NCBI GenBank assembly: GCA_007376265.1 | Contig: VMFW01000006.1 | Span: 10,930-74,929, forward strand | Reading direction: 5' to 3' | Origin: Parcubacteria group bacterium Gr01-1014_20 | GTDB lineage: Bacteria; Patescibacteriota; Minisyncoccia; UBA6257; 2-01-FULL-56-20 | DNA length: 64,000 nucleotides | In this document: positions 1 to 64,000 of the stretch, in pieces | How positions within the stretch are numbered: the stretch's first letter is position 1 | Layout: the number at the start of each line of letters is the position of its first letter | Notes under the pieces: model-generated | The model's input: only the letters and a program-made list of their open reading frames with translations | Told to the model about the DNA's origin: nothing | Database searches by the model: none | Translations under genes and position numbers: made by a program

Positions 1-1273
1 CAGCCGTGAATTCCTTCTCACTCATTTTTTCCACAGCTCCAAGGGATTTTAAAAGGCTTGTTTCGACTTCGGGAAGAGTTTCATCTTTCCATTTTAGCAG
101 TTTCGCTTCGTAGTCGGGTAACTCGAAAAAAAGACTGGTTTGAGGAATAAAGTCATTGATTGTTTTAAGACGATTTTTTTCGATTTCGATTAGTTTTAAC
201 AGAAATTCTTTTTCTGCGAGTATGTTTTTTTTCTTCAATTCGGCGCTTAAGATACTAAAGAGTTCTTGGTTAGAAAGATTTTTTATGTGTTGGCTGTTTA
301 GCCAAGTGAGCTTTTCAGGGCTGAAAACCGCGCCCGATTTCTGAATTTTCTTGATGTCGAATTTTTCGGTCATTTCCTGAAGATTCATCACCTCTTCATC
401 GCCTTCTGGGTGCCAGCCCAAGAGGGCCATAAAATTTAGTAAGGCGCTGGAGAGATAGCCTTTTTCCCGATAATCGAGGAGGGAGGTTTCGGCGTAGCGT
501 TTTGACAGTTTGCTTCGATCGGCAGCCAGGATGAGGGGCAGGTGGGCGTAAATCGGAGTTTCAAAATCCAACGCTTTTTGCATGAGGATTTGTTTGGGGG
601 TGTTTGAAAGATGGTCCTCACCTCTTATGACGTGAGATATTTTCATTTCTTCATCGTCAACAACAACCGCGAAGTTATAGAGTGGGGTTTCGAGGTTTTT
701 GGCGATTACCATGTCGCCGAAAAGTGACCCGTCAAAAATAACTTTTCCCCGAACCAAATCGGTGAATTCTATTTTTGTTTCTGAGGTTACGAACCGAATG
801 ACTTGTGGTTCGCGGTCACTCTTTGGGTTAATTTGGTTACGACAGTGACCGTTGTATTTCGGAGAAAGGCCTTCGGCGATCATAGCTTGGCGTTCGGCCT
901 CCAGTTCTTCTTTAGTGCAGTAACAGTAATAAGCTTTTTTTTCGTCCAGTAACTTTTGGAGGTATTTTTTGTAGACTTCGATTCTTTCGCTTTGTCGGTA
1001 AGAACCAAATTCACCTAAATAACTGTCTTGATTCAGAATGGGACCCTCGTCCCAGGTGAGGCCAAGCCATTTTAGGCCTTCCTGAATTTCCTTCTCGAAT
1101 TTCTTTTCTGACCTTTCTTTGTCGGTATCTTCTAGTCTTAATATGAATTTGCCGTTATTTTGCCGAGCAAAAAGCCAGTTAAAAAGAGCCGTACGCGCGG
1201 TGCCGATATGAAGTGATCCGGTTGGCGAGGGCGCCAAACGGACCCGGACGGGCTTTTTTGGGCCGGGATTCAT
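1..1273 (-). CDS. gltX: glutamate--tRNA ligase (GluRS), C-terminally truncated by the window edge
   Basis: The ORF runs off the left edge, so it is absent from the ORF track. Minus-strand translation from the ATG at 1273 gives MNPGPKKPVRVRLAPSPTGSLHIGTARTALFNWLFAR, with the class-I HIGH motif at the expected position. About 424 codons are present. Confidence 0.85.
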   Translation of the reverse strand, partial: MNPGPKKPVRVRLAPSPTGSLHIGTARTALFNWLFARQNNGKFILRLEDTDKERSEKKFEKEIQEGLKWLGLTWDEGPILNQDSYLGEFGSYRQSERIEVYKKYLQKLLDEKKAYYCYCTKEELEAERQAMIAEGLSPKYNGHCRNQINPKSDREPQVIRFVTSETKIEFTDLVRGKVIFDGSLFGDMVIAKNLETPLYNFAVVVDDEEMKISHVIRGEDHLSNTPKQILMQKALDFETPIYAHLPLILAADRSKLSKRYAETSLLDYREKGYLSSALLNFMALLGWHPEGDEEVMNLQEMTEKFDIKKIQKSGAVFSPEKLTWLNSQHIKNLSNQELFSILSAELKKKNILAEKEFLLKLIEIEKNRLKTINDFIPQTSLFFELPDYEAKLLKWKDETLPEVETSLLKSLGAVEKMSEKEFTA

Positions 1274-1363
1274 AGTGTATGATTTTAACACGTTTCCATT
1301 GATTTTTTAAGGATTTTTACTTATTTTGTATGGAGAACATTTAAACCGAAGGGGAGGCGGAAG

Positions 1364-1792
1364 TTGAGATCAATTAAACTGGTTGGGTGGTTAGTTCTGG
1401 TTTTGGTAATGGCTCTAGGCGTAGTTTTTGCAGAAGGAAAGACCGCCCAGATTATTAAGCCCGACTCTGGGTCTTTAGATACTACGCGGCAAGTGGTTTC
1501 TGGTTACCCGACCTACGCTACCGTTGAGTCAGAGAGTGTTTTCGTGGAAATTCCTAAACCGGAAGTGAATTTTAACAAGCCTAAGGTTTTAGAGATGGCT
1601 TGTCCGGTTTGTGATAGTTGTTACCCGATCGACTTGGGGGTGGGGATGTGTACGGCAGTGTACTCACCGAATCCCTGCGTTAATAGTTGCGGTTTTAGAT
1701 TCCAATGTCGGCGAACCGACGAAGAGTTCACGATTCAGATGAATGAGTGCGACAGAATTAAATGGGGTTTTTGGAAGAGGTCGGAAGAATAA
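1364..1792 (+). CDS. small secreted cysteine-rich hypothetical protein (signal peptide, about 13 Cys in the C-terminal half)
   Basis: TTG start at 1364 preceded by GGGGAGG 6 nt upstream. Hydrophobic N-terminus LVGWLVLVLVMALGVVFA. Cys-rich tail CPVCDSCYP...CVNSCGFRFQC. A hairpin terminator follows. Confidence 0.5.
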   Translation: MRSIKLVGWLVLVLVMALGVVFAEGKTAQIIKPDSGSLDTTRQVVSGYPTYATVESESVFVEIPKPEVNFNKPKVLEMACPVCDSCYPIDLGVGMCTAVYSPNPCVNSCGFRFQCRRTDEEFTIQMNECDRIKWGFWKRSEE

Positions 1793-1796
1793 ATTT

Positions 1797-1826
1797 AAAG
1801 CAGCTCTCACGAGCTGCTTTTTTGTT
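1797..1826. terminator. intrinsic terminator hairpin, bidirectional, between convergent genes
   Basis: AAAGCAGCTC-tcac-GAGCTGCTTTTTTGTT: a 9-bp stem with an A-run on one side and a T-run on the other, lying between the stop of the 1364-1792 ORF and the stop of murG. Confidence 0.6.
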
Positions 1827-2973
1827 ACTGCGACAGTTTGAGAATTTCTTCGGCTATGGATTTAGCCGCGCCAGTTTTATAGAATCTTTTTGAAGCGATG
1901 GCCATGCGGCTGAGGCTGTTTTTGTCTTTGAGAAGGGTTTGAATTTGGTTGAGAAAAATATGGGGCAAAAGGTTTTCTTCTTCAATTACTACTCCCCCGC
2001 CGTTTTTGGTAAACTCGAAAGCATTCATTTTTTGATGGTCGTTAGCGGATTCTTGGAGAGGGATGAGAATGGCTGGTTTGCCGAAGGCGGCGATTTCAAA
2101 AATAGTGCCGCTTCCGGCTCGAGAGACAATTAGATCGGCAGCCGTGAGGGCGTATTTAAGATCATTTTCTAGAAACGGAACGATTTGATAGCGGTGTTTA
2201 ATTTCCTCCTGGAGGGTAGTTTCACTCAAGGCGGCTCGAGATAATTTTTTGGCTTCGTTAAAATTGGCTGACCCAGCTTGGTGAAGGATTTGGGTGTCTT
2301 TGATCAGATCAGCCAAGTTGGTGATGAGAAATTCGTTCAGCCGAGTTGACCCCTGCGAACCGCCCAGGATCAAAAGGAGGGGTTCTTCTGGGTTGAACTG
2401 GAGTTGTTCTTTTGCAGAATTTTGATCCATTCGGAATTCGTCCAAGTCGCTTCTGATCGGTGAGCCAACCCAAGCGGTTTTTTGTTGGTCGAAATACTGA
2501 CTGGCTTTTTCAAAACTAACGGCAACTCTTTTTGAAAACTTTGCAGACAAGAGATTGGTGACGCCAGGGATGGCGTCGGATTCATGAATAATAACGGGTA
2601 TTCTAAAAAACCAACTGGCAAAAACCACCGGGAAACCTCCAGTTCCTCCCTTCGAGAAGGTAACGTCCGGCATTAGCCAAAAGGTTTTTAAGATGGCTTG
2701 AAAAATGCTGATGACGAATTTGGGCCCATCAAGTAGATTGGCAAAAGAAAAGTAACGACGAACTTTGGCTCCGAAGATTGGGATAATTTTTAAATCACCT
2801 ACGCCCAGGAGTAGGTTATTGAATTCGTCCTTTGGGCCCATGTAGGAGAGTTCTAGGCTAAGGTTATTCGCTGCCGCAATTTTTTTGATTTCCTCGATAA
2901 CGGCGATGAGTGGGTAAATGTGTCCGCCGCTTCCCCCGCCGGCAAAAAGTATTTTTAGGTTGGTGTTGTTCAT
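1825..2973 (-). CDS. murG: UDP-N-acetylglucosamine--N-acetylmuramyl-(pentapeptide) pyrophosphoryl-undecaprenol N-acetylglucosamine transferase
   Basis: N-terminal KILFAGGGSGGHIYPLIAV, a GT28 fold, 382 aa. Overlaps ftsW by 4 bp. Confidence 0.9.
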   Translation of the reverse strand: MNNTNLKILFAGGGSGGHIYPLIAVIEEIKKIAAANNLSLELSYMGPKDEFNNLLLGVGDLKIIPIFGAKVRRYFSFANLLDGPKFVISIFQAILKTFWLMPDVTFSKGGTGGFPVVFASWFFRIPVIIHESDAIPGVTNLLSAKFSKRVAVSFEKASQYFDQQKTAWVGSPIRSDLDEFRMDQNSAKEQLQFNPEEPLLLILGGSQGSTRLNEFLITNLADLIKDTQILHQAGSANFNEAKKLSRAALSETTLQEEIKHRYQIVPFLENDLKYALTAADLIVSRAGSGTIFEIAAFGKPAILIPLQESANDHQKMNAFEFTKNGGGVVIEEENLLPHIFLNQIQTLLKDKNSLSRMAIASKRFYKTGAAKSIAEEILKLSQ

Positions 2974-4076
2974 TTTTTCGTGTATTTTGAAATGTTCAAA
3001 GCTACACCGCCTATCGTGAGGAAAACTGCTAGAGCGGTTCCGCCGTAACTTATGAAAGGAAGCGGGACACCAGTTAACGGGAAAACTCCAGAGATAGCGC
3101 CAATGTTGATTATGGATTGAATACCAATGACGCTTCCGAACCCAACAAGAATTAGTTGGCCAAATTTGTCCCGCAAATTTTTTGCCAACCAGAACAGTCT
3201 GATGGTGAGAGCGGCAAAAACGGCGATAAGACTCCCGGAACCAATGAACCCCAACTCTTCGGCAGTTACCGCGAAGATAGAATCATCGATCGGGGCTGGT
3301 AAGAAGCTGGTTTTAGTTCGAGAGTTTCCATAGCCAACTCCCGTGATACCGCCAGAACCAATAGCGATTTGGGCTTCGTTTATGTGGTAACTCGAACCCA
3401 AGGAATCGCTCCTGGGGCTAAAAAAAGTTTTGACTCTTTCTAGTCGGTAAGGCGTTAAGTAGATTATAAGACCGATGCCTAAAATGGCCAAACCAAAAAC
3501 GGCGAGCAAAAATTTGACCTTGGCTTCACCAAGAAAATAAACGACGAGGGCAGTGCCGATTAAGATCGCGACCATGCTGGTTGCGGGTTGCAGGAGAAGC
3601 AAGCTGGCGATAACGCCAATAATGACTAGAAACGGAATGAATCCCGACCAAAAGTTTTTTTCGCGATTATTCTTAGGATTGCTTAGCCAGGCGGCTAAAT
3701 AGATGACAAAAGTTAGTTTAAGAATTTCAGCTGGTTGAAAGCTTACGGGACCGATTTTTAGCCATCGGGTCGCTCCGCCAGTTTTTACGCCAAGGCTCGT
3801 GAAAACCAAGGCAAGCAGGACTAGGCTAAGTATTAGAAGTGGCAAAGCGAAGCGTTTATAAGCCTGGTAGTTTATCTTGAAAGCTATCAAGAACCCTATA
3901 ATGCCGATAAATAAGCCATTTATGGCTTGATGTTTTAAGTAGTAGTAGCTGTCATTGAACTTTATTTTCCCGAGTTCCGAGGAGGCGCTTGAGAGCATAA
4001 CTAAACCAAAAAGCGCTAGGCTTATGATGAGGGCCATTAGGAAATAATCTGGGTGGTGCCCGGACTTCGAGAACAT
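2970..4076 (-). CDS. ftsW: SEDS-family peptidoglycan glycosyltransferase (FtsW/RodA)
   Basis: 368 aa polytopic membrane protein with SEDS-type motifs (GxxxDxSxFAVxxEELG-like) and a C-terminal PLPFISYGG. Sits immediately upstream of murG, the classic ftsW-murG arrangement. Confidence 0.8.
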   Translation of the reverse strand: MFSKSGHHPDYFLMALIISLALFGLVMLSSASSELGKIKFNDSYYYLKHQAINGLFIGIIGFLIAFKINYQAYKRFALPLLILSLVLLALVFTSLGVKTGGATRWLKIGPVSFQPAEILKLTFVIYLAAWLSNPKNNREKNFWSGFIPFLVIIGVIASLLLLQPATSMVAILIGTALVVYFLGEAKVKFLLAVFGLAILGIGLIIYLTPYRLERVKTFFSPRSDSLGSSYHINEAQIAIGSGGITGVGYGNSRTKTSFLPAPIDDSIFAVTAEELGFIGSGSLIAVFAALTIRLFWLAKNLRDKFGQLILVGFGSVIGIQSIINIGAISGVFPLTGVPLPFISYGGTALAVFLTIGGVALNISKYTKK

Positions 4077-4116
4077 TAGTTTATTTCAGGAACCATGGGG
4101 CTTAGGTTTTTCTCGC

Positions 4117-5625
4117 TTAAGCTTTGTGCCTCAATATTTTGCCAGAACGGAGGCCGGTGTATTCTCCATTTTCGACGGCTACTTGACCGTTTACGATTAC
4201 AAAGTTAACTCGATTGTCACGAAATCCCACCAGGTCCGCAAAGTAACCCTCTTTTACCACTCCCCTTCCAGCGAGGCCAAGTTTTTTCGCGGGAGTCGAA
4301 GTTATTTTTCGGATAGCAGTTTCCAGATCTAGGATATTTTCCTCCTCCACCAGAGATAGGAATTTTGGAAAGGCGGAGACGGCTCGATCTGGTTTCATAG
4401 TTTTGATTCGGTTATTCGGAGCAATACTCGCTGCGTTTGAGACCACTAATGACCGATTGCTTTTCACGGCTTTTTTCAAGAGGTCACGGTTTATATTTTG
4501 GTAATAAATTGTGGCTTGGAGTTTAGTTGAGATCATTAGTTTCAGTAGTGATTCCTTGTAACTTTTAAGCGAATAAAGTTTTTTGATTTCGTTTAGGGTG
4601 TAACCTACCAACGAATCATTTCCAGGAGCTTGGGCAACTAGAAAATCTGACGGTTTAACTTCCGGCAGGTCCTTTAAGATTTTTGATCTCAGCCATTCGT
4701 CCTCTAGGCTCAAATTCATGACCTTCAGATTGTCTTTTTGCGCCCAGCTCGGAAGGAAGGTGTAGAGTTTGAGGATTCTCTTGTTGGATGGGTAAACGCT
4801 AAAGTGAAAATCAATTTTTTCATCCAGAGCATTTATGTTTTCCAGAGTTTTTTCGTAAGCGGTTTCATAGTTTTCGGTTGGGATAAGATGGCTCACGATT
4901 GTTTTGACCCCCGTTTCTTTGGAGAGTTTTATGGTTTCCTCCATGGATTCGAGGAGGCCATCGCTATCATTCCGCAGGTGGGTGGAATAGATGCCGTCCA
5001 GATTTTTTACGACGGTGGCCAGCGCTTTAATTTCGGCGTATGGGGTATCTTTGGTTTGGGCGTAGCCAAGACCCGTTGAAAGGCCAAAGCCGCCTTCTTG
5101 AAGCGCTCGTTTTAGCGTTTCTCCAAAAACATTAAGTTCGTTTTTTGTGAGAGTTCTCGGGGGTTTGCCGATGAGCGCTTCACGGATGGTACTGTGTCCA
5201 ATCAGGGTGCCAAAGTTTACCCCTAACGGTTTTTTGTCCATCAGGCGGAGAAACTCGTTAACCGAATGCCAGTCAACGTTGATCTCTCTCGTGTCTGTCC
5301 ATTCCTCGACGGATTCAAGACTGCCGTAGATTAGGGGGGCAAGAGAAGCGCCGCATAGACCACCGATGATCGTGGTTATCCCCTGTTTTAGGAAGTCGAC
5401 TTGGCTAGGGTTAGAGAAAAGACTTAGGTAGTGGTCAGACTCGGTATGGAGATCGATGAAGCCAGCGGAGAGATAGGCTCCCTGTCCGTCTATGATTTTG
5501 TCAGCGGTTTTTCCTGGAAAGCGACCGAGAGCAGTAATTTTATCACCGCTTACGAAGACATCGAGTTTGTCAGGGAGTTTTTGGTCGAAACCGACGATTT
5601 GAACGTTTTTTATTAAAAGAGTCAT
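4117..5625 (-). CDS. amidohydrolase-superfamily protein, N-acyl-D-amino-acid deacylase (D-aminoacylase)-like
   Basis: N-terminal IKNVQIVGFD...IDGQGAYLSAGFIDLHTESDHYL matches the metal-dependent amidohydrolase/D-aminoacylase signature. 502 aa. Confidence 0.55.
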   Translation of the reverse strand: MTLLIKNVQIVGFDQKLPDKLDVFVSGDKITALGRFPGKTADKIIDGQGAYLSAGFIDLHTESDHYLSLFSNPSQVDFLKQGITTIIGGLCGASLAPLIYGSLESVEEWTDTREINVDWHSVNEFLRLMDKKPLGVNFGTLIGHSTIREALIGKPPRTLTKNELNVFGETLKRALQEGGFGLSTGLGYAQTKDTPYAEIKALATVVKNLDGIYSTHLRNDSDGLLESMEETIKLSKETGVKTIVSHLIPTENYETAYEKTLENINALDEKIDFHFSVYPSNKRILKLYTFLPSWAQKDNLKVMNLSLEDEWLRSKILKDLPEVKPSDFLVAQAPGNDSLVGYTLNEIKKLYSLKSYKESLLKLMISTKLQATIYYQNINRDLLKKAVKSNRSLVVSNAASIAPNNRIKTMKPDRAVSAFPKFLSLVEEENILDLETAIRKITSTPAKKLGLAGRGVVKEGYFADLVGFRDNRVNFVIVNGQVAVENGEYTGLRSGKILRHKA

Positions 5626-5720
5626 GAATCATGAAGCATGAAACACATGTAAGTCTACGTTAATTATAGAACATTGGTTGATAAATAATAATGGCCGTTT
5701 CGAGTGAAACGGCCACAAAA

Positions 5721-6014
5721 CTACACTTTTGGTTTTAGGGATTGGTGGATACCTAGTCCAAGGAGTCCTAAGCCTCCTGATGAGAGAAGTCCGCCTAGGA
5801 TGATATTCAAAAGCGGGGGTTTTGCCGATAAAAACGGCGCGAGGCTTGTGATCAAGCCCAATAAAGCCAGAACAGCTCCGGTCAGCATAGTGTCCAGGTT
5901 ATCGGTTTGGACTGCCCGGCCTTTTTTTAGAAACGCGATCAGGAGTTTAAGGATGAGTAGGGAGCTAAGCGCGATGAGGGTCAACTTTAAAGCGCTGTCG
6001 GTGGTTTCTAACAT
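5721..6014 (-). CDS. small Gly/Leu-rich membrane protein, hypothetical
   Basis: 97 aa. GGGGGA RBS 6 nt upstream of the ATG. A 9-bp hairpin with a U-rich tail (5693-5714) sits immediately downstream. The competing plus-strand ORF 5704-6051 has no such signals and a non-protein-like composition. Confidence 0.5.
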
Positions 6015-6068
6015 TCACGTCCCCCTTTCGGTTAAATATGAACTGTTTTAAATATTGAAGGAAATGAT

Positions 6069-6932
6069 TTATTTGTCAATTTGGGCCGAAAAAAATTTCA
6101 AGCGGCTGTCCTCCGCGACGGTTTTTATGGTGCCATCTCGATCGGTTCTTAAAACTTTGAGGATGTCGGTTTTACCGAGTCGGGCGAGAGTTTCTTCGGT
6201 TGGATGGCCGTAGCGGTTATCCCCTACTTCGATAACGGCAATCTCAGGGTTAACATTTTTTAGGAACTCGTCACTTGAAGAATATTTTGAACCATGATGA
6301 GGAATTTTCAAGATGTCGGCTTTGAGGGCTGGGCCAAATTTTTGAACTAAATATTTCTCTAAATTTTGTCCGATATCGCCGGTTAGAAGAATTTTTAGAT
6401 TTCCGGTTTCGATTTTAGTTACAAGCGAGGTGTCGTTCAACTCGCCGCTTTGAATAAAGTTTTGATCGGGCGAGAGAATGTTAATTTTATTTTGCGCATT
6501 TTTAATTTTATCACCGGCAGTCAAAATAATAACCGGAATTTTCTTTTCCTTAATTTTGGCGATTAAATTTTCCCACTCCCTTAGTTCGACGCCACGTCCG
6601 TTAACAATGAAGGCGCCGACTTCGTAGCGCTCCAGGATTTCGTTAAAGCCATTGAAGTGGTCAAGTTGGGGGTGGGTAATGACGGCTAGATCTATGTAGC
6701 GATCGGTTTCGCCTAGGACTTTTTCGAGCTCAACCGTGACTTTTTTGGATGGTCCGGCGTCGGTCAAAATTTGAACACCCGTTGGAAATTGGACAAGAGT
6801 CGAGTCTCCCTGGCCGACGTCTAGAAAATATATTTTTGGCGAACCAGAACGATCTAAAAAAATTATTTGTTGCCAGACTAATAAATCTAGGCCGACCAGA
6901 GCCAAAAAGATTACCCAGCTAAGATTTTTCAT
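6069..6932 (-). CDS. comEC: ComEC C-terminal-like metallo-beta-lactamase domain protein (separate ORF)
   Basis: N-terminal TM helix, then YFLDVGQGDSTLV and HHGSKYSSS, which are MBL motifs typical of the ComEC/Rec2 C-terminus. Overlaps the upstream ORF by 14 bp. Confidence 0.75.
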   Translation of the reverse strand: MKNLSWVIFLALVGLDLLVWQQIIFLDRSGSPKIYFLDVGQGDSTLVQFPTGVQILTDAGPSKKVTVELEKVLGETDRYIDLAVITHPQLDHFNGFNEILERYEVGAFIVNGRGVELREWENLIAKIKEKKIPVIILTAGDKIKNAQNKINILSPDQNFIQSGELNDTSLVTKIETGNLKILLTGDIGQNLEKYLVQKFGPALKADILKIPHHGSKYSSSDEFLKNVNPEIAVIEVGDNRYGHPTEETLARLGKTDILKVLRTDRDGTIKTVAEDSRLKFFSAQIDK

Positions 6933-8370
6933 GATTTTTTAAAACAAGCGCTAGTAAGAACCCGTAGTAAATTATAAAGACAATGCTGTGATTTAGAAAC
7001 TGACTACCAGGAAGCGGTAGGTAAATCAACGAAAAAATTTTGATGACCGCAAGCTGATAAAAAGCAAGAAGGCTGAGTAATTGGGCAACGAAAAATCCCA
7101 AGAGGAATGAAATCGAACTTAGGGCTGACAGCAAGAACCCTAAAAACATTGTGAAGGGAATAGTAAGCAAGATGAAGGTGTTCGCGAAAATAGCGCTTAA
7201 AGAAAACTGATTGAAGTTCAAAATGAGGATTGGGATTACGGCGAGCTGAGCGGCGACGGTGGTTACGCCATTTTCTTGCCAGGCCAGGAAACTTTCCTCT
7301 TTCTTGTCTTTTACCCGAAGTAGTTTTTTTAAAACTGGCTCAAGGTAAACAATTCCAAGGAGACTTAGGAACGAGAGCTGAAAACCAATGTCAAAAGCCA
7401 AGACTCCGGGGTTAACTAGAACCATCACGAGGGCGGTTAGGATAATGATATGAAGGGTATCGTGGACCCGACCGATATGTCCGGCTAGCAAGATAAGAGA
7501 GCCCATAATGGCGGCTCGAACTACCGAAGCTTCACCACCGACCATAATGACAAAAAGAAAAATTAGTCCAAGGGTAATGTAGAATCGTTTCTGACGCGAG
7601 ACGAGTTTTTTTAGCGAGCGTTCAATGGCTAGGGCTAAAATGGCGATGTTGTATCCGGAGAGAGCTACAATGTGAGTCACTCCGCTTCTAGCCATATCCG
7701 TTTTCAATTTTTCAGTGAACTCGGATTTTTCGCCAAAGGTGATACCGGCCACCAGCGCGGCTTTGTCTCGACTAAGTTGTTTTTTGAATTGGCCGATGAG
7801 GTGGTTTTTTAGGCCGTAAAGTTGGGTTTTTAACCAATGGCCCTGATTTTTAGCTTGCACCTCAATTTTCGGGAAGAATGAAATGGGAGGCTGGTTTTTA
7901 AATTGGCTTTTTTCGATTTTGCCATCGAGTTTTACGATGTCGCCGTAATCAAAACGAATCAAGGCATCTGTAAGGACGGTAATTCTTCCATGTTCTGGAG
8001 CTTGGAGTTCGACAGTGAGTTTTTGGTAAGTTTCTTTTTCCTCGGGGTTTTTAGTGAGAACTCCGATTACGATTGATTTCTCGCTTATGGGTATATTTTC
8101 AGCGCGGTTGGTAAAATTAAAAAAGAAATAAAAATAGAAAAACCCAAGAATGAGAAACACAACGCTCCCGACAAAAAACATTCCCGCGCTTGGAAGGATA
8201 CGGGGATGTTTGCTGTTTTCTCCGATATTAATTTTAAAAAACCCTCGTAGAGTAAAAAGCCCAATTAGAAAAACTAAAGAGGTTAAATAAAAATTCCACC
8301 CACTTGAGGCCGCAAAAATACCTAGTAAAAAACTTAGCCCCCAATAGGTGACTTTTTGCCGAGTCGCCAT
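6919..8370 (-). CDS. comEC: ComEC/Rec2 N-terminal part (DUF4131 plus competence domain), polytopic membrane protein
   Basis: 483 aa with many TM helices and the competence-domain pattern (…[14 protein letters not shown]…). Directly upstream of, and overlapping, the MBL-domain ORF. Confidence 0.75.
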
Positions 8371-9023
8371 TCCTGGATTTTTTTATGATTGCCGGATAGG
8401 AGGATAGGTGGAACTTTCCAGCCCACGCCTTTTCCGGGTTTAAATTCTGCCGGTTTGGTGTAGGTTTGATACGAACCTTTGACTTCTTCAAGGGACTCAT
8501 ATTTACCCAAAAAACCGGGTAGATAACGGCTAACGGCTTCGATTAAGACCATAGCTGGTAGTTCACCGCCGGACAAGACATAGTCCCCGATTGAAATTTC
8601 CTCATCGGCGATGTGGCTTGACACTCTTTCATCGACACCTTCGTAGCGACCACAAATTAAAATTAGTTGACTATGTTTCGCTAAGCGCTTAGCGGTAAAA
8701 CTATCCAATTTTTTGCCTCGAATTGAAAAGAGGATGGTTCTCGAGTTGAGGCTTTTTTTGATTTTTTTTATTGCTTTGTAGATGGGCTCAACTTTTAAAA
8801 CCATTCCCGGGCCGCCGCCAAAGGGAGAGTCGTCGACTTTTTTGTGTCGGTCGGAACTGTACTTGCGAAGGTCGTGGGTTTTTACTTTTATCAACCGAGT
8901 TTTAAGAGCGCGAGCAAGCATGGATTCGTTGAGGTAAGAATCCAGGATTTTGGGGAAGATAGTGAGGATATCAAAGCTAACCCTATGTCTCTTCAAAGTT
9001 GCTTTCTTTTTTTTCAGTTCCAT
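8334..9023 (-). CDS. trmD: tRNA (guanine37-N1)-methyltransferase
   Basis: [18 protein letters not shown]…[11 protein letters not shown]…[23 protein letters not shown] are TrmD SPOUT motifs. The ORF extends to 9107, but the conserved N-terminus begins at the internal ATG at 9023 (MELKKKK). Confidence 0.85.
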
Positions 9024-10806
9024 TTTGGTGTCTATGGTGTTCAAGGAGGTTTTTTTCAATCGGAGTTTCCTCCTTTTTCTCGTCTGCGGCTCCCATGAGG
9101 GACTCACTGATCGAGCTTCTCAAATCGTCAAGATCAATTTCTATTTTGGGTGGGCGAGGCAATTCTCTGGGTTTTGGGGGGAGGATTGGTGCGGGTAGTA
9201 GATGTTCCCTCTTTTGAAAGGCCTGTGGAGTTGTAGCTACTTCTTTTGGTTTGAGAACATTGATTCGGGGCTCCTCGGAGGCGGGTCGGTTTTCTGGTTT
9301 GGGAAGTGGTTTAACTTCCGGTTTTGTTTCTACTCGGGTTTGGGGGGTGGTGGGTTTGGGCCAGGATGGAACGGGCCAGTTCGGGCCCACTGGTTTTTGA
9401 GTTTTCTCTTGATATTTAGGCTCCAATCCCTTAGTCGGTTTTGGCTTTAGAATTTCTGAGAGAGATTGTTCGTCGCGCCGGCTAATTTTTTCGTCAACGG
9501 TTTGCATGTCGGCATTCCATTCGGCGCTGATTCTTTCCTCAACTATTTTCCGAGGAGTGCCATATTTTTTTTGCGAATTTTCTATAATAACATCTCGGTA
9601 GGAAATGAGGGGTTGTCTCGGCGGCGGAATAGTTTCGGCCGAAAAAGGTCGTTGGGCCATGCCATCAATCATTAACTTAAGATAAACATTGTATTTGGCT
9701 AGGTTGACCAGATCGTTTTGAACAAATTCCGGCATAAATTCTTTTTCTAAGAACTCTCCGTCAACGGCGCCAACTCGGAAGGTGATCAAGGTGCCAACGT
9801 TACCAAAGATGGCGTCGCGGACGTGGGTATTTTCGCCACCATCTAACTGGCCTATGTACTGGTGGGCCAGAGTGAGACTCAAGTGATATTTTCTAGCTTC
9901 GGACAATATATTGGCAAATGAGTCCGTAGCGAAGTTTTGAAACTCATCTACGTATAGGAAGAAATCGCGGCGCTTTTCTTCGGGCACGTCTACTCGAGAC
10001 ATAGCAGCTAGTTGGAGGCGGGTGATGATCATGGCTCCCAAAAGAGCGGAGTTGTCCTCACCCATACGGCCCTTCGATAGATTTACGACGAGGATTTTCC
10101 CCTCATCCATTATTTTTCTCATTTTTAACACTGAACTCGATTGACCAAGAATATTTCTAATGAGCGGATTGGAAACGAATTGGCCGACTTTGTTTTGGAT
10201 GGCGGCTAAGGCTTCGGTTTCGAAACGTTGATTGTAGCGGGCAAATTCTTCCGCCCAAAAGGCTTTAATGACAGGATCTTTAAGGCCGGAAACTATTTTT
10301 TTTCGATATTCTGGCTGTGAAAACATACGCATAATTCCAAGCAGGGTAGAGTTGGGGTATTCGAGAAGCGCCAGGAGGGTGTTGTTTAAAATGTATTCCA
10401 TTCTGGCAGACCAGGCGTCGGGCCAGATTTTTTTAAAAACACCCATAATGCCTGAAGCTACCAGGTGGCGAAACTCATTGCCAACTTGTTCGAGCGGATT
10501 GAAAGCGATCGGAAACTCGAGGTCAGCCGGGTTCACGTAAATCACGTCGTTCACCCTTTCTTCGGGGACAAAATCCAGAACCCTTTCAGCAAATTCACCG
10601 TGAGGATCAACAACACCCACTCCCCTCCCCGCGCGAATGTCATCGATGGCCATATTTTCAAGTAAGGTTGATTTCCCGGAGCCGGTTTTTCCAACGACAT
10701 AAATATGGCGGCGGCGATCGTCGAGTTTAATGCCGAAAACCTTTTTGGAGCTCCTGAAATTGGCTTGACCCAATATGGTTAATTCTTCCTGATCTTTTTT
10801 ATTCAT
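8983..10806 (-). CDS. FtsK/HerA/TraD(VirD4)-superfamily P-loop ATPase with a Pro/Lys-rich low-complexity C-terminal tail
   Basis: Walker [12 protein letters not shown] near residue 40, a DPHGE motif, and Walker [12 protein letters not shown]. The C-terminal roughly 170 aa are a Pro-rich, disordered-looking tail. There is an 8-bp overlap with the upstream membrane-protein gene. Confidence 0.7.
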
Positions 10807-12220
10807 ATTGTCTTTCGTCTTCTAGGAGTGGTAAATTTGGTGGCGGAGTTCCTTTTTTAGATTCGATTCTCTGGAGTTGAGGTGAGGTAACTGCGGTGAT
10901 TGGGAAGTGACAAATAGTGGCCAACTCCTCTATGTTTAAAATGGGAATTGGTTTTTTGGGAGACATTGATAGATCGCGATAACGTTCAAAAATTACGCGC
11001 CGTCGATAATCCAGCCGGGTTTCCTTGAAAAGGCCGTGAACAGCCGCTGTCATGGTCGGTTTATAGGGTCTTAGGAGGTTCAAATTTTGAGTGCTAAATT
11101 GCCTAAAGACACCCATAACGCCCATAACATTATCACGACTGAAGCTGTCGCGATGGTCGACGTAGATAAAACGTACGGTAGTGTCGAATCCAAGTTTAGC
11201 CGTTTTCCTTTCGATGCCCTCGAGGGCTTCTTTTTCTGTCGGTGAAAGCACGAGAAATTTGAAGTCATTATTCTTCCGTTCTTCTTTCTTTGCTTCGAGC
11301 GATGGGTGTTCGAATGGGGAGCGAACGGCCTCCTGAAGAGTAACTCCGAAGAGTGGAGTAGAGGGACTTTTAGCTTTTTTATCTCGACCCATCATTTTGT
11401 TTACCAGCTCGTCGCACTCGTCCTTCCAATCCCCTCCGGTGGGGCGAATCAAGAACTGAACCCAGATTTGTTCTTCGGATTTTAATTTCGACATCAGTTC
11501 AGTTAGAGCCGAGATTGGATCAACCCGACGTTCTTCGACAGGATCTTCAAATGAGATATAAGTTCGGATGGGGTAGCAGCTTTCTTTTTGAAGGACGAAT
11601 TCAAGGCCATGAGTCTGGAAAACTTTATTGGGCAGGACTTTAGGCATCTTTTTGACGTAGTCATCCTCTGGGTCCACTTCGCTTACTTCCGCGTTGGGAT
11701 ATTGTGAGTAGATAGCGGATTCCATTAGGTTTTGGAATTGAGCTGGGGTTCTTAGGTAAAGATGAATTTCGCCGCCAAGGCTGACTAATTCAAAGGCCAT
11801 TGAATACTCCCCTTTCCCCTCCCAGTGGATTTCCAAGAAACGCAGGCCGTAAGAATAAGGAGCGTGCGCGGCCGCGAAAATTTGTTCCATGGCTCTTGGT
11901 GTTTGCAGGATATCTTTAGGAATTTTTATTTCAAGCAACTTCCATCTGATTGCGACAAGCCATTTGAAATGAATGTAATAGTTCCACCAATACCAGAAAA
12001 AAGGCGCAAAGAAAGCGGGCAAAACAACCCACCAAACGTTGCTCCAGATCATCCCCATGTTTTTAAGGATCATTACGACCGGTTCCGGCAAATTAGGAAT
12101 CATTTCATTAATTTTAGCAAACTGTTTCAAAACGAAAAAGGGCCAAAAAATTTTAGGCCCTTTCTCTGTATTTACTTGATGATTTTGGTTACGCTTCCCG
12201 GATCTGGTAAGTCCCGTCAC
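10799..12220 (-). CDS. membrane protein (2 N-terminal TM helices plus a large soluble domain), partner of the downstream ATPase
   Basis: The N-terminus VVMILKNMGMIWSNVWWVVLPAFFAPFFWYWWNYYIHFKWLVAI gives two TM helices. The remaining roughly 380 aa are hydrophilic. Translationally coupled to the ATPase gene. Confidence 0.6.
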   Translation of the reverse strand: MTGLTRSGKRNQNHQVNTEKGPKIFWPFFVLKQFAKINEMIPNLPEPVVMILKNMGMIWSNVWWVVLPAFFAPFFWYWWNYYIHFKWLVAIRWKLLEIKIPKDILQTPRAMEQIFAAAHAPYSYGLRFLEIHWEGKGEYSMAFELVSLGGEIHLYLRTPAQFQNLMESAIYSQYPNAEVSEVDPEDDYVKKMPKVLPNKVFQTHGLEFVLQKESCYPIRTYISFEDPVEERRVDPISALTELMSKLKSEEQIWVQFLIRPTGGDWKDECDELVNKMMGRDKKAKSPSTPLFGVTLQEAVRSPFEHPSLEAKKEERKNNDFKFLVLSPTEKEALEGIERKTAKLGFDTTVRFIYVDHRDSFSRDNVMGVMGVFRQFSTQNLNLLRPYKPTMTAAVHGLFKETRLDYRRRVIFERYRDLSMSPKKPIPILNIEELATICHFPITAVTSPQLQRIESKKGTPPPNLPLLEDERQYE

Positions 12221-13223
12221 CCAAGCGTTCGAAGAATTTTCGGTTTTGGAGGTTAACGAGAATAGTGTTTTGTTTTAAGATCCTCTCCTTTTGAACAGCT
12301 AAGGAAATTTGCTTAGTGTTCATTGGTCCGTTTTGCTTCAAAATGCGCTTGATCACCTCCTGAACCGTACCGGGCTTAAAACCCTTTTCGGTTAGTCCGT
12401 AGATGCCCCGACCAACCAGAACAAACCGGTTGTCCTTGATGAGCTCATTGTGAACCGTTGGAGCCAGGGCAACTTTCTTGTCGAACTTAACTTCGTTGAT
12501 AAGGCTCGTGATTTGCTCAAAGTGCAGGGGTTCGGCGGACTTTTTGAGCACCAGGTAAATTCGATCGCGAATATTTTGCGGCTTAATTTCCGGCCATTCG
12601 GCGAGTCCAGTATCACTGTAGGGATTTGAGAAAACTTTCTTGGAGATGGCGACGAAATTCCTGGCAGAATTCTCGTTGATTTTTTCCGCTTTGATAAATT
12701 TAACGAAAAAGTTTTCGTAGTTTCCGGCCAACACTGCCTCTTTCTGTGGTTTCAGGAATTTGACCAATTGCGCGACAAATTTATTAAGATTGTCCAGATT
12801 TTTTCGATCTTGAAAGTAAAAAGATCGATAGTTCTGGTCTTCGTCGTGAAAGTGAAAATTTTTTGAAGATTCAAGCAGTAAGGCTAACTGATTTTTAGTG
12901 ATGCTGTCATCACCAGAGTTGAGTTGTTTTAATAGAATGTCTTCGCTAATAACGCCACCCACTGATTCCAGAGATTTCTTGCCTTTGCTTAAAATGGCTT
13001 GGCAATCTTTGTTCGTTGCGATTTTCTGTTTAAGCAAATTTAAACCAGCCGCTTCGATTTGACGGACACGTTCTCTGGTAATGCCGTATTTGTTACCGAG
13101 CGCGGCTAGAGTTTGCGGCTCTGAATTTGGCCCAGAAAGGCCAAAACGACCAACAATAACCTCCCTCCCCCTAGGGCTTAGGTCGGCAAAGATTGAATTA
13201 AAGACTTTTGTGATTGCACCCAT
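12189..13223 (-). CDS. protein with an N-terminal sigma-70 region-4-like HTH domain followed by about 270 aa of unknown function
   Basis: Residues about 15-70, LSPRGREVIVGRFGL…TLAALGNKYGITRERVRQIEAAGLNLLKQ, match sigma-70 regions 4.1/4.2 (compare LTxRExxVLxLRFGL…TRERIRQIEAKALRKL). No regions 2 or 3 are detectable. Confidence 0.6.
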   Translation of the reverse strand: MGAITKVFNSIFADLSPRGREVIVGRFGLSGPNSEPQTLAALGNKYGITRERVRQIEAAGLNLLKQKIATNKDCQAILSKGKKSLESVGGVISEDILLKQLNSGDDSITKNQLALLLESSKNFHFHDEDQNYRSFYFQDRKNLDNLNKFVAQLVKFLKPQKEAVLAGNYENFFVKFIKAEKINENSARNFVAISKKVFSNPYSDTGLAEWPEIKPQNIRDRIYLVLKKSAEPLHFEQITSLINEVKFDKKVALAPTVHNELIKDNRFVLVGRGIYGLTEKGFKPGTVQEVIKRILKQNGPMNTKQISLAVQKERILKQNTILVNLQNRKFFERLGDGTYQIREA

Positions 13224-13240
13224 ATTTTTATTGTTTTCCC

Positions 13241-13269
13241 ATTGTATACTGACTTGAAAAATAAGTCAA
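13241..13269 (-). promoter_or_regulatory. sigma-70-type promoter TTGACT-N17-TACAAT for the 12189-13223 operon, with the -35 element embedded in a 6-bp inverted repeat
   Basis: The minus strand reads TTGACTtatttttcaagtcagtaTACAAT, ending about 12 nt before the ATG at 13223. TGACTT-N7-AAGTCA forms an inverted repeat overlapping the -35. Confidence 0.45.
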
Positions 13270-13355
13270 ATAGTGACACTGGGTATAAACCTATCTGACT
13301 CCCTATTCTACTACGGCTTGGTTCTTTTGTCAAGTAGGGGGTAACTAAGGTAGGT

Positions 13356-14258
13356 TTAGGCTGACTTTTTCAGATTTTGCCAAATTAAGAGGAGGGGGCT
13401 TGCAACGAATATCGAAGAGTAGGCTCCGGTAGTAACTCCAACCAGAAGGGTGAGAATGAAGTATTTGAGGGTGATGGGACCGAAAAAGAAAAGAGCTAAA
13501 AGGACCAGGATGAGGGTTAGAGAGGTATTAATTGATCTTGCAACGGTTTGGTTGACGCTAGTGTTAATAATTTCCGCAAAGTCTGATTTGCCACGGCTGT
13601 GGAAAAGATTTTCTCGAATTCGGTCGAAGATGACGATTGTGTCGTGGACAGAGAAACCCATGACGACCAAAAGAGCGACCACGAAATTAGAATCAATTTC
13701 GACTTTGCCAAGATAGCCTAGGTAGGCTAAGAGTCCAGCTGGAATCACAATGTCGTGGAAAAGAGTGAGGAGGGTGACCCAGCCGTATTTCCAGGAACTT
13801 ATCGGTCGAGAGGTTTTTCGGAAAGCGAAGGCGATGAAAAGTGAGATTCCCACGAGGACCAGACCGATCGCGATCATTGCGTTCTTTCTTAGTTTTTCAC
13901 CAACGGAGGGCCCGATGGATTCGAAACTTAACTCTTTGGCGGTGGGATATTTACTGAGTACCAGTTTTAGGAATTCCTGGTGTTCAGCTTCACTCGCGAC
14001 TCCGAAGCGCGCGATGAAAATGTTTTCAGATTGGTTATAACTTAGACGAACTTCGCCGACATTTTTTATGTTTTCTTTGAGGAAATCGTCTATTTCTTTG
14101 AAGCTTTGCCTTTCTTCAGAGATTTTTAACTGCCAGAGGGTTCCACCTTTAAAATCTATTCCCTGATGGAAGCCGAAAGCGACTATCGAGACTATTGATA
14201 GAAGAGTGAGGATCAGAGAAAACAATAGAAATATTTTTTTGTGACCGATGATGTTCAT
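13356..14258 (-). CDS. secF: protein translocase subunit SecF
   Basis: 300 aa with six TM helices and SecF-type conserved blocks (…DFKGGT…, …GFSVHDTIVIFDRIREN…). Confidence 0.85.
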   Translation of the reverse strand: MNIIGHKKIFLLFSLILTLLSIVSIVAFGFHQGIDFKGGTLWQLKISEERQSFKEIDDFLKENIKNVGEVRLSYNQSENIFIARFGVASEAEHQEFLKLVLSKYPTAKELSFESIGPSVGEKLRKNAMIAIGLVLVGISLFIAFAFRKTSRPISSWKYGWVTLLTLFHDIVIPAGLLAYLGYLGKVEIDSNFVVALLVVMGFSVHDTIVIFDRIRENLFHSRGKSDFAEIINTSVNQTVARSINTSLTLILVLLALFFFGPITLKYFILTLLVGVTTGAYSSIFVASPLLLIWQNLKKSA

Positions 14259-14306
14259 ATTTTTACGAATTACGACTGATTTACGAATATACGAATAAAA
14301 TCTTAA

Positions 14307-15548
14307 TTAATTTTTTGGTTGGTTTTTGGCGAAGACTTTTAGCAGGAGCCTCGTGGTTGTGATGGCTGAAAACATGCTGACTAGAACTCCAATTAAAAGA
14401 GTTAGAGCAAAACCCTTGATGAAGCTCGAGGTAAAGAAATAAAGAATAACGGCCGTAATGATGGTGGAAATATTGGAGTCTCGAATGGATGGCCAGGCTC
14501 TTTTGAAACCTTCTTCGATGGCGGACATCCTGGACAAGCCTTTTTTAGTTTCTTCTTTTACTCTTTCGAAAATCAGAATGTTAGCGTCAACGGCCATGCC
14601 AATCGTAAGTATAAAGCCAGCTAAACCCGCCAAAGTCATAGTGACACCGATAAGCTTGAAAAGTCCTAGGGTGAGGATCGAGTAGATAATAAGGGCCACA
14701 ACGGCAAAGACACCAAAAAACTGGTAGTAGATCAGCATAAAAAGCATGACAACGAGCGTGCCGATGGCGCCAGCGGTTAAGGCTTTTTGGAGCGAATCAT
14801 TCCCGAGGCCGGGGCTCACGGTTTGCTGGTTGATGAGGACAATCGGAGCGGGCAGAGCGCCAGCGTTAAATCGTTCCACCAGGGTTCTAGCTTCGGTGAC
14901 GGTGAAGCGACCCGTGATAACGGCTTGGCCCCCAGTGATTTTCTGCTGAACGACTGGCGCTTCGATTAAACCTTCATCTAAGAATATCGCTATGGGTTTC
15001 CCAATATTTTTTTCCGTCAGGTTTTCGAATATTTTGGAGCCTTCATCGTTGAAACTGATAGAAACTTGCGGGGCGCCGGTTGTTTGGTCAAAGGTGAGCT
15101 GGGCGCTTGTAATGTACTGGCCGGTCAGAGGCGTTTCGGGAGTTACAAAGGTGGTGCTCGAACCGTTTTCGACTACCTCTCTAAAATCCAAAAGGGGCGT
15201 TTCTCCGATAAGACGAATGGCTTGGTTGATGTCGGTGATGCCGGCGATTTCGACGATGAGGTTCGTTTTGTTTCCAGACTCAGCCGTAAACACCTGCGGC
15301 TCGCTAACACCGAAAAGATTGACCCGTCTTTCAATTACATCGCGCAGACCGTTCACAACTGAACTTTGGTCGCCGCTTGGAACTTTGGTTAAATCAATTT
15401 CATAGATGAGGTGGCTGCCGCCGACCAGATCTAAGCCGAGTCGCCAAGGTCGGGTTTTCAACCCAAAGGCTCCCGGATAAACAAAAAAACCGGCGATAAT
15501 GGTCGCGACAAAAATAAAAGACAGAACAAGTCCTGGATACTTTCGCAT
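14307..15548 (-). CDS. secD: protein translocase subunit SecD
   Basis: 413 aa with N-terminal LGLDLVGGSHLIYE and C-terminal GLAGFILTIGMAVDANILIFERVKEE, both characteristic of SecD. Immediately upstream of secF. Confidence 0.85.
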   Translation of the reverse strand: MRKYPGLVLSFIFVATIIAGFFVYPGAFGLKTRPWRLGLDLVGGSHLIYEIDLTKVPSGDQSSVVNGLRDVIERRVNLFGVSEPQVFTAESGNKTNLIVEIAGITDINQAIRLIGETPLLDFREVVENGSSTTFVTPETPLTGQYITSAQLTFDQTTGAPQVSISFNDEGSKIFENLTEKNIGKPIAIFLDEGLIEAPVVQQKITGGQAVITGRFTVTEARTLVERFNAGALPAPIVLINQQTVSPGLGNDSLQKALTAGAIGTLVVMLFMLIYYQFFGVFAVVALIIYSILTLGLFKLIGVTMTLAGLAGFILTIGMAVDANILIFERVKEETKKGLSRMSAIEEGFKRAWPSIRDSNISTIITAVILYFFTSSFIKGFALTLLIGVLVSMFSAITTTRLLLKVFAKNQPKN

Positions 15549-15637
15549 GTGGAGATTATTCTAGCAATTTGATGATTTTTGGCAAGGAGGGGTCTTCACC
15601 TTGGTAAATTGCAACGAGTTAATAAAAGCCGCCTTCG

Positions 15638-15662
15638 GTACACGATGGCGGCTCCAGGGCTT
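15638..15662 (-). terminator. intrinsic terminator for the 72-aa gene
   Basis: The minus strand reads GCCGCC-atcgtgtaccgaa-GGCGGC followed by TTTTATT. Confidence 0.4.
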
Positions 15663-15676
15663 GAAGATGAGTGGGG

Positions 15677-15895
15677 TTAAAGCTTGATGTCATGCGTTCG
15701 GATCATGTCGTGGCACCAGCGAGTTTCGTTGCCACGGTAGGTGGTTCGGATAACTTCTTGAGGTTCGCGGTCGTCTGGAGTCATTTTCTTCGCGACAATG
15801 TCGAAGATTTTGCGTTTGTCGTCGTCGCTCAGTCGGTGATGACTTTTCCGCGCTTGGGCTGATTTGCTACGGCTTTGATCTTGCGAGCCTTGCAT
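15677..15895 (-). CDS. small basic hypothetical protein (72 aa)
   Basis: Strong RBS GGAGGAGG 7 nt upstream of the ATG. A hairpin terminator follows downstream. The product is charged and has no recognisable family. Confidence 0.4.
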   Translation of the reverse strand: MQGSQDQSRSKSAQARKSHHRLSDDDKRKIFDIVAKKMTPDDREPQEVIRTTYRGNETRWCHDMIRTHDIKL

Positions 15896-16000
15896 GGGAC
15901 CCCTCCTCCGGTCATTGCAACCGGGTGAATTGTTTTGAAACGTGAAGAGTTGTTAGTGAAGCTAGTTTAATTTTAGCTCACAGACTTTTGTTTTGGCAAG

Positions 16001-16059
16001 CCCTGGGACTAATTATGAAACCTTTTCATTTTCCTAGAATTTCATAATTAGTCCCAGGG
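16001..16059. repeat. perfect 20-bp inverted repeat with a 19-bp spacer (CCCTGGGACTAATTATGAAA … TTTCATAATTAGTCCCAGGG)
   Basis: Read directly from the sequence. The right arm is followed 8 nt later by TTTTTTT. It lies in the divergent intergenic region between the 72-aa gene (minus strand) and the LmbE-like gene (plus strand, ATG at 16104). Confidence 0.85.
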
Positions 16060-16103
16060 TCAAGCCGGTTTTTTTGGTTCGGATTTGTTGCTAGAATTGG
16101 GCT

Positions 16104-16712
16104 ATGAGTGATTTAGTTTTATCCAGGGGAAGAGCACTAGTGGTGGTGGCTCATCCGGATGATGAGACGATTTGGATGGGTGGGACGATTTTAGCTAATC
16201 CACAGACTAAATGGACGATATTTTCTTTGTGTCGTGCGGATGACAAAGATCGGGCGCCGAAGTTCCGCAAGGTGTGTAAGTTTTTGGAAGTGCGAGCGAT
16301 CATAACGGACTTGGACGACGAAGAAAAATTGAATTTGCGTGAGAGCCTGCCGGAGATTCGCCAACGAATTCGAAAAGTGGTTGGCTCCGCGCGATTTGAT
16401 TACGTCTTTACGCACGGCTATAATGGGGAATACGGACATCCGCGGCATCGAGGAGTGAGTCGAGTAGTAAGGGAGATGGTGCGAAGCGGAGAGATCAAGA
16501 CAAAACAACTTTTGAACTTCAGTTACGAATTTGATGAGCGGAGAAATCTGTGCCGACCAAAAAAGGCGGATATTTTTTTAAAACTATCCCTCGCTCTGTT
16601 TAAGAAGAAACAGAAAGTGATTAACGAGGTTTATGGGTTTCGGAAGTCAACGTTTGAGTTCAAAACCCTAACTAAAATGGAATATTTTAGAACGATTAAG
16701 CAACGAGTATGA
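16104..16712 (+). CDS. LmbE/PIG-L family N-acetylglucosaminyl deacetylase
   Basis: ALVVVAHPDDETIWMGGTI is the PIG-L signature. A His (HxxH-like) motif follows downstream. 202 aa. Confidence 0.8.
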   Translation: MSDLVLSRGRALVVVAHPDDETIWMGGTILANPQTKWTIFSLCRADDKDRAPKFRKVCKFLEVRAIITDLDDEEKLNLRESLPEIRQRIRKVVGSARFDYVFTHGYNGEYGHPRHRGVSRVVREMVRSGEIKTKQLLNFSYEFDERRNLCRPKKADIFLKLSLALFKKKQKVINEVYGFRKSTFEFKTLTKMEYFRTIKQRV

Positions 16713-17851
16713 GATCTGTCATTATGTACGCCTATCCGCCGGAGCCGGATGGGCTAAGTCAGCAAGGAGATTTGCTTCATCGTGGGATGAGGGAAAATGG
16801 CGAGGAGATTTGGCCGGTTCATTTATCGAGCGAATTTCAGAAGGAATTTTTGTATAAGTTTTATAAACCGGACGTGGCGATTGGGGTGGGTTTTTGGGGC
16901 CACGCGCAGGACATTATTTTACACCCGCAGAAGTACGGCGTTCAGCCAGTGCCGTGGTTACTTTCCGACGGGTGGGTGGCGAATTACCATCAACTTATTT
17001 CGGAGCTGCCATTGGTTTTCACGACGAGCGACTGGGTGCGAAAAACTTTTGAACGGGACGGAGTGGATACGAAAAATTTCCAGACGCTTTATATTGGTTT
17101 GGATACGGAGCTTTTCAAGCCCATTCCTCGCGATGATGCGAGGATTTTAAAAATTAAGGAAATGCTTGGGATTAAGCCCGATGAGGTGGTGATCATGACG
17201 GCGGGAGGAGACGTGACTTCTAAGGGGGCGCAAGAAGTTTTCAAAGCACTGAAAAAGGTGGATCAGGAATTTCAGAACTGGAAATATGTTTGTAAGGTTT
17301 GGGGGGGTGAGAGCGCGGATGATCATTACGACGATGAGATGGTTTTGCTTGACGAGTTGGGTCCGTCGAAGGATAAGGTGATTTATCTTGAAGGATCGTT
17401 GTCGCGAGAATTTATGCCCCTTTTACTCAACGCCTGCGATATTTATGCGGCACCGTCCCGATTGGAGGGTTTTGGGATGATTCAGGTAGAAGCGCAAGCG
17501 TGTGGGAAGCCAGTGATTTCGATTGACGAGATGGGACCGAAGGAGACGATCTTGAATGGCGAGACGGGGTTTTTGGCTAGAGTGGCAACAACCGTGGACC
17601 TCACTTCTGAATGGGCGTACGTTGGCATGGGATTTGAGGAAGATCACCGGATTGAGTTTGATAAGCCAAAGACCTTTGCTTATAGGGCGGATGAAAATGA
17701 CATTGCGGAATTTTTGCTGAAGCTTCTAAAAGACCCGGATTTGCGAGCGAAGATGGGCGCTAGAGCGCGAGAACATGTGGTAGGAAAATTTGAGTATCGT
17801 AAAATTGCCAAACAAATGGCGGACCTGATTAAAGCGAAGTTTAATATTTAA
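16709..17851 (+). CDS. GT4-family glycosyltransferase (retaining, GT-B fold)
   Basis: C-terminal domain AAPSRLEGFGMIQVEAQACGKPVIS…ETG carries the GT4 E-x7-E motif. There is a 4-bp overlap with the upstream deacetylase gene. Confidence 0.8.
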   Translation: MRSVIMYAYPPEPDGLSQQGDLLHRGMRENGEEIWPVHLSSEFQKEFLYKFYKPDVAIGVGFWGHAQDIILHPQKYGVQPVPWLLSDGWVANYHQLISELPLVFTTSDWVRKTFERDGVDTKNFQTLYIGLDTELFKPIPRDDARILKIKEMLGIKPDEVVIMTAGGDVTSKGAQEVFKALKKVDQEFQNWKYVCKVWGGESADDHYDDEMVLLDELGPSKDKVIYLEGSLSREFMPLLLNACDIYAAPSRLEGFGMIQVEAQACGKPVISIDEMGPKETILNGETGFLARVATTVDLTSEWAYVGMGFEEDHRIEFDKPKTFAYRADENDIAEFLLKLLKDPDLRAKMGARAREHVVGKFEYRKIAKQMADLIKAKFNI

Positions 17852-17888
17852 TAAAAACAAAAAACCGGCTGTCGTAATGACCAGCCGG
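17852..17888 (-). terminator. intrinsic terminator (minus-strand orientation) ending the small-protein operon
   Basis: CCGGCTG-tcgtaatgac-CAGCCGG hairpin. On the minus strand it is followed by TTTTTTGTTTTTATT. Confidence 0.5.
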
Positions 17889-17980
17889 TGGATAGTTATC
17901 GTCTGCGACGTCCTCCGCTGAAAAAGAGGAGCCAGATGATGAAAAAGAGCAGTATTCCTTCCATTGACTTCTCCTTGTTC

Positions 17981-18160
17981 TTAGGCGTACCAGACGGGAC
18001 CCCAGGTGTGAAAAAACATCTGTCGGCCGGCTCGATATTCGTCGGTATCCCAGATTGGGCGGTCACCGAGAACAGCCGTCTGTCCATAGTAGAACTCACC
18101 TCCCGGGAACCCGAGTGCGATCGCGATAGCGACCACGGCTATTCTTAGGAATTTTCTCAT
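17981..18160 (-). CDS. 59-aa secreted or membrane-anchored peptide (below the ORF-track cutoff)
   Basis: Translation: MRKFLRIAVVAIAIALGFPGGEFYYGQTAVLGDRPIWDTDEYRAGRQMFFHTWGPVWYA. GAGGAGGG RBS 8 nt upstream. Last gene before the terminator at 17852-17888. Confidence 0.45.
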   Translation of the reverse strand: MRKFLRIAVVAIAIALGFPGGEFYYGQTAVLGDRPIWDTDEYRAGRQMFFHTWGPVWYA

Positions 18161-18176
18161 GGAACCCTCCTCGCGA

Positions 18177-18530
18177 TTAGTTGTTGGCGATGACGACGCT
18201 CGCTCTCTTTAGAGCTCGCTTTTTCCGAATGTCCTGAATGGCGCGGACAACTATCACCGCTGAGCATCCAATAGCCCCAACGGTTCCTTCGTAGGTGTGG
18301 AAGGGATTCGGGAGCCGAATGAAGAGATTCAAGCAGATGATTCCGAGGGCCGAGAAGATTAGAACCCCCTTGAGGTTCCTCGGCTTTACGAGTGGAAACG
18401 CTATTCGGATCGCGTTCCTTCTCATTTGAATCGAGAGGGCAACGACGAAACAAGCCAGTCCAAACGTGAGCTCGAGCGGCTTGCAGACGCCGTTTACGAA
18501 GTTCAAGACGAAAGTGATGATTTCACTCAT
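18177..18530 (-). CDS. small 2-TM membrane protein, paralog A (117 aa)
   Basis: Shares the motifs NGxxKPxEL and PNPF(H/T)TYEGxxG…IR with the adjacent 124-aa ORF. Confidence 0.55.
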   Translation of the reverse strand: MSEIITFVLNFVNGVCKPLELTFGLACFVVALSIQMRRNAIRIAFPLVKPRNLKGVLIFSALGIICLNLFIRLPNPFHTYEGTVGAIGCSAVIVVRAIQDIRKKRALKRASVVIANN

Positions 18531-18569
18531 ATTTCCTCCGTTGATTTCGGTGTGGTTTGTTGATTTTCC

Positions 18570-18944
18570 CTAAAACAACATGTTCAAGGAGAAGGAAAAC
18601 CTTTTAGTCTCGCGGTAGCTTTTGATTAGCCGAATGCTCGCCTTGATTCCGTAGTGGATGCCGAATATCACCAAGCCGAGCTTTCCCTCGTAGGTGGTGA
18701 AGGGATTGGGCGTGACTGCGAAAATCACGAGAGCGACTGTTCCAAGGAGACCGAAGAATAGCTCCTCCTTTATGTTGTCCCAGTTCGACCCAATCCTCAT
18801 TGAGTAGTAAATCTCCGCAAGTAGTGGTGAGAGAGATAGTACTCCAAGCACGAGTTCGATGGGCTTGAAATAACCGTTCATGGCGCGGAGAATAATTTCT
18901 AAATCTCCGCTGGTTCTTGTTGCCAGATAGTAGGTCGTAAACAT
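18570..18944 (-). CDS. small 2-TM membrane protein, paralog B (124 aa)
   Basis: Tandem paralog of the gene at 18177-18530. TPNPFTTYEGKLGLVIFGIHYGIKASIRLIKSYR aligns with LPNPFHTYEGTVGAIGCSAVIVVRAIQDIRKKR. Confidence 0.55.
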   Translation of the reverse strand: MFTTYYLATRTSGDLEIILRAMNGYFKPIELVLGVLSLSPLLAEIYYSMRIGSNWDNIKEELFFGLLGTVALVIFAVTPNPFTTYEGKLGLVIFGIHYGIKASIRLIKSYRETKRFSFSLNMLF

Positions 18945-19091
18945 GGGTTGTCCTTTCTGTTATGCAGTTGTAAAGTTTCAGTCTTTGAGTTTATATTATA
19001 CCATATAAATGGCCTAATTGTCAAGTCAAGAAAGGCCATATTTATTAGGCTTTTTGAGATCTTAGCGTCTTTTTTCTTAATAAATTGGGCT

Positions 19092-19122
19092 GAAAAAACC
19101 TCCCGTTTTTCAGGGAGGTTTA
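19092..19122 (-). terminator. intrinsic terminator downstream of the 194-aa gene
   Basis: The minus strand reads ACCTCCC-tgaaaaac-GGGAGGT followed by TTTTTT. Confidence 0.5.
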
Positions 19123-19129
19123 GTTGGAT

Positions 19130-19714
19130 TTAGGCATAGAAACCGAGGGCGATGTCTTTTTTCTTTCCTCCGGGAGCGCCGATGATGGCTAGGAAATTGG
19201 AGAGAGTGGCCATTATGAAAGAACCGCGGCCGTGCTCGGCCATTGGTTCATGAAGAGTCGAAAATTTCATTCGCGAGATTCCCATCATGCCGGCGGTATC
19301 TTCCACAAAGATCAGAATGGCTCTGCCAGGGTTGGCGACGGCAGTGATATGGATGCGTCCCCTCTTGCCATAGTTTTGCATGGCTCTCCGAGCGTTTTCG
19401 AGAGCTTCGGAGGTAGCCATAGCGATATCGACGGATCTTGATTCACTGAAGCCGGAAAGATGGGCGAAAACCTGAACTTTGTCGCAGGCAGCGTACATTT
19501 GTTGTGGTGATCGAAAGGACGTAGTTAGGACCTTGGGGAATCGAATCGCGAACGGTTCAGCCCCGTTTTCTGGCCAAGATTTAACCTGGATTATCTCTGG
19601 TTCTTTAACTAGCCTTGTGGCTCTGGGCATCCGGACCTCCTTATTAAGGGTTCTAACTTGCTTATAATACCAGAGACATTTTTTGTCAATCCCGTTTAGA
19701 AATTTCACACCCAA
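19130..19714 (-). CDS. RsbW/SpoIIAB-like anti-sigma-factor serine kinase family protein (HATPase_c_2-like), orphan
   Basis: …VDIAMATSEALENARRAMQNYGKRGRIHITAV…LIFVEDTAGMMG…EHGRGSFIMATLSNF… matches the N-box, G1 (DxGxG) and G2 (GrG) boxes of anti-sigma kinases. The likely true start is the internal MPRATRLV. Confidence 0.5.
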   Translation of the reverse strand: MGVKFLNGIDKKCLWYYKQVRTLNKEVRMPRATRLVKEPEIIQVKSWPENGAEPFAIRFPKVLTTSFRSPQQMYAACDKVQVFAHLSGFSESRSVDIAMATSEALENARRAMQNYGKRGRIHITAVANPGRAILIFVEDTAGMMGISRMKFSTLHEPMAEHGRGSFIMATLSNFLAIIGAPGGKKKDIALGFYA

Positions 19715-19760
19715 GCCCTTTGGGCGCGGTCGACCACGGGTGTTATTTCTAACGGGATAA

Positions 19761-19786
19761 AAATAAAAAGCCCCGCTCGGTCGATT
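19761..19786 (-). terminator. intrinsic terminator after the 80-aa membrane-protein gene
   Basis: The minus strand reads CCCCGCTC-aatcgacc-GAGCGGGG followed by CTTTTTATTTTTAT. Confidence 0.45.
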
Positions 19787-19808
19787 GAGCGGGGTTTGCT
19801 GCTTGAGG

Positions 19809-20051
19809 TTAGGCGGGGTGTCGATGGCAGATGGTTCTGACCGTTGTGGTCAAAAGGCCTGCCATACCGATTGCGCCAGTCGTGATGCTCGCGATCGTGA
19901 ACAAGAGTGCGCCGATCGCGTAGCCGATCCAACCTGCCTGTTGAAGGGAGGTTGGTGTCGGAACCATCTTGAGCAGGAAGATCATGGCCAGTGCGGTTGC
20001 TCCCAGAAGAGCTGAACATTGCAGACACATGACCCACGATTTTCTTTCCAT
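19809..20051 (-). CDS. small hydrophobic membrane protein (80 aa)
   Basis: Internal ATG at 20051 preceded by GGGAGG. Translation begins MERKSWVMCLQCSALLGATALAMIFLL… and shows two TM segments. The ORF-track N-terminal extension looks spurious. Confidence 0.45.
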   Translation of the reverse strand: MERKSWVMCLQCSALLGATALAMIFLLKMVPTPTSLQQAGWIGYAIGALLFTIASITTGAIGMAGLLTTTVRTICHRHPA

Positions 20052-20091
20052 TTCATCCTCCCTTTGTGTTAGGTTTGCTACCAAGCGAACA

Positions 20092-20313
20092 TTACTTCGC
20101 TTTGCTGGCACACCAGACACCGGTGAATAGTGCCGCGAAAAGAGCGATCCAGCCAGCGATGTACAGACCAATGAAGGCCATGGTGGCCTCTGTCGAAGCC
20201 CGATCCCAGGGAGCGGCATCCAGTTTCGATGCGCCCCAGAGAACTGGCGCTGCGAAAGCAACGAGACTGATCAAAAAGCCGATCAGGAAACGAGACTCAA
20301 AGCTTTTCGGCAT
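20092..20313 (-). CDS. small hydrophobic membrane protein (73 aa)
   Basis: Internal ATG at 20313 preceded by GAGAGGAG. Translation begins MPKSFESRFLIGFLISLVAFAAPVLW… and shows two TM segments. Confidence 0.45.
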   Translation of the reverse strand: MPKSFESRFLIGFLISLVAFAAPVLWGASKLDAAPWDRASTEATMAFIGLYIAGWIALFAALFTGVWCASKAK

Positions 20314-20517
20314 GGTACGACTCCTCTCTCGATTAGATACGGTTTTTGATTTCTGTTTACAGTTTCCACTCGTGAGTGCAATCCGCCACGAAAATCTGTG
20401 AGACATGAACGCCGGCATGGTAACGCGAAATAATGGTTCTCACGATCCAACCATTCGGTACTTTGAGTCGATGCGAGACCACTAGATGATTAGTGGTTTC
20501 ACTTACCGGATCTGAAA

Positions 20518-21738
20518 TTAGCTCCCACACACGTCCTCCCTCTGTTTGTCTTTGTTTTCGTTGTCTTGCTTGAAGATCTTAGTTTCCTCAAGAAAGACAA
20601 CGAAAACTATGAAATTTTCAAGGTTCTTTCGAGTTTTTATTATACCATTACCTTCGGGGCGGCCAGTTTTGCCATTGAGCCATTCATAGAAGTCAGGGAT
20701 TATAGTTTTTGAATTACGAATTATGGGCGCTTTGGAAACTAGATTTGCCTTGGCAAGGAGTTCAAGTTCCTTTTTTGCCTTGGTGAATTTTTTTGTTTTT
20801 GCTAAAGCGGCGACGTAAAGTCCACCAATAAAAGGCCAGATGCCAGTGTTTAAGTAATGGTAGGCTTCCCGTGCCTCACACTCCTCGAAGTATTTGTGGT
20901 ATTCACTATCCCCTTTTCGGATGGGCGGCCAAATGGCTTTGCAGGGATACGGCCGATTGATTTTACTTTTTTCGATGTAATTTAAAATTGAGTTGGCGAT
21001 TTTTGGCGTAGCGAGACCAGTAAGAATAGCGAGTAAATTGCCAGTCGTATCAAACCAACCTTCTTGTTCTTTGAGTTTTTGATCGGGGCCGTGAGATTTC
21101 CAAACCCAAGGTCGGTAGTAGCCCAATTTTTTGTCATAGAGCGAGAGATATTTTTGAGTTTCGCCGTTTATAATCTTCTTTAACTTTTCCGCCTTCTTTT
21201 TTTGGTTGGTTAAATTCAAAACGGCATAGTAAAGAGCTTCGGTATTTATGACTCGGCCGTATTTGTGGGGAAAAGCGTCTTGCCAGTCCATCGTGGGTTG
21301 CTGGACGAGGAGACTGTCTTCGTTTGGATCTTGGTATTCGAGCCAGGTGAGAGCAGCTTTCAAATGCTTGGCGTGCTTTTTTAAAATTGATTTGTCTTTG
21401 TAAGTTTTGGAGTAGGCGTGCAAGCCAATAATCCACCATAGCGTAGAATCGATGGAGTTGAAGGTGACGTCCGAACGTCGCTCGGTGTTGTAACTCCCGA
21501 CGGCGTTTGGGATTTGGCCGTGTTTGGATTGGTTTTGGGCAAGGAGCTCTAGGCTTCTCCTGAACGGGATCTGAAACTTTTCTTCGATTAAACTGGCGCC
21601 CAGAGATGAAATCATGCTGTCACGCGCCCAGGTAGCTTCGTAGCCGCCAGGAAGACCAGAGGCGTAAAATCCCGTGGGTTTGGCACACGACGCTAAAACT
21701 TCGATAGCTTTTTGGTGGGCTTGATCAATCAGTTTCAT
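20518..21738 (-). CDS. (alpha/alpha)6-barrel glycoside hydrolase, GH63/GH15-like (glucosylglycerate/mannosylglycerate hydrolase-like or debranching-like)
   Basis: 406 aa. The six-hairpin glycosidase pattern includes GGYEATWARDS near the N-terminus and further W/Y-rich blocks. Confidence 0.6.
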   Translation of the reverse strand: MKLIDQAHQKAIEVLASCAKPTGFYASGLPGGYEATWARDSMISSLGASLIEEKFQIPFRRSLELLAQNQSKHGQIPNAVGSYNTERRSDVTFNSIDSTLWWIIGLHAYSKTYKDKSILKKHAKHLKAALTWLEYQDPNEDSLLVQQPTMDWQDAFPHKYGRVINTEALYYAVLNLTNQKKKAEKLKKIINGETQKYLSLYDKKLGYYRPWVWKSHGPDQKLKEQEGWFDTTGNLLAILTGLATPKIANSILNYIEKSKINRPYPCKAIWPPIRKGDSEYHKYFEECEAREAYHYLNTGIWPFIGGLYVAALAKTKKFTKAKKELELLAKANLVSKAPIIRNSKTIIPDFYEWLNGKTGRPEGNGIIKTRKNLENFIVFVVFLEETKIFKQDNENKDKQREDVCGS

Positions 21739-22003
21739 GTTTTAAATTATAGCATCGTTTAAAATGAAAAACCGTTCCAGTAATTACCGGAACGGTTAAG
21801 AGTTTTTGGAGGTTAGTCCCAATAGTGAGAAGCGAAGAAAACCACGATGAATAGCGCCCAGAGTGGACCGGCCGATTCCGTGACGATAACTCCAGCTGTG
21901 ATAGCGACGCACATCGCCGCTACGCAGACACCCCCAACAATGTTTCGAGATCTGTCGGTGGTCAATTTAACCTCCTTTGAGTAGTGATGGTTAGTGTGCC
22001 TCT

Positions 22004-22147
22004 TTAAACTAAGAGAAGGATGGTTACAACCAGGAAAGATCCGGTGGTAGAACCGACAACGAAGCTCGTAACTGTAGACCACGACCCTCCCCGCGCTCGA
22101 ATTTTATGAGCGACCAGGATTATGGCGAGCGGAATAAAAAACTCCAT
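22004..22147 (-). CDS. possible 47-aa hydrophobic peptide (very tentative)
   Basis: ATG at 22147 preceded by AGGGGGGG. Translation: MEFFIPLAIILVAHKIRARGGSWSTVTSFVVGSTTGSFLVVTILLLV. It overlaps the track ORF 21813-22082 in another frame, and a terminator hairpin sits at 21772-21795. Confidence 0.2.
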   Translation of the reverse strand: MEFFIPLAIILVAHKIRARGGSWSTVTSFVVGSTTGSFLVVTILLLV

Positions 22148-22185
22148 TTGCCCCCCCTGTTGTTGGTTTGCTAACTCAACTTATA

Positions 22186-24399
22186 TTACCCTTCTCTGGT
22201 TTCGTCAAGCGCCAACCTGGCAAGTAGATACGAAATGGTGGATTCGGCACCTTGGTTTAAATTAATCGCGTATTCACCCACGCCGTCGTAGCAGCCGCCG
22301 GTGGCTTCATCGTAGACCATCTGGTTTAAGTGATTTTTGCCGAGGAACCAGTTGAAAACCCGGTAGGCGTCTTTTAGGTATTGCTTGTCTCCCGTTACCT
22401 TGTAGGCTGCCACTTTAGTCTCTACCATAGTTGAGGTCTCCTCAGGCTGTTGGTCAAAGTAGGCGCGTTTTTTGTTTCTAAAATACCAGCCGTTTTGGCC
22501 GATCGGAGAGTAGTGATCCTTTTCAAAGGTTATTTGTTTTAGGAAGTTTAAAGTTTTTTTGGCGACCAATAAGTATTCTGGATTTTTGGTTAAATCGTAG
22601 GCGTAGAAAAGAGATTCGGCGAGTTTGCTGTTGGAATAAGTGAGTTGATCTTCGAACCAGTGCCAGTCTTCGGAGGCGAACTCTTTATATTGAGCAACCT
22701 GGGCATCGGCCAATTTTTTGAAGACTTTCTGAAGTTTTACCGACGGTTCCTTTTTTAGGTAGTGGTAGAGACCGGTCATGGTAAAAGCGATGGCACGGGG
22801 ACTTTTAAGTTTGAGGAAATGATTGAAGGTCTTGGCGAAGAGTTTTTTGGCCTGGTTTTTTAGGTTTTCGGGAATGTGGGTGCTTGAAGCGGTGTAACCC
22901 AGGGCCCAGATGGCTCGGCCCTGAACGTCCTCGTCGGTAGTGCCGTCTTTGATTTTCTGGCTGCTCACGATGTTGGCAAAGGTACCAGTCGGTCTTTGGG
23001 TGAACTTTATAAAATTGAGGTAGGTTTGAATAAGCTTTCCGAGGTTTGGGTCGGAGTCGTTTTTGTATTGTTTGGCTGAGACCAGGAGGGCTCTCGCGTT
23101 ATCGTCTAAGCTGTAGCCGTAGCGGGTTTCGGGTTTTGAATACTTGGCAAAGTGGAGAATGCCAAAGTCGTCGGTTAGGCGGTGGAGGTGGTCGAGTTTT
23201 AGTTCTGGGAGCTTATCATCCTCGGCTTCGAGGTCACTTAGTTTTTCGTAAAGCTTGAAATAGGCGGTGGCGACGTTTGGCCAAGTCATAGGGCGAGTGT
23301 GCTCATAGGCTTCGCGGCCCAAGGCTTTGGTTTTCTTTTCGTCGGAGAGCAGTTCGAAAAGATTTCGGGCGATGGCGCCAGGATTACGAGACGGGACTAG
23401 GCGCCCGCAGTTTGGGGGCACCAAAAATTTAGCGTAAGAGGTTTGGGTCGAGATGACAGGCCGGCCACAACCGAGGGCATAAGAGAGCGTGCCACTTACG
23501 GATTGACTTTCGTCGATGGTGGGAGAGATGTAGATGTCGGTGGCCCGCAAAAAGTTTAGGAGTTCTTCGAGGTTGAGGTATTTGTTGTAAAACTTGACGT
23601 TGTTTTCGAGTCCGAGTTTTTGAGTTTCCTGAATCAAGAAATTTCTATAGGACTCGCCCTTGTCGCGAACGATATTAGGATGAGTGGCGCCGATGACGAG
23701 GTAAACTACGTTTGGATATTTTTTAATAACTTCCGGTAGGGATCGGATGGCGTGCTGAACGCCTTTGTTTGGACTTAAAAATCCGAAAGTTGATAAAACG
23801 GTTTTTCCTTGAAGTCCTAGTTCGGATTTATATTTATCGCTGGGTTCGAGAGCAACCTGGGGAATGCCATGCGGGATGATTGAAATTATTTCTGACCTGA
23901 TCTGGTAGTCTAGGATCAGAATTTCTTTTGAGAGACTATTCATAACTACGAGTGCCGAAGCGCGGCTAGCAATCGTGGCGACGACATTTTTCAGTTCGTC
24001 GTCGGGATTTTCTAGGACCGAATGGAAAGTGATGACAGAAGGTTTTTCAAGAACCTGTAAAAACGGGATGATGTAGTCGCCCCAGTTGCCACCGAAGAGG
24101 CCAAATTCATGCTGAATATTTACCACCTTCACGTTTGGGTTGGCATTCAACTCTTTGGCCAGATTGACGTAAAAGCTAATCTCGTTCGCGTTAATTTCCC
24201 CAGCGACTTTTCTGGTGTTGTAGTTATAGATGCTCGTGGGATTGTCATTCAGGGCAACGATACGCGATTTAACAGAAGGGTTGAATTTTTGATCCAGGGC
24301 GTTTGTGATGTCTTCGGTGAAGGTGGCAATGCCACACTCGCGAGGCGGGAAGGAGCTTAGGTGAACCACGTACTTTGTGTTTTTTTCGTTCAGGTTCAT
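22186..24399 (-). CDS. bifunctional-looking fusion: N-terminal GT4 glycosyltransferase plus C-terminal (alpha/alpha)6-barrel glycoside-hydrolase-like domain
   Basis: Residues about 1-390 have a GT4 fold (…SPTIDESQSVSGTLSYALGCGRPVISTQTSYA…). Residues about 400-737 resemble six-hairpin glycosidases (…YSLDDNARALLVSAKQY…DVQGRAIWALGY…). Confidence 0.65.
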   Translation of the reverse strand: MNLNEKNTKYVVHLSSFPPRECGIATFTEDITNALDQKFNPSVKSRIVALNDNPTSIYNYNTRKVAGEINANEISFYVNLAKELNANPNVKVVNIQHEFGLFGGNWGDYIIPFLQVLEKPSVITFHSVLENPDDELKNVVATIASRASALVVMNSLSKEILILDYQIRSEIISIIPHGIPQVALEPSDKYKSELGLQGKTVLSTFGFLSPNKGVQHAIRSLPEVIKKYPNVVYLVIGATHPNIVRDKGESYRNFLIQETQKLGLENNVKFYNKYLNLEELLNFLRATDIYISPTIDESQSVSGTLSYALGCGRPVISTQTSYAKFLVPPNCGRLVPSRNPGAIARNLFELLSDEKKTKALGREAYEHTRPMTWPNVATAYFKLYEKLSDLEAEDDKLPELKLDHLHRLTDDFGILHFAKYSKPETRYGYSLDDNARALLVSAKQYKNDSDPNLGKLIQTYLNFIKFTQRPTGTFANIVSSQKIKDGTTDEDVQGRAIWALGYTASSTHIPENLKNQAKKLFAKTFNHFLKLKSPRAIAFTMTGLYHYLKKEPSVKLQKVFKKLADAQVAQYKEFASEDWHWFEDQLTYSNSKLAESLFYAYDLTKNPEYLLVAKKTLNFLKQITFEKDHYSPIGQNGWYFRNKKRAYFDQQPEETSTMVETKVAAYKVTGDKQYLKDAYRVFNWFLGKNHLNQMVYDEATGGCYDGVGEYAINLNQGAESTISYLLARLALDETREG

Positions 24400-25464
24400 T
24401 TAATTCATGTGAATCCTAGCTTTTTTGAGGATTTCCTTAATAAGACCGTTCAGGTTTACCTTAGCAACGGCGATATGCTTGTCGGCGGCCCCGTAGTAGA
24501 TATAGAGATCTTTCCCGAATATAGCGGTGCCAGTTGGGAAGACCACATTTGCGACAAGGCCTTTCTTTTCATACTTTTCCTCTGGTGAAAAAAGCGGATA
24601 GTGCAGGCGAGCGACATATTTAGCTGGATCGCTTTTTTTAACCAGGGCGGCCGCGGCGTGGTAGGTTCGATTTTTGTTTATCTCCTCTACCGCGTGGTAG
24701 ATGAGGAGCCAATATTTTTTTGTTTCAACAGGAGGTGCTCCCCCACCAATGTTTCGCGATTCGAACCAATATTTGTTTTCCATAACAACGTGTTTGGAAA
24801 GGTGCTTGAGGTATTTTACCCAGAAACGATTATTTCCAATCTGCTTAAAGCTTTTGAAGTTTACAATTTGAACATCTGGCAGGATGCGATGTAGCATCGC
24901 GAACTGTCCTTTAATTTTTTTCGGAAACAAGATGACATCTTTTTCCCAGAGGTAGACGTCTTTACCGGCGTATTCCTCGTAGAACGATTCGAACATAAAA
25001 TAGCGATCCTTAAGCTTTTCTTTTCTAAAAAGCCTCCCGACATAATCGTAGGTGAGCCTTGGGGTGATGACGCCCTTTTTGTCGAACTTTTTTAAATCAC
25101 GACTCACGGCGTAGGCGGTAACGGCATTTTTACCGTCATGAGCGACATACGTTAGATAAAAAAGGCCGCCAATTTTAACGATTCGAGGATCTTCACAACC
25201 TTTGCGTTCATAGGGGTATTCCCTCCTGATAATTGGCTTTTCCCATCTTTCTATGACTTTGGTTGGCCCTTTGAGTTTAGCGTAACCAATTGAGGAGTTA
25301 TTTCTTTTGTCGACAGCTCGATAAAAAATATGAACGTAATCTTTGTCTTGAAAAACGCCCGGATTTAAAACCGCGCGATTTTCAAATCTATTTTTGGTTG
25401 GAGCAAGGATGACCCCTAGTTTTTTTACCTTGATTTCAGAATTTTTGAGACTTGTCTTTTTCAC
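24400..25464 (-). CDS. GH130-family glycoside phosphorylase/hydrolase (beta-mannoside phosphorylase-like)
   Basis: AVLNPGVF, GCEDPRIV and a C-terminal YYGAADKHIAVA are GH130 hallmarks. 354 aa. Confidence 0.7.
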   Translation of the reverse strand: MKKTSLKNSEIKVKKLGVILAPTKNRFENRAVLNPGVFQDKDYVHIFYRAVDKRNNSSIGYAKLKGPTKVIERWEKPIIRREYPYERKGCEDPRIVKIGGLFYLTYVAHDGKNAVTAYAVSRDLKKFDKKGVITPRLTYDYVGRLFRKEKLKDRYFMFESFYEEYAGKDVYLWEKDVILFPKKIKGQFAMLHRILPDVQIVNFKSFKQIGNNRFWVKYLKHLSKHVVMENKYWFESRNIGGGAPPVETKKYWLLIYHAVEEINKNRTYHAAAALVKKSDPAKYVARLHYPLFSPEEKYEKKGLVANVVFPTGTAIFGKDLYIYYGAADKHIAVAKVNLNGLIKEILKKARIHMN

Positions 25465-25596
25465 GAGTGTGAAACAAAAACCGAAACGGTGCCTCCGTCT
25501 CTATGTGCGAGAATTATATCATATCTTGAGCCGTATTTTCACAGTTGACCGATTTTTTGGAGGGAGGTAGATTTAGATGAGAACCTGGGAGGTGTG

Positions 25597-25806
25597 ATGA
25601 GAGATGCTTTGGGAGTTTTGGCGATTACGATTACGGCTGGCGCGACTATCTTGGGGGTGCGTTTGACGATTTCAAATCCAAAATTGGCTTTCGGTGTTTG
25701 CGCGATCGGAACGCTTGCGTCTCTATTGATTGGCTTTCGATACCCATTCTCAAAACGATTCGTTGATGGACGTGACAAAGAGTCGGTGGATGCTGGGAGC
25801 GAATAA
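25597..25806 (+). CDS. small 2-TM membrane protein (69 aa), hypothetical
   Basis: GGGAGG RBS 5 nt upstream of the ATG at 25597. A hairpin terminator lies at 25815-25840. Confidence 0.4.
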   Translation: MRDALGVLAITITAGATILGVRLTISNPKLAFGVCAIGTLASLLIGFRYPFSKRFVDGRDKESVDAGSE

Positions 25807-25814
25807 ATTTATAT

Positions 25815-25840
25815 ACAGCCTCTTTGGGGCTGTTTTTATT
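25815..25840 (+). terminator. intrinsic terminator
   Basis: ACAGCC-tctttgg-GGCTGT followed by TTTTTATT. Confidence 0.5.
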
Positions 25841-25908
25841 GAATTTTTTTGGGTGGAATGGTATTATTTTTCACTAGTTAGAGTGGATTTATAGTTCCGA
25901 TGCTCTGT

Positions 25909-25944
25909 GCGCCCATAGCTCAGTCCGGTAGAGCAGCTCCCTTT
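25909..25944 (+). pseudogene. orphan 5' half of a tRNA-Lys-like gene (acceptor strand through anticodon-loop CTTT)
   Basis: GCGCCCA-TA-GCTC-AGTCCGGTA-GAGC-A-GCTCC-CTTT, then the sequence diverges. No 3' half follows directly. The acceptor strand pairs perfectly with the 3' fragment at 26129-26135. Confidence 0.6.
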
Positions 25945-25988
25945 ACCAAGGTTGAGTTTGGCGATTGGTTCTCTCGACAAAAATAAAT

Positions 25989-26061
25989 GCCTCCTTAGCT
26001 CAGTTGGTAGAGCAGCTCCCTTTTAAGGAGATGGTCGCAGGTTCGATTCCTGCAGGAGGCA
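25989..26061 (+). tRNA. tRNA-Lys (anticodon TTT)
   Basis: 73 nt. Acceptor GCCTCCT/AGGAGGC is a perfect 7-bp pair. D-arm GCTC-AGTTGGT-AGAGC, anticodon loop CTTTTAA, T-arm GCAGG-TTCGATT-CCTGC, discriminator A. No encoded CCA. Confidence 0.85.
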
Positions 26062-26096
26062 CACAAAAGGCATTACTTTTGTCTCGTTGCCAATCG

Positions 26097-26136
26097 TAAG
26101 GAGATGGTCCTAGGTGTTCAAATCCTAGTGGGCGCA
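26097..26136 (+). pseudogene. orphan 3' half of the same tRNA-Lys-like gene (anticodon loop to discriminator)
   Basis: TAAGGAGATGGTC is identical to the intact tRNA-Lys anticodon/variable region, followed by CTAGG-TGTTCAAAT-CCTAG-TGGGCGC-A. TGGGCGC is the exact complement of the GCGCCCA acceptor strand at 25909. Confidence 0.6.
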
Positions 26137-26170
26137 CAGAGTACCGAGAGCTCAAAGTAGCTTCCTTTTT

Positions 26171-26199
26171 CCACCAGAGGTGGATCCGTCTCGGGCGGA
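26171..26199 (+). repeat. two-hairpin motif, copy 1 (CCACC-aga-GGTGG AT CCGTC-tcg-GGCGG A)
   Basis: Seen directly in the sequence. A second copy with compensatory changes is at 35676-35704. Confidence 0.7.
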
Positions 26200-26237
26200 C
26201 AAATCCTAGTGAGGGTACAATAAGCAATAAGATCCAG

Positions 26238-27341
26238 CTATCCTTGCTCAAGGCCTTCGAGGAGTTTTTTTATTTCAGGATTAATCTTCTTGGGAGCCTT
26301 AATGACAAAACTCACTAGTAGGTCGCCTCGACCAAAATTGCCGATGCGGGGCATGCCTTCGCCTTTAATTTTAAGATCCTCTTTTAGGTTAAAGTGGGGG
26401 GGGATTTCGAGGTTGAGTTTGCCACCGGCAATGGTGGAAACTTCGATTTTTTTCCCAATTAACAAATCTAAGATATTTAATTCTTTTCTAATAACTAGGT
26501 CTTCGCCACGACGAAAGAAGGTGTCGTGAGGTTTAATTCTGATTCGGAAATAGAGATCCCCTACTCCAGCGCCACGTTCCCCGGCTTCACCCGAACCAGT
26601 GATTTTTATAAGCTGGTCGTTTTCGATGCCGGGTAAAATTTCTACGGTGACCTGTCTTTCGCCTTCCACTCGTCCGTTTCCCCGACAAACTCTACAAATT
26701 TTATTTGGAATTTGACCGGTGCCACGACACGGAACACAGTTTTTTACTTGATAGAAACTGCCAAAAAAGGTTCGGCTTTGCTCTTTGATTTCACCCTGAC
26801 CGGCGCAAACCGAACAGGTTGTATATCCAGCCTTTTCATCGCCGCCCTTGCCTTTGCATTCTTCACAACGAGTTAGCGTTTTTATTTTCACATGCTTGAT
26901 TGCTCCCCGGAAGGCTTCTTCGAGCGTTATTTCGATACCGACTTCGATGTCTGCGCCCCGGTGATACGTCTTTCTTCTCGGCTTAACACCCAACCCCTCA
27001 AAAAAATTGTCAAAAATTTCACTAAAATCACCGGCGTCCCCGTAGAATTGACCGTCCCAATTTACCCCCGGACCATTACCCGGAAAACCTCCCCAGCTTC
27101 CCCCAGGATTGCCACCGAAACCCTGGCCGTAGGAGTCAGCGGCACCAAACCGGTCGTAATTGGAACGTTTGTTCTTGTCCGATAAGATTTGGTAGGCCTC
27201 GTTGATTTCCTTAAACTTCTTTTCGTCACCGCCTTTTTTATCAGGATGATGTTCGTGAGCGAGTTTGCGGTAGGCTTTCTTAATTTCTTCTTCTGAGGCG
27301 CTTTTACTTACCCCTAAAGTTTTGTAGTAATCCTTTGGCAT
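26238..27341 (-). CDS. dnaJ: molecular chaperone DnaJ
   Basis: From the internal ATG at 27341: [34 protein letters not shown] (J domain). A G/F-rich region and four CxxCxGxG zinc-finger repeats follow. The N-terminal 60 aa of the track ORF are a spurious extension. Confidence 0.9.
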
Positions 27342-27349
27342 ATTTTTGG

Positions 27350-28372
27350 TTATAGTTTGACAGTTTCTTTCATGCGATTTTCTCCGGCCATATGTAAGAA
27401 GTTGATGCCAAGGAGCAGTTGCATCACGGTGAAAGCCAAGAAAGACGCAACAAAGGAAACCAGGATGCCAACGCCCTTGGCGATGAGGAAGAAAATTAAG
27501 AGCCATCCGGCCAAAAACCAATTACCCATGCTGTTTTTCCATTTCTCGAGAGTGGCTATCATGAGTTTATAAAAAATTTCGTTGGTTGGGTTTTCACCAC
27601 TTATCGCAGTCTGAAAGCGATTGCCCAGTTCCTTGATGAATTGACGGGCTTCGTTTTCAATGGAGCTTTCCTTGTCCTTGGGAGTGAGAGCTTTAAATTC
27701 CTCGAGGTTCTCCAGCTTGAAAACGGCAATATCTCTGGCCAGTTTTTCGATGGTTGAGTTAACATCAACTTCTGGATAGAGACGCTTAGTTATGCCGGAG
27801 CTCCAGGCGTAAACCGTCTGAAAGCCTTCGGGGGTGACGAATATATTTTGAATGTTGATATTGTCCACGTTTACTTTTGGGAGGTATAGGATAACGAACA
27901 TGATGGCGAGTGCCGTAGCCATACTACTGATTTTTAAGCGCGAAGTTTTGTAAAATTTGATCTCTAAGCTGTTTGAGAGAAATTGACGACTGGTAATTTC
28001 GCCGATGGTTGATAAGAGAAGCATGAGTCCGCCAGTGACGAAAAGGACTCCATCGGCTCGATCATAGAAAAAAGAGAGGAGCGCGATTACTTCTAAAACC
28101 ATGATCAGGGACCGACGTTGAAGGCTTGAGACAGCAAAAACTTCGACGGTGGTTAAAATTAAGAAAAGTAAAAGGCTAGCCGCGAGGATTCCGAAGCGGA
28201 CGTTTCCAAGCAGGTAGGTTTTGTAGGAAAAACTTAAGAGAAGGGCCGAGGCGACCGTCAGAATATCCAGGACCAGTCCTTTATAAAAGCCGGGTGGACG
28301 AACAGGTGACGTGTCTAGCGGCACCTGTTTCATGAAGTTTTGTTGCTGAAATTGACCGTTCATAAGGCTCAA
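27350..28372 (-). CDS. polytopic membrane protein, hypothetical (between dnaK and dnaJ)
   Basis: 340 aa with at least 6 predicted TM helices and no recognisable motif. Confidence 0.45.
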
Positions 28373-28411
28373 AAAATGAGAAGGGCCTCTTGACTCTACG
28401 ACTGGGCGCTA

Positions 28412-30316
28412 TTAAGAGGTTGGGGTTTCCGGGCTTTTAGGTTCTTCGGGGTTTGGGGGAATTGGTTCGTTTGGGCTAGCGTCTTTATTCTGCCCTTGAT
28501 TTTGATTGTACATCATTTGGCCAATCTTTTGAATTTCAGCGGAGAGGTTGGCGGAGGCGGATTTTAAGGATTCCAGATCTCCGGTTTCTTTAATTTTTTT
28601 GAGCTCCTCGATTTTTTCCTCCACGGGCTTTTTCACGTCTTCGGAAATCTTATCCCCCGCGTCTCGAAGAGATTTTTCAGAAACGTAGATTAAACTTTCG
28701 GCCTGATTTTTGGCTTCCACCAGTTCTCTCTTTTTCCCATCTTCTGCCGCATTTTCAGCTGCCTCTCGTTTTAGTTTTTCCACTTCGTCTTTGGAGAGAT
28801 TAGTTGAGGCCTCAATTTTTACGGATTGAGTTTTGCCACTAGCTTTATCTTTGGCTGATACGTTTAGAATGCCGTTCGCGTCGATATCAAAAGTAACTTC
28901 CACTTGAGGAACGCCTCGGGGTGACGGGGGGAGACCATCTAAAATAAAGCGAGCTAGGGTTTTATTGTCGGAGGCCAGGGGCCGTTCACCTTGTAGTACA
29001 TGAATTTCAACTGAAGTTTGATTGTCTCCGGCAGTTGAAAAGATTTGAGTTTTAGCGGTGGGAACCGTGGTGTTTTTTTCGATCATCGGGGTAGCCACAC
29101 TTCCAAGGGTTTCGATGCTTAACGTTAGCGGAGTAACATCGAGCAAAAGGATATCCTTGACGTCACCCTGGAGGATACCGCCTTGAGTGGCGGCTCCGAG
29201 CGCCACTACTTCATCGGGATTGATGCCTTTATGGGGTTCTTTTCCAAAGAGCTTTTTAACGGCATCGTTTATGGCCGGCATCCGAGTTTGGCCACCGACC
29301 AAGATAACCTCGTTGATTTCCTCCAGTTTGAAGCCAGCTCCTTTTGGCGCGACGGCGGTGACGGTTTCCCTGGTGAGTTTTATGGAATGTTCGATGTAGT
29401 CGTGAACTAGTTCCTCGAGCTTTGCTCGTGAAAGTTTCATAGCAAAGTGTTTGGGCCCGGAGGCGTCGGATGTTATGTATGGCAGGTTGATATCTGTCTC
29501 GGCGGCGGAAGAGAGTTCGTGTTTAGCGCGTTCTGCAACTTCCTTAAGACGTTGAAGGGCTAGCGCATCTTTTGATAGATCGATTCCCTCTTGTTTTTTA
29601 TATTCCGCAACTAAATATTCATTGATTTTTTTGTCGAAGTCGTCTCCGCCTAAGTGGGTGTCCCCTCCGGTGGCTTTAACTTCGACTGTATTGTCGGCGA
29701 TTTCGAGAACGGAGATATCAAAAGTTCCTCCACCAAAATCGTAAACGACAATTTTCTCATTTTTTTGCTTGTCTAAACCGTAGGCCAGAGCGGCGGCGGT
29801 GGGTTCGTTGATTATTCTTCTAACTTTTAAACCAGCAATTTCACCGGCATTTTTCGTGGCTTGTCTTTGAGAGTCATCGAAGTAAGCCGGGACAGTGATG
29901 ACGGCCTCTTCGATTTTTTCACCCAGTTTAGCTTCGGCATCGCTTTTTAACTTGGTTAAGAGGGCCGCCGAAATTTCTTCAGGGACGTACCAACGGTCTC
30001 CCATTTTAACCTCGATGCCACCACTTCCAGATTCTTTGATTTCATATGGAAGCCAGGCTTTATCACGTTGTACTTCTGCGTCGGTCCACTTGCGACCAAT
30101 TAATCTTTTGACCGAAAAAATTGTGTTTTTTGGATTGGTAACTGCTTGCCGTTTGGCGAGAGTGCCGACGATGCGGTCGGTGTTTTTGTTGACGGCGACA
30201 ATCGAAGGGGTGGTTCGATTCCCTTCGGCGTTTTCAAGAATCTCGGCTTCACCACCTTTAACGACTGCAACGGCGGAGTTGGTTGTTCCAAGATCTATAC
30301 CTAGAATTTTTGGCAT
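28412..30316 (-). CDS. dnaK: molecular chaperone DnaK (Hsp70)
   Basis: [22 protein letters not shown] and [11 protein letters not shown] are Hsp70 signatures. 634 aa. Confidence 0.95.
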
Positions 30317-30336
30317 ATATTTTTAACTTATTATTA

Positions 30337-30837
30337 TTAACTTTCGACTTGTTTTACTTGTTTTTTTGATATTTTTACTCGAGCGGCTCTTAGCATTTTC
30401 CCATTAAGCCTGTATCCGGGCTCTATGATTTCGACGATTGAGCCGGGTGGTCTGTCGGACTCAATTTCAGTGATGGCTTCAGCTGTGCCAGGATTAAAGG
30501 GGTCGCCAGCCGCGACTTCTATCTTTTCGAGACCACGCTTCTTGAGAATATCGGCAATTTGGGAACGGATCATGTAGATGCCTTTCTCAACCGGGCCGGA
30601 TTTTTCAAGAGCCGCTAGGCCGAGATCGAAATTGTCCATGACTGTGACGAGTTCCCCAACTAAGTCTTCGAGACCATACTTGGCTATTTCTTCCAGGCGT
30701 TTCAGTTCCTCCTTCTTATAATTAATAAAATCAGCTTTGGCTCTTTGCCACCCCAAGAGGTATTCGTTCTTTTCCTTTTCGGCCTGCTCGAGCTTTTTCT
30801 CGAGTGATTCGCTATTTTTTTGATCTGCCTCGTCCAT
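30337..30837 (-). CDS. grpE: nucleotide exchange factor GrpE
   Basis: 166 aa with an N-terminal coiled coil and a C-terminal GrpE beta-domain. Sits in the hrcA-grpE-dnaK order. Confidence 0.85.
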   Translation of the reverse strand: MDEADQKNSESLEKKLEQAEKEKNEYLLGWQRAKADFINYKKEELKRLEEIAKYGLEDLVGELVTVMDNFDLGLAALEKSGPVEKGIYMIRSQIADILKKRGLEKIEVAAGDPFNPGTAEAITEIESDRPPGSIVEIIEPGYRLNGKMLRAARVKISKKQVKQVES

Positions 30838-31522
30838 TTTTTATATCTTTTAATCCTTTAAATGTTTTGACGACTTTTTTGTAGTTCATTCTTTTTGGCC
30901 CTACGCCCGCAAGAATAATTGAATCTCCTCCGATATCGCAGCGCTCAATGATTACGGAAAGTTCCTGGCTGTCAGTAATGGGGCTCTGACCAATAAAAAT
31001 TTGCATGGTGCCCGCTTTTTGCATGTTGTTTGTTGAAACTTTTCTAATTCTTGCGTCGATTTCTTCAAAATCTTTTATGACTCGACGAACCTCTTCGGTG
31101 GTCTCCCAACTGATTTGATCCAGAAGGGTTTCGAGGCCGCTTTTGTAAACGATGTCATCCGATTTTGGATCGATGACACTTAGAAGCCCGAGGTTCTTGG
31201 AAAGACTGGTTGAAAAGTTGGACCAGTCTGAGCTTATGAAGAAACCGACTATTTCCTGATCGAGAGCTGGTTCGAGCGCCTCATCTTCGAGAATCGTTTG
31301 AATGTAGAATTCGTACCCGCGATTGCTAGGAACCCGCCCCGCGGAATGGTGAGGTTGTTCTAAAAAACCAAGTTCAGTAAGCTCCTCGAGTTCGTGCCGG
31401 ATCATGGCTGGTTTGATGTCAAAATTATAGTTGTTAAAAAGCCAGTTTGAGCTGACAGGCTCGCCGGTTTTTATAAAACTTTTAACAGTGGCTGCGAGGA
31501 TGTTTTCTAGTCTGGGATTCAT
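30812..31522 (-). CDS. hrcA: heat-inducible transcription repressor HrcA (short form)
   Basis: From the internal ATG at 31522: MNPRLENILAATVKSFIKTGEPVSSNWL (winged HTH). First gene of the dnaK operon. A CIRCE element lies 21 nt upstream. Confidence 0.8.
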   Translation of the reverse strand: MNPRLENILAATVKSFIKTGEPVSSNWLFNNYNFDIKPAMIRHELEELTELGFLEQPHHSAGRVPSNRGYEFYIQTILEDEALEPALDQEIVGFFISSDWSNFSTSLSKNLGLLSVIDPKSDDIVYKSGLETLLDQISWETTEEVRRVIKDFEEIDARIRKVSTNNMQKAGTMQIFIGQSPITDSQELSVIIERCDIGGDSIILAGVGPKRMNYKKVVKTFKGLKDIKNGRGRSKK

Positions 31523-31542
31523 TGGTTGGTATTCTAACTTAA

Positions 31543-31569
31543 TTGGCAATCGTGTCAAGAGAGTGCCAA
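31543..31569 (-). promoter_or_regulatory. CIRCE-like operator (TTGGCAATC-N9-GAGTGCCAA) with an embedded promoter TTGACA-N16-TAGAAT
   Basis: 3 mismatches to the CIRCE consensus TTAGCACTC-N9-GAGTGCTAA. On the gene strand the repeat spacer contains TTGACA (31553-31558), and TAGAAT follows 16 nt later (31531-31536). The ATG is about 9 nt past the -10. Confidence 0.55.
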
Positions 31570-31633
31570 TTCCGCCATGGGCGGAATCGAATTATGAATA
31601 CTGAATTAGGAATTATGGTATTTAGAAAATGAA

Positions 31634-31655
31634 AAAGGGGCGGATGGGTTCCGCC
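31634..31655 (-). terminator. intrinsic terminator after the small zinc-ribbon ORF
   Basis: The minus strand reads GGGGCGGA-accca-TCCGCCCC followed by TTTTTCATTTT. Confidence 0.5.
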
Positions 31656-31670
31656 CCTCTTGTCTCGGGT

Positions 31671-31862
31671 CTATTTTTTCATTCGAAGAATGACACAGCG
31701 CGCAGGATCTTGTCGATTAAGGCTCTCGAGTCTTGCTTTTTTTCTTACCACCGGATTCCAGGCGCTGCAGTCTCGACAATTTTTGAGAGAAACTTGAATT
31801 TGATTACCGCAACAGTCACATTTCCAGCGATAAATTCTACCATCACTGCTCCCCTCTCTCAT
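31671..31862 (-). CDS. small zinc-ribbon protein (63 aa, CxC…CxxC…CxxC)
   Basis: WKCDCCGNQIQVSLKNCRDCSAWNP. The terminator is immediately downstream. Preferred over the overlapping plus-strand ORF 31629-31886, whose composition is non-protein-like. Confidence 0.4.
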   Translation of the reverse strand: MREGSSDGRIYRWKCDCCGNQIQVSLKNCRDCSAWNPVVRKKARLESLNRQDPARCVILRMKK

Positions 31863-31961
31863 TTCAAGACCCTCCTCCTTTTTTAAAATAACTAGACCCC
31901 AAGTATCCGTCTCGGACGTTTCTTTGTCAAATAATCAGCCGAATATGTTAAAATCGTATGG

Positions 31962-32867
31962 ATGAGCATAATTAAGGGGAAAATTAGCTGGGTTGATATT
32001 TTAAATCCTGATAAAAATAATCTTGAATGGTTGAGGAATGAATTTAAATTCAGCCACTTGGTTTTAGATCAACTGAAAGCTCCGTCGCCACTTTCAATAA
32101 TCCAAGCCCACCACGATTATCTTTTTTTAATTTACTACTTCCCAATTTATGACCCGGAGGAAAAGGTTTCCCGCCGGGCCGAAATTGATTTTTTAATCAC
32201 AAAGAAGGGAGTGGTGACCGTTAGGTATGACGAGATCGAGACTTTCACTCACCTACTCGCTTCTTTAAAACCAGAAAACAAGTATTTTGACGACTCTTTG
32301 GTTTTGGTTCACAAACTGATCAAATCCCTCCTTCAATTTCAAAATCGACAACTCGGTCACATACGAGAGAAGCTCGAAGTAATTAGCGGAGAGCTTTTCA
32401 AGGACTTGGAAAGAGAACGTGAGAGGGGGCTTTTAGAACGCATTTCTTTTGTAAAAAGGGATATTTCTCAGTATCGAATAATTGTGAGACCTCAGGCCCA
32501 TATTCTAAAATCATTTTTTGAGGTAGGCTGCGGCTTTTTGGGCTCGGATTGCCGACTTTACTCAAGCGATCTACTGGGTGAACAAATGAAGATTATGGAT
32601 CAACTGGAGGATTATCGGCAAGCGGTGGAGGATTCCGAAACAACCAACCTCCAGCTCATCAACCTTAAGAACAGCCAGGTGATTAAAACTTTTACCATTA
32701 TGGCGTTCCTCACCTTCCCGATGGTTCTTTTCGCGACCTTATTCAGCATGAACACCGTAGACACCCCGATTGTGACCCAGCCGCACGGGTTCTGGATTGT
32801 TTTAGGGTTTATGTTGGTGGCAGTGGGCGGAATGGTTCTTTACTTTAAGAAGAAGGATTGGTTGTAG
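31962..32867 (+). CDS. corA: CorA-family divalent cation (Mg2+/Co2+) transporter
   Basis: 301 aa with two C-terminal TM helices and the CorA-like loop …FSMNTVDTP… (GMN-type motif variant). Confidence 0.65.
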   Translation: MSIIKGKISWVDILNPDKNNLEWLRNEFKFSHLVLDQLKAPSPLSIIQAHHDYLFLIYYFPIYDPEEKVSRRAEIDFLITKKGVVTVRYDEIETFTHLLASLKPENKYFDDSLVLVHKLIKSLLQFQNRQLGHIREKLEVISGELFKDLERERERGLLERISFVKRDISQYRIIVRPQAHILKSFFEVGCGFLGSDCRLYSSDLLGEQMKIMDQLEDYRQAVEDSETTNLQLINLKNSQVIKTFTIMAFLTFPMVLFATLFSMNTVDTPIVTQPHGFWIVLGFMLVAVGGMVLYFKKKDWL

Positions 32868-32903
32868 TTGAGGTTTTTTGTTTCGAGTGTTAGTTTTACC
32901 TAG

Positions 32904-34289
32904 ATGGAAATCCAACTTTTTGATACTCTGAGCGGTAAAAAAGAATCGCTCGAGGAACATTCTAAAACCTTGCGGCTTTTTGTTTGTGGGCCAACTGTCA
33001 ACGATGTTTCTCATATCGGGCATGGACGAACCTACCTGGTTTTCGACGCGTTGGTTAAATTCTTGAAAGCAGCTGGGAGACCCGTTTTGTATTTGCAAAA
33101 TATCACTGACGTTGATGACAAGATCATTGCGCGAGCAAAGAAGGATGGAGTAACATCAAAAAGCGTAGCGGAAAAGTTTTTGAAAGAATACAAGCGAGAC
33201 ATGAGGTGTCTTGGTATTGATTCAGTTTCTAAATACGCCGAGGCGACTAAGTTTATCCCTCAGATTGTGCGTCAGGTAAAAAAGCTTATTCTAAAAGGTT
33301 TTGCATATGAAATTCCCGAAGATGGTTATTACTTCGATGTTTCAAAGTTTGCGGATTATGGAAAACTTTCACGAAGAACAGTGGCTCAGGCCGAAGATTC
33401 GGTGAGCCGAATTGACGATGGGATAAAAAAGAAAAATCGCGGAGATTTTGCCTTATGGAAATTTTCTAAACCCGATGAGCCGAAGTGGAAGACGTCGATT
33501 GGAGAGGGGCGTCCAGGATGGCACATTGAGGACACGGCCATATCGGAGCGATTTTTTGGTCCACAGTATGATTTGCACGGGGGTGGAATGGACTTAAAAT
33601 TTCCACACCACGAGGCGGAGATAGCTCAACAGGAAGCGGCGTCTTCGAAAAAGCCTTTTGTGAAAATTTGGCTTCATACCGGGGCGCTCACGATCAATGG
33701 AACAAAGATGTCTAAGAGTTTAGGAAACTTTCTTACTATCCAGGACTTTCTAGCTAAATATTCTGCCGAGGTTTTGAGGTTGATGGTTTTAAGTTTTCAT
33801 TATCGAACGCCATTTGATTACAGTGATGACGTGGCGGATGAGAACTCAAAAAAATGGAGTGGAATTCTAGAGTTTGTGTCTAAATTACGGGTTTCTCGGA
33901 AAGCACAGCGCAAGGATTCCGAGATTCTGGCTAGTGATCTCAAAAAACGTTTCCTAACTCCCCTTTGTGATGATTTTAACACCTCACTCGCCCTGGCCGA
34001 GCTTTTAAAATTTATTAGTGAAGTTCAACCCAGGATTTGGACTCTCTCGAGGGGAGAGGCTAAACGAATCGAAGCCCAGGTTTTGGAGGTTTTGAAGATT
34101 CTCGGCTTTAGAGTCAAATTGCCTAGAATTCCGACTAAAATTGTGAAATTAGCTAAGAATCGAGAGAAATCCCGAGGAAGTAAACAGTTTGCGCAGTCTG
34201 ACGCCTTGAGAAAAAGAATAAATGCTTTAGGATATGGGCTAGACGACACGCCCCTTGGACCATTTTTATGGCCTAAGGAGTCGAGCTAG
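32904..34289 (+). CDS. cysS: cysteine--tRNA ligase
   Basis: CGPTVNDVSHIGHGRTY (HIGH) and KMSKSLGN (KMSKS). 461 aa. Confidence 0.9.
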   Translation: MEIQLFDTLSGKKESLEEHSKTLRLFVCGPTVNDVSHIGHGRTYLVFDALVKFLKAAGRPVLYLQNITDVDDKIIARAKKDGVTSKSVAEKFLKEYKRDMRCLGIDSVSKYAEATKFIPQIVRQVKKLILKGFAYEIPEDGYYFDVSKFADYGKLSRRTVAQAEDSVSRIDDGIKKKNRGDFALWKFSKPDEPKWKTSIGEGRPGWHIEDTAISERFFGPQYDLHGGGMDLKFPHHEAEIAQQEAASSKKPFVKIWLHTGALTINGTKMSKSLGNFLTIQDFLAKYSAEVLRLMVLSFHYRTPFDYSDDVADENSKKWSGILEFVSKLRVSRKAQRKDSEILASDLKKRFLTPLCDDFNTSLALAELLKFISEVQPRIWTLSRGEAKRIEAQVLEVLKILGFRVKLPRIPTKIVKLAKNREKSRGSKQFAQSDALRKRINALGYGLDDTPLGPFLWPKESS

Positions 34290-34293
34290 CTCT

Positions 34294-35655
34294 ATGTCAA
34301 AAAAGGACAATCCTCTCAAATTACCTCCGAATAATGTTGAAGCCGAACAGTCTGTTTTGGGCGCTATTTTAATTGATAAAGACGCGATTATCCGCGTAGC
34401 GGATGTTTTGAGAGCGGAAGATTTTTACCTACCGATTCATGAGAAGATTTTTCGAGCGATGCTCGAACTCCATGGTAAAAACCAGCCGGTTGATATTTTA
34501 AGCTTAACCAGTCGACTTCGGGAACTTGGGGATCTAGAAGGAGTAGGTGGATCAAGCTATCTAGCCGATCTAACAAATCAGGTTCCGACGGCTTCGCATA
34601 TCGCTAATTATGCGAAAATTGTTAAGGACAAAAAAATTCTCAGAGACCTAATTAAGGCTTCCGCTGAAATTACCGAGGATGCGCTTATGGAGTCGGACGA
34701 TGTTGAGGATCTGATGGACTTGATTGAGCAAAAGATTTTATCCATTTCACAAAAATCTCTTTCCCAAAACTTTATTCACATCAAGGAGGAACTTAAGTCA
34801 GCTTATGATCGAATTGAAAAGCTTCACCGAGGTGATGGAGCCCTAAGAGGGACCCCTACCGGATTTAAGGGTTTAGACAACCTTCTTTCTGGATTGCAGA
34901 AGTCGGATCTCATCGTTTTGGGGGCTAGGCCATCTCTTGGAAAAACCGCTTTAGCACTCGACATCGTTCGGCACGCGGCGCTCAAAGGCAAAGCTTCGGT
35001 TGGTTTTTTCTCGCTCGAGATGTCTAGGGAACAGGTCATAGATCGGTTGATTTCCGCCGAATCGCAGGTACCACTTTGGAAACTCCGAACCGGAAGAATT
35101 ACAGACGACAGCGAATTTGAAATGATTCAGTACTCTCTCGACAGGCTTTCGAATGCTTCGATTTTTATAGACGACACCCCCTCGCCGAATATTCTACAGA
35201 TGCGTTCGATGGGGCGACGACTTCAGATGGAACATGGATTAGACTTACTTGTTGTGGATTATCTGCAACTTGTTATGCCTAGGACGAGCAACGAAAACTT
35301 AGTCCAACAAATAACTGAAATTTCGCGGGGTCTAAAAGCGTTAGCTAGGGAATTAAAGGTTCCGGTTTTGGCCCTTTCCCAACTTTCTCGTGGCGTAGAG
35401 CAGCGTGAGCAAAAACAACCTAGGCTTTCCGACCTAAGAGATTCGGGGAGTATTGAGCAAGACAGCGATGTAGTTCTCTTTATTTATCGAAAGGACCGAG
35501 ATCGGAACGACCTGACCACCGAGGAGCAAAATACGGCTCAAATTATTGTGGCTAAGCATCGAAACGGTCCTTTGGGGTCAGTAATGCTAAAGTTTGATCA
35601 AGAGCGTGTAAGTTTCAGGGATATGGAGGAAAGATTTGGCGAGGAGCCGTTCTAG
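34294..35655 (+). CDS. dnaB: replicative DNA helicase DnaB
   Basis: From the ATG at 34294: MSKKDNPLKLPPNNVEAEQSVLGAILID (DnaB N-domain). Walker A GARPSLGKTALAL and a RecA-like C-terminus. The track ORF starts 39 nt earlier. Confidence 0.9.
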   Translation: MSKKDNPLKLPPNNVEAEQSVLGAILIDKDAIIRVADVLRAEDFYLPIHEKIFRAMLELHGKNQPVDILSLTSRLRELGDLEGVGGSSYLADLTNQVPTASHIANYAKIVKDKKILRDLIKASAEITEDALMESDDVEDLMDLIEQKILSISQKSLSQNFIHIKEELKSAYDRIEKLHRGDGALRGTPTGFKGLDNLLSGLQKSDLIVLGARPSLGKTALALDIVRHAALKGKASVGFFSLEMSREQVIDRLISAESQVPLWKLRTGRITDDSEFEMIQYSLDRLSNASIFIDDTPSPNILQMRSMGRRLQMEHGLDLLVVDYLQLVMPRTSNENLVQQITEISRGLKALARELKVPVLALSQLSRGVEQREQKQPRLSDLRDSGSIEQDSDVVLFIYRKDRDRNDLTTEEQNTAQIIVAKHRNGPLGSVMLKFDQERVSFRDMEERFGEEPF

Positions 35656-35675
35656 ATCATGAATCGTGGATCTTT

Positions 35676-35704
35676 CCTCCGGAGGAGGATCCGCCTCGGG
35701 CGGA
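35676..35704 (+). repeat. two-hairpin motif, copy 2 (CCTCC-gga-GGAGG AT CCGCC-tcg-GGCGG A)
   Basis: Same architecture as copy 1 at 26171-26199. Both stems carry compensatory substitutions (CCACC/GGTGG versus CCTCC/GGAGG; CCGTC/GGCGG versus CCGCC/GGCGG). Confidence 0.7.
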
Positions 35705-35777
35705 GAATCTTGAAATATGGAGCTTGAAACACGGTTTTTGCTTGACACTTAGTGCTCGATACAGGAAACTTCTAGGG

Positions 35778-36380
35778 ATGATTTTGCCGGATAAGGTTAA
35801 AAGAATTATTGAAAGGTTATCTGAATGGCCATCCATTGGACCGCGACAGGCTACGCGGTTGGCTTTTTACTTAGTTGGGCGGGGCAATGGAAGTCTCAGG
35901 GAGGCGGTGGCGGATTTAAATTCTCTGCAGGATATTAAGCTTTGCGAAAACTGTTTTTTTGTGCACGAAAACAGTGGGGCTTTGTGTAATATTTGCGGAG
36001 ATTCAAATCGGAAGACAAGTATTATTGCCGTCATAGAGAAGGAAACCGACTTAATTTCAATAGAAAACACGCGTAAATTTAATGGACGCTACTTTATAAT
36101 CGGTCCCCTTTCGCGCTTAGGGGTTTTAGGTGTTTGGCAGAAGAACCGCTTGGATAAACTCAAAACTTTTATTCAAAGGGATTTAGACGGTAAAGCTGAT
36201 GAGATTATATTGGCTCTTAATCCGACCACGGGGGGAGATTTTGGCGCCACTATATTGGTGAAGGAACTATCCCCTCTTGCCAATAGAATTACGCGTTTGG
36301 GACGAGGTTTGCCGATGGGAGGAGAGATTGAGTTTGCCGATGATGAGACGTTGAGCGAGGCGCTTGCAAAGAGGAATTGA
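35778..36380 (+). CDS. recR: recombination protein RecR
   Basis: LSEWPSIGPRQATRLAFYLV (HhH), a C4 zinc finger CENCFFVHENSGALCNIC, and a Toprim domain. The conserved start is the ATG at 35778; the track ORF begins at 35724. Confidence 0.85.
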   Translation: MILPDKVKRIIERLSEWPSIGPRQATRLAFYLVGRGNGSLREAVADLNSLQDIKLCENCFFVHENSGALCNICGDSNRKTSIIAVIEKETDLISIENTRKFNGRYFIIGPLSRLGVLGVWQKNRLDKLKTFIQRDLDGKADEIILALNPTTGGDFGATILVKELSPLANRITRLGRGLPMGGEIEFADDETLSEALAKRN

Positions 36381-36466
36381 TTTGAATTTTCGGCTGTGAT
36401 AAATTTTTAGTAGCCAATTATTGCTAAATACGACTTCCGAAAACTTACAGCTCAAAGGAGGATGTA

Positions 36467-44323: not shown

Positions 44324-45280
44324 TTAGGGAAGGTTTTGGCGCATGAAATTTAGCAGATTGAGGCCCAAGATGTTTTGAGCCGAAGTCTCCGGGAGGAACT
44401 CTCTGATTTTTTCCGAAATGACTGTCATTCGGTCGGCTGAGTTTAGTTGGAGGGGTTGTTCTGGCCATCGGTGATTCCAGGAATCACCGTTTTTACACAG
44501 CCTGGATTTCAACTCGGCAGTCGCGGTTTGCCATTCGGATGGATCAAGGTTTTTGTACCAACCGTCGCTACCGATGCAGACTGCCCTCGACCCGGCGATT
44601 AAGAGAGAGTGTCGGATGTGATCAAAAAATGGTTCCAGGCCATTGTCGACTTCATCGAGAATGAAGGTTAGGGACGGGATGCCGATGATGCCGCCCATTC
44701 TAGCAACCGCAAAAATAATGTCGTCGGGAGCGTTTCGGAGATGCTTAAAAACACTGTAGCAACCGCTATGGCTTAACATCACACGCGGCTTCCCACTCTT
44801 TCCATCAAGAAAGTCTAGAGTGTCGCGCGCACTCCGATGACCAAGGTGGGACAGGTCAACAATCATTCCAACCCTTAAGCAATCGTCAAGGATGCGCCGG
44901 CCGGCTTTCGTAAGGGGCTTTTCGGGCTCGTTGAATCCGGAGCCGAAAATTCCATGACTATCGTAAGAAAGACAGACGATTCTTACGCCGATGTGAAAAA
45001 GAGTTTCGATTGAGGCATTATCGGGAAGATGCTGTAAGCCCAGGATGACTTGGGTTTTTCCATTCATAGAGAGATCACTCGCGCGACGAATAACTTTCAG
45101 GTTTTGAGATTCTAGTCTGGAGGCAAAGGTTCGATGTTCTTGAATGACCTCCCCCATCGAAACAAATGTCGGCGCGCACGAGGTAGCGTGAACGAGATTT
45201 AGTTTTAGATCTGGATCCGCGACCGGCGGCTTTCCTGGAAAATCCAGAAACCCGAGTGAATCGGCAAAAAAATCTGACAT
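44324..45280 (-). CDS. M19-family membrane dipeptidase-like metallohydrolase
   Basis: IVDLSHLGHRS, MLSHSGCYSV and VCIGSDGWY resemble the DxSH / SHS / IGxDFDG motifs of renal-dipeptidase-family enzymes. Confidence 0.5.
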   Translation of the reverse strand: MSDFFADSLGFLDFPGKPPVADPDLKLNLVHATSCAPTFVSMGEVIQEHRTFASRLESQNLKVIRRASDLSMNGKTQVILGLQHLPDNASIETLFHIGVRIVCLSYDSHGIFGSGFNEPEKPLTKAGRRILDDCLRVGMIVDLSHLGHRSARDTLDFLDGKSGKPRVMLSHSGCYSVFKHLRNAPDDIIFAVARMGGIIGIPSLTFILDEVDNGLEPFFDHIRHSLLIAGSRAVCIGSDGWYKNLDPSEWQTATAELKSRLCKNGDSWNHRWPEQPLQLNSADRMTVISEKIREFLPETSAQNILGLNLLNFMRQNLP

Positions 45281-45374
45281 TTACCCCTCCCCTCACTTCT
45301 GGTGAATTATTTCAAAATTTTCAGCTGTTAAAGAACAATAGCGGAGTAAATTTTATCACTAGGGGCAGTAATCG

Positions 45375-46061
45375 TCAAACTGTGGTGGCCTTCACGGCAT
45401 TTTTTCTGTAGCTACAATACTCACATTCAGCCGAAGGATCGGGGGCTTTATCCGCCTCGCTAATTTTTTTGGCGTTTAGAATAGCCGCTTCAACCCAGGA
45501 GTTGTCACCAGTATAGGCTTCAACAAAAAGATCAAAAGCTAGTGCGGCTTTCCCGAAACCAAAACCTTCCGCCTTGTTGGCTTTAGCAAAAACAAAGTAG
45601 CCAGTTTTTGAAACTTTGTGCTTATTTTGCTCTAGGAGCCACTGATAGATTTCCATTTGGCGGCCGTATGAATCGTAGATTTTATGATTTTGAGCACCAG
45701 TAGCTTTATAGTCAACCACCATCAGTTCCCCCTTTGGGTTTTGCCAAATATCATCGACGGCTCCAAAGACAAGAAGTTCGCTTGGTTTATGGTGAAATTG
45801 AATTCCGGTAAAGTTGTGACGCCAAGTATTGATTTCGGGATGATCAAAAGGTACCGCCTCTATCATATGAGTGACCATAACTGGGTGGGGAGTTTTTTGC
45901 TCACGGTGCTGATCAAATTCCTGTTTCAGTAGATAGTCTACGGCGTTATTCAGGGTGAACGGAAAACCTGGTGGTCGTTTAACCCCTTTTGCTACATCTA
46001 ACCAAAAACAGCGAGGACATTCTAGTGAAAGTTCTATTTTTGAGCGGGATATTTTTTGCAT
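45375..46061 (-). CDS. stand-alone PD-(D/E)xK nuclease with N- and C-terminal Cys pairs (Cas4/RecB-nuclease-domain-like, DUF83-type)
   Basis: CPRCFW near the N-terminus, GAVDD…ELMVVDYKATG (D…E.K core), and a C-terminal CEYCSYRKN. 228 aa. No cas genes nearby. Confidence 0.55.
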   Translation of the reverse strand: MQKISRSKIELSLECPRCFWLDVAKGVKRPPGFPFTLNNAVDYLLKQEFDQHREQKTPHPVMVTHMIEAVPFDHPEINTWRHNFTGIQFHHKPSELLVFGAVDDIWQNPKGELMVVDYKATGAQNHKIYDSYGRQMEIYQWLLEQNKHKVSKTGYFVFAKANKAEGFGFGKAALAFDLFVEAYTGDNSWVEAAILNAKKISEADKAPDPSAECEYCSYRKNAVKATTV

Positions 46062-46169
46062 AGTTAGAATTATACCCTAGAAAAAACACAAAGCGATACC
46101 ATCGCGATCGTTCTTGTCTTAGTTACCGTACTGATAATGATTTTGGGAACCTTATTTGGCCTAAAAAAA

Positions 46170-46198
46170 TTGACAAACGATTTACAGTATGATATACT
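46170..46198 (+). promoter_or_regulatory. near-consensus sigma-70 promoter TTGACA-N17-TATACT
   Basis: TTGACAaacgatttacagtatgaTATACT. The ATG at 46223 is about 19 nt downstream of the predicted TSS, preceded by GGAGGTGG. Confidence 0.5.
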
Positions 46199-46222
46199 GG
46201 CAAATAGAAGGAGGTGGTGGAA

Positions 46223-46357
46223 ATGCCAGGAGCATTTCTCTTTGGACACGAAAAGGACGGCTCGTCGAAGATTGTGGCCGTTGTGACGCCGGGAGGTAGT
46301 TATCCTTGGATAAAGCGTTTCCCGGAAAAGAAAAAAGTGTCAAAATTAAAGAAGTAG
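46223..46357 (+). CDS. 44-aa small protein with its own promoter, RBS and terminator
   Basis: Translation: MPGAFLFGHEKDGSSKIVAVVTPGGSYPWIKRFPEKKKVSKLKK. Below the ORF-track cutoff. All three expression signals are present. Confidence 0.45.
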   Translation: MPGAFLFGHEKDGSSKIVAVVTPGGSYPWIKRFPEKKKVSKLKK

Positions 46358-46362
46358 CTCAA

Positions 46363-46392
46363 ATAAGCTCATCGGACGAGCTTATTTTTTTA
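46363..46392. terminator. bidirectional intrinsic terminator (ATAAGCTC-atcggac-GAGCTTAT followed by TTTTTT)
   Basis: 8-bp stem. The stop codon of the convergent ROK-kinase gene lies in the right arm. Confidence 0.55.
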
Positions 46393-47203
46393 GGTTTTTT
46401 AGATAAGCCAGTCCCCCATAAAGACCACCGAAATCGCCTAAGGAGGCTTTTCTGATTAAGGGTAGGACTGGGAACGCGGTGTGAATTTTCTTCAGATAGA
46501 ACTCGACACGTGGAACGGAGATGCCGACTTTCTTCATCATGGAGCCTCCTAAGACAACCACGTCTGGCGACCAATGAACGATGGTGTTGTTGACTCCGTA
46601 AGCCAAAAGTTCAGCTAATTTCTCCCAAAATTTAGAATCGGTTATTTCGTACGGTTTCTTACCGAACTGTTTTTCAATTGCTCGGCCGGATACCAAGTTT
46701 TCAAGGTCAAGCGGTTTACGATTTTTACAGTCGATGATTTGTTTGCCGGGTTCGAAACCTAAGGAATTTTCGTCAATTCCGCCATTTATGATTCTGGCTC
46801 CACCGACGCCGGTGCCGGTTGTGATGTAAGCGACAATCTTTTTGCCCTTGCCAGCGCCAAAAGTGGCCTCACCCAGACCGGCCATAGCCGAATCATTTTC
46901 AAGATAGATTTCAGCATCAATAAATTTAGAGAGTTCCTTCATAAGCGGCATATTGTTCCAACCAGGAAGATTGGCCGCATTGGCGATCTGAGTTCTGTCC
47001 CTGTTAAATGGCCCTGGAACACCTCCGGCGGCGGCTTTGATTTTTTTACCCTCGGTTAGTTCGGAGACCATGCGACCGAATTGATGAATTCCATCACCAA
47101 AATTCTGAGGAGTTGGTTCAACCCGGAGTTCCGCGATGTCTTTTCCGTCTTTGGAGACGGCAACACGCATTTTAGTGCCGCCCATGTCGAACAAGAGGTA
47201 CAT
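46382..47203 (-). CDS. ROK-family sugar kinase (glucokinase-like)
   Basis: MYLLFDMGGTKMRVAV (the ROK N-terminal ATP-binding motif) and a Gly-rich sugar-kinase core. 273 aa. Confidence 0.75.
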   Translation of the reverse strand: MYLLFDMGGTKMRVAVSKDGKDIAELRVEPTPQNFGDGIHQFGRMVSELTEGKKIKAAAGGVPGPFNRDRTQIANAANLPGWNNMPLMKELSKFIDAEIYLENDSAMAGLGEATFGAGKGKKIVAYITTGTGVGGARIINGGIDENSLGFEPGKQIIDCKNRKPLDLENLVSGRAIEKQFGKKPYEITDSKFWEKLAELLAYGVNNTIVHWSPDVVVLGGSMMKKVGISVPRVEFYLKKIHTAFPVLPLIRKASLGDFGGLYGGLAYLKNLKK

Positions 47204-47224
47204 GTGAGTATTATAGCATTAGTT

Positions 47225-48187
47225 TTACTTTATGAGTCGTTTGAATTCCTCTACCATCGGGACTTCGGTACTTTCAGTGCCGTAATACTTAGCCGCATTT
47301 ATCGCTGCCCAGTCGGCGGTTATTAAGTTTTGGAAAATTTTATGCCAGACAGTCACGTTTTGTAGTTCAACGATCTCGCTTAAAAATCCCCTCTTTCGGT
47401 AGAGGTTTTTAGTAATGAGCATTCTTTTTTGCGTTTTGGGATCGTCTTCGGGATCTTTTATGAAAATAAAGTGAAATTTATGGCTTAAAATTCGAGTAGT
47501 TTTGATCACGTCGAAGCCAGTCATTTCATTATGGTTCAACTCTGGAAATACGTTACAGAAGGCTGGAATTTTACCGGTTTCGTTGAATTTTATTTTCCAG
47601 TTGTACGCGATGGCAAAGTTATTAGTTGAGGCGTAAATGATGGGAATTTTATCCCAGAGTTTTTCGGCTATACTTCGCCCAAGTTTCTCGGCTTTTGCGG
47701 TATCGAGGGTCCTAGCTAGCTTCGAGGCCTTTTTTATTTCTCTCTCTTCGCCGATTAGTTTCAGTAGTGCGAGCAAGTTGAAGCCGAGAGAAATTCGTGG
47801 TTGAATTTCCGATTCGCTAATTCTTACGTAAGGAATCTTATATTTTTTTGCTAAGCCTAGAAGTTTTCCTCCCGCGGTTATGACTGCCAGAGAGTTCCCC
47901 TGCTTTCTGGCTTTCTCAAAAGAACTTACGGTTTCGGCAGTGTTACCCGAGTAAGAGCTGGCGATAACGAGAATATCTTTAGTAATATTCTGGGGCAGAT
48001 CATACGATTTGAACGTCGATAGGTTAAGGTCTGGTCGGCCACACTTTAGAATTTCAGCCGCCAAGGCTGACCCCCCCATTCCCGAGACCAGAATTTTGCT
48101 GGCCCGGACCAACTTTTTAGAGTTTTCTATTTTCGGTTTAAAAGAAAACTGACTCGGAAATTTTTTTACTGAAATCTCGATATTCAT
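47225..48187 (-). CDS. bifunctional phosphoglucose/phosphomannose isomerase (SIS-domain, archaeal-type PGI/PMI)
   Basis: ILVSGMGGSALAAEIL…VIASSYSGNTAETV SIS motifs. About 320 aa, typical of this family. Confidence 0.7.
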   Translation of the reverse strand: MNIEISVKKFPSQFSFKPKIENSKKLVRASKILVSGMGGSALAAEILKCGRPDLNLSTFKSYDLPQNITKDILVIASSYSGNTAETVSSFEKARKQGNSLAVITAGGKLLGLAKKYKIPYVRISESEIQPRISLGFNLLALLKLIGEEREIKKASKLARTLDTAKAEKLGRSIAEKLWDKIPIIYASTNNFAIAYNWKIKFNETGKIPAFCNVFPELNHNEMTGFDVIKTTRILSHKFHFIFIKDPEDDPKTQKRMLITKNLYRKRGFLSEIVELQNVTVWHKIFQNLITADWAAINAAKYYGTESTEVPMVEEFKRLIK

Positions 48188-49104
48188 TTTTTTAAGCTGT
48201 GACCACCAAATTGGTTTCTTAAGGCGGAGAGGACTTGACCTGTGTAGCTGGGTTTATTTTTTGAACGCAGTCTAAATTTTAAGGATTCTTCGATAATTGG
48301 CACCGAAATCTTTAGTTTTTTGGCAGTTTGAACAGTCCAGAGGCCTTCTCCGCTTTGTGAGACCGACCCTGAGAGTGATTTTAGCCCGACGCCATGTTCT
48401 TTAAAGGCTTTTTCTAGCCAACCAACAAGGTGCGATTCGATGACGCTTCCCCGGTTATAGACTCGTGCAACTTCTTTTAAGTCTAGATTAAATTTGGACT
48501 TTCTCATAACGGCAAAACCTTCGCCCAAACTTTGCATCATGCCATATTCAATTCCATTATGAATCATCTTAGTGAAGTGTCCCGCCCCGGAGGAACCGAG
48601 ATAGGCGTAACCGTTTTTGGCTGCTAGATCCTTAAAGAGAAATTCACATTTTTTAAAAACGTTTCTTTTTCCACCAACCATAAGCGAGGCACCATTTTTA
48701 GCGCCGCTCGGGCCACCGCTCACGCCAACATCAAGAAAATTAATACCCCTTTTTTTGAAAGCTCTGGCGCGTTCTTCGGATTTCCAGTAAGGAGAGTTGC
48801 CTCCGTCAATTACTGTGTCCCCTTTTCTTAAAAATGGTTGTAGTTCTTTGATAACCGAAGCAACCACTTTATGTGGAACCATAAGCCAGAACAGACGGGG
48901 CGGTTTGGTTTTCTCGGCCAGTTTTTGAAGTGAGGAAGCTGGGTCGCCACCTAATTTTTGAATTTTTTTCGTTGCGTGTTTGCTGATGTCATAGACCGAA
49001 ACCCGATATTTTTTTCCCAAAAGCCTAGCGACCATATTGAAACCCATTTTACCAAGACCGATGTAGGCGATGTTTTTGTGCTTAGAAGTCATAATACGTT
49101 GCAA
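48184..49104 (-). CDS. gnd: 6-phosphogluconate dehydrogenase (decarboxylating), short NAD(P)-binding form
   Basis: IAYIGLGKMGFNMVARLL Rossmann motif and a C-terminal 6PGD domain. 4-bp overlap with the upstream gene. Confidence 0.75.
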   Translation of the reverse strand: MQRIMTSKHKNIAYIGLGKMGFNMVARLLGKKYRVSVYDISKHATKKIQKLGGDPASSLQKLAEKTKPPRLFWLMVPHKVVASVIKELQPFLRKGDTVIDGGNSPYWKSEERARAFKKRGINFLDVGVSGGPSGAKNGASLMVGGKRNVFKKCEFLFKDLAAKNGYAYLGSSGAGHFTKMIHNGIEYGMMQSLGEGFAVMRKSKFNLDLKEVARVYNRGSVIESHLVGWLEKAFKEHGVGLKSLSGSVSQSGEGLWTVQTAKKLKISVPIIEESLKFRLRSKNKPSYTGQVLSALRNQFGGHSLKK

Positions 49105-49111
49105 AGACGGG

Positions 49112-50539
49112 CTAAATTGGAAGGTTTACTTTTGGACCGGCGGATCCTTTTTTGTAAGTATGGAGTTTGCTCCGATGCCAGGATTCCAGGATCGGGGTTA
49201 TGAATTCCCAAGAGGCGCGAACTTCTTCAGTCGAGGCGAAGAGAGTTTGGTCACCGCGAATACAGTCATAGAGGATTCTTTCGTAGGCATCTGGGATTTT
49301 GTCCTTTATTTTAGAGTGTCCGTAAGAGAAGGAAAGAATCTGAGGTTTTAGATTAAATGAAAAACCTGGTTCTTTGGCCCAAAACTTTACAGTTATCCCC
49401 TCCTTTGGTTGAATGTTAAATTTTAAAATGTTTTGATGTTTTTCGTCGGAATTGGGCGGGCAGAGACAGGTTTTAGTTTTTTTAAAATAAACAGCTATTT
49501 CCGCCAAACTCTCCTTTAGCGCTTTACCGGATTCAAGGATGAAGGGGACGTTTTTCCATCGACTATTTTCAACAAAAAGTTTTATCAAAAAATAGGTTTC
49601 AACTCTTGAGTGGGGAGAAACCCCTTTTTCTTTACGAAAACCCTGGTACTGTCCTCTTGCGGTGTAGAGGTCGACGTCTTTTCCGCGAATGGGTTTAATA
49701 GCCTTCAGGATTTTGGTTCGCTCATTGCGCAGGCTGGAGGAGGAGAGACTCTCGGGATTCTCAATGGTAATGGCCGCTAACATCTGAAGAAGATGATTTT
49801 GACCAACGTCGCGCAAGGCCCCGATTTCTTCATAGAACTCGCCGCGTTTCGAGGCGTCATTTTTTTCAAGGAATTTAAGCTCAACTTTTTCGATAGATTG
49901 TGCGTTCCAGATTGGCTCAAAAAGAACGTTGGAAAATCTAAAGGTAAGAATATTTTGAATAGTTTCTTTGGCGAGATAATGGTCAATGCGAAAAATTTGA
50001 GTTTCATCAAAAAGCCTCCCCAGGATTTTTTCTAATTTGGAGGCATTTTTCAAATCGTTCCCAAAAGGTTTTTCAACTAAAATGCGGGTCCACCCCCCCT
50101 CCCCGGCGCAAGGTATCGTGAGTCCGGTTTTAGCGAGCTTTTTAAAAATTTTTTCGTAATGGGCGGGAGGAACGGCTAGGTAAAATAACTTGTTGGAACA
50201 CTCCCCAAACTCTTCGTCGAATTTGAGGAATTTTTCACCGACGGCGCTATAACTCTTGGTTTGGTCGAAGTAACCTGATAGATAACTTAGGGTTCTTAGA
50301 AACTCAGTGAGGTCCTCTTCCTTGGCTCCCGGCCTTTTAACCCGAATCGCTTCCTTGGTGAAATTTTTGAATTCCTCATCAGTTAATTCTCGCCTAGAGA
50401 GTCCTAATATTTTGAGTTTGGGTGGGGTAAGGTTTTTTAAATAGAGATCAAAAATAGCGGGAAGAAGTTTCTTCTCGCTTAAATCGCCGGTTGCTCCGAA
50501 AATGATTAAACTCGTTGGGATACGAGTTGCCTTTTCCAT
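49112..50539 (-). CDS. zwf: glucose-6-phosphate 1-dehydrogenase
   Basis: LIIFGATGDLSEKKLLPAIFDLY, RIDHYLAKE and EKPFGND are Zwf signatures. 475 aa. Confidence 0.9.
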   Translation of the reverse strand: MEKATRIPTSLIIFGATGDLSEKKLLPAIFDLYLKNLTPPKLKILGLSRRELTDEEFKNFTKEAIRVKRPGAKEEDLTEFLRTLSYLSGYFDQTKSYSAVGEKFLKFDEEFGECSNKLFYLAVPPAHYEKIFKKLAKTGLTIPCAGEGGWTRILVEKPFGNDLKNASKLEKILGRLFDETQIFRIDHYLAKETIQNILTFRFSNVLFEPIWNAQSIEKVELKFLEKNDASKRGEFYEEIGALRDVGQNHLLQMLAAITIENPESLSSSSLRNERTKILKAIKPIRGKDVDLYTARGQYQGFRKEKGVSPHSRVETYFLIKLFVENSRWKNVPFILESGKALKESLAEIAVYFKKTKTCLCPPNSDEKHQNILKFNIQPKEGITVKFWAKEPGFSFNLKPQILSFSYGHSKIKDKIPDAYERILYDCIRGDQTLFASTEEVRASWEFITPILESWHRSKLHTYKKGSAGPKVNLPI

Positions 50540-50548
50540 TCGGTATTT

Positions 50549-50785
50549 TTACTTTACGCCAGAAAGCTCAGTGAGGGCGGACTTATCGAAACCGACCACT
50601 ATTTGACCCCCGATGTCGATCACCGGAACGCCAAGTTGGCCTGATTTTTCGACCATAGTTTTTCTAGCTTCGAGGTCGCTTGCGACATCTTTTTCTTCGT
50701 AAGCTAGGCTGTGCTCTTTAAAAAAAGCCTTGGCCATTTTGCAGTAAACGCAGGTGGGGGTGGTGTAGATAATAATTTTTGGCAT
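50549..50785 (-). CDS. glutaredoxin/NrdH-like thiol-disulfide oxidoreductase
   Basis: 78 aa. The CVYC active site near the N-terminus and …GVPVIDIGGQ… indicate a thioredoxin fold. Confidence 0.7.
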   Translation of the reverse strand: MPKIIIYTTPTCVYCKMAKAFFKEHSLAYEEKDVASDLEARKTMVEKSGQLGVPVIDIGGQIVVGFDKSALTELSGVK

Positions 50786-50826
50786 AAGGATTTAATTTGT
50801 TTTGTTAGTTTTTCCCCCGGTACTAA

Positions 50827-51084
50827 TTAGGACTCAAGACTAGACTTTATTCGTCTCTTCAAACCACCCAAAGTTCTGCCCCACGTCTTTAACATTTTCT
50901 CTCGTTTTTCAGCATCCAAGTGCGATCTATAGGCTTCGTAATAAACTAGATCTAGTGGGGTCCTGTAGCTTGTTGATTTTGTCTCACCTGAATTATGTTC
51001 TTTCAGTCTTCGATTTAAATCAGCGGTAAAGCCAATATAAATACTCCCCTCTTTCTGACTCTTAAGTATATACACATAGAACAT
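50827..51084 (-). CDS. GIY-YIG nuclease-family small protein (UPF0213-like)
   Basis: MFYVYILKSQKEGSIYIGFTADLNRRLKEHN is the canonical GIY-YIG block. 85 aa. Confidence 0.7.
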   Translation of the reverse strand: MFYVYILKSQKEGSIYIGFTADLNRRLKEHNSGETKSTSYRTPLDLVYYEAYRSHLDAEKREKMLKTWGRTLGGLKRRIKSSLES

Positions 51085-51118
51085 AATTCAAAGGCCTAAT
51101 TAGTTCCGGGGTTCGACC

Positions 51119-52231
51119 TTACTTGAGTCTTTTATTTGCAATTTCGACGGCAATTTCTCTTGGGTTTCGATTTTTCATTAAGGCTTCCTTCAGGATGAGG
51201 GTGGTATTCTTGGATATCTTTTCCCGCACTAACTGAAACATCTTATTTTGGTTGAACCCTTTGTATTCGGCATAGGACGATATGACTCCTCCTGAATTAG
51301 CAATAATATCTGGAACAATTATCACCTTCCTGCGCCAGAGAATTCTTTCATAGCTTTCGGGAATTGGAATATTAGCTCCTTCCACAATTATTTTGGCTCT
51401 AACCTTGCGGTGATTGCTTTTGTTAATTACGTCTGGGCCGGCCGCAGGAATCAAGATGTCGACCGGTAATTCATAGAGTTTCTCGGGAGCGATAATCTTG
51501 CCGCTACCTAAACCAACCACAGACTTCCCATCGCCTTTAATCTTAGCAAGTCTGTCAATAGAGAGGCCACTTTCGTTTGATACAGCACCCTTTGAGTCCG
51601 AAACAGCCACGATTTTTGCTCCCATTTTTGCGAGATGCTTAGCCGCAAAAATACCAACATTTCCGAATCCGGCGATGGCCACCGTAGCATTTTTTAGGTC
51701 GAGTTTGGCTAGTTTTGTAGCTACTTTGGCGGCTTCGGCCACACCAAAACCAGTGCTACCAAGCTCGTGTGGGAGCCCACATTTTTTTACACCGTTTACG
51801 AGCCGGCAGTAGTTAGTTGGCTTGCCGGTCGACGAATCCCAAATTTTTGTGGTTTGAGCAATCCATTGCATCTCTTGTTCTGTCGTGTTGATGTCCGGGC
51901 CGGCAATGTAAAATCTTGGAACAAAAGGGAGGAGGTATTTGGCAAAACTCTCGATTATTTTTCGTTTAGCGACTTTGGATATTTGTTTTGGGTTGATCGC
52001 AATGCCGGCTTTAGCGCCACCAAAAGGGAGGTCAGCGAGCGCATTTTTTAAGGTCATGGCACGAGCCAGTCTTTTAACTTCCGTCATGGAAACCCCCGCG
52101 GTCATTCGGATACCGCCCTTACCTAGCCCGAGCTTCAAACTATCAATTACGAGAAAAGCTTTATACTTTAAGTCCGGATCAAAGAATTCAACTGAATACT
52201 CCGGGTTTTCTGATAAATTAGTTACTTCCAT
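51119..52231 (-). CDS. gdh: Glu/Leu/Phe/Val-family amino-acid dehydrogenase (glutamate dehydrogenase-like)
   Basis: LGLGKGGIRMTAGVS and …PFGGAKAGI… substrate-domain motifs, and a Rossmann IAGFGNVGIFAAKHL. 370 aa. Confidence 0.8.
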   Translation of the reverse strand: MEVTNLSENPEYSVEFFDPDLKYKAFLVIDSLKLGLGKGGIRMTAGVSMTEVKRLARAMTLKNALADLPFGGAKAGIAINPKQISKVAKRKIIESFAKYLLPFVPRFYIAGPDINTTEQEMQWIAQTTKIWDSSTGKPTNYCRLVNGVKKCGLPHELGSTGFGVAEAAKVATKLAKLDLKNATVAIAGFGNVGIFAAKHLAKMGAKIVAVSDSKGAVSNESGLSIDRLAKIKGDGKSVVGLGSGKIIAPEKLYELPVDILIPAAGPDVINKSNHRKVRAKIIVEGANIPIPESYERILWRRKVIIVPDIIANSGGVISSYAEYKGFNQNKMFQLVREKISKNTTLILKEALMKNRNPREIAVEIANKRLK

Positions 52232-52236
52232 GATAT

Positions 52237-52743
52237 TTAAAGAGTGGCGCCGAGAACCTTACCCACAGTGATTCCAACGGCGATAGCGATTCCCCCGACT
52301 AAAAGCATTCTCATCGCTACCCGAAAAGAGTTCACGTTCGCCATTTTAGCACTAATCAGGCTAAGTAGAAAAAGTGCGAAGAGCGAGGCGATGATCGAAA
52401 CGATAAATCCAAGTGATGTTTCAAAAATTAGGTACGGCAATAAAGGAATGAAGCCGGAGAGAAAATAAGAGAGAAACATGGCGAGACTACCCCTTAGGGA
52501 TCGTCTATTGACCCCGGATTTTTCACGGAGGTAATCCTCAACCGAGTGTTCGGTTAAAAAACTTCCAGCGGCCATGGAAAAAGCCTCCACAAAAATCAAA
52601 ACAGTCCCAGTCAGAAGAATAGTGGCTCGGGGAGTGTTTACGGCGGCAATGCCGGAGAGCAAACCCACGGTCGAGACGAGGCTATCCTCAACCCCAAAGA
52701 CAAAGTTTCTCAAATAAATCGTTTTCTGCTCCGATTTTTCCAT
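52237..52743 (-). CDS. VIT1/CCC1-family (vacuolar iron transporter-like) membrane protein
   Basis: NFVFGVEDSLVSTVGLLSGIAAVN, a VIT-family N-terminal motif, and 4-5 TM helices. 168 aa. Confidence 0.65.
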   Translation of the reverse strand: MEKSEQKTIYLRNFVFGVEDSLVSTVGLLSGIAAVNTPRATILLTGTVLIFVEAFSMAAGSFLTEHSVEDYLREKSGVNRRSLRGSLAMFLSYFLSGFIPLLPYLIFETSLGFIVSIIASLFALFLLSLISAKMANVNSFRVAMRMLLVGGIAIAVGITVGKVLGATL

Positions 52744-52750
52744 GACTTAA

Positions 52751-55732
52751 TTATCGCATTAGGTCTCGAAGCCCGCAATATTTACAGTCTTTTTTATTAC
52801 AGCGAGTGTTCCAGAATTCAAGGTTTCGTATTGAGTAGACTGCCTTTTGGATAATTTCCTTCAATTCATCCACCTCACTTTTTTGGATTTCGAAAAACTC
52901 CCGCTTAAAAGTGCCTCTTGGATTTGGTTCTATAAAATCAATTACTCCAGCGTCCATCTCCCAAGTTTTTTCTGGTTTAAGTTCTAGTAGAAGTTTGTAA
53001 AAAACCAACTGCCTCTTGTAATCGCCAGTTGAGTTTTTAGTCAACCCGAGAATTTGGTTTCTTGACCCAGGTTCTTTGGTTTTGTAATCCACCACGATGA
53101 CATGCTTAGGATTTTCTGTAATTTCAATTTTATCGAGTTTGCCAGTCAATTTAATGTTTTCAAGCATAACGCCCTTAATGGCGAACTCGTTCACGGTGTT
53201 GTAGTTCCAGGAATTTTGATAAAAATTATAATATTTTTCTAGAATTTTCTTTCCATAACTTAAGGTTTCCTCAAAATCGGTCTTTGTTAGCGGTTCACGA
53301 CTTAGGGCGTTCTCAAAGCTGAGCAGAATAGAGGGTGCGTCAACTAGCTTCCCTCCTCTTTTAGCGTCAAAAAAGTTTTTGAGAGCAAAGTGAACCGCCG
53401 TACCAAACATCTGTGATTTATTTTTTGATCGGGGAATTCTAAGTAGGTTGAGATAAAAATATTTCCAAGGGCAAGCAAGGTAGTTATTCAACGCACTCAC
53501 CGATAAACCTCGTTTTTCAAAGATCTGTATAAATAATTCTTGATTATCTGAAGTTACATTTTTCACCTTTGATGTATCGAAGAGAACCGCCCGATTTTCT
53601 AAGAACTTTCTGTCGAAATCACCACCCAAAATCTCTGTTTTCAGTTCTGCTCTAATTTCTCCCAGGAATTGACTGGGAATTTGATCTCGACCCTCTTCAT
53701 TTTTAGTGGAATAGGTTATGAAGACGTGTCTTTTGGCTCTAGTTAGGCACATGTAAAAAAGCCTCCGCTCATCCTCGTTTTTTTCAGTTTCATCTATATT
53801 AACGCTAGTTTTGAAAGGGATTTTGAATTTATCGAAATGACGCTTATTTCCCCAATGACCATCAACGGCTTTGGTGAGAAAAACTGTGGAAAATTCTAGA
53901 CCTTTAGCTCGATGAGCTGTCATTAATCGAACAGCGTTTCGAGTTGTGGCCGATTTTGACTGAAGAGAAAGGCCGTGGGTTTTTAAGATGTCGAGATGTT
54001 CTAAGTACTCTCTAAGAGAATAGGCTCGATGATCGTCGGTCGCTTTTCGAATTTCTCTGAAAAGCGAACTCAACTTGTCAATTTTTTGAAGATACTCCCC
54101 GTGTTGAATGATGTGGCTTAGGAATCCGGATTCGTTTAAAACTGCCTCGAAAAACTTTATAAAATCATCGTTACGACTTTTTTTACTCCACTTTTTAAAA
54201 AGCTGGTAGATCTTGCTCAGTTGAACCGAGTTACTGATTTCTAGATTCCTTAGGATTACTGGATCATCAAGGATTTTGTGCAAAGATCGTTTTTCTCTAA
54301 TCGTGGCAACTGAAAGTTGGTAGATATCAAGCGGGTCGATGTTTAGAAAATCAATGTGCAAGACTTCCAGGAGTTTTTCATCATTACCGAACTCATTGAT
54401 GGCGCTAAATATTAGATTGAGTTTTTTAATATCGGGATCGTCTAGAATATTAGACTCGGATTCAATTACATAAGCTAGGCCGGCTTTGTTTAGAAAATCA
54501 GCAATAAGTTTCGCATCTCTATTTTCTCGATACAGAATGGCGATTTGTTCCGGTTTTATTTCGTTGTCTAGTAAGAGCTTAATTTCTTCGACAATAAACA
54601 TTCCCTCTCCCTCAGGGGTTTCGAAGGCGTAAACTTTTATCTTCTCGCCGACATCTTTAGTGGTGGCTCGGAGAGGAGAAAATATGGTGGTTCGATTTTT
54701 TTCAATTAAATCCTGCGCAGAGTCGAGAATGGTTTGAGTAGAACGGTAACTATCTTCTAAATTAATGAGTTTAACGCTAGGATATTTTTTCTGAAAATAA
54801 AGAAAATTGTCTAGATTAGCACCTTGAAACCGAAAAATCGCCTGTTTTTCGTCGCCAACCACGAAAAGATTGGGATTTGGATAAAAGTCACAAATTAGCT
54901 CTAGGATTCGATTTTGAGCCCCGTTGGTGTCCTGGTGTTCATCGATTAAGAGATATTGAAACTTCTCCTGAACTTCTCTCAAAAATTCCGCTTTTGTTTC
55001 AAAGGCCTTAATGGTCTCGAGGATCATATCCTCAAAATCATAGAACCTTTTGTCTCGTAAAATCTCCTGATACTTTTTGTAGACCCTCCCCAGTTCCGAA
55101 TTTTTTTGACTATCCTTTAGCTGTTTTTGATACTCTCCTTTGATTTTACCGGCGTGAGCGCCGGTTAGATGATACTTGTCTGCTCGCTTTTCTAAGCTGG
55201 CAGCTTCTTCCTTAGCGATTTCGATAAAGGCCTTTGCTGAAATCCCTTCGTTTTTCAGATTTTTAATCGAAGCTAAGATATCTCTAACGTAAAAATATTT
55301 ATCACCGAAAGGCTTGATGTGATCGTAGGGTTCTAGGTCGAGGATTTCTCTAATGATGGAAATTCGACTAACTTCTGTCGTGTTTTTGCCACCAATCAAT
55401 TCTTCGTAATTTTCAGGATATTCTTGAATTAGGGTGTTGCAAAAACTATGAAAGGTGCCGATTGTGACGTAATAACCCCGTGAACCAATGAGATTAACAA
55501 GCCGTCTCCGCATATTGGCCGCCGCTGATTCAGTAAATGTCAGGGCGAGGATGGAGTCAGCTGGAGTGTCGCTTTTTGCAAGGATGTTTGCAATTCGGAG
55601 GGTTAAAATCTGGGTTTTACCCGTCCCTGGACCGGCAATAACCATCACGGGGCCATCAATGGTTTCAACCGCCTCTCTTTGCTTTGGGTTAAGGTTTGCT
55701 AGGGTTTTAGCAAAATTAGCTTCAGTTATCAT
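52751..55732 (-). CDS. UvrD/PcrA-family SF1 helicase fused to a C-terminal Cas4/RecB-like PD-(D/E)xK nuclease with a Cys cluster
   Basis: N-terminal VIAGPGTGKTQILTLRIANIL (Walker A), then helicase motifs through about 650 aa. The C-terminus carries …VIVVDYKTKEP… and …CNKKDCKYCG. 993 aa. Confidence 0.8.
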   Translation of the reverse strand: MITEANFAKTLANLNPKQREAVETIDGPVMVIAGPGTGKTQILTLRIANILAKSDTPADSILALTFTESAAANMRRRLVNLIGSRGYYVTIGTFHSFCNTLIQEYPENYEELIGGKNTTEVSRISIIREILDLEPYDHIKPFGDKYFYVRDILASIKNLKNEGISAKAFIEIAKEEAASLEKRADKYHLTGAHAGKIKGEYQKQLKDSQKNSELGRVYKKYQEILRDKRFYDFEDMILETIKAFETKAEFLREVQEKFQYLLIDEHQDTNGAQNRILELICDFYPNPNLFVVGDEKQAIFRFQGANLDNFLYFQKKYPSVKLINLEDSYRSTQTILDSAQDLIEKNRTTIFSPLRATTKDVGEKIKVYAFETPEGEGMFIVEEIKLLLDNEIKPEQIAILYRENRDAKLIADFLNKAGLAYVIESESNILDDPDIKKLNLIFSAINEFGNDEKLLEVLHIDFLNIDPLDIYQLSVATIREKRSLHKILDDPVILRNLEISNSVQLSKIYQLFKKWSKKSRNDDFIKFFEAVLNESGFLSHIIQHGEYLQKIDKLSSLFREIRKATDDHRAYSLREYLEHLDILKTHGLSLQSKSATTRNAVRLMTAHRAKGLEFSTVFLTKAVDGHWGNKRHFDKFKIPFKTSVNIDETEKNEDERRLFYMCLTRAKRHVFITYSTKNEEGRDQIPSQFLGEIRAELKTEILGGDFDRKFLENRAVLFDTSKVKNVTSDNQELFIQIFEKRGLSVSALNNYLACPWKYFYLNLLRIPRSKNKSQMFGTAVHFALKNFFDAKRGGKLVDAPSILLSFENALSREPLTKTDFEETLSYGKKILEKYYNFYQNSWNYNTVNEFAIKGVMLENIKLTGKLDKIEITENPKHVIVVDYKTKEPGSRNQILGLTKNSTGDYKRQLVFYKLLLELKPEKTWEMDAGVIDFIEPNPRGTFKREFFEIQKSEVDELKEIIQKAVYSIRNLEFWNTRCNKKDCKYCGLRDLMR

Positions 55733-55801
55733 GCTTTAGAATTATAAACTGGTTTGTTCTAGTAAAAAACGCCCTGATTTTAGGGCGTTTTGAAGGTTTC
55801 G

Positions 55802-57433
55802 TTATCGAATTGAAGAAAAGAAAGGCGTAAAGTGCTCATCAAAGACTTTTCGGAAGGATTCACCGATGTTGTCATTGGAGGCCGCGAGGGTGGCAATTTC
55901 CTTGACCAGGTGGATAGTGACGTACTCTTCGAGGGCTCTTACGCCAGCGGTATCGCAGGCGATCCAATCCTTGTGGGAGATATTGAAGATGATGACGCCG
56001 TTTTGAACTCGGGTTCGCCAGTGAAAACCGTGCGCCGTGGAACCCTCTTCGTAGTCAGCCGTGAGACCGAACTGCGACTTGATAATTCGTCGTTCCCGAC
56101 CGGCAGGGTGGGCAACCGAGCTGTGAACTTTACTAACTTGCTCGTGTTTCGGTGGCCCTTTGTGGCGATTTTTTTCCACCTCCGCTTTTTGCAGGAGAAC
56201 TCGTTCTTTACTTTCTTTGAGAGTTGGGGCTCGGAGACGAAATTTTTTCGAGGTAGGATTTGCTTCGGCGGCCCTGATGTGTTCTTCCGAGACAAATCCC
56301 GAGAGTCGTCCAGCGAGACGCATGGCCGGATGCTCCTTGAAAAAGCGATCCATCTTAAAAACTGCTAATTCGATAGCTTCCGAGTAACGGGCTAGACGAT
56401 GCTCGCTTTTTAATTCGGCAAAGTTGGGTCGAACTTCCTCTTCGACGAATTTTCTGATAGTCGCGCAAAAAACATTTTCGTCATCATCGCGAGCGAATCC
56501 CTCGCGATCAGCCCGAATCGTGCAGAAATCCACTCGAATGTAGCCTTGGTAGTGACCGGAGCCGAGGAGCTCTCTTACCTCTCGCCAGAGCATGGGCATT
56601 TTGTGGAGAGGAAACTCCTGCATATCGCGGTGAACGACGATGATTTTTGGAGATGATATGGGCTTGATCAGGACGTAAAAGTCAAAATCGACGGTACCAC
56701 GCTGGGTTTTGATTGTAACCCTCTCGCATCTGGTGCCGTCAAATTCGACGGGTTTTACTGAGACGCGTTTTTCGCTGCCCGTTTCCGACTTGAAGATGAT
56801 TTGCACATCAACTTTTTTCTTCTTGATCTGTTCACCCCAAGCTTCGGAAATGCGATCGGCGATCTCTTCAATACGCGAAAGTTCTCGCATAGAACTTTGA
56901 TCGATCTTAGCGAAAGCGACTAAGGTGGTGGGTTTAAAGGAAATACCGCCCGAGAGCGAGTGGTTAGCGTCTTCGTCGCGAATGCTTAATTCCGGATTCG
57001 CGTTTTCTGCGAGCTCTTCGCGGTTAATCCAGGCGGTAAAATATCTGGTCTTGAGACTGTCTCCCGGGCGAGTCGTAATCGAGAGACGCTTGGCGATAGC
57101 TAGACCAGAGAAACGACCAATCCCCTTTTCGCCACCTTTTTTCTTATCACCCTTCTTGACCGAAACGCCAACGTTTTGCCAGAGAAATCTTATCTCCTCT
57201 TTGCCAGCGCCAGTGCCGTTGTCGTAACAGTGCAAGCTTGATCTGGCTTGGTTAATTACAACATGAATGTTTCGGGCGCCTTGATCGAGCGAGTTTTGAA
57301 TCAACTCCACCACGGCGTTGGTAGCATCCTTATAGGTTTGGGCTAGATAGGAAATGGTGTTTCCGACGTGAACTTGGATTCCAACCTTTTCAACTTTTGG
57401 CTCTGGTTTTGTTAGGACTGCCAAATCAACCAC
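55802..57433 (-). CDS. GHKL-superfamily ATPase (HATPase_c_3/MORC-MutL-Hsp90-like Bergerat fold) with about 340 aa of uncharacterised C-terminal region
   Basis: N-box VVELIQNSLDQGA, G1 box YDNGTGAG, G2 box GEKGIGRFSGLAIAKRL. The rest has no recognisable motifs. Higher local GC. Confidence 0.6.
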   Translation of the reverse strand: MVDLAVLTKPEPKVEKVGIQVHVGNTISYLAQTYKDATNAVVELIQNSLDQGARNIHVVINQARSSLHCYDNGTGAGKEEIRFLWQNVGVSVKKGDKKKGGEKGIGRFSGLAIAKRLSITTRPGDSLKTRYFTAWINREELAENANPELSIRDEDANHSLSGGISFKPTTLVAFAKIDQSSMRELSRIEEIADRISEAWGEQIKKKKVDVQIIFKSETGSEKRVSVKPVEFDGTRCERVTIKTQRGTVDFDFYVLIKPISSPKIIVVHRDMQEFPLHKMPMLWREVRELLGSGHYQGYIRVDFCTIRADREGFARDDDENVFCATIRKFVEEEVRPNFAELKSEHRLARYSEAIELAVFKMDRFFKEHPAMRLAGRLSGFVSEEHIRAAEANPTSKKFRLRAPTLKESKERVLLQKAEVEKNRHKGPPKHEQVSKVHSSVAHPAGRERRIIKSQFGLTADYEEGSTAHGFHWRTRVQNGVIIFNISHKDWIACDTAGVRALEEYVTIHLVKEIATLAASNDNIGESFRKVFDEHFTPFFSSIR

Positions 57434-57968
57434 CTCCCTTTATTTTGTCGAGCATGTGATCTCTCTCGAGAACCTGATAGGTTGCGTCACTTGAGAGAGC
57501 GCGAACGGATGTCAGAAAGTTATCAAAGGTTTCGACACCGATCTTTTTCTTGGCTTTCCGACGAATTTCGACCGGACTCTTTAGTAAGGTTTGCAGATCC
57601 GGAAGCATAACTTGGATAAGTAGTGTGAGACGCTCGATAGCTACGTCGTTGATTTTCTCCGAAGTTTCTTCGAGTCTTCCGTCGCTTCCGCTCTCTCCCA
57701 GTTGTTCTTTTACAAACTTTCGATCAGCTTCTGTTGGGGGTGAAGCGGCTTGCCGGATCTTCGGGGCGGTTAACTCACCGCTGAATATTGCGTGGGGGAT
57801 GAGTTCGAATAGTCTTTTGCGATCCACAGCTCTTCTCGGCTGACTTCTTCCATTCCACCAGTCCCACACGGTGCTCCCTGGAAATTGGAAATGCTTGGCA
57901 AATCGATACGAACCGCTTAGTCCGTGAATGTTGGCAAGGCTTTGGATGAGATAACTAATTAGAGTCAC
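57426..57968 (-). CDS. XRE-type HTH protein (putative regulator)
   Basis: Residues about 20-55, LSGSYRFAKHFQFPGSTVWDWWNGRSQP, fit the XRE helix-turn-helix pattern (LAxxxGVSxSTIxxWExGxxxP). 8-bp overlap with the GHKL gene. Confidence 0.45.
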   Translation of the reverse strand: MTLISYLIQSLANIHGLSGSYRFAKHFQFPGSTVWDWWNGRSQPRRAVDRKRLFELIPHAIFSGELTAPKIRQAASPPTEADRKFVKEQLGESGSDGRLEETSEKINDVAIERLTLLIQVMLPDLQTLLKSPVEIRRKAKKKIGVETFDNFLTSVRALSSDATYQVLERDHMLDKIKGGG

Positions 57969-57986
57969 ATTTCCTCCTTCCCCGAA

Positions 57987-58604
57987 TTAGCGGCTGATTT
58001 TGTGTGAGTTAATAATGTCGCGTGAGTTGCCTGGTTCCCACTTCACTCGGGTGAGCTTTGTAATTTCGCGGTCGATGGCGTTCGGTGAGAGACCGCTTTG
58101 ATATCTTTCGGTGATATAGGCGATAAGACCCACACCTTTCTTCGCTTCTAGGCGCTCATTGATTTTTTGCCTCTTGCTTCCTTCACGAAAGACAACTTTG
58201 GAAGATTTTTGAGGAATCCCCTTCTTTCGCCTTGCAGGCTTAGAAGAGGTTTTCGATTTGTCTTCGAGCTGGCTTGTTGAAAATCCCAAGACGCGAATTC
58301 CGAAAATTCGGCCCGCAGCGACAAGCCAACGGGAAAGTGCCTGAAGTTCATAGCTTAAATCTAGAAAGGCCGAAAATCTGTCTTTTTTCTTGGTGCTGAA
58401 TTCCTTGGGATCCGGAAAGCCATTGGCCTCAAGCATGGCGGTTTTGATTTCGCCGTGATTCCTGGCGGCGGCTAGAACATTGATTAACCAAGGGTGAATT
58501 CGAACGTAGCTCAGGAAAGCAGCGGGTTCGAGCGTGGCGTCAAGATTGGCGCCAACAGCGGTAACGAGCAGGGCGTTGACCTTAGTTCCATCGATTTTTT
58601 GCAT
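57987..58604 (-). CDS. hypothetical protein (205 aa)
   Basis: Co-oriented upstream of the XRE and GHKL genes. A candidate promoter lies about 90 nt upstream. No recognisable family. Confidence 0.4.
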   Translation of the reverse strand: MQKIDGTKVNALLVTAVGANLDATLEPAAFLSYVRIHPWLINVLAAARNHGEIKTAMLEANGFPDPKEFSTKKKDRFSAFLDLSYELQALSRWLVAAGRIFGIRVLGFSTSQLEDKSKTSSKPARRKKGIPQKSSKVVFREGSKRQKINERLEAKKGVGLIAYITERYQSGLSPNAIDREITKLTRVKWEPGNSRDIINSHKISR

Positions 58605-58742
58605 TCCTTTCTCCTTACTAGAGTGATAAGTGAGTGAGTCTGCTTCTGAGTTTCTTCAATTTCGATTGTGAAATGACTGGTTTTCTTATATAGGAAAGTG
58701 GCAATTTTGTCAATTTAGAGTTTTGGTGGCGAGAAATTAAAA

Positions 58743-58766
58743 GGCCCAATAATTACTTATTGGGCC
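58743..58766 (-). terminator. intrinsic terminator after the sigma-factor gene
   Basis: GGCCCAATAA-ttac-TTATTGGGCC, a perfect 10-bp stem. On the minus strand it is followed by TTTTAATTT. Confidence 0.5.
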
Positions 58767-58777
58767 AAGTTTTGTTT

Positions 58778-60079
58778 TTAAGAGCTAAACGCTAGTCTCC
58801 TTACGCGGTACCGATAGCAGGGTAGATTTTGTTTGGTGGCGATTCGGTGGCCACCATTGCCGTTGCTTATGATGATCGGAATACCAAACCGATCGTTGCA
58901 AGCAGTTCGGAGAACGCCTAGGGCTTTGGTGTGGATTTGAGAGGTTCGACTCTCGCTTATCTTCAGAATCCTACCGATTTCACGCAGAACCTTGTCTTCC
59001 CAGTAGTAGAGATAGATGACAGTGTACTCCTGAAGAGTGAGATACTCCTTGATTCCGACGCGAAGAAATTCGTACATGTCCTCTCTCGCACACGCCTCCT
59101 CTGGATTCAAGAAGGCGTGTGACTCGATGTTATCGATCAGTTCATAGGGTTTGTCTTCGCTTGGATCAAAGAGCTGTTCAAATATCGACTTAATATTGCC
59201 AGTGTTTTCGTTTTCGTAAAGTTCCAGAATGGTTTCAGCGGAAAGTCCAGTTTCCTCCGATAGTTCTTCGAGAAACGGTTCCCGACCAAGCTTGTGTTGA
59301 AGCTTCATAAGGGCAAGATTTTTTTGGCGAGAACCCGTCCTTACGCTCCTCGGAACCCAGTCGGAGCTTCGTAGGGAATCTAAGATTGCTCCCCGGATAC
59401 GATAAACCGAAAAGGTCTCGAATTTGATTCCCCGAGCAGGATCAAAACCGTCGATAGCTTCCAAGAGGCCGACTAATCCTTCGGCGTAGAGATCATCCGC
59501 GTCAACGTTTTTTGGAAATTTAAGGGACATTCGACCGGCGACAAGTTTAACTTGACCAAGATAGCGAAGCACATAGGCTTCCCTGACGAGATTTCTTAAT
59601 CTCGATTGCTTGGGAAGTTTCTGGAATCTGGCCCAACCTTTGGTTGGGGGAAGAAATTCCTTAACTTGAGCAGTGAGCGTACCCTCTTCGATCGAGACCA
59701 CTTTCTTACCTGAAATTTCTTCGGCGGTGCGCATGAACCGATAGAGGTTGATGGCAAGCATTAAAGCCTCGGGGCGGGTAACCGGTTCTCTATAATTGCC
59801 GGGAAGGAGCTCAATTAAGCTTCCCCACAAAACGGCCACCCTGGTTTGATCAAAAAGATCAATTGCCTTCGCAGCCCAAACGTGATCCGCAACATATTTC
59901 CAGAATTCGTTTTGAGTGAAAAGTTTGAACTCGGCGATTATCTTCGTGAAGTCGTGGTCGGTGGTTAGGCTCAGATATTCAGGATGCCGGAAAACAAATT
60001 TCCAAAATGATCGCTCCTCCAGGACAGAAATATCCTGGAGGAGTTGGCCAGTGACTACAAGCGCGGACGGCTTGGACAC
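58778..60079 (-). CDS. sigma-70-family RNA polymerase sigma factor (FliA/WhiG/group-3-like regions 2-4) with an N-terminal extension of about 150 aa
   Basis: Region 2: DLYAEGLVGLLEAIDGFDPARGIKFETFSVYRIRGAILDSLR. Region 4: LQEYTVIYLYYWEDKVLREIGRILKISESRTSQIHTKAL. The first roughly 150 aa are uncharacterised. Confidence 0.75.
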   Translation of the reverse strand: MSKPSALVVTGQLLQDISVLEERSFWKFVFRHPEYLSLTTDHDFTKIIAEFKLFTQNEFWKYVADHVWAAKAIDLFDQTRVAVLWGSLIELLPGNYREPVTRPEALMLAINLYRFMRTAEEISGKKVVSIEEGTLTAQVKEFLPPTKGWARFQKLPKQSRLRNLVREAYVLRYLGQVKLVAGRMSLKFPKNVDADDLYAEGLVGLLEAIDGFDPARGIKFETFSVYRIRGAILDSLRSSDWVPRSVRTGSRQKNLALMKLQHKLGREPFLEELSEETGLSAETILELYENENTGNIKSIFEQLFDPSEDKPYELIDNIESHAFLNPEEACAREDMYEFLRVGIKEYLTLQEYTVIYLYYWEDKVLREIGRILKISESRTSQIHTKALGVLRTACNDRFGIPIIISNGNGGHRIATKQNLPCYRYRVRRLAFSS

Positions 60080-60100
60080 GGAACTCCTCCAGGATTTGAG

Positions 60101-61063
60101 TTAGAGGTTTGGCGCGTGGATGACATTTTGGCGAAGACGGATGTACTCGGCAGGCTGAATGCCCAACTGCGAGGCGGCAAAGGGAATTTCCGAGGCGTCC
60201 TTATCAATGAAATTTAGAAGCTCCGCAAGGTTCTTCGGTTCTCGGCCATTGCACTCTCCAATCAAGGCTTTCAGTTTGGCTTTGACCGAAGGACTAACCT
60301 GAAGACCTTTGATCTGGTCAAATATGTCAGGCCCTCCATCGGTTTCTAGACTCGCGGTGGTTCTTTCTGGCACGGGCGGTGTGGCGGCATCTTTTTTCGG
60401 AACACGACGAGAATGAACTCGTGTGGTCTTAAGCCCATTCTTTTTTCGTCCGGCATCATAGACAATGTCATAAGCTTTAGCCCAGTTTTGGATGTCGCCG
60501 CAGGTCACGGTTGTACCGGTGGTCGCGGAAATTTTAATGGCGGTGGCGTTCGCTGATAGTTGGTCGGTAACGAGAAGACGCGTGAGAACCTGTTTCAGGG
60601 ATGATTGTTGTTCGAGAAAGAATTTATTTATCGCTTCTCTCTTGAACGGTACGCGACCTCCGGGCTTTTTGCGAGTGGGCTTTTGAGATCCCACTGTTTC
60701 AGGGAGCTTCTTAACCCGACTTTTCCTGGTTTTCTTGCTCTTTTTCGAGCGAGTCATTTTGGATGTTTCGCTTGCGATGTTTTCAAGTTTCAAGCGATAG
60801 CTTTTCCCTAGATAGACTAGAAAAAGTGCCAGCTCGGCAAGTTTTTTCAATTGCGCGGTGGGTTCGCGAGCTTCCATCCAGATTTGATCAAGAGTGGCAG
60901 GGTCAATTTCATAAAGCCTTATCGTGCCGGAATCCCGCCATTTTCTTACGAGTGGCGAAAGAACTGGGTTGGCCATTAGATAGTTTAGGGCCTCTTCGGC
61001 TGTCAACTCTCGCTTGGCCTGGGTGGTAAATCTGTGGATGAGATCGGTAATGGCTTTCGACAT
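60101..61063 (-). CDS. hypothetical protein with a Lys/Arg-rich central segment (320 aa)
   Basis: …MTRSKKSKKTRKSRVKKLPETVGSQKPTRKKPGGR… is a basic, low-complexity block. No recognisable domain. Confidence 0.4.
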   Translation of the reverse strand: MSKAITDLIHRFTTQAKRELTAEEALNYLMANPVLSPLVRKWRDSGTIRLYEIDPATLDQIWMEAREPTAQLKKLAELALFLVYLGKSYRLKLENIASETSKMTRSKKSKKTRKSRVKKLPETVGSQKPTRKKPGGRVPFKREAINKFFLEQQSSLKQVLTRLLVTDQLSANATAIKISATTGTTVTCGDIQNWAKAYDIVYDAGRKKNGLKTTRVHSRRVPKKDAATPPVPERTTASLETDGGPDIFDQIKGLQVSPSVKAKLKALIGECNGREPKNLAELLNFIDKDASEIPFAASQLGIQPAEYIRLRQNVIHAPNL

Positions 61064-61168
61064 CTTACCCCTCCTTGGTGTGTTTTGATTATTAAATATC
61101 TGACCGCAGTCTAGGTAATTTAACGCTTGTTGTCAATCAACTTATTCCTGGAGGAAGGTGAAGAAAAA

Positions 61169-61197
61169 GCCCTCCGACTTTACGTCGAAGGGCTTTG
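61169..61197 (-). terminator. intrinsic terminator after the 151-aa gene
   Basis: The minus strand reads GCCCTTCGAC-gtaaagt-CGGAGGGC (one mismatch) followed by TTTTTC. Confidence 0.4.
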
Positions 61198-61210
61198 GGG
61201 GGTGTAGGAA

Positions 61211-61666
61211 CTATTGCTGTCGGAGTTGCCAGATTTCGGCACCGGTAAATTCAACGCCGGTTTTGGTTTTGATGGCTTGGGCGATCGCGTTGTCACCGGC
61301 ACCGCTTTTCTTTTGGCTTTCGACAAAAGACAAGAGGGTGCCGAGGCCTTTCCGATGGAGAGTGAGGTCGGCTTTGCGTCGCTTGGAACCTTTTCGAAAC
61401 GTAGATTCAAACGGCGGCTTGATTGATTCAGGAGTTGTGTCCGTTTGGCGACCAGCCGGAGATGCCGACAAATCGGTTTGGCCAATATTCAGCACCTTCA
61501 ATGCGGCGGCGAGCCAGGTATCGACTCCTTTCTGCACCGCCTGTCTCACGTGGGGAACAACTTCGGGGTGATCGTTCAGGAAAGTGATGAACTTAGCATC
61601 ACTCATGGCGGGATTCACGCAACCCAGTAATCCCGAAATTATCTGAGTTGGATTGTTGGAACTCAT
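61211..61666 (-). CDS. hypothetical protein (151 aa)
   Basis: 4-bp overlap with the upstream membrane-protein gene. A terminator lies downstream. Confidence 0.4.
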   Translation of the reverse strand: MSSNNPTQIISGLLGCVNPAMSDAKFITFLNDHPEVVPHVRQAVQKGVDTWLAAALKVLNIGQTDLSASPAGRQTDTTPESIKPPFESTFRKGSKRRKADLTLHRKGLGTLLSFVESQKKSGAGDNAIAQAIKTKTGVEFTGAEIWQLRQQ

Positions 61667-62136
61667 GTAACCTCCTTTTGCTTTTGGGTGTGAAGTGCAC
61701 GATCTTCAATTTCTTTCCGAATTTTCGCATTGAACTTAGCGAGCAGTCTCAACTTTCTTACGCAATAACCAATGTTTAAGAGAGAAAAAAGTCCGACAGG
61801 AACGGAAAAAATCAACCATTCCTCTCTTAAAAGCTCGAGAGTGATAACTAGAAAAATCGCTCCTACGATCACCTGACTGTCGTTTTCGGAGAGATTTTGG
61901 GACACCTCCTTTAGACCCGTCAAGTTTTTTTGCAAGTTCTTTTTAACAAGAATCCACGATATCATGAAGGTGGTGATGCCGACGATGGTCAGGAAATTGG
62001 CTAGATTATCAACCGCAAAGATGGAACAGGCGTAATAGGTGACGGCAAAAATCACTGTTGCTTCAAGCAAACTCCAGATGATGAGTGGTTTTATCGGTTG
62101 AATCAGGGTCGCGTTTATTTCATCGGTGTGGCTCAA
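61663..62136 (-). CDS. hypothetical membrane protein (157 aa, 4 TM)
   Basis: Hydrophobicity pattern only. Confidence 0.4.
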   Translation of the reverse strand: MSHTDEINATLIQPIKPLIIWSLLEATVIFAVTYYACSIFAVDNLANFLTIVGITTFMISWILVKKNLQKNLTGLKEVSQNLSENDSQVIVGAIFLVITLELLREEWLIFSVPVGLFSLLNIGYCVRKLRLLAKFNAKIRKEIEDRALHTQKQKEVT

Positions 62137-62248
62137 GAAACCTCCTTTTTAAACTACTGCCATCCTTTTACTGCACTTTTTGGTTTCTGTCAATAGAAAA
62201 ACCCCGTTTTGTGACGAGGTTTTGAAATATTCATTGTCCTTCCGACGA

Positions 62249-62848
62249 TTACTTTTTGGGTTTGGATTCTGGCCAGCCGAGGGGCAACCCGATTCCGAAA
62301 CTAGCTGAGAAACCGGGTTCGATTTGACCCGATCTCCAGTCCAAAAAAGGTGTGAGTTGCAACCGAACTACGGCGGGAGTTTCCTTTTTTCCGATCGGGT
62401 GTAAGTAGCCGAGGCCAAGACCGAAACGGGCGCGGTTGTTACGATTTTTGCGGAAAGCCGAGCCGCCTTCGAAAGCTAGAAAGTAGGCTCGCTCGCGCAC
62501 CATGGTGAAGCGACTCGTGTGAATATTGAAGAAAACTCTCAAGTTTCCTCCGGCGCCATGAAAGCCGTTTAGCGCCCCCTTAATGCCTACCTGAAAGTTT
62601 CGACTGCCAAATCCAATGGCTCCGGCTGGAAAATTAGAGAGCGGGGTGTATTTGCTTAAAACCAGTTCGTAGGCTACCGGAAAAAAGAGCTCGAATGGTT
62701 TTTCATTCTCATAAGTTGAGTCGAAAACAACTTCGAGGCGATCAGTGTCAGTCGGTGGAGTTAGATTAAGAATCTCTCCTTTTCGTTGTCCATATGCTTT
62801 TTCTGAAACGAGGATGAACAGAAAAATCAAGACGACTCTACGTAGCAT
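62249..62848 (-). CDS. secreted beta-rich protein (signal peptide; possible small beta-barrel, PagL/OMP-like), hypothetical
   Basis: N-terminal VVLIFLFILVSEKAYG signal peptide. The mature part shows alternating hydrophobic patterns and Gly-rich turns. Confidence 0.4.
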   Translation of the reverse strand: MLRRVVLIFLFILVSEKAYGQRKGEILNLTPPTDTDRLEVVFDSTYENEKPFELFFPVAYELVLSKYTPLSNFPAGAIGFGSRNFQVGIKGALNGFHGAGGNLRVFFNIHTSRFTMVRERAYFLAFEGGSAFRKNRNNRARFGLGLGYLHPIGKKETPAVVRLQLTPFLDWRSGQIEPGFSASFGIGLPLGWPESKPKK

Positions 62849-62921
62849 CTAGGGCTCCTTTCGAGGCTGTAAAGTTCTTCTCCGAACATACTACTTCCTA
62901 GTAGTTATGTCAATTTCTGAT

Positions 62922-63629
62922 CTAAAATTTCAGAAATTTTTCCCAGTACTTATAAAGTTCACCGGTGGCGATTAAATCGCCAACATTGTATTTGGCGATT
63001 TCAAGACACTTACCCGCCTTAAACAGTTGTCCGACTTCGTCGCCGGAGACGCCATCGCTTTTAGGACTTTTAATACTGAAGGCGCGACTCCACAGGTGAA
63101 GATTGCCTTTTCGCCTAGAGGCGCCGTAGAAAGTGAGTTGGTCGAGAAGGTCGATGTGCCTAGTTGATCTTTGTTGATAAAGATAGCGACCTTCCATCAG
63201 ATCGCGCGTGGGCCGGATTTTATGAATGGCCGAACGAACAGTCAGAAACGGCACATCGAAAGCTCGGCCGTTAAAACTGATAAACTCGGTGTAATTTTTG
63301 GCTCCTTGCCAAAAACTTTCAAGCATCTCTTTTTCGGTGGTTGGCTTGAGACTAAAATTATTAAATTTTGCTTCCTTGGCTTTGCCACTCGGGTCGCTGA
63401 AATAGACTACACCCTGATCTTTTTCTAAATCTAAAACACCAATCGCGACAATCTCTCCGGTTAATGGCGAAAAACCAAGGCCGTTTTTTAAGTCTTCAAG
63501 AGCAGTTTCATACTCGCTTTCGCCCGAAGATTCTTTTTTGATCCAACGGGTTAGGCTTTCCTTGGTCGTGTCATCCAGAGTGTCAAAGTTCTCGCCAATA
63601 GTTTCGATGTCGAAAACGAGTTTGGGCAT
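62922..63629 (-). CDS. DnaQ-like 3'-5' exonuclease related to the PolB exonuclease domain (YprB / DNA_pol_B_exo2-like)
   Basis: From the ATG at 63629: MPKLVFDIETIG (Exo I), …FNGRAFDVPFL… (Exo II), …YNVGDL… (Exo III-like). The track ORF has a 51-aa spurious N-terminal extension. Confidence 0.6.
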   Translation of the reverse strand: MPKLVFDIETIGENFDTLDDTTKESLTRWIKKESSGESEYETALEDLKNGLGFSPLTGEIVAIGVLDLEKDQGVVYFSDPSGKAKEAKFNNFSLKPTTEKEMLESFWQGAKNYTEFISFNGRAFDVPFLTVRSAIHKIRPTRDLMEGRYLYQQRSTRHIDLLDQLTFYGASRRKGNLHLWSRAFSIKSPKSDGVSGDEVGQLFKAGKCLEIAKYNVGDLIATGELYKYWEKFLKF

Positions 63630-63732
63630 ATTTTTGGTATTATAGCTTATTTGACTTATGTTTTGTTTTAGGGTAGAATGTGTCGGTTCGAATCGATATT
63701 TGCTAATTGAAACTTTAATCAAAGGAGGAGTA

Positions 63733-64000
63733 GTGCGATCCAAGCTGACTGCCATTGGCGTCATCACTCTATTTCTTGCCATCGGAATGACTTCTCAGGT
63801 CTCGGCGCAAGAAGAACTACAACGCCTTTCAATCTCGGGAGCCGTAGGCGTTTACTCGAAGTACATAGTGGAGAATGGCGCCCTTTGGCACAAAGACCCT
63901 GTGTTCCAAGGTAATGTAACGTTGAAATTCAATCGGTGTGGAGGCTACTTGGACGTTTGGGCATCCAAGGATTTCGACAACATCGGAAACTACGGCGAGG
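63733..64000 (+). CDS. secreted hypothetical protein, 5' part (runs off the right edge)
   Basis: GTG start at 63733 with AAAGGAGG 6 nt upstream. Translation VRSKLTAIGVITLFLAIGMTSQVSAQE begins with a signal peptide. Confidence 0.4.
   Translation, partial: MRSKLTAIGVITLFLAIGMTSQVSAQEELQRLSISGAVGVYSKYIVENGALWHKDPVFQGNVTLKFNRCGGYLDVWASKDFDNIGNYGE

Follow-up and report, generated by a model that had tools for sequence, protein, structure and literature searches.

By sequence comparison, the DUF8128 gene and the P-loop ATPase gene that overlap on the minus strand of the window (the whole stretch of DNA analysed, 64,000 nucleotides; Table 1) are the two halves of a Patescibacteria-wide family of 'DUF8128 + VirD4-like' ATPases, which is encoded by one fused gene in other classes but by two genes in the Paceibacteria type. 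The pair is a split variant of a little-characterised VirD4 homologue of Patescibacteria and most likely belongs with type IV secretion, and we have moderate confidence in the reading as a whole: a split DUF8128-VirD4 type IV coupling or translocation motor in a class-specific gene order. The original prediction had already proposed a VirD4-like protein split in two. Fused homologues and the phage family phrog_5156 bear out that both proteins are halves of one T4SS-type ATPase, but the partner does not correspond to the transmembrane half of VirD4 and consists instead of a cytoplasmic DUF8128 domain behind one hydrophobic helix.

The phrog_5156 profile (824 positions) covers the partner at 76-356 and the ATPase at 406-818 (E 6e-62), in that order. 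Its member gp156 of Bacillus phage G (825 aa), on which PF26449 is a precomputed assignment, aligns at residues 46-320 with the partner (hhalign probability 96.5%, E 8e-10; E 1.5e-16 in a separate search) and at about residues 371-820 with the ATPase (E 5e-39). This protein and its relatives (CP-51 gp91, phage JL, SPO1-like) have both domains, likewise with DUF8128 first; unlike the pair, gp156 is a single phage-encoded polypeptide, lacks the N-terminal hydrophobic helix and is only about 25% identical. Fusions of DUF8128 with TrwB_AAD_bind are also common outside these Bacillus phages, in other Patescibacteria classes, where dozens of proteins of 725-1140 aa combine PF26449 with PF10412, PF01935, PF02534 and PF12696. 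In a synteny sample of 80 Paceibacteria-type genomes at species level, whose partner proteins fall to 33% identity, the two genes adjoin each other in 78 of 80 loci, usually with 2-60 nt between them.

The C-terminal half contains a nucleotide-binding domain of the TrwB/VirD4 type, into which an all-alpha domain is inserted and whose Walker motifs are both intact (Walker A GKTGSGKS at 39, Walker B FFLYVDE at 282). TrwB_AAD_bind is its top profile match, which narrows the FtsK/HerA/TraD-like label first given to it to the coupling-protein domain; DUF87 (2.8e-10), T4SS-DNA_transf (1.5e-9) and TraG-D_C (1e-5) follow, and the best match among solved structures is TrwB (E 8e-7). AAA_10, P-loop_TraG and CagE_TrbE_VirB were not matched in the profile search, and the VirB4 NCBIfam models match the P-loop only. 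The polypeptide has no TM segment. The Pro-rich tail of about 170 aa was correctly recognised at the outset: residues 441-607 are disordered and contain 16% P, 14% E and 12% K. The ATPase is 48% identical to the ATPase half of a fused homologue, P0215, whose model (pLDDT 88) matches TrwB in that half with a TM of 0.63-0.67 (rmsd about 4.6-5 A over about 410 columns) and Cag-beta/VirD4 with a TM of 0.55; its helices 420-545 form the all-alpha insert in the model.

The partner had been described as a 473-aa protein with two TM segments. Because its homologues are 425-435 aa long and their first residues correspond to MIPNLPEP, we place its start at ATG 12103, so that the protein has 434 aa, and it has a single N-terminal hydrophobic segment (residues 9-36). 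The open reading frame as first drawn (10799-12220) had no match in Pfam or NCBIfam. In the AF2 model (pLDDT 74, pTM 0.72), the hydrophobic segment lies in one long helix, 7-51, and the model shows the membrane-tethered N-terminal half as a cytoplasmic alpha/beta DUF8128 domain of about 390 aa with a fold like that of the VirB4 N-terminal domain: the top 13 PDB matches are all TrwK/VirB4 (E 5e-6 to 3e-4). No relative of the partner was found in IMG/VR viral contigs.

With canonical coupling proteins (T4CPs: TrwB of R388, VirD4, TraD, Cag-beta) the family shares the P-loop domain with its all-alpha insert, the profile matches listed above, an N-terminal hydrophobic membrane attachment and a disordered C-terminal tail. 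It differs from them in the soluble ATPase chain, in the DUF8128 domain between anchor and motor, which they lack and which is a separate gene here, and in its setting: the DUF8128-VirD4 gene is part of the chromosome, occurs almost throughout the phylum and lies in a housekeeping array, and the window ORFs scanned include no relaxase or T4SS gene. With VirB4 (TrwK of R388) it shares an N-terminal alpha/beta domain and, after it, an ATPase domain, which together make about 800 aa in the fused form, and the P0215 model aligns with full-length TrwK/VirB4 over about 830-860 columns (E 6e-16). For a split N-terminal domain there is a precedent in TrsD, one of the stand-alone VirB4-N-terminal-like proteins (TrsD/TraC-like) of monoderm T4SSs (PMC12102498). 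Unlike VirB4, however, the ATPase half matches T4CP profiles, DUF8128 has no detectable sequence similarity to a CPR TraC-like protein (hhalign probability 0.1%), and CPR genomes contain a separate true VirB4.

How might such a motor work? The DUF8128 protein would tether the soluble ATPase to the cytoplasmic side of the membrane, where the ATPase may form a hexameric ring and act as a type IV coupling or translocation motor, with the variable Pro-rich tail as a putative docking arm. The motor would feed a DNA or protein substrate to a chromosomal MPF-FATA-like T4SS, which most Patescibacteria possess at another site in the genome. Some members of the family do lie beside a T4SS: at two Microgenomatia loci (L085 and L088), the fused gene divergently adjoins PrgI, TraC-like, VirB4, Peptidase_M23 and T4SS_pilin genes, and in phage G the VirB4-like gp155 adjoins gp156. 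A published survey counted 5,713 VirD4 homologues in 2,918 of 3,035 Patescibacteria genomes, 148 of them near virB4 (PMC12102498). The tie to type IV secretion is weakened in that most of these homologues do not lie near virB4 and that they occur in more genomes than it does (96% vs 80%). In Southlakia epibionticum, the t4cp homologue is not essential while other T4SS genes are, according to the Tn-seq of Wang et al. 2023 as relayed in PMC12102498; Wang et al. 2023 saw no recognisable coupling protein in the T4SS cluster of this species.

The original prediction gave the pair a different task, that of a DNA translocation motor accessory to competence. As a DNA-uptake motor, a membrane-anchored VirD4-like hexamer docked on ComEC would pull single-stranded DNA into the cytoplasm, replacing ComFA, in the manner of CedD. 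We consider this unlikely, even though in the window the genes from the pair through trmD to both comEC genes form an unbroken chain of overlaps, and 34 of 48 informative Paceibacteria loci, of two different local arrangements, have comEC downstream on the same strand at no more than 6.5 kb. In the remaining 14, no comEC is nearby, and at all 11 places from other classes it is absent within 7-8 kb. Co-occurrence of the pair with comEC, whose absence had been named in advance as refuting the idea, is thus seen inside Paceibacteria and missing outside. Nor does comEC ever directly adjoin the ATPase gene: housekeeping genes always intervene, either trmD or efp and mnmA, with efp usually on the opposite strand (12 of the 34 linked loci), and secDF, which has no DNA role, is linked at least as well (secF upstream of the pair in 42 of 52 loci). 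The link is one of gene order within a single class, in which unrelated genes are equally position-stable, and is no good evidence for a new competence motor. Mechanistic precedent does exist. CedD of the archaeal Ced/Ted systems, like the ATPase a VirD4-like member of the HerA/FtsK superfamily, is essential for DNA import in Sulfolobus and acts in import, not export, and some CedD/TedD orthologues lack a TM domain of their own and are thought to depend on a partner (PMC11823120). The NCBIfam CedD match is weak, however (5e-9; 35 bits vs a cut-off of 600), and confined to the P-loop region (residues 12-94), and CedD is archaeal and partners with CedA/CedB rather than ComEC. ComFA, the Gram-positive competence ATPase proposed to drive DNA through ComEC from the cytoplasm, fills the role first proposed for the pair but is a functional analogue only: it is a DEAD-box helicase-type ATPase of an unrelated superfamily, and profile searches of the window genes showed no similarity to it. 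The com core across CPR comprises ComEC, DprA and ComFC, with ComFA not listed (PMC10633639), and in H. pylori DNA is taken up through the cooperation of a T4SS (ComB) with ComEC; the essentiality of T4P and T4SS in S. epibionticum cannot stem from a functional interaction with ComEC (PMC12857230). A role of the pair with ComEC is possible but weakly supported.

Somewhat unlikely, in our view, is a housekeeping translocase that works independently of a T4SS: a membrane ATPase, near-universal in CPR, that was exapted from a coupling protein for, e.g., FtsK-like chromosome handling at division or the export or import of another polymer. The breadth of the VirD4 homologues (about two per genome, mostly not near virB4) would fit it, and the authors of the survey left exaptation open (PMC12102498). 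So would several neighbours: dnaX (L083, L086, L089, L091) and gyrB-gyrA (L084, L087) in other classes, a block with ftsW and murG in the window, and two tandem paralogues adjoining secDF in L092. In small genomes dense in housekeeping genes, however, chance alone would produce such neighbours; the FtsK_SpoIIIE match is limited to the P-loop (E 0.009, 26 residues), the ATPase has no gamma-domain-like DNA-recognition module, and the Microgenomatia loci do adjoin a T4SS. That the pair is left over from a conjugative element or prophage and lies next to comEC by chance is highly improbable: T4CPs are typical of mobile elements and the closest fused relatives outside CPR are the Bacillus phages, but the conserved chromosomal synteny, with the same locus and order across all 80 genomes, effectively refutes it. 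The flanks are core housekeeping genes, the composition is unremarkable, and neither integrase nor relaxase was seen near related loci.

Table 1. Features of the gene run, in window positions.
Feature	Position	Strand	Basis or remark
Sigma-4/HARE-HTH gene, 344 aa	12189..13223	-	Sigma70_r4 E 1.3e-11 + HARE-HTH
DUF8128 (PF26449) gene, 434 aa	10799..12103	-	homologue starts, model, profile matches
VirD4/TrwB-type P-loop ATPase gene, 607 aa	8983..10806	-	TrwB_AAD_bind 1.3e-11
trmD, tRNA (m1G37) methyltransferase	8334..9023	-	TrmD 2.5e-74 (NF000648); start uncertain
ComEC channel part, 483 aa, polytopic	6919..8370	-	Competence 2.5e-46; weak DUF4131/OB
ComEC metallo-beta-lactamase part, 287 aa	6069..6932	-	Lactamase_B; TIGR00361 positions 425-663, 1.2e-35
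Small membrane protein, 97 aa, ~3 hydrophobic segments	5721..6014	-	ORF list + hydrophobicity
Terminator-like hairpin, 11-bp stem, 6 GC, at end of run	5691..5716	-	
Promoter-like site TTGACA-17-TAGAAT 5' of sigma-4/HARE-HTH gene	13305..13333	-	11/12, consensus match only
Promoter-like site TTGACT-17-TACAAT, originally predicted	13241..13269	-	10/12; ends 17 nt before ATG 13223
Terminator-like hairpin AAAGGGCC-loop-GGCCCTTT, then TTCGTTTT	12128..12166	-	sigma-4 / DUF8128 intergenic
Extended -10-like element TGCTAAAAT, 7 nt 5' of ATG 12103	12111..12119	-	

Domain matches agree with the six consecutive minus-strand ORFs and the identities first given to them, and four of the overlaps are real: 8 bp between partner and ATPase (ATGAATAA), 41 nt between ATPase and trmD if the latter starts at ATG 9023 (TTG 9059, with GGAGG 9 nt upstream, or TTG 8996 would give 77 or 14 nt), 37 bp between trmD and the ComEC channel gene, and 14 bp between the two comEC genes. 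The fifth, of 32 bp between the sigma-4 gene and the partner, was an artefact of an upstream GTG start: the true start leaves an 85-nt spacer that contains a GGGCC...GGCCC hairpin and a T-run (centroid -18.4 kcal/mol, z -2.5). The sigma-4 gene is probably a separate transcription unit, and the unit of interest probably begins at the DUF8128 gene instead. A spacer occurs at this junction in nearly all related loci scored, mostly of 30-200 nt and frequently with a hairpin and T-run (e.g. L003, L016, L025, L071, L074), and TTGATAAT or TACAAT boxes abut the DUF8128 start codon in many of them. From these motifs, TGCTAAAAT could be the DUF8128-ATPase unit's own promoter, giving a leaderless start. 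The promoter-like site originally predicted does exist, but a better one lies upstream in the 132-nt gap 3' of secF; promoter-like sites are in no excess in the region (14 vs 10.9 +/- 3.5 in shuffles). At the other end, the terminator does not directly follow the comEC genes: the 97-aa membrane ORF comes first, possibly as the last gene of the unit; it is species-specific and found at L001 alone among the 80 loci.

The order secD-secF-sigma4/HARE-HTH-DUF8128-ATPase is nearly invariant in the 80 genomes. The sigma-4 protein (Sigma70 region 4 at residues 13-65, HARE-HTH at 222-278, then a C-terminal winged-helix-like region) is encoded directly 5' of the DUF8128 gene in 60 of 61 informative loci and was not found there in loci of other classes. 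A trmD gene, which had seemed unusual here, is lineage-typical: it occupies its slot in about half of the related loci (36-42 of 80), with efp/mnmA in its place in the others. The neighbours as a whole are housekeeping genes (dnaK, dnaJ, secDF, trmD, efp, mnmA, aspS, ndk, ftsW, murG). We lean, with confidence of a middling kind, to seeing the packing of the pair with trmD and the split comEC, downstream of sigma-4/HARE-HTH and secDF, as a class-specific housekeeping order in a streamlined genome and not as a dedicated competence module. That comEC keeps within a few kb of the pair in both Paceibacteria arrangements, different as they otherwise are, could reflect selection. In 39 of 39 loci, comEC itself consists of two genes, one for the channel and one for the MBL part, and the MBL protein of the window has an N-terminal hydrophobic anchor (residues 1-28).

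The membrane-protein gene and the ATPase gene of the window are one protein split in two. The original prediction had read them as the halves of a single coupling-type protein, and this part of it is borne out by a phage profile, a phage protein and fused Patescibacterial proteins. In the PHROG profile phrog_5156 (824 positions), the stretch 76-356 is matched by the membrane partner and the stretch 406-818 by the ATPase. In gp156 of Bacillus phage G (825 aa), residues 46-320 align with the partner profile (hhalign probability 96.5%, E 8e-10) and residues from about 371 to 820 with the ATPase (tblastn, 5e-39). A search with gp156 returned many Patescibacterial proteins of 725-1140 aa that carry PF26449 together with TrwB_AAD_bind, DUF87, T4SS-DNA_transf and TraG-D_C, from genomes of Berkelbacteria, Falkowbacteria, Gottesmanbacteria and Saccharibacteria-labelled lineages; most of the fused forms begin with a hydrophobic helix, and those of L083, L084 and L087, three loci from other classes, carry one. 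One fused homologue, P0215, shares 48% identity with the window ATPase in its own ATPase half, and its high-confidence model (pLDDT 88) aligns with the whole of TrwK/VirB4 across about 830-860 columns (E 6e-16). The C-terminal half of P0215 superimposes on TrwB with a TM of 0.63-0.67 and an rmsd of about 4.6-5 A over about 410 columns of about 420 residues, and on Cag-beta/VirD4 with a TM of 0.55. These profile, alignment and model matches together describe a family that has an N-domain like that of VirB4 and a motor like that of VirD4, and we are highly confident that the pair is a split DUF8128-VirD4-like ATPase of this kind.

The partner gave no match in Pfam, NCBIfam and PADLOC scans (with a Pfam set that did not contain PF26449). 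Its family name, DUF8128, comes from precomputed annotation, which places PF26449 on nearly all partner homologues among the matches listed, including one with 93% identity (P0001). A search of 5.8 billion proteins found 2,663 relatives, essentially all from Patescibacteria, and 2,842 family members turned up when 1.84 billion cluster representatives were searched by profile; each of the best 150 is a stand-alone protein, about 315-550 aa long. The AF2 model (pLDDT 74, pTM 0.72) has one long N-terminal helix followed by alpha/beta domains, and residues 9-36 form the sole hydrophobic segment by hydropathy. All of the top 13 PDB matches of this model in Foldseek are TrwK/VirB4 of plasmid R388 (E 5e-6 to 3e-4, probability 1.0, TMq 0.35-0.40). 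The likeness to the VirB4 N-terminal domain is thus one of fold only, its N-terminal position being backed by the fused proteins; against PDB sequences the partner profile returned noise (E at least 0.27). Among viral models, the best matches were gp156 of Bacillus phage G (1.5e-16), phage JL, phage Slash and the VirB-like gp155. The link to gp156 is made by profile and fold methods only: in tblastn, phage genomes had no match to the partner. No relatives were found in IMG/VR viral contigs. On sequence, DUF8128 does not qualify as a TrsD homologue: in hhalign, the partner profile showed no similarity to a TraC-like/TrsD-type CPR protein from L088, a Microgenomatia locus. A search of the literature returned nothing on DUF8128.

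The ATPase itself is most like the type IV coupling proteins. It scores above the cut-offs of TrwB_AAD_bind (44.5 bits against 20.5) and T4SS-DNA_transf (37.7 against 20.1), its best PDB sequence match is TrwB, and it has a TrwB/VirD4-type P-loop domain with a Walker A motif (GKTGSGKS at 39) and a Walker B motif (FFLYVDE at 282). Type IV coupling proteins typically contain an all-alpha insert, and the model of P0215 has a helical insert at 420-545. They also carry an N-terminal TM domain on the same polypeptide, whereas the 607-aa ATPase has no convincing TM segment: the only stretch above a lenient hydropathy cut-off of 1.3, residues 254-272 (1.32), lies inside the P-loop domain, and the hydrophobic helix of the pair sits on the separate DUF8128 protein. 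Finally, coupling proteins are encoded with a T4SS and/or a relaxase, which is the case for the orthologues in the Microgenomatia loci L085 and L088, but not in the window. Other motor families fit less well. The profiles of the VirB4 ATPase domain (AAA_10, P-loop_TraG, CagE_TrbE_VirB) do not match the ATPase, and the matches of the NCBIfam VirB4 models are confined to 18-39 P-loop residues. The FtsK_SpoIIIE motor profile matches 26 P-loop residues only and, at 15.9 bits (E 0.009), stays below its cut-off of 24. DUF87 does match (41.1 bits, cut-off 23.2) and HerA is among the fold matches of P0215, but TrwB fits better, and no gene for a NurA partner was seen.

The names originally given to the six consecutive minus-strand ORFs between 13223 and 6069 are correct, and the overlaps of 8, about 41, 37 and 14 nt at four junctions are as claimed. 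The 32-nt overlap between the sigma-4 gene and the partner, in contrast, was a product of choosing the first GTG: homologues of 425-435 aa begin at the equivalent of ATG 12103, which leaves an 85-nt spacer between the two genes. This spacer contains a GC hairpin (12166-12128), then a T-run, and a TGnTAAAAT box 7 nt 5' of the ATG. Comparable spacers are present in nearly every related locus scored and often include a hairpin with T-run and a -10-like box right beside the start codon. The genes are co-directional, as in a single six-gene operon, but with a terminator-like hairpin and a -10-like box between the sigma-4 and DUF8128 genes, an arrangement that recurs in related loci, the sigma-4 gene is probably a separate transcription unit. 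The five other junctions are overlapping or abutting, and the tightly packed run would probably extend from the DUF8128 gene through the ATPase gene, trmD and comEC-N to comEC-MBL, with a 97-aa membrane ORF perhaps as its last member. The promoter-like site cited for the operon (TTGACT-17-TACAAT) is present, but a better one (TTGACA-17-TAGAAT) lies 36 nt upstream, and such sites are no commoner than in shuffled sequence.

Features of the locus and other genes of the window
Feature	Coordinates	Strand	Basis
Better promoter-like site	13305-13333	-	
Promoter-like site originally cited	13241-13269	-	
Sigma70 region 4 and HARE-HTH protein, 344 aa	12189-13223	-	domain profiles
-10-like box	12111-12119		
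DUF8128 partner ORF as first read, from GTG	10799-12220	-	no Pfam or NCBIfam match
P-loop ATPase, 607 aa	8983-10806	-	TrwB_AAD_bind, DUF87, T4SS-DNA_transf, TraG-D_C
Coding region of ATPase tail	8983-9107		
trmD ORF	8334-9107	-	profile match
ComEC channel part	6919-8370	-	Competence and weak DUF4131
Metallo-beta-lactamase protein, C-terminal third of ComEC	6069-6932	-	profile match
Membrane ORF, 97 aa, perhaps last gene of the run	5721-6014	-	ORF
Terminator-like hairpin closing the run	5716-5691	-	
Vault-like ORF, 845 aa	38201-40738	-	PF11978 (E 4.7e-27), Vault_3 repeat (E 7.7e-9)
Dockerin/Ig-like protein, 674 aa	40949-42973	-	dockerin type I, He_PIG/Big_9 repeats
PD-(D/E)XK nuclease, 228 aa	45375-46061	-	
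UvrD-helicase and PD-(D/E)XK nuclease, 993 aa	52751-55732	-	

The -10-like box reads TGCTAAAAT in the window, about 7 nt from the DUF8128 start codon, and eight related loci (L027, L028, L030, L032, L034, L038, L039, L063) have TTGATAAT or a TACAAT box at about the same distance; the position of the box suggests that the DUF8128 mRNA is leaderless. At the other end of the pair, trmD begins within the coding region of the ATPase tail and shares its final 14-77 nt, the length varying with the start codon chosen, and a GGAGG lies 9 nt 5' of one candidate trmD start (TTG 9059), within the ATPase gene.

Gene order around the pair was compared by tblastn and ORF clustering in 80 loci of Paceibacteria type, one genome per species and all Patescibacteria MAGs, with counts taken over informative loci only. 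The conserved array has dnaK, an unknown membrane protein gene and dnaJ further upstream, then variable genes, then secD and secF, followed in order by the sigma-4/HARE-HTH gene, the DUF8128 gene and the ATPase gene. After the latter comes trmD in some loci; in others its place is taken by efp, mostly on the opposite strand, and mnmA, in some cases together with a CobA-like gene. Next are comEC-N and comEC-MBL, and then either an amidohydrolase gene, ftsW and murG, or aspS and ndk. The presence of trmD, seen as unusual in the original prediction, is in fact typical of about half of the class. The sigma-4/HARE-HTH gene is directly upstream in 60 of 61 loci and secF is upstream in 42/52, while comEC-N lies within 6.5 kb downstream on the same strand in 34 of 48 loci; in the other 14 of these 48, comEC is absent nearby. 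comEC-N never directly adjoins the ATPase gene, and in 12 of the 34 loci with comEC-N an opposite-strand gene intervenes. On these counts, the linkage of comEC to the pair is no better than that of secDF, and the loci do not conserve the operon-like packing. A mobile-element origin of the locus was rejected on its synteny.

ComEC itself is divided. The channel part matches Competence (158.7 bits) and, below the cut-off of 31.6, DUF4131 (23.1 bits); the metallo-beta-lactamase part corresponds to positions 425-663 of TIGR00361 and has its own N-terminal hydrophobic anchor. The two are separate polypeptides in the window and in 39 of 39 related loci, so that throughout the class one gene encodes the OB and channel part of ComEC and another the metallo-beta-lactamase part with an anchor of its own (6069-8370 in the window). 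A frameshift or assembly error was rejected as the cause, given the split in 39/39 loci, the independent start codons and the small gaps, or even an ORF, between the genes; in locus L041 this ORF is of 183 aa.

Outside the Paceibacteria class, fused orthologues were examined in 11 places, and comEC was found within 7-8 kb in 0/11. The expected synteny with comEC holds within Paceibacteria (34/48) and fails in these 11 places beyond them. In L085 and L088, the fused gene divergently adjoins a cluster of PrgI, TraC-like, VirB4, Peptidase_M23 and T4SS-pilin genes. In four ABY1-type places it precedes dnaX and serS, in two others gyrB and gyrA, and in a Berkelbacteria place two tandem paralogues lie by secDF; the remaining two places have housekeeping neighbours of no related kind, a ribosomal protein gene and ruvA upstream in one and pgk downstream in the other. 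The Berkelbacteria paralogues (L092, 2432-8348; 829 and 937 aa) have a 173-aa ORF between them, are convergent with secF and secD, and fit the figure of about two T4CP homologues per genome (PMC12102498). The small ORFs directly upstream of the fused gene in the other classes (114-173 aa) resemble one another only inside a class and show no relation to the sigma-4/HARE-HTH protein, so that a phylum-wide third partner was rejected. In the ABY1-type places (L083 and L086, 7519-7998; L089, 1063-1542; L091, 6508-6990), a conserved ORF of 159-160 aa without a Pfam match ends 2-10 nt before the fused gene (2 nt in L083 and L086), with a small ferredoxin gene before and dnaX and serS after; this ORF may encode a class-specific partner. 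In phage G (L081, 1223-5365), gp155, a VirB4/TraG-P-loop-like ATPase, is encoded directly 5' of the DUF8128-VirD4 fusion gp156, forming a T4SS-like ATPase pair in a jumbo Bacillus phage.

What, then, does the split ATPase do? Patescibacteria account for a large part of bacterial diversity, are host-dependent, take up DNA via ComEC and need a T4SS to live. Their VirD4 homologues number 5,713 copies in 2,918 of 3,035 genomes (96%), of which only 148 are near virB4, itself present in 2,417 genomes; most lie far from secretion genes and have no assigned role (PMC12102498, Quinonero-Coronel et al. 2025). TrsD proteins, remotely like the VirB4 N-terminus, are also abundant (PMC12102498). In the T4SS cluster of Southlakia epibionticum, Wang et al. 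saw no coupling protein that they could recognise (2023, PMC10633639), and the VirD4 homologue of this species is non-essential, with exaptation kept possible by the authors (PMC12102498). As a whole statement, we find it most likely, at about an even chance, that the family acts as a coupling or translocation ATPase associated with the Patescibacterial T4SS. The fused orthologues beside T4SS genes in Microgenomatia are to be set against the window and the 80 related loci: no T4SS or relaxase family was detected in those loci or in the 46 window ORFs scanned, among which are 40 of the 50 ORFs of at least 150 aa, and elsewhere the scanned part of the window consists of ordinary housekeeping DNA. 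A housekeeping translocase independent of any T4SS is rather doubtful by our estimate.

That the pair is a new DNA motor for ComEC, as originally proposed, has precedents in CedD, a VirD4-like ATPase able to work in DNA import (PMC11823120), and in the H. pylori ComB T4SS, which cooperates with ComEC (PMC12857230), but little at the locus supports it specifically, and we consider such a ComEC-linked uptake motor unlikely. The conserved com genes listed for these bacteria are ComEC, DprA and ComFC (Wang et al. 2023, PMC10633639). Less likely still is a combined version, in which the family is a housekeeping DNA translocase found almost throughout Patescibacteria, stands between VirB4 and VirD4 in evolution, and powers ComEC-dependent DNA import in Paceibacteria in place of the missing ComFA, a parallel to CedD in the DNA import of archaea. 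Were the comEC link real, the missing DNA-uptake motor of these bacteria would be identified, which is improbable on present evidence. An orphan VirD4-like family gains a clear definition: it has an extra domain, DUF8128, with a predicted fold like the VirB4 N-terminus, and, as judged from sequence, its anchor and its motor can be encoded by separate genes, and it has fused relatives in Bacillus phages. The family may thereby connect the VirB4 lineage with that of VirD4, and the main value of the result lies in the evolution of T4SS ATPases and in assigning a role to a near-universal Patescibacterial orphan.

Elsewhere, the window that includes comEC also has two genes for DNA-end processing, an AddA/PcrA-type UvrD-helicase with a PD-(D/E)XK nuclease and a separate, smaller nuclease of the same fold class. 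A further ORF carries a Major Vault Protein shoulder domain and has a local GC of 0.527, compared with about 0.45 elsewhere; such a gene is unusual in a Patescibacterium and may have been acquired horizontally. Adjoining it is the gene for a dockerin protein with Ig-like repeats, likely a surface or adhesion protein.

Follow-up and report, generated by a model that had tools for sequence, protein, structure and literature searches.

A primary-sigma-type region 4 joined to predicted HARE-HTH winged helices in a protein family of the Patescibacteria

What might a protein do that begins with the -35-reading domain of a primary sigma factor but lacks the other regions of that factor? A gene for such a protein lies in a 64,000-nucleotide stretch of DNA (the window) from Parcubacteria group bacterium Gr01-1014_20 (contig VMFW01000006.1). 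An earlier note, made from the letters of this stretch, had singled out the gene for an N-terminal sigma region 4 fused to about 270 residues of unknown function. We refer to the product as SigHARE. Its N-terminus contains exactly the peptide quoted in that note, and the 100% identical database entry from Gr01-1014_20 is named 'hypothetical protein'. The features of the locus are collected in Table 1.

Table 1. Features of the SigHARE locus, with positions counted from the first letter of the window and residues (aa) numbered along SigHARE.
Feature	Position	Strand	Basis and remarks
SigHARE gene, 344 aa	12189..13223	-	ATG start; ORF and translation
Sigma-70 region 4 (4.1 + 4.2), aa 13-65	13029..13187	-	Pfam, PDB profile, Foldseek
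Recognition helix T49-R-E-R-V-R-Q-I-E57	13053..13079	-	within region 4
Winged-helix-like domain A, aa 72-138	12810..13010	-	AF2 H-E-H-H-E-E, pLDDT ~90; poorly conserved, 0.33
41-residue long helix and winged-helix-like domain B, aa 139-214	12582..12809	-	AF2; poorly conserved, 0.35
HARE-HTH domain 1, aa 215-282	12378..12581	-	PF05066 at aa 222-278; best-conserved part
HARE-HTH domain 2, aa 283-344 (~289-343)	12192..12377	-	PF05066 E 8.9e-4 on isolated segment; AF2 winged-helix pattern
Proximal sigma70-type promoter TTGACT-17-TACAAT	13241..13269	-	scan 10/12; -10 ends 17 nt before ATG
Distal promoter-like site TTGACA-17-TAGAAT	13305..13333	-	scan 11/12
Inverted repeat TGACTT-N7-AAGTCA	13250..13268	.	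overlaps proximal -35; 6-bp arms
Terminator-like hairpin and U-tract	12122..12166	-	11-bp stem, -18 kcal/mol centroid, z = -2.5
DUF8128-family membrane protein	10799..12103	-	PF26449 DUF8128 in a homolog (L001); directly downstream
VirD4/TraD-like ATPase (T4CP, HerA/FtsK-type)	8983..10806	-	Pfam TrwB_AAD_bind, DUF87, T4SS-DNA_transf

Region 4 at the N-terminus and the missing regions 2 and 3

Residues ~5-70 of SigHARE are a genuine primary-sigma-type region 4. Pfam Sigma70_r4 (PF04545) matched residues 13-65 with an E-value of 1.3e-11 and 44 bits against a cut-off of 24, and the best NCBIfam matches were to the C-terminal ends of RpoD, RpoS and MzaA. When the PDB was searched with a profile of the family, only sigmaA, RpoD and RpoS chains were returned, over query residues 5-77 and with E-values to 4e-15; every one of the 60 matches listed was a group 1/2 sigma factor. 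The AF2 model superposed on region 4 of sigmaA (1ku3, 1ku7 and 7kug) with an rmsd of 1.0-1.1 Å over 56-60 residues at ~40% identity (Foldseek). The description of this segment as a textbook region 4 is upheld by both the profile and the structural matches.

The whole TRERVRQIE motif of the recognition helix was at least 95% conserved among 144 diverse representatives of the 50% clusters. Within it, R50, E51, R54 and Q55 correspond to R584, E585, R588 and Q589 of sigma70, and these base-reading residues were conserved in at least 95% of the 144 members. In sigma70, base-specific contacts to the -35 element are made by R584, E585 and R588 (PMC2613000), and isolated region 4 peptides are reported to be capable of binding promoter DNA (Dombroski 1996, as cited in PMC2613000). 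The region 4.1 motif RFG(L/I) is also present in SigHARE. Domain 4 of the primary sigma factors (RpoD/SigA; 1KU7 is T. aquaticus sigmaA region 4 on -35 DNA) has the same fold, RFG(L/I) and TRER(V/I)RQIE, but region 4 ends the protein in a sigma factor, whereas in SigHARE it is N-terminal, its recognition helix leads on to additional helices and an array of winged helices, and regions 1.2, 2 and 3 are missing. In sigma70, a basic patch behind the recognition helix (K593/R596/K597/R599) is contacted by activators. The counterparts in SigHARE are A59/N62/L63/K65, and the patch is not conserved.

Helix-turn-helix domains of the LuxR/GerE type, which the earlier note had weighed against a sigma region 4, and of the ECF type (r4_2) belong to the same tri-helical/tetra-helical fold class as the head of SigHARE. 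Both were rejected, because neither the GerE/LuxR profile nor Sigma70_r4_2 gave a Pfam match to SigHARE at E<=1 and the PDB matches listed were all to group 1/2 sigmas. Assignment to the defence protein MzaA (MZA) was also rejected; this sole PADLOC match covers region 4 only (residues 8-68, 26 bits).

Neither Sigma70_r2 nor Sigma70_r3 gave a match, whether the entire protein was searched (E<=1) or its segments one by one (E<=10). Where full-length sigma chains matched the model in Foldseek, they did so only over the ~56-77 columns of region 4, and the remainder of the AF2 model has beta-hairpins of the winged-helix type, unlike the all-alpha folds of sigma2 and sigma3. The N-terminal placement of region 4 without regions 2 and 3 was therefore correctly described, and the remainder is not a diverged region 2/3 in permuted order, as had been considered. 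The absence of regions 2 and 3 means that SigHARE is not a sigma factor; it is without the main core-binding surface and unable to melt a -10 element.

The winged-helix part and the family

It is for the C-terminal ~270 residues that the earlier description has to be revised, since their fold is recognizable. In the AF2 model (pLDDT 91) they form four tandem winged helices: as modelled, two winged-helix-like domains (A and B) are followed by two HARE-HTH domains, which have the fold of the RNAP delta subunit. Domain A gave no Pfam match as an isolated segment. The long helix of domain B (H140-180) is followed by H184-193 and then a beta-hairpin, and this domain is likely a spacer or scaffold. 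PF05066 matched SigHARE over two stretches with 32.1 bits (gathering cut-off 25.9), and each HARE-HTH copy was also detected separately on its isolated segment (E 3.6e-4 and 8.9e-4). A precomputed PF05066 match is present in most of the homologues listed. The first copy carries the motif TVHNELIKDxRFVLVGRGxYxL, with 16 positions at least 95% conserved among the 144 representatives, and the net charges of the two domains are +3 and +7. Foldseek likened the C-terminal part to the nucleic-acid-binding tandem winged-helix arrays of SelB and ScpB.

The mean frequency of the top residue among the same 144 representatives was 0.49 in region 4, 0.69 in the first HARE-HTH domain and 0.54 in the second, compared to 0.33-0.35 over residues 72-214. 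The protein thus has a variable middle between two conserved heads.

A HARE-HTH winged helix (PF05066) is found both in SigHARE and in RNAP delta (RpoE) of the Firmicutes, but the likeness is weak: the delta-subunit models 9a6y_A and 8x6g_E matched the first HARE-HTH domain with Foldseek probabilities of 0.99-1.0 and E-values of 0.05-0.09. The RNAP delta model TIGR04567 matched residues 220-279 with an E-value of 1e-5. Delta consists of one N-terminal HARE-HTH domain and a long acidic disordered tail, whereas SigHARE has two C-terminal copies, net basic, and ends at residue 344. We rejected the identification of SigHARE as delta because the TIGR04567 score (25.6 bits) is under the equivalog cut-off of 42, the acidic tail, on which the function of delta depends, is missing and the HARE-HTH domains are C-terminal. 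Aravind and Iyer are said to have described, in Cell Cycle in 2012 (11:119), bacterial HARE-HTH proteins that mix features of the RNA polymerase alpha subunit and of sigma factors. Like SigHARE, such proteins have HARE-HTH and a sigma-derived HTH in one chain and a predicted link to transcription; unlike them, SigHARE gave no Pfam signal for RNAP alpha-CTD.

Homologues of SigHARE fall into at least 7981 90% clusters, and among the matches listed all are ~343 aa long with PF04545 and PF05066. At E<=1e-30 the family comprises 565 clusters at 50% identity, mostly 320-400 aa among the matches listed. Members are present in Paceibacterota, Saccharibacteria, Kaiserbacteria, Doudnabacteria, Falkowbacteria, Peregrinibacteria and Gracilibacteria, with four saccharibacterial members (L003, L007, L013 and L015) 34-40% identical to SigHARE of the window. 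Region 4 was found in 83 of 84 complete ORFs at the family loci, and a search of relatives for the same architecture, as had been proposed, shows it to be single and fixed throughout the classes of the Patescibacteria/CPR. Automatic pipelines label family members RpoS, delta subunit or generic HTH protein, and these labels are wrong. JGI is the source of the name 'RNAP delta subunit' for some of them.

Promoter and gene neighbourhood

Of the two promoter-like sites in front of the SigHARE gene, the distal one, 64 nt upstream of the proximal, has the better score. A promoter of the form TTGACN-16/18-TAnnnT precedes the gene in 65 of 83 related loci, and CPR promoters at SigHARE loci are canonical. 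The terminator-like hairpin begins 23 nt past the stop codon; in 44 of 95 related loci a hairpin and a T-run follow no more than 130 nt from the stop codon. Read from its sequence, the SigHARE gene is a separate transcription unit with a near-consensus promoter of its own.

Autoregulation had been suggested on the strength of a palindrome at the -35 element. The inverted repeat does exist, and its probability of arising by chance is ~0.04 in flank shuffles, but it is absent in the close relative L083, and such repeats were not enriched at family promoters (6 of 71) over control promoters (2 of 65; p=0.28). Extra TTGAC/GTCAA motifs around the family promoters were not enriched either (29% versus 20% in controls, p=0.30).

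The DUF8128 gene probably starts at the ATG at 12103, and the GTG at 12220 is then an over-extension of the ORF; for the ATG-12103 product, alignments with homologs set in at about residue 10-25. Third in the conserved gene string is the VirD4-like ATPase, which in the window is without a membrane anchor of its own. DUF8128 lies directly downstream of SigHARE on the same strand in 73 of 78 loci, and a T4CP-like ATPase lies within 3.5 kb downstream in 44 of 50, a synteny that spans CPR classes at only 33-40% protein identity. The T4CP is fused to DUF8128 in L012, L158 and PHROG 5156, and in L012, a Peregrinibacteria locus, the fused gene is 5.7 kb from the SigHARE gene. T4CP homologs of the Patescibacteria are mostly orphan (only 148 of the 5713 found are near virB4) and have been proposed to be exapted (PMC12102498). 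The tight genomic linkage to DUF8128 and to an orphan ATPase of the VirD4 type suggests that SigHARE is functionally connected with a putative DNA-translocating module. Of the comEC/ATPase operon that the gene had been said to head, the ATPase is the part that holds up across loci; comEC is four genes downstream in the window, behind trmD, and is rarely conserved, being downstream in only 6 related loci.

Essentiality and possible roles

A likely counterpart of SigHARE is documented in Southlakia epibionticum ML1. According to Tables S1/S2 of Wang et al. (2023, Cell), SEML1_0294 (349 aa, 1050 bp) carries PF04545 at residues 27-72 and PF05066 at residues 225-283, and DPAM divides it into four domains, one tri-helical and three winged, with residues 156-215 assigned as 'winged' and residues 216-285 as e7f75L1, also 'winged'. 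The tables flag it as a core, Patescibacteria-enriched family and give its Tn-seq result as ES/ES/ES, with 24 insertions in input DNA and 1/1/2 after passaging; by the same tables the complete RpoD, SEML1_0063, is essential too, and the neighbouring T4CP, SEML1_0293, is NE. The main text of Wang et al. 2023 contains no mention of 'sigma factor', 'HARE' or 'transcription'. SEML1_0294 resembles SigHARE of the window in length class, Pfam layout and adjoining T4CP, although it comes from another CPR class and the DUF8128 and T4CP parts, separate genes in the window, appear fused there in one 921-aa protein. Judged by architecture, length and synteny from the supplementary tables, SEML1_0294 is an apparent ortholog, and on that basis the SigHARE family appears to be essential in the sole CPR species with Tn-seq. 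Its essential role goes beyond the tie to the DUF8128/VirD4-like module.

The reading that we favor, and to which we give an even chance, casts SigHARE as a transcription or RNAP-accessory factor, essential and specific to the CPR, which would read -35-like DNA. We infer the mechanism, including the DNA target, the RNAP contact and the regulatory role. The sigma4 head would bind TTGAC(A)-type -35-like DNA as sigmaA does, and/or the RNAP beta-flap, the normal holder of sigma4. The HARE-HTH domain of Firmicute delta contacts RNAP beta', and the HARE-HTH head of SigHARE might likewise make a second contact, either there or on DNA, with the two weakly conserved winged-helix/long-helix domains acting as a spacer. 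The role would be that of a general transcription or RNAP-accessory factor in CPR bacteria, whose RpoDs have a region 4 of their own. Recognition of the TTGACA that sigmaA reads would set SigHARE in competition with the holoenzyme at all promoters, which calls for an explanation such as a composite site or binding while it sits on RNAP. Two results weigh against this reading: extra TTGAC/GTCAA motifs are not enriched around the family promoters, and the HARE-HTH domains resemble delta only weakly and have no acidic tail. The near-invariant adjacency to DUF8128 and the T4CP may also be a sign that SigHARE acts chiefly at its own locus or outside transcription. A bolder form of the favored reading, which we hold only tentatively and think unlikely as a whole, makes SigHARE a previously unrecognised essential component of CPR transcription, a bridging initiation factor or subunit with a second sigma4 'in trans' and a delta-like HARE-HTH anchor on RNAP, that may couple promoter/DNA recognition to the DUF8128/VirD4-like translocase.

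The same synteny, kept across CPR classes at low identity, would be expected of a dedicated local activator or repressor of the DUF8128 and T4CP genes, and of comEC in some lineages, that acts through region 4 and the winged helices. A strong promoter of its own and a hairpin in ~45% of loci give the gene the arrangement typically seen when a regulator adjoins its target. In the gap ahead of DUF8128, promoter-like sites seldom have a good -35 (13 of 82 reach 10/12) and could depend on an activator. However, the gaps hold no conserved operator-like motif, the repeats in them differ from locus to locus, and in L012 the fused partner is at a distance. The recognition residues do not vary and are those of sigmaA, whereas in dedicated regulators such residues usually differ from lineage to lineage. 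Moreover, in S. epibionticum the T4CP is dispensable while the apparent ortholog is essential, which is not what a pure activator of the T4CP gene would show; repression of a toxic product would still fit. Taken with these points, local regulation seems to us a rather unlikely primary role.

By analogy with the relaxosome accessory proteins for TraD/VirD4, or with the winged-helix gamma domain of FtsK, SigHARE might instead be a non-transcriptional adaptor that recognizes DNA for, or loads it onto, the membrane-anchored DUF8128/T4CP translocase in uptake, export or segregation. Such a role would be consistent with the conserved three-gene synteny, with the mostly orphan T4CPs, for which exaptation has been proposed, with the presence of comEC in this gene string, both in the window and in 6 related loci, and with the likeness of the C-terminal part to the SelB/ScpB arrays. 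The essentiality of SEML1_0294 beside a dispensable T4CP speaks against it, and the sigma4 head keeps the exact promoter-reading residues, which points to promoters and not to a translocase loading site; we consider an adaptor improbable.

The sigma mimic or decoy proposed in the earlier note would be a free sigma4 that occupies the beta-flap tip or -35 elements and antagonizes sigmaA-dependent initiation. Its ~40% identity to sigmaA region 4 would suit such a protein, and a normal RpoD is available for competition in this type of genome. A factor that only inhibits would, however, hardly be essential and kept universally by organisms with reduced genomes, the activator-contact patch is not conserved, and the HARE-HTH head is better conserved than region 4, which argues that SigHARE does more than mimic sigma4. 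We therefore doubt strongly that it is a pure decoy; the other proposal of that note, a -35-binding factor, is compatible with all of our findings. That SigHARE is a genuine alternative sigma factor can practically be dismissed: PROKKA labels the S. epibionticum homolog RpoS, and NCBIfam RpoS and RpoD models match through region 4, but only in their last ~60 positions and with 30-48 bits against cut-offs of 240-800, while regions 2 and 3 are absent and the rest of the protein is made of winged helices.

For a role of the kind favored here, that of a transcription or RNAP-accessory factor, a precedent exists in CarD and RbpA of the Actinobacteria, essential, phylum-restricted non-sigma factors that touch RNAP and promoter DNA at most promoters. 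The comparison is an analogy of proposed role, without kinship in sequence or fold. More than a quarter of bacterial diversity has been attributed to the Patescibacteria/CPR. Full-text searches of one literature library turned up no work on how these bacteria transcribe their genes; a review calls the regulation of the CPR cell cycle and differentiation unknown. In SigHARE, an intact -35-reading domain of the housekeeping type has been separated from sigma and joined to delta-like winged helices, under strong purifying selection CPR-wide. Cultivated, transformable Saccharibacteria exist, which makes its role directly testable. Should SigHARE prove to be a general initiation factor or a subunit of RNAP, it would rank with CarD/RbpA or delta as an addition to bacterial transcription that defines a lineage. 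It would also offer a first way into the function of the orphan VirD4-like ATPases, which number in the thousands among CPR genomes.

A primary-sigma region 4 joined to winged helices

The SigHARE product starts with MGAITKVFNSIFADLSPRGREVIVGRFGL and also carries YGITRERVRQIEAAGLNLLKQ, and the peptide quoted in the earlier note was present exactly in the translated ORF. A hypothetical protein of Parcubacteria group bacterium Gr01-1014_20 matches it at 100% identity, which places the window in a Patescibacteria/CPR genome. Sigma70_r4 (Pfam) matched residues 13-65 (E 1.3e-11). The top NCBIfam models were RpoD, RpoS and MzaA, of which only the last ~60 positions aligned, with scores of 30-48 bits compared to full-length cut-offs of 240-800 bits. 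An alignment of 120 family members was used for a PDB profile search and an AF2 model. Among the matches listed, the profile search returned only sigmaA, RpoD, RpoS and HrdB chains, covering only residues ~5-77. The full-length model (pLDDT 91.3, pTM 0.77) superposed on region 4 of sigmaA (1ku3, 1ku7, 7kug, 6onu) at 1.0-2.1 Å over 54-62 residues with ~40% identity. In the Pfam search, neither GerE/LuxR models nor the ECF-type Sigma70_r4_2 model matched at E<=1, and a LuxR/GerE identity for the HTH was ruled out by this search and the PDB profile. The region 4 proposed in the earlier note is thus genuine, and it is of the primary-sigma type; Pfam, NCBIfam, PDB profile and AF2 superposition agree on this assignment.

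The residues of sigma70 that make base-specific contacts with the -35 element, R584, E585 and R588 (PMC2613000), have R50, E51 and R54 as their counterparts in SigHARE. The helix T-R-E-R-V-R-Q-I-E was at least 95% conserved among 144 family representatives (50%-identity clusters). SigHARE differs from sigma70 after the recognition helix, where the basic activator-contact patch of sigma70 (K593/R596/K597/R599) is not retained; the counterparts are A59/N62/L63/K65.

The remaining ~270 aa, which had been described as of unknown function, comprise four winged-helix units, the last two of them HARE-HTH. Each appears in the AF2 secondary structure as H-(E)-H-H-E-E. The two HARE-HTH copies jointly scored 32 bits against a cut-off of 25.9, and each was also found separately; the first aligned with the RNAP delta model TIGR04567 over aa 220-279 (E 1e-5, below cut-off). 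When aa 200-344 were modelled on their own with AF2 (pLDDT 84.7), the result resembled tandem winged-helix arrays (SelB C-terminus, UFL1/DDRGK1, ScpB and Rpc5), and a structure search with the full-length model again returned sigma region 4 and such arrays. Single HARE-HTH domains matched the delta-subunit chains 9a6y_A and 8x6g_E with probability ~1.0 and weak E-values. The pair had no meaningful sequence-level relatives in the PDB. The recognition helix of HARE-HTH 1 carries two invariant acidic residues, E260 and D264. Consistent with the earlier description of a protein lacking sigma regions 2 and 3, Sigma70_r2 and r3 gave no signal, and this held for isolated segments searched at E<=10. 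A permuted r2/r3 in the remainder was ruled out by Pfam, AF2, structure search and PDB profile. The homolog from Southlakia epibionticum was parsed by DPAM as 'tri-helical, winged, winged, winged' (Wang et al. 2023; PMC10633639).

Features of the SigHARE gene, its upstream region and its product
Feature	Position	Strand	Description
SigHARE gene	12189..13223	-	ATG start, 344 aa
Proximal promoter	13269..13241	-	TTGACT-17-TACAAT; promoter scan, sigma70-type, strong
Distal promoter	13333..13305	-	TTGACA-17-TAGAAT; promoter scan, sigma70-type, strong
Inverted repeat	13250-13268		TGACTT-N7-AAGTCA; repeat search
Unit 1	aa 72-138		AF2 secondary structure
Unit 2	aa 139-214		41-residue helix within; AF2 secondary structure
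Unit 3 (HARE-HTH 1)	aa 215-282		AF2 and Pfam
Unit 4 (HARE-HTH 2)	aa 283-344		AF2 and Pfam

Spread and conservation of the family

A protein search gave at least 7981 SigHARE clusters at 90% identity; the 120 members listed were nearly all ~343 aa long and most carried PF04545 and PF05066. Among 1.84 billion representatives searched, 565 clusters matched at E<=1e-30, and the matches listed were mostly 320-400 aa with end-to-end alignments. Named members were from Paceibacterota, Saccharibacteria, Kaiserbacteria, Doudnabacteria, Falkowbacteria, Peregrinibacteria and Gracilibacteria. The sole non-CPR label seen, one 'Gammaproteobacteria' MAG, is probably a mis-binned contig. We also examined 96 related loci, 16 of them from reference genomes and 80 from metagenomes. 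Region 4 was found in 83 of the 84 SigHARE ORFs that were intact at the 5' end. The family is present across CPR classes.

Identity was ~50-60% within Paceibacteria, 72-79% within Peregrini/Gracilibacteria and 33-41% between classes. Conservation was bipolar: the r4.2 helix and HARE-HTH 1 (TVHNELIKDxRFVLVGRGxYxL) were nearly invariant, the HARE-HTH pair being conserved even more than region 4, and residues 72-214 were weakly conserved (mean top-residue frequency 0.33-0.35). Such a distribution suggests a protein with two functional heads and a scaffold that holds them apart.

Database labels are inconsistent: 'RpoS' from PROKKA, 'RNAP delta subunit' or 'Zn-ribbon and HTH regulator' from JGI, and 'sigma factor-like HTH DNA-binding protein' from NCBI. 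PADLOC, PHROGs and phage genomes matched SigHARE at the level of region 4 only, and a defence-system or phage origin was rejected. The combination of region 4 with HARE-HTH is already visible in databases, and an abstract by Aravind and Iyer from 2012 reportedly describes HARE-HTH proteins combining features of the RNAP alpha subunit and sigma factors. SigHARE is best classed as joining two known kinds of protein, sigma4-HTH and HARE-HTH. The CPR family forms an unremarked row of a Tn-seq table (PMC10633639), and the literature searched yielded no characterisation of it or of DUF8128.

Transcription and gene neighbourhood

On the minus strand the gene order is secD, secF, SigHARE, a DUF8128-type membrane protein, a VirD4/TraD-like ATPase, trmD, comEC (Competence domain), a metallo-beta-lactamase ORF, an amidohydrolase, ftsW and murG. 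A DUF8128 homolog lay immediately downstream of SigHARE on the same strand in 73 of 78 related loci, a T4CP-like ATPase within 3.5 kb in 44 of 50, and secF immediately upstream in 45 of 59. comEC followed the string in 6 loci only and was rejected as a conserved partner.

A TTGACN, a 16-18 nt spacer and TAnnnT were found upstream of SigHARE in 65 of 83 related loci, and promoters with at least 10/12 matches in 59 of 83, compared to 13 of the 82 gaps preceding DUF8128. A hairpin (11-bp stem and U-tract) begins 23 nt past the SigHARE stop codon, and a hairpin with a T-run was present within 130 nt of the stop in 44 of 95 related loci. SigHARE and the next ORF seem to overlap by 32 nt, probably because the latter was over-extended to a GTG; alignments of DUF8128 homologs start near ATG 12103. 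Together, the gene's own promoters, the 3' hairpin and the over-extended ORF argue that SigHARE is largely its own transcription unit. The earlier proposal that it heads a comEC/ATPase operon holds at most via read-through, given these signals and the rarity of comEC at this position.

The -10 lies just 5-10 nt from the SigHARE ATG in many relatives (L001, L082, L083, L096, L106, L110, L113, L119, L120, L146), an arrangement suggestive of mRNAs with little or no leader; the corresponding distance in the window (13223-13246) is 17 nt. Promoter-like sites preceding DUF8128 (L003, L004, L014, L086-L088, L102, L105, L133, L143 and others) were mostly of the extended -10 kind (TGnTATAAT-like) with a poor -35. 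The SigHARE-DUF8128 gaps of L111, L085, L108, L123, L134, L145 and L154 hold short tandem repeats followed by inverted copies, for example (ATTGAC)x4 … (GTCAAA)x5 with TTGAC-type motifs in L111. The repeat sequences vary from locus to locus and look like long-stem terminators.

The palindrome reported earlier at the -35 does exist, with a chance probability at this promoter of about 4% by flank shuffling. It was absent from the close relative L083, which keeps the -35 and the TTATTTT after it and lacks the second arm. Inverted repeats overlapped the -35 in 9 of 83 family promoters against 3.0 expected from mononucleotide shuffles, a mild excess that was unconfirmed by control promoters from the same loci (arms of at least 6 bp in 6/71 family and 2/65 control promoters, p=0.28). 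Extra TTGAC/GTCAA motifs near the -35 were not enriched (29% of family and 20% of control promoters, p=0.30); for inverted copies alone the figures were 12.7% and 10.6%. A conserved operator palindrome was therefore rejected and autoregulation through one is not supported, although autoregulation in this particular genome is possible.

DUF8128 and the ATPase are separate genes in the window (8983-12103, -) and one fused protein in the related loci L012 and L158 and in viral PHROG 5156 (824-aa profile). These fusions fit DUF8128 as a membrane anchor of the ATPase. The two genes probably represent a coupling-protein-like ATPase that has been split, with DUF8128 as the N-terminal half that anchors it in the membrane. 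A survey of 2918 Patescibacteria genomes counted 5713 VirD4-like T4CPs, 148 near virB4, and suggested exaptation (PMC12102498). The SigHARE-DUF8128-ATPase string is one genomic setting in which such orphan ATPases occur. In the window, the ATPase (8983-10806, -) matched PADLOC 'mad8', of a methylation-associated defence system, at E 3.5e-18, with HerA models weaker, and has a ~170-aa low-complexity Pro/Lys/Glu-rich tail (8983-9500, -). The 3' end of the ATPase gene and the long (GTG) trmD ORF 8334..9107 share 125 nt, so the true trmD start is probably further downstream. comEC comprises two overlapping ORFs (DUF4131 and Competence, 6919..8370; metallo-beta-lactamase domain, 6069..6932; both -), a layout also present in L015 and L114.

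An essential apparent ortholog and the possible role of SigHARE

From its length, domain coordinates and synteny, SEML1_0294 of S. epibionticum is the apparent SigHARE ortholog (1050 bp; PF04545 at aa 27-72, PF05066 at aa 225-283). It was flagged as a core, Patescibacteria-enriched family and was essential by Tn-seq at 3/3 time points, insertions falling from 24 in input DNA to 1, 1 and 2 after passaging (PMC10633639). The adjoining SEML1_0293 is a non-essential 921-aa T4CP whose ATPase domain begins at ~aa 400 (PMC10633639), which suggests a DUF8128-T4CP fusion. The same genome has a complete, essential RpoD (SEML1_0063; r1.2, r2, r3 and r4; PMC10633639), and the CPR RpoDs of L059 (345 aa) and L053 (479 aa) likewise run in full from r1.2 to r4, with a canonical region 4 of their own. 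SigHARE is thus no replacement for a region 4 missing from CPR RpoD. The window held no second sigma-like gene. An S. epibionticum literature table lists SEML1_0582, a second small 'Sigma70 r4 domain-containing protein' with RecX-like structural matches; SigHARE may therefore not be the sole detached r4-like protein of CPR bacteria.

We give about even odds to SigHARE being a general transcription or RNAP-accessory factor. The analysis shows a primary-sigma-type region 4 with invariant -35 contact residues, no regions 2 and 3, the still more conserved HARE-HTH pair, a variable scaffold between the heads, the spread across CPR classes, the essential apparent ortholog beside an intact RpoD, the tight DUF8128/T4CP synteny and strong promoters of the gene's own; the role itself is inferred. 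The sigma4 head would contact TTGAC(A)-like DNA and/or the beta-flap, and the HARE-HTH head would contact RNAP, as delta does, or DNA. The invariance of both heads and of E260/D264 favours a partner that does not vary, either RNAP or the universal -35, rather than operators that differ between species. The synteny might also be expected of a regulator dedicated to the adjacent module, which we regard as unlikely. A DNA adaptor that serves the translocase and has no part in transcription would share this synteny, with an adjoining T4CP that is non-essential in S. epibionticum, and seems improbable. The decoy suggested earlier would have the true region 4 described here and, in S. epibionticum, an essential apparent ortholog; we think it a poor prospect. 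A real sigma factor is refuted by the architecture. There is a real chance that SigHARE will prove to be a part of the transcription machinery that defines its lineage.

Follow-up and report, generated by a model that had tools for sequence, protein, structure and literature searches.

The DNA considered here is a stretch of 64,000 nucleotides (below, the window) from contig VMFW01000006.1 of Parcubacteria group bacterium Gr01-1014_20. It carries a tRNA-Lys gene interrupted in its anticodon loop by a hairpin-shaped insert of 152 nt (25945-26096), which has no ORF, lies in the same orientation as its host gene and contains a second, complete tRNA-Lys gene. We call such an arrangement a nest, the interrupted gene the outer and the enclosed one the inner gene. 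Its parts and immediate surroundings are as follows:

25839..25895, + strand: two promoter-like sites, TTGAAT-17-TATTAT with an upstream TG, and TTTTCA-16-TATAGT
25909..25944, + strand: 5' half of the outer, resident 'A-type' tRNA-Lys(UUU) gene, with acceptor GCGCCCA, D-arm, anticodon stem and C32-U35
25945..25988, + strand: left arm of the cassette (s1), a linker at 25945 followed by the hairpin, helix I, loop motif and helix II strands
25946-25961, + strand: variable hairpin of s1, CCAAGG..TTTGG
25962-25968, + strand: helix I, 5' strand, CGATTGG
25969-25975, + strand: left loop motif, TTCTCTC (family consensus TTCGCTC)
within 25976-25988, + strand: helix II, 5' strand, with ACAAAA at 25977-25982
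25989..26061, + strand: inner, intact tRNA-Lys(UUU) gene, 'B-type', acceptor GCCTCCT/AGGAGGC
26062..26096, + strand: right arm of the cassette (s2), with the 3' strands of helix II, loop motif and helix I
26077-26082, + strand: helix II, 3' strand, TTTTGT
26083-26089, + strand: right loop motif, CTCGTTG (consensus CTCGCTG, elsewhere (C/T)TCGCTG)
26090-26096, + strand: helix I, 3' strand, CCAATCG
26097..26136, + strand: 3' half of the outer gene, with TAAGGAGATGGTC, U36-A38, anticodon stem, variable loop, T-arm, acceptor TGGGCGC and discriminator A
26141..26219, + strand: putative decayed tRNA-Lys-like remnant (low-confidence annotation, uncalled by Rfam)
26141-26170, + strand: stretch of the remnant resembling a 5' half
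26169-26200, + strand: REP-like double hairpin, a repeat
26201-26219, + strand: tRNA 3'-end fragment, AAATCCTAGTGAGGGTACA

Both outer halves and the 152-nt insert have the extents given in the original prediction, and two of its further statements can be read directly from the letters: GCGCCCA and TGGGCGC, the two acceptor strands, pair without a mismatch, and the anticodon arm of the outer gene is identical to that of the inner one. The outer 3' half does possess the T-arm ascribed to it, but this arm is abnormal because its loop counts 9 nt, with an additional TG near 26115-26116. ARAGORN called tRNA-Lys(ttt) when the outer halves were fused in silico; run in intron mode on the window nest, it left the outer gene uncalled, and this check, proposed together with the prediction, thus recovered the inner gene and the joined halves but not the outer gene in place.

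The search of relatives for an uninterrupted version, likewise proposed, succeeded at the related locus L069, which shares the dnaJ-tRNA-GH130-glycosyltransferase synteny of the window and contains an uninterrupted tRNA-Lys gene. The tRNA-Lys gene adjoins dnaJ in relatives, its orientation relative to dnaJ flips among them, and the A-type gene is also found in L004, L070 and L072; the nearest DnaJ relatives of the window belong to Candidatus Liptonbacteria (~65-70% identity). When the window halves are joined between CTTT and TAAGG, they are identical to the L069 gene at 73 of 74 positions apart from one 2-nt indel, the TG gained by the window in the T-loop, the single differing position lying in the 5' half; a chance resemblance is thereby excluded. 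The insertion point falls between nt 35 and 36 of the anticodon loop (after CTTT and before TAA), as had been claimed for the meeting point of the halves, which together provide exactly one 7-nt loop, and comparison of the window with the empty site of L069 revealed no target bases duplicated or lost at the junctions. Since the empty site equals the joined halves, it was a scarless insertion that split the resident gene.

The intact and different tRNA-Lys(TTT) reported inside the insert was confirmed by ARAGORN (call at 25989-26062) and by Rfam (tRNA, 72.9 bits, E 5.5e-16). This B-type tRNA is identical at 72 of 73 positions to the tRNA-Lys of a Saccharibacteria MAG (L015), but only at 60 of 76 to the outer gene of the window itself, and it is presumed to be the working gene. 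Tandem duplication was considered as the origin of the arrangement and rejected, given this low identity and the lack of any resemblance to s1 in the sequence that precedes the outer half. The flanks of the insert pair with each other (CGATTGG/CCAATCG and ACAAAA/TTTTGT) and therefore are no random spacer. A consensus promoter scan of the window nest located its promoter-like sites exclusively ahead of the outer 5' half and found none inside the 152-nt insert, and s1 was accordingly rejected as a candidate promoter. A tRNA gene nested within a tRNA gene, mentioned in the original prediction as a fallback, is literally the arrangement present.

Downstream of the nest, the predicted repeat of the tRNA 3' end is real, although its second copy lies at 26201-26219 and not at 26200-26218; it matches 26120-26138 at about 16 of 19 positions. 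The explanation offered for this shorter repeat, an integration at the T-loop sublocation, is not supported in that form: the whole of 26141-26219 looks like a further, badly decayed tRNA-Lys copy, the middle of which is the double-hairpin repeat. The latter recurs at 35670-35706 and partly at 16735-16750. At another locus (L067), a similar hairpin breaks the T-loop of a third-layer 3' half.

Recurrence and folding of the nests in CPR relatives

Metagenome contigs were scanned for tRNA-Lys 5' halves that break off after U35, a search designed for tRNA-Lys only. It yielded 22 loci, 21 of which are nests with a common order of parts: an outer 5' half ending in CCCTTT, 0-2 nt, a variable hairpin and a 7-nt helix I strand ending in GG; then TTCGCTC, an A/T-rich helix II strand, a complete tRNA-Lys and the complementary helix II strand; and finally (C/T)TCGCTG, the helix I partner starting with CC, and the outer 3' half (TAAGGAG...). 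In a 'long' cassette type, about 25 further paired nt are found at helix II. Across the family the cassettes measure 150-190 nt, of which ~80-115 nt are non-tRNA sequence, the spacers between the tRNA parts of a nest are of constant length (33-47 nt), the junction between T35 and T36 is identical in all cassette types, and all tRNA-carrying copies lie in the orientation of the host gene. The insert of the window matches this plan base for base; it is one complete member of a recurrent cassette family and not debris. In the original prediction the inserted element appeared to be gone, whereas the 152-nt insert itself is the element, complete and with a conserved, covarying structure.

The folding of these cassettes is well supported by comparison. 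From 14 nests RNAalifold recovered the outer anticodon stem, helices I and II and the inner cloverleaf, as well as a 2-bp GC clamp within the internal loop. In the non-tRNA helices 94.7% of the cells are paired, versus 35-50% when the partners are shifted by 1-3 columns, 14 of 23 helix pairs show double-sided changes, and the covariation of helices I and II was reached in none of 500 shuffles. Helix I alone occurs in at least 10 different sequences, mostly perfectly paired. In the MFE and consensus structures both insertion junctions fall together in a single three-way junction, from which helix I and the variable hairpin rise. It should be noted, however, that sense and antisense strands do not differ in how well they fold (38 versus 38 G-U pairs) and, given this lack of asymmetry, the structure is not demonstrably RNA-only; the complementarity of the arms could be kept by palindrome correction at the DNA level instead of by selection.

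Many nests consist of 2-5 layers (multi-layered are L048, L049/L058, L055, L060, L061 and L063), with 2-4 left-hand shells in L048, L049/L058, L060, L061 and L063. L061 contains two layers with different helix I sequences, whose partners are paired in nested order. The number of layers differs among related genomes (one in L047 and four in L061, both 3' of tRNA-Asp), one-sided loss of 5' or 3' layers is frequent (L001, L005, L015, L058), and in L055 two to three left-hand units face at least five right-hand ones, with identical units of 85-103 nt in a mosaic pattern. Outer and inner halves are identical within L051, L054 and L065, yet different between these loci, which implies that gene conversion or unequal crossing-over is also active.

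Nesting with complementary spacers extends beyond tRNA-Lys and beyond the anticodon loop, as L053 also bears a nested tRNA-Ala(CGC). There, the outer 5' piece covers nt 1-18 and the outer 3' piece nt 26-73; between them lie, in this order, a hairpin, one strand of an 18-nt stem, another hairpin, the full tRNA and the perfectly complementary 18-mer. This nest is without the motifs of the Lys type, and about 7 nt are absent from its outer copy.

Scanning for the motifs plus complementarity gave 37 matches in the related loci versus 6.35 in shuffles. With the motif-plus-helix pattern the 64-kb window contained one copy, the nest itself, and ~300 kb of related loci only nest-internal ones; two additional candidates in the window (16379-16470 and 14743-14796) were discarded as chance matches within ORFs. 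The element is not dispersed and its copies are confined to nests, a counterpoint to its reading as a cassette.

Working copy, and proposed mobility and origin

ARAGORN recognised the inner tRNA in 16 of 16 nests; of the first-layer outer genes, with their halves joined, it called 8 of 16 as tRNA-Lys, the remaining outer copies being truncated or carrying insertions in the T-loop or variable loop. Degradation grows progressively toward the outer shells. Together with the abnormal outer T-loop of the window, these sequence features suggest that the inner gene is the functional one, surrounded by outer halves that are relics in decay.

The distribution of the B-type cassette, which is characterised by helix I CGATTGG/CCAATCG and a short s1 ending in AAAAATAAAT directly at the tRNA, speaks for its mobility. 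It is found innermost in four backgrounds, namely the window, L049/L058, L068 and a Liptonbacteria MAG (L005); the outer acceptors around it are GCGCCCA in the window, GCCCCTA in L049/L058 and GCCCTCA in L068, and in L049/L058 the B-type unit sits within two older 'long-type' shells. The Saccharibacteria MAG L015 contains the B-type tRNA, followed by the s2 arm and by a 3' half without its partner, a B-type s2 terminates the array in L001, and orphan 3' halves pile up downstream in both L001 and L015. A collection of genome contigs, in which the genome of the window itself is not included, was scanned by the 3' junction and gave one true match, the Saccharibacteria locus, besides six chance matches. 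Copies of the same architecture that lack the tRNA and are reverse-oriented occur in the T-loops of dead 3' halves (L054, L061, L065), and another within an s2 arm of L061; those in the T-loops are preceded by GGAT, in a loop register unlike that of the insertion between CTTT and TAA.

No candidate for the inserting enzyme was found. In line with the original statement that no integrase is nearby, the ORFs within 10 kb of the window nest (GT, GH130, DnaJ, DnaK, GrpE, HrcA) include no recombinase; neither there nor near ~25 related nests was an integrase, transposase or endonuclease found. Clustering of neighbouring ORFs across the ~25 loci, combined with a Pfam scan, gave only housekeeping proteins as recurrent neighbours (DnaJ, GNAT, zinc ribbon, NusB, RNase HII, SecDF, histidine kinase); the L001 array has an HTH_17 (excisionase-like) gene in its vicinity. 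No free, phage-borne or plasmid-borne cassette was detected in IMG/VR, INPHARED or PLSDB: matches to the junction and arm pattern in IMG/VR were chance matches in coding DNA, and blastn of the whole nest against INPHARED and PLSDB returned ordinary tRNA genes only.

The explanation to which we incline, and which we hold to be rather probable, is that of a small non-autonomous cassette carrying a replacement tRNA-Lys, which would reach the anticodon loop as DNA through an activity that recognises structure and acts in trans. In its favour are the empty site of L069, the recurrence and layering of the nests, their covarying helices, the contrast of intact inner and decaying outer genes, the B-type cassette in several host backgrounds and the position of the promoter-like sites. 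Counting against it are the absence of an enzyme candidate and of any free, phage-borne or plasmid-borne copy in the collections searched, the confinement of copies to nests, palindrome correction as another source of the covariation, the signs of gene conversion or unequal crossing-over, the different loop register of the T-loop copies, and the G33 of the inner tRNA-Lys in L053. A protein-less hairpin cassette with a full tRNA-Lys(UUU) would enter the resident gene between nt 35 and 36, presumably as folded single-stranded or cruciform DNA and by means of a structure-recognising enzyme acting in trans. The whole nest would then probably be transcribed from the resident promoter, and the inner tRNA, freed from its long leader/trailer stem by an RNase III-like activity and RNase P, would take over decoding, while the displaced outer halves would be functionless and decay. 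Insertion would be tolerated because the cassette supplies a replacement for the single-copy gene that it destroys, and the cassette could no longer be lost once the outer halves had decayed. As the new inner tRNA would again be a target, multi-layered, 'onion'-like nests could arise in relatives, and their direct repeats would allow unequal crossing-over and gene conversion, which add or remove shells (L055) and homogenise the halves (L051/L054/L065). The reverse-oriented copies and the absence of strand bias favour a reaction on DNA over one on RNA; the shared orientation of the tRNA-carrying copies would reflect their dependence on the host promoter, and tRNA-less copies would be found in dead fragments because only there could they survive.

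A bolder claim would be that these cassettes represent an active, new class of mobile element: a rod-shaped, protein-less unit of 150-190 nt with tRNA as cargo, which homes scarlessly into a loop of the same tRNA gene, through an enzyme-driven and structure-guided reaction that cuts and joins single strands of DNA or RNA, and which keeps hold of its host because it stands in for an essential single-copy gene. We regard this as tentative and, at present, rather doubtful. Should the reaction also run on RNA, it would constitute the first protein-dependent tRNA splicing system in Bacteria.

Alternative explanations

Recombination only, without a dedicated enzyme, is a rival account, which we consider unlikely. 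One or a few ancient nesting events would have spread by homologous recombination of DNA taken up from outside, with the tRNA halves serving as arms, while unequal crossing-over or gene conversion between direct repeats would have remodelled the nests within genomes. An identical junction between T35 and T36 everywhere is what would be expected if it were inherited with the DNA, and the mosaic, unequally numbered units of L055, the concerted evolution of outer and inner halves, the frequent one-sided loss of layers and the lack of any enzyme gene near the nests all fit as well. The first origin of a nest, however, is left unexplained, and at least two origins are needed (tRNA-Lys, and tRNA-Ala in L053). 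Moreover, the homology arms would measure merely ~36-40 nt, of which 13-17 nt are identical between divergent hosts, the outer halves of the window are fully of the resident type whereas its inner gene is foreign, and neither the conserved loop motifs nor the reversed, tRNA-less T-loop copies are predicted.

We find it quite improbable that the insert is an intron at the RNA level, that is, a new kind of bacterial tRNA intron containing a tRNA, from whose transcript the inner tRNA would be excised and the flanks cut away after CUUU and before UAA, with both tRNAs functional; ligation of the exons would yield a mature GCGCCCA...TGGGCGCA tRNA-Lys. Several features agree with such a reading: the exons would form a perfect anticodon loop, both junctions come together at one three-way junction, all tRNA-carrying copies have the host orientation, and half of the joined outer genes (8 of 16) still look intact. 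One observation even leans toward it, as the inner tRNA of the tRNA-Lys nest in L053 has G33, whereas its outer halves would form a normal loop. Against it stand the broken state of half of the first-layer outer genes, the progressive decay of further layers and the 9-nt T-loop of the window, the difference in layer number between left and right (L055, L001), the existence of reverse-oriented copies and the missing G-U strand bias. A spare copy of the host gene would, furthermore, be superfluous for an intron.

Known introns do not provide a closer match. Disrupted tRNA genes in archaea comprise bulge-helix-bulge introns, split and permuted tRNAs and the mobile introns of Thermoproteales, and their inserts are removed by a splicing endonuclease at the bulge-helix-bulge motif, leaving functional exons (PMC4090602, PMC3978253, PMC4390854). 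The nests resemble these genes in that short, structured and seemingly mobile inserts interrupt the loop and complementary flanks unite the halves, but they occur in bacterial hosts, their outer copies decay, the insert holds a complete tRNA, and bulge-helix-bulge geometry (two 3-nt bulges and a 4-bp helix at the junctions) is absent from the MFE and consensus structures. Group I introns interrupt anticodon loops of bacterial tRNA genes as well (e.g. bioRxiv 10.1101/2020.01.27.920355). The cassettes share with them this position, the U before the 5' junction and an insert often ending in G, as in the window and ~11 of 15 other family copies (A, T or C in the remainder); unlike them, they have only ~80-115 nt of non-tRNA sequence and no catalytic core, since Rfam at E<=10 gave tRNA matches only, and no group I/II intron or ribozyme, for the nests of the window, L054 and L061.

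The original prediction itself favoured scars of classical integration: larger elements encoding an integrase would have entered the anticodon loop and been lost again by deletion, with attL/attR remnants and a tRNA brought by the element staying behind. For integrases that act on tRNA genes the anticodon loop is indeed a well-known target, reported as a sublocation by Williams (2002). Elements of this kind normally carry only the 3' part of the tRNA, with which they rebuild the gene at attL, and have a block of identity at both junctions. The nests are similar with respect to their target and to the displaced fragments lying as direct repeats, serial events giving arrays of 3' fragments like the orphan halves downstream in L001 and L015, and the excisionase-like gene near L001 would suit this scenario as well. 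What stood up of the prediction is that the resident tRNA-Lys was split precisely by a site-specific insertion, but not that the scar is of the integrase type. A duplicated core is missing at both junctions, the 5' half is retained as an orphan instead of being rebuilt by an element-borne 3' half (what comes after it is the s1 arm, in the window as in 21 other nests), no integrase was found in ~25 loci, and nothing related turned up in IMG/VR, INPHARED or PLSDB. Independent deletions, in addition, cannot account for the spacers, which are constant in size (33-47 nt) and paired with the left arm. We therefore judge this explanation to be very unlikely.

That the arrangement is an assembly artefact, a collapsed or chimeric repeat, has a negligible probability. 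The tRNA-Lys locus is hard to assemble, several contigs of relatives ending inside or beside it, but the same architecture with compensatory substitutions occurs in >20 independent contigs from JGI, ENA, NCBI and Logan assemblies.

Related systems and significance

Small non-autonomous palindromic elements include MITEs, Rickettsia palindromic elements, REP sequences and the IS200/IS605-derived PATEs; derivatives of IS200/IS605 insert via folded single-stranded DNA without duplicating their target. Like these elements, the cassette is short, protein-less, formed as a long imperfect hairpin with inverted-repeat ends and inserted into genes. Those elements, however, are dispersed, free of tRNA and conserved in the sequence of their terminal repeats or hairpins, whereas the cassettes are confined to tRNA nests, their helix I varies freely with compensation and only the bases of the internal loop are conserved. 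The window cassette further differs from a MITE by lacking a target-site duplication and many dispersed copies. PATEs insert 3' of a fixed tetra- or pentanucleotide without duplicating it and have subterminal hairpins at both ends; the cassette always follows CTTT without duplication (the T-loop copies follow GGAT), and its hairpin is present at the left end only and is variable in sequence.

The closest parallel in strategy is the tRNA-dependent lysogeny of actinobacteriophages, in which the incoming element is an entire phage that disrupts the tRNA-Lys-TTT gene of its host and supplies one itself, using a tyrosine integrase and a common core of ~10 bp in attP and attB (Guerrero-Bustamante & Hatfull 2024, PMC10865867). 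These phages lend some support to the integration-scar explanation too. The cassette of the window likewise splits the tRNA-Lys gene of its host and supplies a replacement, but it belongs to a family of 150-190 nt, encodes no protein, has no repeated core and carries as cargo essentially just the tRNA. An insertion that targets a tRNA gene and compensates for its own damage is of a kind already known, while there is a substantial chance that the mechanism itself is new. No description of nested tRNA genes in CPR was found in the searchable literature, the coverage of which leaves out most subscription journals.

On a practical level, nests break assemblies and mislead tRNA annotation as well as the prediction of integration sites. 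Gene flow between CPR classes could be traced with the cassette lineages as markers. If the cassette explanation is correct, the single-copy tRNA-Lys of CPR bacteria, and at least once tRNA-Ala, would have been repeatedly overwritten from inside, leaving onion-like shells of dead halves. The cassette would represent a minimal version of the strategy of disrupting the host tRNA and bringing one's own, which until now was known only for integrase phages, and it would imply a scarless insertion mechanism, new to knowledge, that is aimed at tRNA loops. The nests would also offer a living bacterial example of how split, nested and intron-bearing tRNA genes can arise, and therefore bear on the old debate over the origin of tRNA introns and split tRNAs.

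A second type of nest and the tRNA-Lys array of L055

Besides the tRNA-Lys nests, in which a complete inner tRNA gene lies within a split outer one, a second nest type is present in L053, one of the relative or metagenome sequences compared with the window:

L053:6905-7135, minus strand, complete tRNA-Ala(CGC) within a split tRNA-Ala

The outer tRNA-Ala is split in its D-arm, its parts comprising nt 1-18 and nt 26-73, and the nest carries a pair of spacers on both sides with perfect 18-bp complementarity, as well as two hairpins; the Lys-type internal-loop motifs (TTCGCTC and CTCGCTG) are absent from it. In the L055 nest, the left (s1) and right (s2) cassette arms are repeated together with the outer halves:

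L055:13150-13901, array of tandem [s2 + 3' half] and [5' half + s1] units

At least five tandem 85-nt [s2 + 3' half] units stand against two or three 103-nt [5' half + s1] units, counted up to 13901, where the locus is cut off, so that the array may be longer. The units differ by point differences in mosaic arrangement, and unequal crossing-over appears to act on this nest.

tRNA-less element copies and hairpin repeats

Copies of the element lacking a tRNA were found at these sites:

L054:794-870, tRNA-less copy
L065:3305-3385, tRNA-less copy
L061:4815-4900 and 4950-5010, tRNA-less copies

Their parts follow the order hairpin, helix I, TTCG(C/T)TCG, short stem-loop, CTC(G/A)CTG and helix I' (helices I and I' being the 7-bp arm pairing); they lie in reverse orientation in T-loops of presumably dead 3' halves and, in one case, in an s2 arm instead, and none was found outside nests. 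Other hairpin repeats are as follows:

Window 26169-26200, 35670-35706 and 16735-16750, REP-like hairpin repeat, TCC(A/T)CC..GG(T/A)GGATCCG(T/C)CTCGGGCGGA
L005:4100-4190, L061 (minus strand, 5700-5850), L049/L058 and L069:3715-3760, small GC-rich hairpin in the D-arm
L050:10590-10760, minus strand, palindromic repeat run, e.g. CCCAATTTGCCCAAGAACGAAGTGATTGG

The REP-like repeat, with 5 matches observed versus 0.2 expected, takes a double hairpin form at the first two sites. Decayed tRNA halves in L048 and L067 are interrupted by hairpins resembling it. The GC-rich hairpin, inserted in the D-arm of old outer 5' halves, shows conservation of its loop, which reads GAAGCTTTAGCG or, in complement, GCTAAAGC. 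The L050 palindromes lie immediately downstream of the truncated outer 3' half.

The dnaJ neighbourhood and the outer tRNA-Lys

The orientation of tRNA-Lys relative to dnaJ varies among relatives: both genes share a strand in L001, L005, L069, L070, L072 and L073, and occupy opposite strands in the window, L004 and L071. In L004, L006, L070, L071 and L072, the contig ends inside the tRNA-Lys locus or at most about 150 nt away.

Window 27350-28372, minus strand, membrane-like ORF (roughly 330-340 aa) between dnaK and dnaJ

This ORF has no Pfam domain, and its place between the two genes is conserved in each of the relatives compared (L001, L004, L005, L069-L073).

L053:11581-11654, inner tRNA-Lys with G33, anticodon loop CGTTTAA

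The outer tRNA-Lys halves of L053, if joined, would form the normal loop CTTTTAA in place of CGTTTAA, and this G33 inner tRNA-Lys is the sole observation hinting that the outer copy may be important.

Follow-up and report, generated by a model that had tools for sequence, protein, structure and literature searches.

The closest described counterparts of the ATPase presented here belong to the GHL clade of the GHKL superfamily. MutL and its MLH/PMS relatives combine a Bergerat fold carrying the motifs ExxxN, DxGxG, S-x-K, and GxxGxG with a second domain resembling a transducer and, behind a long disordered linker, a separate C-terminal domain, and have MutS as their partner. Hsp90/HtpG is likewise built of three parts with a charged linker. 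Groupings of GHKL-fold proteins with HTH regulators occur as WhiJ/AbaA/anti-sigma-like triads in Streptomyces. A GHKL regulator paired with an HTH protein has also been described for CapK-CapS (PMC13373217). Prokaryotic MORCs and paraMORCs, which join a GHKL head (HATPase_c_3) to an S5-like module, are found in restriction-modification contexts together with SF2 helicases and endonucleases, and the mode of action predicted for MORCs is the manipulation of DNA superstructure (Iyer, Abhiman & Aravind 2008, PMC2292703).

Layout and composition of the block

The window, i.e., the whole stretch of 64 kb analyzed in this study, derives from Parcubacteria group bacterium Gr01-1014_20. The block of interest comprises 6.3 kb with seven ORFs on the minus strand, on which all features given below are located, and the overlaps of 4–8 bp originally predicted between them were confirmed (g180/g543, 8 bp; g157/g151, 4 bp). 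Since nearly all genes from 36.7 kb to 64 kb lie on the minus strand, this co-orientation is not special. In regard to composition, the block had been taken for an island of 50–53% GC, but revealed 48.0% compared to 45.0% in the remainder of the window, with a mean per gene of 0.482 versus 0.452 ± 0.031, a difference of about one standard deviation (Mann-Whitney p 0.012), and a codon-usage divergence within the ordinary range. The sharp-looking GC contrast results mainly from the adjoining helicase gene, which is unusually AT-rich (39.2% GC). As predicted, a domain search detected no integrase in the nine ORFs at 55802–63782 or in the downstream helicase, and neither repeats nor an integrase were found flanking the block; the search of the block ORFs also detected no STAS or anti-sigma-antagonist partner and no nuclease or other effector domain. 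In our reading, this stretch belongs to the ordinary chromosome of a Parcubacteria (CPR/Patescibacteria) bacterium.

The seven ORFs were grouped into three transcription units (TU1, TU2, and TU3), each with a predicted sigma-70-like promoter and intrinsic terminator. For TU1, reading of the sequence indicated a promoter at 62165–62193 (TTGACA, 17-nt spacer, TAAAAG), which is kept in the related locus L020, and a terminator at 61161–61192 (CCCTTCGAC/GTCGGAGGG, then a T-run). Scanning combined with sequence reading placed the TU2 promoter at 61108–61136 (TTGACA, 17-nt spacer, TAGACT) and its terminator at 58743–58766 (GGCCCAATAA...TTATTGGGCC, then a T-run), the stem of which shows compensatory changes in L020. 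TU3, consisting of g205, g180, and g543, starts from a promoter at 58685–58713 (TTGACA at 58713–58708, 17-nt spacer, TATAAG at 58690–58685) and ends at 55764–55789 with an 8-bp stem (AACGCCCT/AGGGCGTT) and a T-run behind it, both again read from the sequence. In a relative from Hainich groundwater, a stretch of about 55 nt around this promoter is almost identical, while the intergenic flanks have diverged, and equivalent terminators follow the g543 homolog in loci L010 and L009.

The GHL-type ATPase and its HTH partner

The last gene of TU3 encodes a protein of 543 aa (g543, here C; 55802–57433), for which the GHKL/Bergerat head originally proposed was verified by Pfam HATPase_c_3 (E 1.1e-13, residues 38–133). 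Its domain organization includes the GHKL head (residues ~1–205), an S5-like transducer domain (~209–302), a long helix (317–367), a K/R-rich linker (~373–448), and a conserved alpha/beta C-terminal domain (~450–543). The ATPase motifs ExxxN, DxGxG, S-x-K, and GxxGxG are intact. Among 68 family members, the catalytic and ATP-binding positions were highly conserved, namely E43 (95%), N47, D71, and G73 (100% each), K93 (97%), and G101 (98%), as were N484 (98%) and H487 (83%); in member P0003, Ala replaces the catalytic Glu. The linker ranges from 54 to 96 aa in the family, with a K+R content of 23% compared to 15% across the whole protein. Beyond the S5-like domain, i.e., in its last 240 residues, C has no detectable relatives.

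The nearest solved sequences are the N-terminal domains of MutL and MLH1 (E 2.8e-5), and C shares with MutL all four motifs as well as the succession of head, transducer-like domain, long disordered linker, and separate C-terminal domain. In contrast to MutL, however, its partner is an XRE-type HTH protein, and its C-terminal domain of ~95 aa has a motif of its own, F-N-x-x-H-x-D-W. Neither DNA_mis_repair nor MutL_C nor the endonuclease motif was detected in C. The original prediction had set two outcomes against itself, namely a uniform composition and a GHKL protein resolving as a canonical MutL or histidine-kinase fragment. Composition did turn out nearly uniform, but C is neither a canonical MutL nor a histidine-kinase fragment. 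MutL models reach only ~25 bits on it, far under their cut-offs of 180–937. Compared to MORC and paraMORC proteins, C shows the same combination of HATPase_c_3 head and S5-like module, but members of its family lie among housekeeping genes, are partnered by HTH proteins, and have no SF2 helicases or endonucleases in the operon. C is a previously unstudied ATPase of the MutL/MORC/Hsp90 (GHL) type.

On the structural side, a Foldseek search with the full-length model of C matched the N-terminal and middle domains of Hsp90 (top matches and best whole-chain fold) and the MutL N-terminal domain. The model of residues 201–543 (pLDDT 89.5) gave only weak predicted similarities, namely to the Hsp90 middle domain, MORC3 (rmsd 4.8 Å over 118 columns of the middle domain), and the GyrB transducer. 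Together with the three-part layout and charged linker, these matches would fit an Hsp90-like protein chaperone with its operon partners as co-factors. We regard this as very improbable, since TM-scores to Hsp90 structures reach only 0.2–0.3, the sequence is nearer to MutL, the NCBIfam model for HSP90 reaches 15.9 bits with a cut-off of 455, and the C-terminal domain is a different one. Moreover, the obligate HTH partner and the strongly basic linker point to nucleic acid.

This partner is encoded by g180 (here B; 57426–57968) and consists of an HTH N-terminal domain and a helical C-terminal domain. While g180 alone gave no Pfam match, a 12-member family profile gave PDB matches to HTH structures of the Cro/C1 (XRE) type (2kpj, E 2.3e-4; 9iaq, 0.004; HipB, 0.03), in agreement with the XRE-type protein predicted to overlap the start of g543. 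Pfam matches of the family were HTH families below threshold, and two members matched the Xre-MbcA-ParS middle domain (E 0.016). B is a Cro/C1 (XRE)-type HTH protein. A B homolog was found directly upstream of C in 12/12 distinct loci, with an overlap of 4–29 bp in eight of the 11 loci examined (8 bp in this genome), and B is translationally coupled to C.

Distribution and inheritance of TU3

The C family comprises 151 representatives at E<=1e-30. The minority of these with a named source are labelled as Patescibacteria, Paceibacterota, Vogelbacteria, Saccharibacteria, and Parcubacteria, with one exception, a MAG labelled Planctomycetota. TU3 is a conserved operon that is so far limited to Patescibacteria (CPR). 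Its neighborhoods are formed by syntenic housekeeping genes (ruvA/uvrB, ruvCB, gatB, thrS/argS, greA-dcw), and one of the loci sits on a contig of 1.07 Mb. Of the related genomes, one covers the block, in two assembled pieces derived from Hainich groundwater, and the entire gene order recurs there. C revealed 92% identity to the ortholog of the sister genome, a value within the 89–95% of the flanking housekeeping genes. The TU3 core is a vertically inherited operon, which even in distantly related Patescibacteria is found at chromosomal sites in synteny with one another, and this argues against the horizontally acquired island that had been proposed.

The same evidence bears on the defence function once suggested for the block, i.e., an anti-phage or toxin-antitoxin-like module on a mobile island with B as antitoxin or regulator and C as effector. 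GHKL heads are indeed known from restriction and defence systems (PMC2292703), and C gave weak head-only matches to PADLOC TmtA and to the BbrUII/HgiDII restriction-enzyme model. A small HTH gene followed by a large ATPase gene resembles the order in toxin-antitoxin or abortive-infection pairs, and the Xre-MbcA-ParS matches and the fast evolution of A-type proteins (see below) would also agree. The PADLOC matches are fragmentary, however, with no model extending past ~75 residues of the head, and no phage or plasmid homologs of C were found. The lack of detected effector domains, flanking repeats, and integrase, the normal codon usage, and the synteny of an operon whose ATPase diverges as its neighbors do speak against it as well, so that we consider this explanation quite improbable. 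Neither horizontal acquisition nor a defence role of the block is supported.

Some of the neighborhoods would instead fit a MutL-like matchmaker, in which C coordinates UvrD-like, UvrB, or Ruv helicases or nucleases on DNA and partly compensates for the missing canonical mismatch repair of CPR lineages. A UvrD/PcrA-like helicase-nuclease adjoins C in this genome, uvrB and ruvA adjoin it in three genomes and ruvC/ruvB in one, and a family member is present in Saccharibacteria, a phylum reported to be devoid of MutS and MutL (PMC8406219). The MutL/MLH1-like head and the layout of N-terminal domain, disordered linker, and C-terminal domain also favor this explanation. Repair genes, though, adjoin the module in only ~3/10 independent contexts, the others being tRNA synthetases, the dcw cluster, and gatB, and terminators stand between C and the helicase genes. 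Given also the absence of a MutS-like partner, of detectable MutL_C and endonuclease motifs, and of any score near the lowest MutL cut-off, we judge it unlikely.

Our preferred reading, to which we give a probability of about 45%, is that of an ordinary CPR chromosome with three transcription units, in which the vertically inherited TU3 encodes an ATP-driven dimeric clamp (C) with an HTH partner (B). Binding of ATP would close the GHKL heads of C, and its hydrolysis would be sensed via the S5-like transducer, while the conserved C-terminal domain may keep the two subunits joined and the basic linker may contact nucleic acid. B, made in fixed proportion to C through translational coupling, could recruit C to specific sites on DNA, among them probably the conserved TU3 promoter region; alternatively, C might remodel B on DNA.

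The A family and the sigma factor

The first gene of TU3 encodes a basic protein of 205 aa from an orphan family (g205, here A; 57987–58604), with an N-terminal domain carrying F-x-x-Y-L-x-x-H-P, a K/R-rich linker, and a C-terminal module of ~55 aa. An HMM built without window sequences and searched against the 349 window ORFs detected g205 (E 1.2e-17), g320 (60101–61063; E 9.9e-5), and g151 (61211–61666; E 2.5e-4), and BLASTP of g151 against g205 gave an E of ~1e-7. Based on these similarities, overlooked in the earlier reading, the three genes are classified as paralogs of one family, of which g151 is short and g320 possesses a long K/R-rich linker, the stretch already pointed out in the original prediction, and an extra C-terminal module. 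Homologs of A take the same operon position in L002, L005, L009, L010, L017, and L020, and no relatives of the family were found in Pfam or PDB. Identity is 68% between A and its ortholog in the Hainich relative and 63% between g320 and its L020 ortholog. A evolves fast and is a basic accessory protein, which probably binds DNA too. The family has expanded in this lineage, with two paralogs recruited into TU1 and TU2. For A as a whole and for the last 240 residues of C, no relatives were detected, so that the roles proposed for them are guesses.

Downstream of g320, a sigma factor gene (58778–60079) encodes a protein 100% identical to the one annotated as FliA in Parcubacteria group bacterium Gr01-1014_20. 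As predicted, it is FliA-like with an N-terminal extension: it passes the FliA/WhiG model TIGR02479 (195.7 bits, cut-off 189.6, residues 170–392), and, as in FliA/WhiG (sigma-28), regions 2–4 are present (residues ~162–394). It differs from these in its first ~160 residues, which gave no domain match and no significant similarity to the N-terminal domain of A (hhalign probability 8.5%; HMM E 9.7). The extension appears only in the closest relatives, with one other carrier among the matches listed (P0169, 85%); the other listed matches were 250–310 aa long with 36–46% identity, and those with an organism name came from other phyla. Further differences are the lack of enrichment of sigma-28-type promoters within the window and the position of the gene behind an A paralog, to which its translation is coupled by an RBS-sequestering hairpin.

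This predicted mRNA element was deduced from inverted repeats and RNA folding and consists of three segments around the sigma start (60014–60095). The RBS GGAGGAG and the GTG start pair with an anti-RBS segment at 60045–60032, with which a third copy at 60023–60014 could pair instead. The hairpin fold revealed -38.3 kcal/mol (z -3.9), equally stable folds were obtained for 0/200 shuffles, and the stop codon of g320 lies 6 nt ahead of it. Positions 60014–60045 are 100% conserved in L020. The location of A paralogs beside a hairpin-coupled sigma factor suggests a link between the module and transcription through the A family.

A regulatory role, the other option of the original prediction, could take the form of a transcriptional switch, with B as XRE-type autorepressor of the operon and possibly as repressor of other genes. 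C would then be a regulator that depends on nucleotide and either modifies or sequesters B or proteins of the A family. Here, C might perhaps act on the neighboring sigma factor as well, by analogy with GHKL partner-switching and anti-sigma systems. The HTH domain of B, the conservation around the TU3 promoter, the adjacent sigma factor with its coupled A paralogs, and the documented pairing of GHKL and HTH proteins (PMC13373217) would all agree with such a switch, and CapK-CapS and the WhiJ/AbaA triads are likewise small operons of a GHKL and an HTH gene. In these systems, however, the GHKL protein is a small kinase similar to SpoIIAB and is partnered by STAS or DUF397 proteins, while C is a GHL ATPase of 540 aa with a transducer rather than a SpoIIAB/RsbW-type kinase, and no STAS partner was detected. 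As the sigma factor is also absent from every other locus carrying the module, we rate the switch as possible but rather doubtful. TU1 and TU2, which together carry g151, g320, the sigma factor, and a membrane protein, were seen only in this lineage, and with this restriction the cluster of sigma factor and A paralogs is of little help in understanding the core module, for which we retain the clamp with its HTH partner.

The first gene of the block, g157 (61663–62136), corresponds to the membrane protein predicted upstream and encodes a small protein with about four hydrophobic segments. Its start codon is uncertain, and in its sole homolog found, in L020, the TTG start is replaced by CTG.

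The ATPase C and its family

With good confidence, the block at 55802–62136 (minus strand) can be described as a conserved operon specific to the Candidate Phyla Radiation (CPR, Patescibacteria), consisting of genes A (g205, 57987–58604), B (g180, 57426–57968), and C (g543, 55802–57433), plus a lineage-specific regulatory cluster in which paralogues of A accompany an extended sigma factor. The deduced protein C reached 51.8 bits with the Pfam model HATPase_c_3 (cut-off 25, E 1.1e-13), which places it in the GHKL superfamily, and revealed the N-box (ExxxN), G1 (DxGxG), and G2 (GxxGxG) motifs in this order. Residues E43, N47, D50, D71, G73, G75, K93, G101, and G104 were kept in 92–100% of 68 members, which also shared a conserved C-terminal motif (W472, G479, N484, and H487). 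Judged from its sequence, C is probably catalytically active. One member (P0003; locus L002, 10001–11626) carried Ala in place of the catalytic N-box Glu (IAALVQNSLD), which is kept in 95% of members, and may be an ATP-binding, non-hydrolysing variant.

The original prediction had named a canonical MutL or a histidine-kinase fragment, together with uniform composition, as the outcome speaking against its reading of the block, and C matched neither, the respective models failing widely. For MutL, TIGR00585 resulted in 25.1 bits (cut-off 180) with a match confined to residues ~36–84, the remaining MutL models in 15–19 bits (cut-offs 391–937), and neither MutL_C nor DNA_mis_repair was detected in Pfam at E≤0.1. 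HisKA was not found, and HATPase_c remained at 20.9 bits, below its cut-off of 26.4. Restriction-enzyme models fell short by a wide margin. The nearest solved sequences were the N-terminal domains of MutL/MLH1, restricted to the region from N-box to G2 (E 2.8e-5). A MutL-like repair role for C is a rival reading to which this similarity and the reported lack of MutS and MutL in Saccharibacteria (PMC8406219) are relevant, set against the failed MutL models and the fact that no MutL C-terminal domain appeared among the best 50 PDB matches listed for a model of residues 201–543.

A first model of C, based on a shallow alignment, was of mediocre quality (pLDDT 66.5) and matched Hsp90 (N-terminal and middle domains) and the MutL N-terminal domain. 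The rival reading of C as an Hsp90-like chaperone can point to such matches, while on the sequence level the Hsp90/HtpG model NF010683 gave 15.9 bits (cut-off 455) and Pfam HSP90 no match. Modelling of residues 201–543 with the 68-sequence alignment (pLDDT 89.5, pTM 0.82) predicted a domain rich in beta structure, a helix of 50 residues, a basic linker that is disordered in part (54–96 aa across the family, K+R 23%), and a C-terminal domain of beta-beta-beta-alpha-alpha-alpha order. Searches with this model against PDB and BFVD resulted in weak matches only (best E about 2e-3), namely to the Hsp90 middle domain, MORC3, the GyrB transducer, and RIIA, and the C-terminal half, as modelled, is without a detectable relative in these databases. 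Based on sequence and model, C probably represents a new GHKL family on the MutL/MORC/Hsp90 (GHL) side of the superfamily.

When 5.8 billion proteins were searched by word index, only four full-length relatives of C were recovered; a full HMM scan, covering 1.84 billion cluster representatives, revealed 151 relatives with E≤1e-30, the majority 500–590 aa long and aligned end to end. Where source names were given (a minority of the members sampled), they read Patescibacteria, Paceibacterota, Vogelbacteria, Saccharibacteria, or Parcubacteria, with the exception of one MAG labelled Planctomycetota; product names, where present, were "ATP-binding" or "hypothetical" only. Profile scanning of genome contigs with g543 alone gave no match, and a 12-sequence alignment as query led to two loci in the genome scan and four in the metagenome scan. 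Full-text keyword searching of the literature (GHKL with Patescibacteria; MORC with Candidate Phyla Radiation, judged by title and abstract) returned no paper on this family.

Organization and inheritance of the block

Proteins 100% identical to the sigma factor and to g205 are on record from Parcubacteria group bacterium Gr01-1014_20, on a contig of 124 kb, which identifies the window as CPR chromosome. Seven minus-strand ORFs were found at the predicted coordinates, including the overlaps of 8 bp between g180 and g543 and of 4 bp between g157 and g151. Since nearly all genes from 36.7 kb onward lie on the minus strand, their co-orientation is uninformative. Sequence reading divided the block into three minus-strand transcription units, each with one TTGACA-17 nt-TAnAnn promoter and one intrinsic terminator: TU1 comprises g157 (61663–62136, a small membrane protein) and g151 (61211–61666), with promoter 62193–62165 and terminator 61192–61161; TU2 comprises g320 (60101–61063) and the sigma factor gene (58778–60079), with promoter 61136–61108 and terminator 58766–58743; and TU3 comprises A, B, and C, with promoter 58713–58685 and terminator 55789–55764. 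Compensatory changes were detected in the terminator stems between the window and a Hainich groundwater relative (locus L020). The TU3 promoter and early transcript (58660–58730; about 9900–9970 in L020) contain ~55 nt that are near-invariant between these two relatives, while the flanking intergenic DNA has diverged and the A proteins are 68% identical. This stretch may serve the XRE-like protein B as an operator.

The block had been taken for a GC-rich island, possibly acquired horizontally and serving defence or regulation. Instead of the 50–53% GC estimated, computation gave 48.0% versus 45.0% for the remainder of the window. Mean gene GC (0.482 versus 0.452 ± 0.031 in the window) was about one SD higher (Mann–Whitney p 0.012), GC3 was 0.513 versus 0.475, and the codon usage of block genes (KL 0.07–0.15) stayed within the ordinary spread of the window. 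The GC step at the block edge is accentuated by the AT-rich neighbouring helicase gene (39.2% GC). The domain search (nine ORFs, 55802–63782) confirmed that no integrase is present, neither flanking repeats nor an adjoining tRNA were found, and the gene order is kept in the single related genome that spans the block, so that a horizontal island is not borne out. Compared with the sister genome, C was 92% identical and the flanking genes for the helicase, VIT, GDH, and G6PD 89–95%, while B (81%) and the A-type proteins (63–77%) showed lower values.

A role in defence or as a toxin-antitoxin system would fit the earlier idea of a defence island. PADLOC-DB v2 HMMs were run against the seven block proteins, and g543 matched only ~75 positions of the TmtA models of 1302–1486 positions, the sigma factor matched only the sigma-like tail of MzaA, and the other five gave no match. 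No phage or plasmid homologues of the module were found, and altogether the phage, plasmid, PADLOC, and PHROG searches lent no support to a mobile or defensive origin. Since C diverges like its flanks, and neither phage or plasmid homologues nor a PADLOC system were detected, the data argue for vertical inheritance of the module rather than for a mobile defence island. Prokaryotic MORC and paraMORC genes are described in neighbourhoods with restriction-modification genes, SF2 helicases, or endonucleases (PMC2292703). In contrast, none of ~10 independent C neighbourhoods revealed such operon partners, and terminators part C from uvrB and the uvrD-like gene. As the block shows, a GHKL ATPase beside an XRE-like gene does not by default indicate a defence island.

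The module was found in several core-gene contexts: between ruvA-femAB and uvrB (three genomes, one on a 1.07-Mb contig, whose C proteins are only 33–38% identical to one another), adjoining ruvC-yebC-ruvB, near gatB (three genomes), between greA and aspS beside the mre and dcw clusters, between thrS and argS, and, in the window, beside a UvrD-like helicase-nuclease. An operon joining C to the downstream helicase genes was considered and rejected, since C is followed by an intrinsic terminator in each of three lineages; C is thus linked to repair genes by position and not by a common operon. The downstream gene in the window (52751–55732, minus strand) encodes a 993-aa UvrD/PcrA-like SF1 helicase with a fused Cas4/PD-(D/E)XK nuclease domain (AddA/AddB-like). 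Assemblies of the close relative repeatedly break in or just upstream of A-B-C (L001, L016, L021, L022); the L001 contig (GCA_964366545.1) begins inside the g205 homologue, and several contigs of 1–2.5 kb end there. Among the possible causes is variation between strains in the A genes, which evolve fast.

Partner proteins and the extended sigma factor

A homologue of B (160–244 aa) was located immediately upstream of C in all 12 distinct loci recovered, with an overlap of 4–29 bp in eight of 11 loci examined and a gap of 16–25 nt in the other three. The g180 sequence singly resulted in no Pfam match, and family members matched HTH_26, HTH_28, HTH_31, and Phage_CI_repr below threshold throughout. 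A 12-member profile detected Cro/C1 (XRE)-type chains in the PDB at E 2.3e-4 to 0.06 (2kpj 2.3e-4, 9iaq 0.004, HipB 0.03), and distant members carry the textbook HTH signature G-I-x-x-S-T-x-x-x-x-x-N-G; on these two grounds, the predicted XRE label is reasonable. A transcriptional switch centred on B would be a rival account of the module, to which the candidate operator at TU3 is relevant on the one side and the MutL/MORC/Hsp90-type build of C, unlike that of small SpoIIAB/RsbW-type kinases, on the other. Profile positions 26–138 of B also match residues 182–296 of Bacillus-type RNA polymerase alpha (E 3.4e-4), i.e., the end of the N-terminal domain, the linker, and the C-terminal domain, with R113 and G144, both conserved in B, aligned to HhH motifs of the latter. 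This match may be due to chance, or the C-terminal domain of B may be alpha-CTD-like.

Protein A belongs to an orphan family encoded upstream of B in nearer relatives. An HMM built from non-window members only and run against 349 window ORFs recovered g205 (E 1.2e-17), g320 (9.9e-5), and g151 (2.5e-4) and no others, so that the 205-, 320-, and 151-aa proteins listed as uncharacterised are paralogues. No relatives of the family were detected in Pfam or the PDB; we infer that its C-terminal module may be an HTH. At three more distant loci (L023, 166–768; L024, 6984–7436; L025, 5494–6129), the gene upstream of B encodes another basic protein, outside the A family, with the motif W/Y-(T/S)-x-E-Q-(E/D)-x-(Y/W)-L-K, which looks Myb/SANT-like, and a conserved C-terminal V-W-(S/Q)-G. 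This protein may have taken the place of the accessory DNA-binding subunit without being homologous to it. L002, L009, and L010 harbor an additional gene of 74–81 aa upstream of A, for which the window revealed no counterpart. At L009 (7275–8216), a further neighbour related to transcription, a sigma-54-activator-type AAA+/HTH_8 protein, is encoded directly upstream of this small gene and A-B-C.

The sigma factor passed TIGR02479 (FliA/WhiG; 195.7 bits, cut-off 189.6), and Pfam detected Sigma70_r2 (E 8.5e-16), r4 (E 4.8e-12), and, weakly, r3 (E 2.7e-4). For its 160-aa extension, the sole other homologue on record came from the Hainich relative, in a word-index search that divergent CPR sigma factors could escape; the remaining matches listed were of 250–310 aa with 36–46% identity, the few organism-named ones belonging to other phyla. 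The extension and the A family share F-x-x-(Y/F)-x-x-x-H-P at equal distance from the start, which raised the suspicion of an A-family N-terminal domain, but this was not supported (HMM E 9.7; hhalign probability 8.5%, P 0.004, 22 columns). A predicted hairpin (60014–60095, minus strand; −38.3 kcal/mol, z −3.9) that begins 6 nt past the g320 stop sequesters the ribosome binding site and the GTG start of the sigma factor gene, and its 3' arm has an alternative downstream partner in the third copy of the repeat. In L020, 100% of the core of this element is conserved. Translational coupling classically involves a ribosome binding site hidden just after an upstream stop, and the hairpin is probably such a device, which suggests joint synthesis and joint action of g320 and the sigma factor. 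Sigma-28-type promoters were not enriched in the window (12 observed versus 7.8 ± 2.5 expected), and the single near-consensus site, inside g157, had a chance expectation of 27% in shuffled sequence and lacks conservation in L020.

Possible role of the module and other genes in the window

CPR bacteria account for much of bacterial diversity and have very small genomes with many unannotated genes. The module of two to three genes is conserved in several CPR groups of phylum rank, which are labelled Parcubacteria/Paceibacterota, Vogelbacteria, and Saccharibacteria; for cultivated Saccharibacteria such as Southlakia epibionticum, fitness data from transposon insertion exist. If C works like other GHL ATPases, it would most likely form a dimeric clamp gated by ATP, and its basic linker and its obligate HTH partner, coupled to it in stoichiometry, suggest that the substrate is DNA. 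Of the less likely rival accounts, the switch centred on B ranks first, followed by the MutL-like repair role, the role in defence or as a toxin-antitoxin system, and the Hsp90-like chaperone. Tentatively, with a probability of roughly 0.3, we propose for B-C and its A-type accessories the role of a housekeeping DNA machine that defines the Patescibacteria as a lineage, in which an ATP-driven GHL clamp loaded by a dedicated XRE-type adaptor would organise, silence, or repair the chromosome of these minimal-genome episymbionts, maybe replacing lost functions such as MutL-type matchmaking in some CPR phyla, with the A family tying the clamp to transcription via the extended sigma factor. Conserved in CPR groups and placed among core genes, this apparently active MutL/MORC/Hsp90-type ATPase with its relative-less C-terminal half is therefore a concrete candidate, open to testing, for a function in DNA or chromosome biology that is specific to this lineage.

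Apart from the block, an 845-aa ORF similar to major vault protein (MVP; 38201–40738, minus strand) was identified as the long gene with the highest GC content of the window (54.3%). It revealed Pfam MVP_shoulder (E 4.7e-27) and a Vault repeat, and its residues 483–776 are collinear with 477–777 of the 861-residue rat MVP (E 2.9e-13). For such a near-full-length homologue in a Parcubacteria genome, a horizontal origin is possible, and its origin and function are worth a separate study. The adjoining gene (40949–42973, minus strand) encodes a 674-aa protein with dockerin and He_PIG/Big_9 Ig-like domains. The window also harbors genes for a TrwB/VirD4-like coupling ATPase (8983–10806) and ComEC (6919–8370), both on the minus strand.
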